Shown here piece after piece: positions 1 to 20,000 of a DNA stretch of 20,000 nt. The notes under the pieces were generated by a model. It was not told where the DNA came from and ran no database searches. It saw only the letters and a program-made list of their open reading frames with translations. The stretch is from IMG/VR virus record IMGVR_UViG_3300043410_000597. One strand, written 5' to 3'. Within the stretch, counting starts at the first letter, position 1. The number at the start of each line of letters is the position of its first letter. Both the position numbers and the translations under genes were made by a program. The DNA comes from an uncultured virus (IMG/VR IMGVR_UViG_3300043410_000597). Its lineage: Duplodnaviria; Heunggongvirae; Uroviricota; Caudoviricetes; Crassvirales.

Positions 1-162
1 GGCGAGGCTAAGACTACACGTGAGGCTACACTAATGAATGACGGAAACTTTGCAGAAATTAAATTTAATCAATCCACTATAGGCACAACGACTAAGAAAG
101 CGTTGGAGAATGCTTCTAGTAAAATTATTGTGCGGATGATTAAAAAGAAAATCTTTAAATGA
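1..162 (+). CDS. 3' end of an upstream gene (partial); resembles the C-terminus of CsgG-like envelope proteins
   Basis: Frame 1 is open from base 1: GEAKTTREATLMNDGNFAEIKFNQSTIGTTTKKALENASSKIIVRMIKKKIFK*. The TGA at 160-162 overlaps the next ATG (ATGA). The beta-strand plus 'F.QS.IG...KKALE.A' helix recalls CsgG-family C-termini, but only 53 aa are visible. Confidence 0.5.
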   Translation, partial: GEAKTTREATLMNDGNFAEIKFNQSTIGTTTKKALENASSKIIVRMIKKKIFK

Positions 163-1337
163 AATGGATAGTATTTATAGCCATACTTATCTTACCCACG
201 ATTATGTACGCACAAACACTTACGCAGGTGTTCGTGGATCCGTGCAGTGGCAAGGTAACAACTGTAGTGGTACCGCTCGCTGGTGGCAAGACTACCGTGG
301 TTTACCGAGGGCAGTACAAGGTAGTGACGGCAAACGATATTACAAGTGGAGCCCTGCAAGCGTGGATAAATGATTTAACAGTTAATTACCCTTGTCCACA
401 AGCAACCATTGCAGTAACGCAAACTGTGGCTAAGGCAGTACAACAAGCAGTAGCAGCGGCAACAACAGCAGCTACATCAACTGCAACAAGTGCAGCGACA
501 AGTGCAGCAACATCTGCGGCGACATCAGCAGCAGCACCTGCACCGGTAGTAGAAACAAAGACTGAGGCACCTGTTGCGACATCAGAATCAAAAACAGAAA
601 CTAAAACAGAAACTAAAAGTGAATCCAAAGAAGAAAAAAGCGAGTCCAAAAGCGACTCCAAGTCCAGTAAGAAAAGCGAGAGTAAAGCCAAGTCGTCTTC
701 GTCAAATCCAATTATTTATTCTTCGGATTTTACGGTCGCTCCGACTAGTGAAGTAACATCTATTATTGCTAGTGTTGGTATGAGTCAAGCCTCCTTGATG
801 GGCAACTCATCGTGGGGCATTAACTCTATGATATGGTCAACCTTTGACCAATTTGCACTAGGTGGTAGATATACCTTGATGAGCTTTAATCAAGGTAAGT
901 TAGAGTCAATCTCAAACTTTGGCGTTACAGGCGTTTATTTAGGTGGAAATGTGTTAGGCTTCGCAACAGCTGCTTACATCGTTCCTATGGGCAAGTATGG
1001 CACCACAGGAGCCAACTATACTTTATCGATTGCAGGAGCAAACGATGAGGCTAGTATATCCAATAATATATTACTATTCTACACCATTCCAATCAAGATA
1101 AATAAGTACGTATCAATGAGTCCTGACTTATACGTGTCAGGATCATCAACAGGTTATCTAACCAAGCAGAAAGTATTTGTGACTAGTAATGACATAGGCA
1201 TTTTAACAGGTGCCTCATTTGATATTGCACTAACCAAACGCTTCAAGTTTAACTTTGCTTTAAAGACAGGACTCAACACCAATCCATCTATCCCTCAGTC
1301 CTATCTTGGAATGATAGGCACCAAAATTAATTTGTAA
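159..1337 (+). CDS. Secreted protein, probable outer-membrane beta-barrel with an Ala/Thr/Ser- and Lys/Glu/Ser-rich linker
   Basis: Sec-type signal peptide (MKWIVFIAILILPTIMYA/Q). Small N-terminal domain with 2 Cys, then a low-complexity AATS and ESK linker. The last ~210 aa are alternating amphipathic strands ending YLGMIGTKINL. Confidence 0.6.
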   Translation: MKWIVFIAILILPTIMYAQTLTQVFVDPCSGKVTTVVVPLAGGKTTVVYRGQYKVVTANDITSGALQAWINDLTVNYPCPQATIAVTQTVAKAVQQAVAAATTAATSTATSAATSAATSAATSAAAPAPVVETKTEAPVATSESKTETKTETKSESKEEKSESKSDSKSSKKSESKAKSSSSNPIIYSSDFTVAPTSEVTSIIASVGMSQASLMGNSSWGINSMIWSTFDQFALGGRYTLMSFNQGKLESISNFGVTGVYLGGNVLGFATAAYIVPMGKYGTTGANYTLSIAGANDEASISNNILLFYTIPIKINKYVSMSPDLYVSGSSTGYLTKQKVFVTSNDIGILTGASFDIALTKRFKFNFALKTGLNTNPSIPQSYLGMIGTKINL

Positions 1338-1354
1338 CTAATAATATTTGTTTT

Positions 1355-1362
1355 TATATTTG
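1355..1362 (+). promoter_or_regulatory. Bacteroidota sigma-A-type -7 promoter element TATATTTG
   Basis: Exact TAnnTTTG match in the intergenic gap about 100 nt before the HNH start; a structured leader begins about 8 nt downstream. Confidence 0.65.
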
Positions 1363-1369
1363 CAATGTA

Positions 1370-1463
1370 GTTGCCATCTCACATTACGCAACAAAGACAA
1401 AAACAGTCCTATGAATGAAACCGAGGTGAGATGCGGTGGATTTTGTAGGACTTATTTTTTTAT
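1370..1463 (+). ncRNA. Putative structured cis-regulatory leader RNA (two hairpins with complementary loops)
   Basis: Stems: GTTGC 1370-74/GCAAC 1388-92; AGTCCTATGAA 1405-15/TTTGTAGGACT 1442-52 (two G-U pairs); inner ACCG 1420-23/CGGT 1434-37. Loop CATCTCAC 1375-82 is the exact reverse complement of loop GTGAGATG 1426-33. A U-rich run precedes ATG 1464. Confidence 0.5.
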
Positions 1464-1994
1464 ATGGAAATTTGGAAAGATGTTGTTGGCTATGAAGGAC
1501 ACTTTATGGTTAGCGAAAGTGGAAAAGTTAAATCATTAGATAGAAAATATAAAAGGTCAGATGGTTCTATATATCCTGTAACAGGAAAAGAACTAACTCC
1601 TTTTATTAGTAATGCCGGTTATAAAAGAATTGCACTCAGAAAAAATGGTAAACCAATGAAGTACTCTGTGCATAGATTAGTAGCTGAGGCATTTTTGCCT
1701 AAAGAAGAAGGTCGTGATTTTGTAAATCACTTGGATGGGGATAAATTAAACAACCATTATTCTAATCTAGAATGGGTATCTATGATTGAAAACAATTGTC
1801 ATAGATTTAATAAAATCAACACAACTAGCAGGTATACTGGAGTTACTTGGATAAAAGCAAAACAAAGATATGTCGCAGTTATGCAAATAAACGGTGTACA
1901 GAAAACAATTGGACATTTTTTAAATGAAGAAGATGCTTATGCTGCTAGATGTAAATATGAAAAGGATAATGGCATAATTAATAAGTATCTATAA
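1464..1994 (+). CDS. Free-standing NUMOD4-HNH-AP2 homing endonuclease
   Basis: NUMOD4 start (EIWKDVVGYEGHFMVSESGKVKS), HNH core (VHRLVAEAF...NHLDGDKLNNHYSNLEWVSMIENNCH) and AP2-like C-terminus (SRYTGVTW...YVAVMQING...IGHF.NEEDAYAAR). Confidence 0.9.
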   Translation: MEIWKDVVGYEGHFMVSESGKVKSLDRKYKRSDGSIYPVTGKELTPFISNAGYKRIALRKNGKPMKYSVHRLVAEAFLPKEEGRDFVNHLDGDKLNNHYSNLEWVSMIENNCHRFNKINTTSRYTGVTWIKAKQRYVAVMQINGVQKTIGHFLNEEDAYAARCKYEKDNGIINKYL

Positions 1995-2001
1995 TTTTAC
2001 G

Positions 2002-2009
2002 TATTTTTG
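2002..2009 (+). promoter_or_regulatory. -7 promoter element TATTTTTG upstream of the tail fibre gene
   Basis: TAnnTTTG match ending 23 nt before ATG 2033, in an intergenic gap. Confidence 0.6.
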
Positions 2010-2032
2010 CTAGATAATAAGCAAGAACACAG

Positions 2033-5000
2033 ATGGCAAGAATTTCCACGTATCCTCGTGATTTAGATATAAATGGTCAAGACCGTTGGATTGGGTCGGC
2101 ATGGCAAACTCCAGATAAATTAACTAAGAACTTCACTGCAGATGGCGTAGCAGAATACTTTAACAAGGTAGGTATTATCGATACAGGTAGTTTCAACTGG
2201 TCATACAGAATGTATGCACCGACAGAATCTCAACCAGCGAAGACGTTTGAGTTAATTGACCATCCATTTGATACAGTAGATGTTATTGGACTTGAGGGTA
2301 CTATTAAGGTATCTTTCTTGTCTATGGGTAACACTGAGCCAGGAATATTTATTGAAGAAGTTTGGAACGACAAGATTATTCTTGTTAATCGCCCAGGCTT
2401 TCCTAGTGAATACGGATTATATAGAGTAACTGCTGTCGTTCAAGATGGCGACTATTACTTATTAGACTTAGATTTTATTGGCGGCCATTCGGGTATTGTT
2501 AACGAAGATGAGCCAGTTACATTCGGCTTATTTGCAGGTGTAAGTGGCACATCGGGTACAACAGGAACCTCAGGAACAAGTGGTACAACAGGAACCTCAG
2601 GAACTAGTGGTTCAGATGGTACAAGCGGTTCGTCAGGAACAACGGGTACATCAGGATCATCGGGAATAAGTGGAACAGACGGAACATCAGGTACAGACGG
2701 AACATCAGGTACATCAGGTACACGTGGCACATCAGGTACAAGTGGAACAAATGGTTCTGCGGGCACATCAGGTACACGTGGCACATCAGGTACGTCAGGC
2801 ATTGACGGTATCGATGGCACAGATGGTACGTCAGGAACTAGTGGAGTAAGTGGCACCGATGGCACAAGTGGAACATCAGGTACAACGGGTATCGATGGGA
2901 CAAGTGGCACAGATGGTACAGGAGGAACTAGTGGAAGTAGTGGAGTTAATGGTACATCAGGTACAGGGGGAACAAGTGGTACGGATGGTACGGGTGGCAC
3001 TTCCGGTACAGATGGTACAGGAGGAACATCAGGTACATCGGGTTCTAGTGGTTCATCAGGTATTGATGGTACTTCAGGGATAAATGGTACATCAGGAATT
3101 GATGGAACTAGTGGTTCATCAGGAAGTTCAGGTACATCTGCTACCTCAGGTACAGATGGCACAGGCGGTACGTCAGGTACGACAGGCACTAGTGGTACTG
3201 CAGGAACCTCAGGTACAACAGGTACTTCAGGTACAGGTGGTACATCAGGTGTCGACGGGGTTAGTGGAGGTCGTGTTTACTATTTTAATAACAGTCAATC
3301 ATCCTCTATTTCTCCATACAAAGTATTGGCTACTGAACCTACACTAGGTGCATTACAGACAATAACTGTTAGTATGGCTGGCAACCAACAAAATGTGTTG
3401 GTTCAAGAATTTATAACAGAACAATTAGGATTTACTATTATCCCATCAGGTGTACAAAGATTCCATCTTCATACATTAAAGCCTCAGGATAACGATAATA
3501 TACAGGTTTATATAACATTACAACTTGCTAATTCAGCAGGTACGCCATATGGCACATTAGCTACGTCATCTGCTAATACTTTAGCTTGGAACGGCACAGG
3601 TGTTATTGCAGAGACTACTTTAGACTTTGTATTCCCACATACGACAATTACTGCAACAGACCGCATGATTGTCAAGATTTATTACAATAACAATGTAAGT
3701 ACAGCAAAAACTGCAGAATGGTACACAGAGGATAGCGAGTACTCTTATGTAACTACATCAATTGCTGCGGCATCAGGTACAAGTGGTGTTAATGGTACTT
3801 CTGGTACATCAGGAGTAAGTGGCACATCAGGTACAACAGGTACTAGTGGCGTTAATGGAACATCTGGAACTGCAGGAACATCAGGAGCTGATGGTACTAG
3901 CGGTGTAAGTGGAACTAGTGGGGTGAGTGGCACATCGGGCGTAAATGGCACCAGTGGAATTGATGGGACAAGTGGTACTTCAGGAGTAAGCGGCACAAGC
4001 GGTAGTTCAGGAGCAAGTGGCACGTCAGGTGTGTCAGGTACCTCAGGTATCAACGGAACCTCCGGTGTAAACGGTACCTCAGGATTAAACGGTAGTTCTG
4101 GAACATCTGGTGCAAACGGTACATCTGGAACAAGCGGTACAACACCAGACACATCTTTATTTGTATTGAAGTCAGGTAGCACAATGACTGGTGCATTGGT
4201 TATTGATCCTGCAAACACGGGAGTAATTGGACTTGATGCAGCATCTAATACATTTAGATTACGTTCAGATAGTACCAATCCTTTTGCTCGTCAATTAACC
4301 ACTACAATGAATAGTGGTACATTGGTTAAGATGCAAGCGGCAGGGTATGGTGGAACATATGTTACGGACTTAGGATTTTATACATCATCTAACTCAGCAG
4401 TTAATAGCACGCCAAATATTTATTTAACAGGTGGAGATAATCGTGTAGGTATTAATACAACTACACCTGGATATACTTTAGATGTAAATGGAACGTCTTC
4501 TGCTCAATCAGTTTATATTAATGGAGACTCTACAAACGGTGGAGCATTAAGAATAAAACAATATGCAGCATCAGTTGCAAACGAAGATGGATATAACTCT
4601 ATTAGTACATTAAGCACCGGAGTTTTTTATTTTACTGCAGCTAAAACTGCACCTAATTTTAAAACTTTTGTTTTAAATCCTAATAGTTTAACAGATAATA
4701 CACTTAGAACTTATACACTTCCAAATGCTTCAGGTACAATTGCTTTAACTAGCGACATTCCAAGTGTTACAGGATATGTTCCATATACAGGTGCTACAGG
4801 TGCGGTGAATTTAGGTGCTTATGACTTAACGGTTAATTCAATAAAAGTTGGCTTAGGAGGTGGTAGTATATCTAGTAATACAGCACTAGGTGCTTCTACT
4901 TTAAATTCTAATACAACGGGAAGTGGTAATACTGCAGCTGGTAATTCTGCTCTTTACACTAATACAACAGGAGGAAGTAACTCTGCATTTGGAACTTATT

Positions 5001-7405
5001 CGCTTTTATTTAATACTACAGGAGGTCTTAATACTGCAATAGGCGGTTCTGCTCTTTATTCTAATACAACAGGAAATAGCAATACAGCAACAGGTATAAA
5101 TTCTCTTTATTCTAATACTACAGGCGGAGGTAACTCTGCATTTGGCGTTCAGGCTCTTTACACCAATACAACAGGTATTTATAATACGGCAATAGGTAGT
5201 AATGCTCTATATTCTAGCACAACATCAAACTATAATACTGCTTTAGGTAACAATGCTCTTTATGCAAATACGACAGGAGCAAGTAATACCGCAATAGGAA
5301 ATGGTGCAGGGCAATCTATAACAACAGGTAGTAATAATGTTATTATTGGTGGATATGGTGGAACTACCACTATGTCCAATAATATAGTTTTATCAGATGG
5401 TGCAGGAAATATAAAGTACCAATGGAACGGAACTAACAATACTATTTATGGAGCAACAACACTTACGGGAGCTTTAAGTGGTACAACTGCTACGTTTTCG
5501 AGTAGTTATTCAAATACTAGCGATTTGCAAATTGTTGCTGATGGAAACATATCAGGAATTAATATACGTTCAACTTCAGGAGGAAGGTTGTCGATTTTAC
5601 AAAATTTCATAGCTCCTAATACAACTTCATTTTTAACATCAACAGGAACAAGTAATCCATCAGTAGAAGCTATTAGAATAGCTAATGGGACAGGAGTTAT
5701 TACATTTGCTAGTAATATTATAGCTTATACAACTGGATTAAATAGTGATTTTAATGGAGGAGCATTAATTGCAAGAGGAGCAGGAAGTACATTAAAATAT
5801 ACACAGATTGGTTATGACACTACTGGTAATTATGGATGGATTCAAGCACTAGAACAAGGTACTGCTTATCGGAATTTAATTTTAAATGGTGCAGGAGGCA
5901 ACGTAGGCATCGGAACGGCTTCGCCATTTGCTATTGCAGGCGTTAATTTATCATTAGATAATTCAACAGATTCAGCTATTCAATTAGGAGTAGGGGGAAC
6001 AAGAACAGGACAATTGTATGCTTCTGGTTCACAAGTTAGATTATCAGCAGTAGCTAATGTTCCATTATTATTTTATACTAATGATACATTACGTTTAACT
6101 TTAGCAGCTTCAACTGGAGCAGCTACTTTTGTAAGTAGTATTACAGCTGGAGGAGATTTAACATTAAATGGGAATAGAACTATTTATCTTACTAACACTG
6201 GAGTTGCGGCAGGCGGAATAGTTTTTTATAATAGTAGTACAAGTTTAATTAAATCTGGGATTGGTTCATATTATAATATAGCTGACCAAGGAAATTTAGA
6301 GTTTTTAGCTGGAGGAAATTCAACTAAAATGGTTTTAGATTCATCTGGAAGATTAGGAATCGGAACAACTGCCTTATCTGGAACAGGTTCAAATCTACAA
6401 GTTGAACAATCGGGTACTCCAAATACAGTAGCAATTAGAAGAGGAGATTCTTCTAATACTGGTGCAGCTAGAATTTTATGGCAAGCATACAATGCTTCTT
6501 CTGTCATTCAAAACACGGCTATCATTGAAGCTGGATTAGATGGAAGTTCTACTGAAGGTTATTTAGCTTTATCAGCAGGAACTCCAGGAACGCCACAAGT
6601 AAAACTTACATATGCAGGTAGATTATTAGTTGGTGCAACAGCATCTGTTGATGCATTAACAAGAATGAGAGTTAATTATTCTGCTGATTCTTGCTATTTT
6701 GATATTACATCTGGTGCTGATGCAGTATTACGATTGGGAGGAACATACGGACAAATTACAAATACAACAGGAGCTTTATATATTTCCAATGCAGGTGCAA
6801 CAGGAGATATGATTTTCAGAACAGGTAGTACGACTGAAAGAATGCGTCTTACTTATGATGGTCGTTTATTAGTAGGCACAACTTCTACCTATGATGCAAG
6901 AATAACTTGTTATGCAGAAAATTCAACAAGTGCAAACTATACTTTTAGAGCAGTTAATACAAATGGTCAAGGTATTTTTTCAGTAAGAAATGATGGTCAA
7001 TTTAGAACAGGAGATGGTCCTAGTTCTCCTTATTATTTAACTGTAACTGGTAGAGCTATATTTTCAGATTCAACAGGTGTTCTTGGTTATGTGGCTTCAG
7101 TAAGAGAGGCAAAAACTAATATAAATACAATAGAAAATACTTCTTGGATTTATGATTTAAAACCTGTTACATTTAATTACCGCAAAAAAGATAATAATAA
7201 TAATTATACAGAAGAATTTTATAATGAAATTTCTTACGGTTTAATTGCTGATGAAGTAGAAAAAGTAAATAAAGATTTAGTATTCTACGATAGCGTAAAT
7301 GGTAAAAAAGAATTAAGAGGTGTAGAATATGAAAAGTTAGTACCTGCTTTGGTTAAAGTAGTTCAGGAATTAAAACAAAAAATTGACATTTTAGAAAATA
7401 AATAA
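2033..7405 (+). CDS. Long tail fibre / virion fibre protein with Gly-Thr-Ser repeats, 17-aa beta-helical repeats and a C-terminal peptidase S74 intramolecular chaperone
   Basis: 1790 aa. Two GxS tracts, NTAxGxxAL repeats and repeated 'G(N/R)(V/L)GIGT' / 'GRLLVG' fibre modules. The C-terminus SVREAKTNI...LKPVTFNY...YGLIADEV...GVEYEKLVPALVKVVQEL is typical of S74 chaperone domains. Confidence 0.85.
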   Translation: MARISTYPRDLDINGQDRWIGSAWQTPDKLTKNFTADGVAEYFNKVGIIDTGSFNWSYRMYAPTESQPAKTFELIDHPFDTVDVIGLEGTIKVSFLSMGNTEPGIFIEEVWNDKIILVNRPGFPSEYGLYRVTAVVQDGDYYLLDLDFIGGHSGIVNEDEPVTFGLFAGVSGTSGTTGTSGTSGTTGTSGTSGSDGTSGSSGTTGTSGSSGISGTDGTSGTDGTSGTSGTRGTSGTSGTNGSAGTSGTRGTSGTSGIDGIDGTDGTSGTSGVSGTDGTSGTSGTTGIDGTSGTDGTGGTSGSSGVNGTSGTGGTSGTDGTGGTSGTDGTGGTSGTSGSSGSSGIDGTSGINGTSGIDGTSGSSGSSGTSATSGTDGTGGTSGTTGTSGTAGTSGTTGTSGTGGTSGVDGVSGGRVYYFNNSQSSSISPYKVLATEPTLGALQTITVSMAGNQQNVLVQEFITEQLGFTIIPSGVQRFHLHTLKPQDNDNIQVYITLQLANSAGTPYGTLATSSANTLAWNGTGVIAETTLDFVFPHTTITATDRMIVKIYYNNNVSTAKTAEWYTEDSEYSYVTTSIAAASGTSGVNGTSGTSGVSGTSGTTGTSGVNGTSGTAGTSGADGTSGVSGTSGVSGTSGVNGTSGIDGTSGTSGVSGTSGSSGASGTSGVSGTSGINGTSGVNGTSGLNGSSGTSGANGTSGTSGTTPDTSLFVLKSGSTMTGALVIDPANTGVIGLDAASNTFRLRSDSTNPFARQLTTTMNSGTLVKMQAAGYGGTYVTDLGFYTSSNSAVNSTPNIYLTGGDNRVGINTTTPGYTLDVNGTSSAQSVYINGDSTNGGALRIKQYAASVANEDGYNSISTLSTGVFYFTAAKTAPNFKTFVLNPNSLTDNTLRTYTLPNASGTIALTSDIPSVTGYVPYTGATGAVNLGAYDLTVNSIKVGLGGGSISSNTALGASTLNSNTTGSGNTAAGNSALYTNTTGGSNSAFGTYSLLFNTTGGLNTAIGGSALYSNTTGNSNTATGINSLYSNTTGGGNSAFGVQALYTNTTGIYNTAIGSNALYSSTTSNYNTALGNNALYANTTGASNTAIGNGAGQSITTGSNNVIIGGYGGTTTMSNNIVLSDGAGNIKYQWNGTNNTIYGATTLTGALSGTTATFSSSYSNTSDLQIVADGNISGINIRSTSGGRLSILQNFIAPNTTSFLTSTGTSNPSVEAIRIANGTGVITFASNIIAYTTGLNSDFNGGALIARGAGSTLKYTQIGYDTTGNYGWIQALEQGTAYRNLILNGAGGNVGIGTASPFAIAGVNLSLDNSTDSAIQLGVGGTRTGQLYASGSQVRLSAVANVPLLFYTNDTLRLTLAASTGAATFVSSITAGGDLTLNGNRTIYLTNTGVAAGGIVFYNSSTSLIKSGIGSYYNIADQGNLEFLAGGNSTKMVLDSSGRLGIGTTALSGTGSNLQVEQSGTPNTVAIRRGDSSNTGAARILWQAYNASSVIQNTAIIEAGLDGSSTEGYLALSAGTPGTPQVKLTYAGRLLVGATASVDALTRMRVNYSADSCYFDITSGADAVLRLGGTYGQITNTTGALYISNAGATGDMIFRTGSTTERMRLTYDGRLLVGTTSTYDARITCYAENSTSANYTFRAVNTNGQGIFSVRNDGQFRTGDGPSSPYYLTVTGRAIFSDSTGVLGYVASVREAKTNINTIENTSWIYDLKPVTFNYRKKDNNNNYTEEFYNEISYGLIADEVEKVNKDLVFYDSVNGKKELRGVEYEKLVPALVKVVQELKQKIDILENK
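2537..3265 (+). repeat. Gly-X-Y tract 1: 81 in-register triplets (consensus GTS, 9-bp period)
   Basis: Counted from the translation. Gly occupies every third position except one Ala (ATS at 3140). No proline. Confidence 0.95.
3776..4144 (+). repeat. Gly-X-Y tract 2: 41 uninterrupted triplets (GTS alternating with GVN/GVS and variants)
   Basis: Counted from the translation. No proline. Confidence 0.95.
4877..5335 (+). repeat. Nine tandem 17-aa (51-bp) repeats, consensus NTAxGxxALYxNTTGxx
   Basis: Units start at 4877, 4928 ... 5285. They resemble adhesin/fibre beta-helical (YadA-head-like) repeats. Confidence 0.9.
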
Positions 7406-7406
7406 T

Positions 7407-7784
7407 ATGACAACAACTTACGAATGGATAGTTACCCAAATGGAAACAGCACCCTCATTGGATGGATTAACAGATGTAGTAGTAACAGTACATTGGCGTC
7501 GTAACGCTGTGGCAGTAGATGGTGATAAGACATATTTTAGCGATGTGTATGGGGCAATGGCCTGTCAAACGCCATCAGGAACAGACTTCACTGCTTACTC
7601 TGACTTGAAATTTGAGCAAGTGTGTGGCTGGTTAGATGCAGGTAATGATGTGGAGGCATTGAACGCAAATCTTGATGCTCAGATTGAGAATCAGATTAAC
7701 CCTCCAATCATTGTATTGCCTAATCCGTGGGCTACTCCTACTTTGCAAGAAGAAATTGTTGCAGGAGACCAATCTATTGTTTAA
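7407..7784 (+). CDS. Conserved phage protein downstream of the fibre; possible tail-fibre accessory protein
   Basis: Starts 1 nt after the fibre stop. Acidic 125-aa protein with motifs YEWIV..M....DGL.DVV..VHWR, F..Y..L...QV.GW and a P-rich end, as seen next to S74 fibres. Confidence 0.7.
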   Translation: MTTTYEWIVTQMETAPSLDGLTDVVVTVHWRRNAVAVDGDKTYFSDVYGAMACQTPSGTDFTAYSDLKFEQVCGWLDAGNDVEALNANLDAQIENQINPPIIVLPNPWATPTLQEEIVAGDQSIV

Positions 7785-7801
7785 CTTTACAAAAAAATAT
7801 A
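7782..7801 (+). promoter_or_regulatory. Promoter/leader-like motif TAACTTTACAAAAAAATATA
   Basis: TAnnTTTA variant of the -7 element. A near-identical copy lies at 10630-10649. Confidence 0.45.
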
Positions 7802-7805
7802 TATC

Positions 7806-8075
7806 ATGAAACTAAACTTTAATTTTAATCTAGTCGATTTAGACGGCAAAGAAATTGACAATACTAATGCAGGAAAGTTAATTGCTAATTCATTAGTGCA
7901 ACAATCTAAGGGTGATGCTCTTAAGTTTTGGGAGTGGGCTTTGGCTCTTAACAAAGGAGAAGAGCTAGACCTTGACTCATCTGATCAAGAGACTTTGAAG
8001 AACTTCATCAAGGATAGCGAAAACTTTGCTATTATTGCTAAGGCTCAGTTATTGAAAGTTCTTAAGAAGGACTAG
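7806..8075 (+). CDS. Small hypothetical helical protein; possible fibre assembly chaperone
   Basis: 89-aa ORF with an A-rich leader, MKLNFNFNLVDLDGKEI. Function inferred from position only. Confidence 0.65.
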   Translation: MKLNFNFNLVDLDGKEIDNTNAGKLIANSLVQQSKGDALKFWEWALALNKGEELDLDSSDQETLKNFIKDSENFAIIAKAQLLKVLKKD

Positions 8076-10079
8076 TCTATTAATTACATCATCAGCAGTT
8101 ATACTCCTCTGGCATTCAAATTGTCGAGGAGTATTTTTGTATATGGGGCAAAATTCCCATGTCTTATCGAATTTAAAGTTCTGATTATTCCAGCATCCAT
8201 TACAAACATTCTTATTTGTGATGCGTATGCACTCAAACTCGTGGTCCTCTTCAGCAAAGTTATTTATCATAACTACTTGCTTGCCTAAAGCCCAAGCAAG
8301 CCAGCTCACACCACTTCCAAGTCCAATAAAGAAATCACTGTGGTCAATTAACGCCATTGTGCGATAGATATCAGTATTTATAATCTGCTCACAGTTGTCG
8401 AACGGATTCTCTTCAAGCGATACGTTAATTACTTTGTAACCTTTCTCGTGTAAATAGTTTATCACTCCTTGCCATCCCTCCTTTGTCCAAAACTTACAGC
8501 CTGATGTGGAGTTGGTAGCAATTGTTACATACTTCTGTGTAGGTAAAGTAATCTCAGCCTCGTATCTTAACTTAGGTCGAATCTCCTCAAAGTCAAGTCC
8601 AAGTATCTTAGTTGCTGCCTCTTGTAACTTAATAGTATTAGGCAATACTGGCTCTTTATTTGAATCATAGAACCATCCAATGTTATACTGAGCGTAGATA
8701 TTAGGAACCACTGTTCCTGGTTCTACTAGCTCTATCTCAGGCATATCCAATATCTTATTTAAGAATGTAGATAGGATTACTTTACACTTGTGTTTCTTTT
8801 GGAATTCTAAAGCATATGGAGCCCAGGCAATTGTATCGCCTAATGAACTACTCGATATAGCGATGTACACACGCTTACCTTCTAGGTCAAGTACGTTATC
8901 GTGAATTAGTTCACCATTCATGTAGACTTTGCTGTGCCACTTAGTATAGTATTGTCTATTTAGTTTGACCCAACAGTTTGATTCGATAGTATTCTCGTAT
9001 ACTAGCTTGTCGCCATCAAAGTATTGCACCTTAAAGTCGGCTTTTAGTCCTGACTTAATTTCTAGGTACGGTTGACCAACAAAGTGTTGGATGATGGTTA
9101 CATCTTGCTCTTGTTTTTCTAGGGTCATTACTTTGTTGTAGAATGCGATTTGCTTCTCGGTAAATATCTCTGTGGTATTATCTGTAGGTACATTGTAATT
9201 ACATCGAATGGATCTAAGATTCGTTCCGATAGGCTGAATGTACTTATCAAACATTGAGCCATATTGTGGCAAGTTGTGAGCTATAATTGGCTTGCCAAAA
9301 GATATCGCTTCACGTAATACTAGTGGATTACATTCCCACGTAGAATTGAACATAAAGATATCTGCCATCTTAATGAACCTATGTGCATCATTTCTCTCCA
9401 ACCACACGTGAACATTAGATGGCAAATCCTTCATTAATGGCTCCCAATAATGCTTGAAATTTACAGCTTGGTTTCCGACAAAATGAAAGTCCATCTCAGG
9501 ATACTTTCTAGCTATCTCAATCCCCTCAGCTTGATTCTTACCAGGAGTCCAAAGACCTACGTTTACTACGTTTATTTTATTTTTATAAAAAGGATTCTCA
9601 TATGTCTCACTAGTTCTGTCATCAATAGGGAACTCAATCACTTCTTTGTAAGATGGTGATGAAGCGAATGTCTCTAAGTGATATGGCGTGCAGAAGTAAT
9701 ACGCATCAGGATGAAATATCTTTTCTTTGTCGTGATTAAACGATACATCGTGGCACGTCTCCACAATTCGGTAGTTTCGGTCTTCTCGATACAACTCAGA
9801 AATCATATCACGATTAAAGCGTTCAGCTGGCTCGTGAATGTGAACAATGTCAGGATTGAATTTTGCGATGATGTTGAACAACCCCATCTTGTCCTCGTGT
9901 AAGGTATGAAAAGGAACAAGACTTTTAATGGCATTACGTTGCACGACATAGTCTAAACTATGGCATTGATACTCTACTACCTCAATCTCAAATGTCTTGT
10001 AAAGAGTTTGAACACTCTTTAAAACAAAACCGGGCATTCCCCCGGTCGAACAATGGCTTAGTAGTAATAGTAATTTCAT
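8049..10079 (-). CDS. Two-domain glycosyltransferase: N-terminal GT4 (GT-B) fused to an Aah/TibC (BAHT)-family protein O-heptosyltransferase-like domain
   Basis: GT4 part: HCSTGGMP, VGLWTPGKNQ, and an E-x7-E motif in DIFMFNSTWECNPLVLREAISFGKPII. BAHT-like part: SLGDTIAWAPYALEFQKKHKCKV, STSGCKFW, FFIGLGSGVSWLAWALGK and Cys cluster CNGCWN...CP...FEC. Start moved to ATG 10079, which forms an ATGA overlap with the upstream HNH stop. Confidence 0.85.
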   Translation of the reverse strand: MKLLLLLSHCSTGGMPGFVLKSVQTLYKTFEIEVVEYQCHSLDYVVQRNAIKSLVPFHTLHEDKMGLFNIIAKFNPDIVHIHEPAERFNRDMISELYREDRNYRIVETCHDVSFNHDKEKIFHPDAYYFCTPYHLETFASSPSYKEVIEFPIDDRTSETYENPFYKNKINVVNVGLWTPGKNQAEGIEIARKYPEMDFHFVGNQAVNFKHYWEPLMKDLPSNVHVWLERNDAHRFIKMADIFMFNSTWECNPLVLREAISFGKPIIAHNLPQYGSMFDKYIQPIGTNLRSIRCNYNVPTDNTTEIFTEKQIAFYNKVMTLEKQEQDVTIIQHFVGQPYLEIKSGLKADFKVQYFDGDKLVYENTIESNCWVKLNRQYYTKWHSKVYMNGELIHDNVLDLEGKRVYIAISSSSLGDTIAWAPYALEFQKKHKCKVILSTFLNKILDMPEIELVEPGTVVPNIYAQYNIGWFYDSNKEPVLPNTIKLQEAATKILGLDFEEIRPKLRYEAEITLPTQKYVTIATNSTSGCKFWTKEGWQGVINYLHEKGYKVINVSLEENPFDNCEQIINTDIYRTMALIDHSDFFIGLGSGVSWLAWALGKQVVMINNFAEEDHEFECIRITNKNVCNGCWNNQNFKFDKTWEFCPIYKNTPRQFECQRSITADDVINRLVLLKNFQ

Positions 10080-10558
10080 TTTTTTATTTTCCATATAAAT
10101 CCACCTGCGTGAGACATGAGGTTTTGTGTATTAAGAGAAATACTTTTTCTGTCTACTTTAGTTGCTTTGTATGCATCTAATATTGACCTGTATTCGGCAA
10201 CAAATTCACCTTCTTTTGTATATTGTATTACAGGTGTTTTTCTATTATTTATAAGACCAGTTCTGTGTGCGTGATATTTATTCTCACTATCTGTAACCCA
10301 CTCTAAATTTTCAATATTATTATTTAAAGGATTGCCATCAATATGATTTATTTGCGGCTTATTATGTGGGTTAGGAATAAATGCCTTAGCAATTAACCTA
10401 TGCACAAATTGATGTTTCTTTTTATTATTTTTCCACAACTCAACCATAAGTCTACCCTGATTAACAGTTTGTTTTATTTTATGGCACGTAGAAGTATTTC
10501 TTATGACTCCTTGATGATTAATCATGTAATTTGGAAACTCCTCTATTAATTTTTCCAT
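10076..10558 (-). CDS. HNH homing endonuclease with a NUMOD1-like C-terminal HTH
   Basis: HNH core VHRLIAKAFIPNP.NKPQINHIDGNPLNNNIENLEWVTDSENKYH; C-terminal PVIQYTKEGEFVAEYRSILDA...AGGFIWK. Confidence 0.9.
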   Translation of the reverse strand: MEKLIEEFPNYMINHQGVIRNTSTCHKIKQTVNQGRLMVELWKNNKKKHQFVHRLIAKAFIPNPHNKPQINHIDGNPLNNNIENLEWVTDSENKYHAHRTGLINNRKTPVIQYTKEGEFVAEYRSILDAYKATKVDRKSISLNTQNLMSHAGGFIWKIKK

Positions 10559-10589
10559 TTTAATATTATTATTGTGTATAATGATAATC

Positions 10590-10597
10590 CAAAATTA
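10590..10597 (-). promoter_or_regulatory. -7 promoter element TAATTTTG driving the inverted HNH-glycosyltransferase unit
   Basis: CAAAATTA on the + strand equals TAnnTTTG on the - strand, about 31 nt upstream of ATG 10558. Confidence 0.6.
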
Positions 10598-10629
10598 CGT
10601 AATATTACGCCATAATAAAATATAATTAG

Positions 10630-10649
10630 TACTTTTACAAAAAAATATA
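10630..10649 (+). promoter_or_regulatory. Promoter/leader-like motif TACTTTTACAAAAAAATATA upstream of the head-packaging operon
   Basis: TAnnTTTA variant, divergent from the - strand promoter. Second copy of the motif at 7782. Confidence 0.5.
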
Positions 10650-10654
10650 ATACA

Positions 10655-10909
10655 ATGGATAAATTAACACAAGACGAGTTGGATCGTTTCAGAGCCGCTC
10701 ATACAGAAATCAGAAATCTTCGCAACGCTTTAGCAGATGCCGAGATTACAATTCACAATTCCAACGTAGAGAAACAATCTATTTTAGCTCAGTTAGATAC
10801 AGCTGGTACAACACACGTTGCCATTCAGCAAGAACTACACGCTAAGTACGGAGATATCACGATTGACTTTGCGACAGGAGAAATCAAGAACAAAGATGGT
10901 AATTCGTAA
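10655..10909 (+). CDS. Small coiled-coil hypothetical phage protein
   Basis: 84 aa, heptad-like, ending KYGDITIDFATGEI. A-rich leader. Confidence 0.75.
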   Translation: MDKLTQDELDRFRAAHTEIRNLRNALADAEITIHNSNVEKQSILAQLDTAGTTHVAIQQELHAKYGDITIDFATGEIKNKDGNS

Positions 10910-11114
10910 AATATCAGTTGGTGCAGACTACAAGAATGCAATGAACTATATGCATAATCAAGTAGTCTTACAAGGTAACTATAGAATACATTTGATTCGT
11001 CAGACCGAAGCAGGAGATATTGAAATCTACATTGAGGCTCACGATGAAGTGGTTTTATGGAAAAAGATTAATGGCAATATGCCATTCTTAATTGAATATA
11101 ATATAGATTTCTAA
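10896..11114 (+). CDS. Small hypothetical phage protein (72 aa)
   Basis: More plausible start at ATG 10896 (MVIRKISVGADYKNAMNY...), overlapping the previous gene by 14 nt. The stop is 1 nt before the next ATG. Confidence 0.7.
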   Translation: MVIRKISVGADYKNAMNYMHNQVVLQGNYRIHLIRQTEAGDIEIYIEAHDEVVLWKKINGNMPFLIEYNIDF

Positions 11115-11115
11115 T

Positions 11116-11679
11116 ATGAAGTCCCCATTTTACTTTATAGTGCAACCCCGTGATGGCAAGAGATATGACAACACGAGGGGAGAGCTCATTATTTCTACAT
11201 CGAAAGAAGACCACCTTGCTACTATGCGTGAGGCTGTTGTTATCTCTACGCCTATTGGATACGAGGGTCCTATTGAACCAGGTGATACAGTCATTGTGCA
11301 TCACAATACCTTTAGGTTGTATTACGATATGCGTGGTAGAGAGAAATCTGCTTGGAATTATTTCCGAGAGGACTTGTACTTTATTGATGATCCATATGCA
11401 TACAAGAAGCCGGGTGCTGATTGGATTGGTATTGGTCGCTATGTTTTCATATCTCCGGTAGAAAATTATAGTACAGGCATACTTACTGCGGACGCAGAGA
11501 AGCCTCTTGTAGGCACGATAAAGTATCCAAACGAAGAAGTACTAGCACTAGGATTAAAAGAGGGTGACACGGTCACGTTTGAGCCTGAGAGCGAGTATCC
11601 ATTCTATATTGATGGTGAGAAAGTGTACCGTATGTATACTAAGAATCTAACAATTAAATTAGATGAACAAAATAACTGA
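11116..11679 (+). CDS. GroES/Cpn10-like protein, apparently two tandem GroES-like domains
   Basis: Two similar beta-rich halves: FIVQP...GELII...AVVISTP...IEPGDTVIVH and VFISP...TGIL...GTIKY...LKEGDTVTF. Confidence 0.6.
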   Translation: MKSPFYFIVQPRDGKRYDNTRGELIISTSKEDHLATMREAVVISTPIGYEGPIEPGDTVIVHHNTFRLYYDMRGREKSAWNYFREDLYFIDDPYAYKKPGADWIGIGRYVFISPVENYSTGILTADAEKPLVGTIKYPNEEVLALGLKEGDTVTFEPESEYPFYIDGEKVYRMYTKNLTIKLDEQNN

Positions 11680-11944
11680 GTTAAAGAAACGCATCATTGA
11701 CTCTGGATATAAAGCCGTTGAAGAGTTAATCAAAGTTGCTGAGGAGAAGATTGTTACCCACATGGATGATGACTTGTCTGCAGACAAATTAAAGAACGCA
11801 GCCGCAGCAAAGAAGTTAGCCATTATGGATGCTTTTGAGATTCTTAAAAGAGTCGAGGAGGAGAATAATATTATTGAGGGAGTAGTTGGAAACTCTGCAC
11901 CTACCAACCGTGGGTTTGCAGAACAAAGAGCAAAGACTAAATGA
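11663..11944 (+). CDS. Helical hypothetical protein; candidate terminase small subunit
   Basis: 93 aa, directly upstream of the large terminase with an ATGA overlap. Function inferred from position. Confidence 0.5.
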   Translation: MNKITELKKRIIDSGYKAVEELIKVAEEKIVTHMDDDLSADKLKNAAAAKKLAIMDAFEILKRVEEENNIIEGVVGNSAPTNRGFAEQRAKTK

Positions 11945-14154
11945 GTTTATTCTATATTGATGAGTCTAATGTTCCTGAGAAGATTCTTGCAAAGAGAAAT
12001 GCAAAGAAGGATTGGGAGTATGGTTGGGACCCTGAGTACGACTTTGTGGTCGTGTCAAAAGATGGCACGATTGGAGAGGTGTACAATATCAGTGGTCTAA
12101 GGGTTGCTCTACCACTAGCTCCTGAGAAAGTTGAATATGATGGCAACAAGTGGAAAGCGACCGAGCTTCCTAAAGAACTATCTCGCATTAAGACTATCTT
12201 TGATTGGAACCGTCGTGACAACTCATTTAAGTCTCAATGGGTAGACTACATCGAGAAGGAGTTTGATAGACGTGAATTAGGTTATTGGTTTATAAACAAT
12301 TCCGAGAAGACTTATATCACAGGTGCACATTATATGTATCTGCAATGGTCAAAGACTGACGTAGGTCATCCTGACTTCCGTGAATCAAATAGAATATTCT
12401 TTTTATTTTGGGAAGCGTGTAAGGCTGACAGCAGATGCTTTGGTATGTGCTATCTTAAGAACCGTCGTTCAGGTTTCTCTTTTATGGCCTCCTCGGAAGC
12501 CGTAAACATTGCAACCTTAGCCAAGGATGCTCGTATAGGTTTAACATCTAAGACAGGTCCCGATGCTAAGAAGATGTTTACAGACAAAGTTGTTCCAATT
12601 GCGAACAACTACCCGTTCTTTTTTCAACCAGTGCGTGATGGTATGACAACTCCAAAGACGGAGCTTGCCTTCCGTGTGCCAGCTTCTAAGATTACTCGTA
12701 AGAATATGCACGAGGAAAACGAGGAAGAGATTGATGGATTGGATACAACTATTGACTGGCGTAACACAGCAGACAACTCCTATGATGGAGAAAAATTATT
12801 ATATTTGGTTGAGGATGAGGCTGCTAAGTTAGAGCGTCCTATGAACATAGAGAACGGTTGGCGTGTCAGAAAAACTTGTCTTCGTCTAGGTGCTAGGATC
12901 ATCGGTAAGTGTATGATGGGATCAACATCTAATGCACTAGATAAAGGTGGAGAAAACTATAAACGTATTTACTATGACTCGAACGTCAAGAAAAGAAACC
13001 AGAATGGTCAGACTATATCGGGTCTATATTCGCTCTTTATTCCAATGGAGTATAACTTTGAGGGATATATTGACGAGTACGGTCACGCAGTCCTAGAGAC
13101 ACCAGAGAAACCTGTGCGTTCAGCAGAGGGTACTTGGATAACACAAGGCGTAATTGAGTATTGGAACAATGAGGTGGCATCGCTAAAAGCTAACCCTGAT
13201 GCACTAAACGAATTCTATCGTCAGTTCCCTAGAACAGAATCACACGCTTTCCGTGATGAGACTAAGTCATCTCTATTTAACTTGACTAAAATCTATCAGC
13301 AGATAGATTATAATGATAGCTTAATCCAAGACCACGTTCTAACACGTGGCTACTTTCATTGGGCTAATGGAGAAAAAGATACTAGAGTTGTTTGGACACC
13401 TGACAAGAATGGTCGGTTCCTAGTATCTTGGATACCGGGACCAGGCATCAATAATAATTATATTACTAAGAATGGGAATAGATATCCAGGTAATGAGCAT
13501 ATTGGTGCGTTTGGCTGTGACCCCTATGACATCTCAGGTGCTACCTTTGGTGGATCAAATGGCTCACTGCACGGATTAACCAAGTTTAATATGACAGGTG
13601 CACCATCCAATCAATTCTTTTTAGAATACATTGCTCGTCCACAGACAGCAGAGATATTCTTTGAAGAGGTACTGATGGCTTGCGTGTTCTATGGTATGCC
13701 TATTCTTTGTGAGAATAACAAAGCACGTTTGCTTTACCACTTTAAGAATAGAGGCTATCGTGGGTTCTCAATGAACCGTCCTGATAAGCACGCACATAAA
13801 TTGTCGTTCACAGAAAGAGAGATTGGTGGTATACCGTCATCAAGTGAAGATATTAAGCAAGCACACGCCACGGCAATCGAGACATACATTGAGCGTTTTG
13901 TGGGATTAGACATGGAGGGTAACTACCGTCAGCCTGATGAAATAGGCGATATGCCGTTCAATAAGACACTTCAAGACTGGGCTAGATTCGACGTAAACGA
14001 CAGAACTAAATTTGATGCGTCAATTAGTTCGGGATATGCTATTATGGCAAATCAAAAGCACGTATATTTGCCTGAGAAAAAAGAGTCAAAAATAAGCATT
14101 AAATTTGCAACTTACGATAACACTGGTTCCTTCAGTAGAATTAACAAGATATGA
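11941..14154 (+). CDS. terL: Terminase large subunit
   Basis: Walker A-like KNRRSGFS, Walker B LLYLVEDE, motif III GSTSN, RNase H-like nuclease FGCDPYD, LCENN and KFDASISSG. Directly precedes the portal gene. Confidence 0.9.
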   Translation: MSLFYIDESNVPEKILAKRNAKKDWEYGWDPEYDFVVVSKDGTIGEVYNISGLRVALPLAPEKVEYDGNKWKATELPKELSRIKTIFDWNRRDNSFKSQWVDYIEKEFDRRELGYWFINNSEKTYITGAHYMYLQWSKTDVGHPDFRESNRIFFLFWEACKADSRCFGMCYLKNRRSGFSFMASSEAVNIATLAKDARIGLTSKTGPDAKKMFTDKVVPIANNYPFFFQPVRDGMTTPKTELAFRVPASKITRKNMHEENEEEIDGLDTTIDWRNTADNSYDGEKLLYLVEDEAAKLERPMNIENGWRVRKTCLRLGARIIGKCMMGSTSNALDKGGENYKRIYYDSNVKKRNQNGQTISGLYSLFIPMEYNFEGYIDEYGHAVLETPEKPVRSAEGTWITQGVIEYWNNEVASLKANPDALNEFYRQFPRTESHAFRDETKSSLFNLTKIYQQIDYNDSLIQDHVLTRGYFHWANGEKDTRVVWTPDKNGRFLVSWIPGPGINNNYITKNGNRYPGNEHIGAFGCDPYDISGATFGGSNGSLHGLTKFNMTGAPSNQFFLEYIARPQTAEIFFEEVLMACVFYGMPILCENNKARLLYHFKNRGYRGFSMNRPDKHAHKLSFTEREIGGIPSSSEDIKQAHATAIETYIERFVGLDMEGNYRQPDEIGDMPFNKTLQDWARFDVNDRTKFDASISSGYAIMANQKHVYLPEKKESKISIKFATYDNTGSFSRINKI

Positions 14155-16583
14155 ACAAACCAACTGGAATATTAATGCCAGATACCCAATTCCCTTCGCA
14201 GTTAGCAACTGATGCGGAGAAGGCATCTTGGGAGTATGGATTAAGAATTGGTCAAAGCATCTCATACGAATGGTTTGCTAAAACAGGCAATAGCTGCCGA
14301 TACTATTCACAATGGATTGATTTCCATAGAGTTAGACTTTATGCTCGTGGTGAGCAACCAGTAGCTAAATACAAAAGCCAATTAGAAGTTGATGGCGATA
14401 TGTCGCATATCAACCTAGACTGGACTCCTGTACCAATCATCCCTAAGTTTGTTGACATCGTTGTAAATGGTATGCACGACCGCTTATTTGAGGTTAAAGC
14501 ATATGCACAAGATGCAATGTCATCTAACAAACGCTCTAAGTTTCAAGAGATGGTTGAGGCAGATATGATTGCTAAAGACTTCTTAGTTCAGACTAAGCAA
14601 GAGTTTGGTATTGATGCATTCAATGTTCCTGAGCAAGACTTGCCAGAGAATGACCAAGAGTTATCGTTATATATGCAGCTTAATTATAAGCCTGCAATTG
14701 AGATTGCTGAGGAGGAGGCAATCAATACTATTTTAGATTTAAACCATTATCAAGACGTTCGTAAAAGGGTCGACTACGACATCACAACAATCGGTATCGG
14801 AGTAGTAAAACACTCATTTGTGCCGGGAACAGGAGTTCGTGTTGAGTATGTTGACCCCGCTAACATTGTTTATAGTTACACTGAATCTCCAACATTTGAC
14901 GATTGTTTCTATTGGGGAGAAGTAAAGCAAGTACCAATCACTGAACTAATTAAGATTAAGCCAGACATTACAAAAGAGGAGTTGGCTGAGATTCAACAAT
15001 TAGGAACAGCGTGGTACAATTATTATGGAATTATGCGTCCTTATCGTAGCGATATCTTCAATAGAGATGTAGTTACGTTATTATATTTTAATTATAAAAC
15101 TGACAAGACGTTTGTTTACAAGAAGAAATATCTTGAGAACAATGGCGTTCGTGTAATCCAAAAAGATGAAAATTTCAACCCTCCTGAAGGAACTGAAGAA
15201 AGATTCGAGAGAATTGAAAAGAGAATTGATGTATGGTACGAAGGTATTATGGTACCTGGATCTCCTTATTTACTTAAGTGGGAGCTTGCTCGCAATATGG
15301 TTCGCCCTAAGTCTGCTTCTCAATATGCGTTACCAAACTACATCGCTGTAGCACCAAGAATGTACAAAGGTATCATCGAGTCATTGACTCGTCGTATGAT
15401 TCCTTTTGCTGACTTAATTCAAATGACCCATCTTAAATTACAACAAGTTCTACAACGTGTTGTGCCGGATGGTGTGTTCATCGATGCTGATGGTATCAAT
15501 GAGGTTGACTTAGGAACTGGTGGTGCTTACAATCCTGAGGATGCTCTTCGTTTGTATTTCCAAACGGGTAGTGTTATTGGACGTAGTATGACTACTGATG
15601 GTGATTTAAACCATGGTCGTGTACCAATACAAGAGTTAAACACTAATAGTGGTCAAGGTAAGATTACTGCATTGATTAATGCATACAATCAATACCTAAG
15701 TATGATCCGTGATGTAACAGGATTGAATGAGGCTCGTGATGCCTCCACTCCTAGTCCGGATGCATTAGTTGGCGTTCAGAAACTTGCTGCATTAAATTCA
15801 AATACAGCAACTCGCCATATCTTAGAAGGAAGTTTATTTATCACTCGTAGATTATCTGAAGCGTTGTCGCTTCGTGTTGCCGATATCTTAGAATACTCTG
15901 ACTTTAAAGAAGAGTTTACTATGCAAATCGGTAAGTATGCTGTTGGTCTTTTAGAAGAAATTAAAGATTTATACTTACACGACTTCGGTATTTTCATCGA
16001 GGTTGCTCCTGACGAAGAAGAGAAGTCTCAATTAGAGGCTAACATTCAGATGGCACTACAGCGTGACCAAATCACTCTTGAGGATGCTATTGATATCCGT
16101 CAAATGAAGAACCTTAAGTTAGCTAATGAGTTGCTTAAGATGAAGCGTAAGGATAAGCAGAAGAAGGATATGGAGAATGAGCAAGCTAAGATTCAAATGC
16201 AGACTCAAGGTAATATCCAATCTTCTCAAGCAGCAGCTCAATCAGCATTACAAAAGGTTCAAGCAGAAGCTCAAGCTAAAGCACAACTTGCTGAAGCACA
16301 GATGCAATTTGATATTCAACGTATGCAAGCAGAAGCTCAGATTAAAGAGCAATTAATGCAACGTGAATTTGAATACAATATGCAATTAAAAGGTATGGAG
16401 ATTGATAAAATCAAAAACCTTGATATGGATAAAGAGAAAGCTAAAGACGATCGCACAAAACTTCAAGCTACTCAACAATCTAAGTTAATTGAACAACGTC
16501 AAAAAGACCTTCCAGCGATGAACTTCGAATCAGAAGAAGACTCACTAGATGGCTTTAATTTAGAACAATTCAACCCAAGATAA
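14151..16583 (+). CDS. Portal protein
   Basis: 810 aa directly after terL (ATGA overlap). IIPKFVDIVVNG, VEYVDPANIVY and IRDVTGLNEARD segments, and a long Gln/Ala-rich C-terminal coiled coil typical of podovirus-type portals. Confidence 0.85.
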   Translation: MNKPTGILMPDTQFPSQLATDAEKASWEYGLRIGQSISYEWFAKTGNSCRYYSQWIDFHRVRLYARGEQPVAKYKSQLEVDGDMSHINLDWTPVPIIPKFVDIVVNGMHDRLFEVKAYAQDAMSSNKRSKFQEMVEADMIAKDFLVQTKQEFGIDAFNVPEQDLPENDQELSLYMQLNYKPAIEIAEEEAINTILDLNHYQDVRKRVDYDITTIGIGVVKHSFVPGTGVRVEYVDPANIVYSYTESPTFDDCFYWGEVKQVPITELIKIKPDITKEELAEIQQLGTAWYNYYGIMRPYRSDIFNRDVVTLLYFNYKTDKTFVYKKKYLENNGVRVIQKDENFNPPEGTEERFERIEKRIDVWYEGIMVPGSPYLLKWELARNMVRPKSASQYALPNYIAVAPRMYKGIIESLTRRMIPFADLIQMTHLKLQQVLQRVVPDGVFIDADGINEVDLGTGGAYNPEDALRLYFQTGSVIGRSMTTDGDLNHGRVPIQELNTNSGQGKITALINAYNQYLSMIRDVTGLNEARDASTPSPDALVGVQKLAALNSNTATRHILEGSLFITRRLSEALSLRVADILEYSDFKEEFTMQIGKYAVGLLEEIKDLYLHDFGIFIEVAPDEEEKSQLEANIQMALQRDQITLEDAIDIRQMKNLKLANELLKMKRKDKQKKDMENEQAKIQMQTQGNIQSSQAAAQSALQKVQAEAQAKAQLAEAQMQFDIQRMQAEAQIKEQLMQREFEYNMQLKGMEIDKIKNLDMDKEKAKDDRTKLQATQQSKLIEQRQKDLPAMNFESEEDSLDGFNLEQFNPR

Positions 16584-16593
16584 TTTTTATTAT

Positions 16594-16601
16594 TACTTTT
16601 G
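16594..16601 (+). promoter_or_regulatory. -7 promoter element TACTTTTG upstream of the scaffold/capsid genes
   Basis: TAnnTTTG match ending 19 nt before ATG 16621. Confidence 0.65.
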
Positions 16602-16620
16602 TGCAACTAAATTAAATTAA

Positions 16621-17712
16621 ATGGATAATATTCAAGTAAAACTTGTAGACTTTGAAGAAAAGTCTGTGCAAGAAATCGAGCAACAGTTGCTTGATGAGCA
16701 CGAACAAAAAATGGCTGAAGATGTAGCTCCTGTAGAGGAGTCACCTATAGAAGAGCCACCTGTAGTAGAGTCACCACAATTTGGCGACAACGACGTTCTT
16801 TCATATTTAAAAACAAAATTCAACAAGGAGGTAAACTCTTTGGATGAACTATTTGTAGAGAAACCACAACAACAGGAGTTACTTCCTGAAGATGTAAATG
16901 CTTTCTTAAAATTCAAGAAAGAGACAGGGCGTGGTTTAGAAGATTTCTATCGTGTTAACCAAGATTTTTCTAAGGTTAACCCAGAAAGACTTCTAGCTGA
17001 CTATATGCGTGAGATTAATCCTGATTTTGATGATGAGGATATCGCATTCGAATATGAATCAAAGTTTGCATACGATGAGGATATTGATGACGAGAAAGAA
17101 ATCAAACGCAAGAAGTTAGCACTTAAAAAAGAACTTGGCAAGGCGTCAAAGTACTTTGAAGAACAAAAGGAAAAATATAAAGCTCCCCTTGAGTCGAGGA
17201 TGGAAGCTACTATTCCTGCTGAGGACAGAGAAGCTTTGGAATCTTACAAGCAATATATCAGCCAATCTACTGCTATGCAGCAAGACCAGGCTAAAAAGTC
17301 GGAGTACTTTATGAATAAGACAAACGAATTATTCTCTGATGAATTCAAAGGTTTTGATTTCAAAGTTGGAGATAAGGAAGTATCTTATAAACCTGGAACT
17401 CCAGAGCAGCTGAAAGCTCAACAAACAGACATTTCCAAATTCTTCACAAATTTTGTTGATGAAAATGGATACATTAAGGATGCTAAACAGTATCACAAAA
17501 CAATTGCTGCGGCAATGAACCCTGATGCAATGGCCAAATTCTTTTATGATATGGGCAAAGCAGATGCGATTGATGATTCAGTTCGTCAAAGTAAGAACAT
17601 CGATATGAGCGTTAGAAATGCTCCACAGAATATCGAGAAAGGTGGGTTTAAAGTAACGGCATTGGATAGTGATCACGGTAACAGACTTAAGATTAAATCT
17701 TTAAAAAACTAA
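16621..17712 (+). CDS. Probable capsid scaffolding / assembly protein
   Basis: Highly acidic, helical 363-aa protein between the portal and major capsid genes. Confidence 0.65.
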   Translation: MDNIQVKLVDFEEKSVQEIEQQLLDEHEQKMAEDVAPVEESPIEEPPVVESPQFGDNDVLSYLKTKFNKEVNSLDELFVEKPQQQELLPEDVNAFLKFKKETGRGLEDFYRVNQDFSKVNPERLLADYMREINPDFDDEDIAFEYESKFAYDEDIDDEKEIKRKKLALKKELGKASKYFEEQKEKYKAPLESRMEATIPAEDREALESYKQYISQSTAMQQDQAKKSEYFMNKTNELFSDEFKGFDFKVGDKEVSYKPGTPEQLKAQQTDISKFFTNFVDENGYIKDAKQYHKTIAAAMNPDAMAKFFYDMGKADAIDDSVRQSKNIDMSVRNAPQNIEKGGFKVTALDSDHGNRLKIKSLKN

Positions 17713-17730
17713 AACCAAAAACACAAAACA

Positions 17731-19146
17731 ATGGCTGGATCAGTTCAAGCTACCCCGGGTTATCAATTAGAGCCCTCAGCGGTAAAGGCAACATTGCCTA
17801 CAAACTACATTACTAACTTCGATTTCTTAAACCAGTATCTTCCTGATACTTACGAGGCAGAATTCGAGCGTTATGGTAATCGTTCTATTGCATCTTTCTT
17901 ACGTATGGTAGGTGCAGAATTACCTTCTAACTCTGACTTAATTAAGTGGGCAGAGCAAGGTCGTTTACACACTAAATATGTTGACGTTACTTCAGCTGGT
18001 GATGCTGGTGATGATACTGCAGTGTGGACTGTTAACGATGCTAACGTAACTGTTAACTTCCGTGTTAACCAAACTGTATTCTTATCTGCAAATGCTGGTT
18101 CTGCTTCTGATAAAGCGGTTATCACTGCAGTAGATACAACTGCTAACACTTTCACAGTTGCTTACTATGCTGCTTCAGGACAATCAATTGCTGTAGATAC
18201 TGCTTCTACTGCATTCGTTTACGGTTCTGAATTCACTAAAGGTTCATTAGGAATGGACGGTTCTTTAGAGTCTCAAGACTTATTCTTCGAGAACAAGCCA
18301 ATTATCATCAAGGACAAGTACACTGTATCTGGTTCTGATATGGCTCAAATCGGATGGGTTGAAGTAACTTCTGAGAACGGTGCTACTGGTTACTTATGGT
18401 ACATCAAATCTGAGCACGAGACTCGTTTACGTTTCGAAGATTACTTAGAGATGTCAATGGTTGAAGGTGTTCCTGCTGAATCAGGTTCAGCTGCTGCTAC
18501 TTACTTAACAGTTGCTTCTTCTCAAGTACAACCTGGTGCTGCTGGTACTCAAGGTTTATTCAATGCAGTTGCAGAGCGTGGAAACGTTTGGGCAGGTGGT
18601 AACCCAACTACTTTGTCTGACTTCGATTCTATCATCCAACGTCTTGACAAGCAAGGAGCAATCCAAGAGAACGTTATCTTCTTAAACCGTAAGTTTGGTT
18701 TTGATATCGACGATATGTTGGCATCTCAAAACTCTTATGGAGCAGGTGGTACTTCTTATGGTTTATTCGACAACAGCGAGACTATGGCGTTAAACTTAGG
18801 TTTCACAGGCTTTAAGCGTGGATACGATTTCTACAAGACTGACTGGAAATACTTAAACGATGCAACTACTCGTGGTGGAATCGTAGGTGGAGCTATCAAT
18901 GGTATCTTGGTACCTGCAGGTTCTACTAACGTATACGATCAAATCTTAGGAAAGAATGCAAAGCGTCCGTTCTTACACGTTCGTTACCGTGCTTCTGAAA
19001 CTGAAGATCGTCGTTACAAAACTTGGATCACTGGTTCTGCTGGTGGTGCTCAAACAAGTTCTTTAGATGCAATGGAAGTTAACTTCTTATCTGAGCGTGC
19101 ATTATGTACTCTTGGTGCGAACAACTTCTTCTTGTTCGAGAACTAG
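17731..19146 (+). CDS. Major capsid protein
   Basis: 471 aa after the scaffold gene, with strongly biased high-expression codons (GCT, ACT, GGT, TTC, AAC) and a strong terminator downstream. IKWAEQGRL, IIKDKYTVSGS and SERALCTLGANNF segments fit HK97-fold capsid proteins of Bacteroidota phages. Confidence 0.85.
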   Translation: MAGSVQATPGYQLEPSAVKATLPTNYITNFDFLNQYLPDTYEAEFERYGNRSIASFLRMVGAELPSNSDLIKWAEQGRLHTKYVDVTSAGDAGDDTAVWTVNDANVTVNFRVNQTVFLSANAGSASDKAVITAVDTTANTFTVAYYAASGQSIAVDTASTAFVYGSEFTKGSLGMDGSLESQDLFFENKPIIIKDKYTVSGSDMAQIGWVEVTSENGATGYLWYIKSEHETRLRFEDYLEMSMVEGVPAESGSAAATYLTVASSQVQPGAAGTQGLFNAVAERGNVWAGGNPTTLSDFDSIIQRLDKQGAIQENVIFLNRKFGFDIDDMLASQNSYGAGGTSYGLFDNSETMALNLGFTGFKRGYDFYKTDWKYLNDATTRGGIVGGAINGILVPAGSTNVYDQILGKNAKRPFLHVRYRASETEDRRYKTWITGSAGGAQTSSLDAMEVNFLSERALCTLGANNFFLFEN

Positions 19147-19152
19147 TAAACT

Positions 19153-19190
19153 TAGGGGGAGGCTTCGGTCTCCCCTTATTTAATTTGTTT
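19153..19190 (+). terminator. Rho-independent terminator with cUUCGg tetraloop
   Basis: TAGGGGGAGGC-TTCG-GTCTCCCCTTA followed by T-rich sequence, immediately after the capsid stop. Confidence 0.85.
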
Positions 19191-19210
19191 AAAATTTAAA
19201 ATCAAATAAA

Positions 19211-19957
19211 ATGTCAACTCAGAAAGAATTAAAGGACAAAGTCTATGTCCTTAAAAGAAAAACATTCCCTATCTCATTTATGCTTGCTAGTAGAAATACT
19301 AGAAATAAACCTTTATTACATTTTGATTCATCAAAAGGACTTAACCGTGCATTACGTTATGCAGTTAATCAGAAATCTCCATTTGAAGATGAGCAAGATG
19401 GAAATTTTATTTTGGAGCCAATCATCTTTGAAGATGGTGTGTTAGCCGTAAATAAGTACAACCAAGTATTACAACAATTCTTAGAATTCCACCCAGATAA
19501 TGGCGTGTTGTTCGAAGAAGTTGATACTCAGAGAGATGCAACTAATCAGATTGACACATTAAATGCTCAATTAGATGCTCAGATTGCAGCACGTGAATTG
19601 GATATCAATACTGCAGATGCATTAGGTCGTGTATTATTAGGAGCTCGTGTAGATAGATTATCTAGTGAAGAACTTAAGCGTGACTTAATTCTTTATGCTC
19701 GTAATCACCCACGTGAGTTCTTGAATATGTTAAATGACCCTGAGCTTAAGCTTAATGATATTGCAGCAAAAGCTATGCAAGATGGAACATTCGTATTGAA
19801 AAATAAGAAACGTGATATCTTCTTTAACTTACCTGATAACAAGAATAAATTAATGGGTATACCATTTGGTGAGGACCCACTAAAACTACTAGCATCGTGG
19901 CTACAAAGCAATGATGGTCTAGACACATACGAGATACTATCTAAAAAGTATCGCTAA
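19211..19957 (+). CDS. Conserved hypothetical phage protein downstream of the major capsid gene
   Basis: 248-aa ORF with an A-rich leader and its own terminator. No catalytic motif recognised. Confidence 0.75.
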   Translation: MSTQKELKDKVYVLKRKTFPISFMLASRNTRNKPLLHFDSSKGLNRALRYAVNQKSPFEDEQDGNFILEPIIFEDGVLAVNKYNQVLQQFLEFHPDNGVLFEEVDTQRDATNQIDTLNAQLDAQIAARELDINTADALGRVLLGARVDRLSSEELKRDLILYARNHPREFLNMLNDPELKLNDIAAKAMQDGTFVLKNKKRDIFFNLPDNKNKLMGIPFGEDPLKLLASWLQSNDGLDTYEILSKKYR

Positions 19958-19960
19958 ATT

Positions 19961-19990
19961 AAGAGGGCACACTGAGTGCCCTTTTTTTAT
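19961..19990 (+). terminator. Rho-independent terminator
   Basis: AAGAGGGCAC-ACTGA-GTGCCCTTTT continuing into a T run. Confidence 0.85.
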
Positions 19991-19998
19991 TATCTTTG
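19991..19998 (+). promoter_or_regulatory. -7 promoter element TATCTTTG for the next gene (outside the window)
   Basis: TAnnTTTG immediately after the terminator. Confidence 0.55.
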
Positions 19999-20000
19999 TC

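Follow-up and report, generated by a model that had tools for sequence, protein, structure and literature searches.

Gene Organization at the Fibre Locus

The window analysed here, a stretch of 20,000 nucleotides of DNA from a phage of freshwater origin, contains a tail-fibre gene on the plus strand (positions 2033-7405), which codes for a protein of 1790 amino acids, the proposed acceptor for glycosylation. Directly after the fibre gene, a gene for a DUF7936 protein of 125 amino acids was identified (7407-7784, plus strand), followed by a gene for a small acidic protein of 89 amino acids (7806-8075, plus strand), the 3' end of which overlaps the 3' end of a gene for a two-domain glycosyltransferase on the minus strand (8049-10094). 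The latter encodes 681 amino acids, and Met6 at position 10079 is the likely start, being the start codon used by its relatives; a signal peptide was not identified in this protein. The fibre and glycosyltransferase genes are convergent, with 643 bp between their stop codons, in agreement with the distance of about 650 bp given in a preliminary description of this DNA. At positions 159-1337, an additional gene codes for an exported "stalked barrel" protein, which has a signal-peptide-like N-terminus, a Ser/Thr/Ala/Lys-rich stalk with low-complexity tracts of TSAA and SK/SE, and a beta-rich C-terminal domain, with the C-terminal 210 amino acids being conserved.

The fibre consists, in this order, of an N-terminal anchor domain, a Gly-Thr-Ser collagen-like tract, a globular insert, a second Gly-Thr-Ser tract, a block of 17-residue repeats, a long shaft rich in Ser, Thr, Asn and Gly and, at the C-terminus, an intramolecular chaperone domain. 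The first tract (2537-3274, plus strand, amino acids 169-414) matches the Pfam Collagen family PF01391, is free of proline and comprises 81 triplets in two runs (amino acids 169-369 and 373-414), while the second (3776-4144, plus strand, amino acids 582-704) comprises 41 triplets in a single run. A count by script gave 122 Gly-X-Y triplets, 104 of which contain Ser or Thr, with GTS alone occurring 56 times; neither Pro, Lys nor Glu was found at any X or Y position of these triplets. The fibre is collagen-like in its triplets and in its score of 140.8 bits with PF01391, yet the known stabilisers of the triple helix are missing. Nine repeats of 17 residues (NTAxGxxALxxNTTGxx) follow in register (4877-5335, plus strand, amino acids 949-1101), so that the numbers of triplets and of repeats stated in the preliminary description were both exactly recovered. 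Among 401 sampled Flavobacteriaceae genomes, about two dozen contain repeat arrays with a DNA identity of 64-85% to these repeats. The C-terminal Peptidase_S74 domain (7103-7282, plus strand, amino acids 1691-1750) was identified with PF13884 at 28.3 bits (cut-off 22), and in PHROG the protein matches tail-fibre and collagen-like minor-tail families with E-values down to 6.6e-38. On the basis of these family matches and the Peptidase_S74 domain, the protein is predicted to be a phage tail fibre with an intramolecular chaperone.

The Two-Domain Glycosyltransferase

For the C-terminal half of the glycosyltransferase, hallmarks of the BAHT family had been proposed before, and this assignment was confirmed by profile and structure comparisons. 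The domain (8076-9026, minus strand, amino acids 357-673) comprises a beta-barrel, a GT-B core and a four-Cys iron finger, with the thumb deleted. It scores 247.3 bits with the NCBIfam model TIGR04414 (hepto_Aah_TibC, cut-off 200) in contrast to at most 26 bits with models of LPS heptosyltransferases, which places it with TibC/Aah and not with the LPS GT9 enzymes. TibC (PDB 4rap) was matched with an E-value of 1.4e-44 at 30% identity, and the Asp of the SLGD motif, D420, aligns with Asp-110 of TibC. The AlphaFold model of the enzyme (pLDDT 88.9) places strands at amino acids 332-401, and its top match in Foldseek is TibC (E 1e-28, TM 0.79-0.83 normalised to TibC), with about 373 columns aligned to TibC chains of 381-390 residues. 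The predicted model thus contains the N-terminal beta-barrel and the GT-B catalytic fold of the TibC-type enzymes.

The N-terminal half (9105-10079, minus strand, amino acids 6-330) was identified as a transferase of the GT4 type by its match to PF00534 (Glycos_transf_1; 43.1 bits, gathering score 26.4), its GT-B fold and the invariant pair E254-x7-E262, a signature motif of GT4 enzymes. For this half, the GT4 enzymes BshA, PglA and PimA were listed by Foldseek after TibC. This second transferase half had not been mentioned in the preliminary description.

In a set of 40 phage homologues with identities down to 52%, the residues D420, T530, K534 and W598 of the TibC-like domain and E254 and E262 of the GT4-type domain are invariant, and Asp is present at the position of D420 in all 149 domain sequences compared (148 representatives and the query). 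That the catalytic residues do not vary in either domain speaks for activity being under selection. Also invariant in the 40 homologues are C631, C634, C649 and C661, which align with Cys-339, Cys-342, Cys-358 and Cys-370 of TibC; the four-Cys motif of a putative iron finger is thus kept. For TibC, Thr-226, Lys-230, Trp-305 and Arg-286 are described as highly conserved donor-binding residues which are required (PMC4358343). Three of the four are kept in the phage enzyme as T530, K534 and W598, while the position of Arg-286, the adenine-contacting residue, is not conserved: it corresponds to T579, with Thr present in 37 of 40 homologues, and Arg occurs there in only 33 of the 149 representatives.

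A second deviation concerns the thumb. In the same TibC report, a beta-hairpin thumb (Phe-265/Val-266) was described to build the dodecamer ring, and thumb mutants were dimeric and inactive (PMC4358343). The phage enzyme has a gap of 10 residues opposite TibC 260-271, the thumb being replaced by a uniform loop of 16 residues in all 40 homologues; a short loop (18 residues or fewer) is present at this position in 84 of the 149 representatives, and the AlphaFold model contains no hairpin there. With the thumb deleted, a 12-mer ring of the TibC type is therefore unlikely, and together with the non-conserved Arg these changes make the enzyme a variant rather than a textbook Aah/TibC protein.

Co-Variation of Enzyme and Fibre Type

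Of the viral loci centred on the enzyme, 22 extend for 9 kb or more to either side, and a Ser/Thr-repeat protein was flagged in 21 of these, of which 12 are of the collagen type, five have repeats of 15 or 17 residues and four are Pro/Thr-rich. The proteins with 15- or 17-residue repeats run on into 122-210 Gly-Thr-Ser triplets just past the locus in the three cases tested, and a collagen tract was identified elsewhere in the record in four of five cases tested (three of four Pro/Thr-rich loci, L059, L072). The sole exception among the 22, L017, has a collagen ORF elsewhere in its record, 88% identical, as does L004, a locus of the same type with a short flank. In contrast, any flagged repeat was found in only two of 18 enzyme-free loci of the same terminase family (at least 15 kb) and a collagen tract in none of them; it was also absent from five records without a TIGR04414 match (according to CheckV, four 100% complete and one 54%). 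The co-occurrence expected from the preliminary description, of the enzyme with Ser/Thr-repeat proteins and above all with Gly-Thr-Ser collagen-like fibres, was thus found, at a much higher frequency than among the enzyme-free relatives.

A further set of 30 loci was chosen by means of an unrelated neighbour gene and required to extend at least 9 kb downstream. Six of these loci contain both enzyme and collagen, one contains collagen alone, none the enzyme alone and 23 neither (Fisher p 1.2e-5, uncorrected for relatedness). Two syntenic relatives, L261 and L263, share the N-terminal fibre domain (E 2e-46) and the gene order of the locus, with fibres devoid of any Gly-X-Y run, and here both the enzyme and the 89-amino-acid gene are missing. 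The DUF7936 gene is also present in syntenic relatives without the enzyme and so travels with the fibre. The 89-amino-acid gene was found next to the enzyme gene in 24 loci and, in addition, in one locus without the enzyme. A search in the reverse direction, with the collagen tract, gave 19 loci with a length of 19.5 kb or more, of which eight contain the enzyme and 11 have none within 10 kb. Among 50,697 deposited phage records, four gave an enzyme match of any kind.

These counts are phylogenetically non-independent, and the genes could be inherited as a cassette for reasons other than an enzyme-substrate pairing. The block of fibre, DUF7936, 89-amino-acid gene and enzyme is kept as a unit across lineages, with enzyme identities of 55-100%, homing HNH endonuclease genes sporadically flank it, and in one record of 326 kb (G007) the enzyme lies far from the collagen gene, all of which would fit a shared recombination cassette in which the enzyme is inactive or has a role unrelated to the fibre. 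We consider this very unlikely, since neither domain varies in its catalytic residues and the association recurs in phages of 57 to 326 kb with differing accessory enzymes. An unlikely acceptor is likewise another protein, either a host surface protein or the exported product of 159-1337, the layout of which recalls an autotransporter, the classical type of TibC substrate. A homologue of the latter also lies near the enzyme in a distinct phage of 114 kb (L077) and is absent from five enzyme-free relatives, complete or nearly so. However, 24 of 30 loci with such a homologue (at least 9 kb downstream) have no enzyme, it is the collagen tract that the enzyme tracks, and the structure prediction for the 159-1337 product (pLDDT 35) gave no usable fold.

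Phage glycosyltransferases acting on lipopolysaccharide, capsule or DNA are described as well known (PMC12619734), and an activity on such a non-protein acceptor, resulting in a changed host surface or in protection of phage DNA from restriction, would be in line with GT9 and GT4 being classical families of LPS-core synthesis and with the PHROGs class of the GT4 half ("moron, auxiliary metabolic gene"). We regard this as highly improbable: the C-terminal domain sides with the protein-glycosylating TibC/Aah model by the scores given above, and the enzyme keeps the iron finger and the beta-barrel, which were linked in the TibC report to the handling of protein substrates (PMC4358343). In addition, base-modification genes were not found in the 20,000-nt window, and the joint loss of enzyme and collagen tract in L261 and L263 would be left unexplained.

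Sugar and Host

Weak similarity at the DNA level to phages of Flavobacterium and Maribacter, together with MAG binning, suggests a host from the Flavobacteriaceae; in 400 other sampled genomes of this presumed host family, no member of the TibC/Aah-type family was found. TibC and Aah use ADP-heptose, while no source of ADP-heptose was found in the phage lineage. The rfaE domain II and gmhA were absent from five complete close relatives, and gmhA was not found above cut-off in any of 101 sampled Flavobacteriaceae genomes, for which reason heptose as the transferred sugar is doubtful in this lineage. A distant phage (L075) carries heptose-pathway-like genes, below cut-offs, between enzyme and fibre. 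The earlier reading as an Aah/TibC-type enzyme holds for the family, while the thumb and Arg-286 of that type are not retained and its use of heptose is questionable here. In distant phages, methyltransferases, sulfotransferases, GT2, GT8 and GT9 enzymes, a pyruvyl transferase and an aminotransferase surround the enzyme, as would be expected for the building of a glycan.

Proposed Glycosylation of the Fibre

In related phages, the presence of the enzyme gene goes along with that of the fibre gene, from which it is probable that the phage coats its own fibre with sugar, as had been proposed in the preliminary description and is now supported by comparative evidence. We consider it rather probable that O-glycosylation of the tail fibre by a TibC-like and then a GT4 transfer stabilises the triple helix. 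The enzyme would be a soluble cytoplasmic protein acting with its two transferase domains on the fibre before or during assembly. Its TibC-like domain would add a first sugar to Ser, possibly also Thr, of the proline-free (Gly-Thr-Ser)n tracts, and the GT4 domain, in analogy to GT4 enzymes of the retaining type, would extend it by another sugar. Because Pro, Lys and Glu, the usual triple-helix stabilisers, are missing from the tracts, the dense sugar coat would most likely stabilise or stiffen the helix, with shielding as a secondary effect. A precedent for such stabilisation is provided by (Gly-Pro-Thr)10, described as a random coil unless its Thr is galactosylated (PMC11923368). The explanation is built on the family relationship, the conservation of catalytic residues and the co-variation of the genes with fibre type. 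Which sugar is transferred (heptose by homology, though doubtful here), to which acceptor, in which order the two domains act and how the fibre is affected by it, we infer.

More tentatively, the enzyme might be a phage "collagen maturation" factor, a thumbless and probably dimeric TibC relative joined to a GT4 transferase, with a di-sugar coat allowing the proline-free (Gly-Thr-Ser)n tracts to form a stable triple helix and with a sugar other than heptose in hosts without a heptose pathway. If this were true, a glycan-dependent collagen fold would be maintained throughout an entire, widely distributed group of aquatic phages.

Comparison to Known Systems

In common with the enzymes of the E. 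coli pairs TibC-TibA and Aah-AIDA-I (BAHT, TIGR04414; PDB 4RAP/4RB4), the phage enzyme has a catalytic domain homologous to theirs (30% identity; TM of about 0.8 normalised to TibC). Also shared are the N-terminal beta-barrel, the catalytic Asp, the donor contacts Thr, Lys and Trp, an iron finger of four Cys, a predicted cytoplasmic location and a gene beside that of a highly repetitive Ser-rich protein. It differs from them by its fusion to a GT4 domain, the deleted thumb and the non-conserved Arg-286. TibC modifies Ser in the beta-helix repeats of a folded autotransporter within a 12-mer ring, whereas the partner in the phage is not an adjacent autotransporter beta-helix but a collagen-like fibre with an S74 domain. 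Since the fibre is unrelated to autotransporters, the earlier view of a repurposed enzyme-substrate pair can be kept for the enzyme, a TibC/Aah relative, but not for the fibre.

Mimivirus, a giant virus of eukaryotes, encodes both collagen-like proteins and glycosylation enzymes, with hydroxylysine-linked sugars and enzyme families differing from the TibC-like phage enzyme. In BclA from the exosporium of Bacillus anthracis and in a vent-worm cuticle collagen with galactosylated Thr, Thr/Ser-rich Gly-X-Y repeats are described in which O-glycosylation replaces hydroxyproline as the triple-helix stabiliser (PMC11923368); these repeats contain proline (GPT), in contrast to the proline-free GTS of the phage fibre. 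Phage-encoded glycosyltransferases modifying their own structural proteins were reported for mycobacteriophage virions (Freeman et al. 2023, Cell Host Microbe; via PMC12619734), and according to the latter source mycobacteriophages are the only phages for which particle glycosylation has been measured to date. There, the measured glycans are attached to capsid and tail-tube subunits at their C-termini, and the enzymes belong to a different family, whereas the candidate target here is a collagen-like fibre. A paper on a TibC-like enzyme paired with a collagen-like phage fibre was not found in the literature. As far as we know, the enzymes of BclA and of the vent worm are unrelated to TibC.

Implications

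To our knowledge, the TibC/Aah family has been known solely as a maturation factor of virulence adhesins in Proteobacteria. At 50% clustering, 670 clusters of sequences were matched with E-values of 1e-30 or lower, and most of the best 150 of these 670 are multidomain fusions. Together with the pairing described above, this is evidence for a large and diverse phage-borne TibC/Aah branch paired with collagen-like fibres. It raises the question of which sugar is used by a TibC-like enzyme where no heptose pathway was found, and the compact pair of enzyme and repeat could be used for making glycosylated collagen-like materials. For the phages themselves, the finding points to a common, unrecognised route by which aquatic phages may build and protect their receptor-binding fibres.

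Glycosyltransferase and fibre of the window

The tail-fibre gene at 2033-7405 (+) codes for a protein of 1790 residues. The open reading frame at 8049-10094 (-), with its stop codon 643 bp from that of the fibre, converges on the fibre operon and encodes a glycosyltransferase of 681 aa; since the alignment of its relatives begins at residue 6, Met6 (10079) is the likely start. The N-terminal half of the enzyme is a GT4-type transferase (PF00534, 43.1 bits). For the C-terminal half, the preliminary description had proposed the type of TibC and Aah, E. coli enzymes which add heptose to autotransporter adhesins (BAHT), rather than that of the LPS heptosyltransferases of GT9. The proposal was supported: TIGR04414, the Aah/TibC equivalog model, was matched with 247.3 bits (cut-off 200) versus at most 26 bits for LPS heptosyltransferase models, and TibC itself (4rap) was matched at E 1.4e-44. 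An AlphaFold model based on 40 homologues (pLDDT 88.9) identified TibC chains as the top structural matches (E 1e-28, 30% identity, TM 0.79-0.83 normalised to TibC); the GT4 enzymes BshA, PglA and PimA came next.

For TibC, PMC4358343 identifies the catalytic base (Asp-110), the contacts of the beta-phosphate (Thr-226 and Lys-230), of heptose O4 (Trp-305) and of the adenine (Arg-286), and the cysteines of the iron finger (Cys-339, 342, 358 and 370); it also states that Ser, not Thr, is glycosylated. These residues were placed on the phage enzyme via its alignment with TibC and via a 40-sequence alignment of phage homologues. D420, T530, K534, W598 and the four cysteines are unvarying in 40/40 homologues, as is the pair E254-x7-E262 in the GT4 half. 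The position of Arg-286 is occupied by Thr in 37/40, and the thumb, the hairpin by which TibC builds its 12-mer ring, is deleted (a 10-residue gap, with a loop of uniformly 16 residues in 40/40). At the position of Pro-300, the stereoselectivity residue of TibC, the window enzyme has Gly and 28 of the 40 homologues have Ser, the residue also present in Aah.

A search among 1.84 billion representatives identified 670 relatives of the TibC-like domain at E <=1e-30, the best 150 of which all scored above the 156 bits of TibC. Among the 148 usable sequences of these 150, 130 exceed 450 residues in length and are therefore fused to other domains; the short, thumbless loop is present in 84 of 149 domain sequences (the 148 and the query). 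By these comparisons the enzyme is placed as a TibC relative in a distinct, mostly multidomain and partly thumbless branch. Two BAHT-defining features were tested and neither was found, so the enzyme was filed as a variant rather than a plain BAHT member. The original assignment has to be amended to a thumbless, GT4-fused variant which has lost Arg-286. In four close relatives (L009, L011, L022 and L026), the enzyme match extends over 2.7-2.9 kb rather than 2.0 kb, implying an insertion within the gene or at its end; L011 has an open reading frame of 675 aa followed by one of 269 aa.

A script count of the fibre gave exactly the 122 Gly-X-Y triplets claimed before, which form three runs (aa 169-369, 373-414 and 582-704), and the nine 17-residue repeats were likewise seen in register at aa 949-1101. 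Ser or Thr is present in 104 of the 122 triplets, with Thr at X in 83 and Ser at Y in 75, and none of the triplets contains Pro, Lys or Glu. Pfam identified Collagen (140.8 bits) and, at the C-terminus, the intramolecular chaperone domain Peptidase_S74; PHROGs identified tail-fibre families. No signal peptide was found in the product, and neither its N-terminal domain nor aa 705-1790 matched any PDB sequence.

Co-variation of the enzyme with the collagen-like fibre

For the comparison, 78 viral loci with full-length enzyme homologues (50-100% identity, contigs of 4 to 326 kb) and, as a control, 80 loci found via the terminase were fetched. The predicted co-occurrence of the enzyme with Ser/Thr-repeat proteins was borne out: such a protein was flagged in 21 of the 22 enzyme loci with at least 9 kb on each side, versus 2 of the 18 enzyme-free terminase loci of at least 15 kb, both of these having a 16-residue repeat protein and none of the 18 a collagen-type protein. 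The 21 proteins comprise 12 of the Gly-Thr-Ser collagen type, five with 15- or 17-residue repeats and four with Pro/Thr-rich tracts. All three of the 15/17-repeat open reading frames tested extend N-terminally beyond the locus, where they contain 210, 122 and 186 Gly-X-Y triplets, almost all of them with Ser/Thr. When five records were searched for a collagen tract elsewhere, it was present in four (L058, L067, L054 and L072) and was not found in that of L059, which is 24% complete. In the sole exception among the 22, L017, a non-collagen fibre adjoins the enzyme, as in its sister L004; both records contain a collagen open reading frame elsewhere, 88% identical to the tract of the window. Five records of the terminase group (four 100% complete by CheckV, one 54%) contained neither a TIGR04414 match nor a collagen tract.

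The gene at 159-1337 was used as a second, independent anchor. Its 30 loci with at least 9 kb downstream contained enzyme and collagen in six cases, collagen alone in one, the enzyme alone in none and neither in 23. The cleanest case is that of L261 and L263, in which the gene order (barrel protein encoded by the anchor gene, fibre, DUF7936, small open reading frame, GroES-like protein, terminase) and the N-terminal domain of the fibre (E 2e-46) are kept, while runs of four or more Gly-X-Y triplets are lacking in the fibres and the enzyme and an 89-aa gene are both absent. In the reverse direction, when the collagen tract was used to find loci, a strong enzyme match was present in 15 of 76, and in 8 of 19 when loci of at least 19.5 kb were considered. 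The enzyme was matched at all in only 4 of 50,697 deposited phage records. Fisher tests on the co-occurrence gave 3.8e-8 and 1.2e-5, values which are descriptive because relatedness is ignored. What the lineages have in common is the collagen tract.

The 89-aa gene, at 7806-8075 (+), codes for an acidic protein of no known family, and its 3' end overlaps that of the enzyme gene. It was identified in 24 enzyme-bearing loci and one enzyme-free locus, and is gone together with the enzyme in L261 and L263. The protein may be a partner of either the enzyme or the collagen fibre.

Candidate acceptor, sugar and host

From the sequence comparisons, the collagen tract is the likely acceptor. The 17-residue repeats were considered as the main acceptor and were down-weighted. 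At the DNA level, their block at 4877-5335 (+) is 64-85% identical to tandem arrays that were seen in about two dozen of the 401 Flavobacteriaceae genomes sampled, which suggests that phage fibres and host surface proteins share a repeat module or have exchanged it. Among the 401 genomes, no TibC-type enzyme was found except on one small MAG contig homologous to the enzyme gene of the window, which is probably phage-derived. Since genomes bearing like repeats lack the enzyme apart from that contig, and since the enzyme co-varies with the collagen tract, the repeats are less likely to be its main target than that tract.

The product of 159-1337 (+), 392 aa in length, has a signal-peptide-like N-terminus, a stalk rich in TSAA and Ser-Lys-Glu, and a conserved, beta-rich C-terminal part of 210 aa; its predicted fold (pLDDT 35) was too low in confidence for use. 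Homologues were identified in 44 viral loci, most of which, where the flank suffices, lack the glycosyltransferase.

By homology to TibC, heptose would be the sugar added. In L075, a distant phage of 110 kb, the region 12266-17249 between the enzyme and a collagen/15-residue-repeat fibre contains genes resembling those for ADP-heptose epimerase, heptose 7-phosphate kinase, heptose 1-phosphate adenylyltransferase, a HAD phosphatase, APS kinase and a NoeE-like sulfotransferase, all below the curated cut-offs; gmhA was not found in this record. In five complete relatives of the window's lineage (61-68 kb), neither rfaE domain II nor gmhA was found. In 101 sampled genomes of Flavobacteriaceae, the family of a Lutibacter MAG, gmhA was identified in none above the cut-off and in three at E <=1e-20, and it is present in two other Bacteroidota MAGs. 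Because these heptose genes were not found and Arg-286 is lost, heptose is doubtful for the lineage of the window, provided that the host belongs to the Flavobacteriaceae, a tentative assignment from phage DNA likeness, MAG binning and matches in sampled genomes. Four Flavobacteriaceae genomes gave candidate CRISPR matches (28-31 nt, 91-96%), none of them flanked by direct repeats; these were regarded as chance similarities.

Genomic context

The window is a portion of a tailed-phage genome, with genes for the large terminase, portal and capsid-type proteins at 11941-19146 (PHROG families, E 1e-104 to 9e-170). Their DNA is 67.6% identical to the uncultured podovirus-type genome MW202828.1, and short stretches match Flavobacterium and Maribacter phages. 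A viral record of 9.5 kb contains an enzyme gene identical to that of the window. Immediately upstream of the terminase, 11116-11679 (+) encodes a GroES-like protein of 187 aa (PHROG co-chaperonin, E 1.7e-19); the annotation of MW202828.1 includes groEL as well as a chaperonin-10 gene. The block of fibre and enzyme is bordered by two free-standing HNH/NUMOD homing-endonuclease genes, 1464-1994 (+) and 10076-10558 (-). The one upstream of the enzyme was found in only 5 of 50 related loci, and metatranscriptome and metagenome contigs link 10055 directly to 10616 without it. Contigs from two metatranscriptomic runs of one study (likeness at least 85%) match portions of the 5' end of the fibre gene, the 89-aa gene and the enzyme gene at 8037-10055, and were not counted as expression, since DNA can occur in such libraries. 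A promoter and terminator scan of 7300-11200, with models that do not include Bacteroidota promoters, gave counts no different from those of shuffled sequence (17 versus 15.3 and 3 versus 1.9).

In distant phages, the enzyme carries additional N-terminal methyltransferase or pyruvyl-transferase domains, and its neighbours include FkbM and class I methyltransferases, sulfotransferases, GT2, GT8 and GT9 enzymes, a DegT aminotransferase, 2OG-Fe(II) oxygenases and a radical SAM protein, which points to elaborate glycans there. In the cultured Microcystis phage Mel-JY01 (PP395634.1), a homologue of 1226 aa directly follows a Ser-rich structural protein. Beside the enzyme region of this phage, two open reading frames at 1-2298 of the fetched locus (L166), on the strand opposite to the structural genes, consist nearly entirely of repeats of the Pro-Glu-Val-Pro-Leu-Val type.

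Proposed role of a sugar coat

The proposal that the phage glycosylates its own fibre is supported by the family assignment and by a strong, purely comparative co-variation, and was corrected in the enzyme type, the part of the fibre serving as acceptor and the sugar. A literature search, in which subscription journals were not covered, gave no report of a TibC-type enzyme in a phage; as far as searched, the pairing of enzyme and fibre is unpublished. According to PMC11923368, a collagen-like helix that lacks hydroxyproline is stabilised through proline, Lys-Asp/Glu salt bridges or Thr glycosylation, and the peptide (Gly-Pro-Thr)10 forms a random coil when it is not galactosylated. Since proline and the salt-bridge stabilisers are both missing from the tracts of the window, we infer that the sugar coat would stabilise the triple helix of the fibre.
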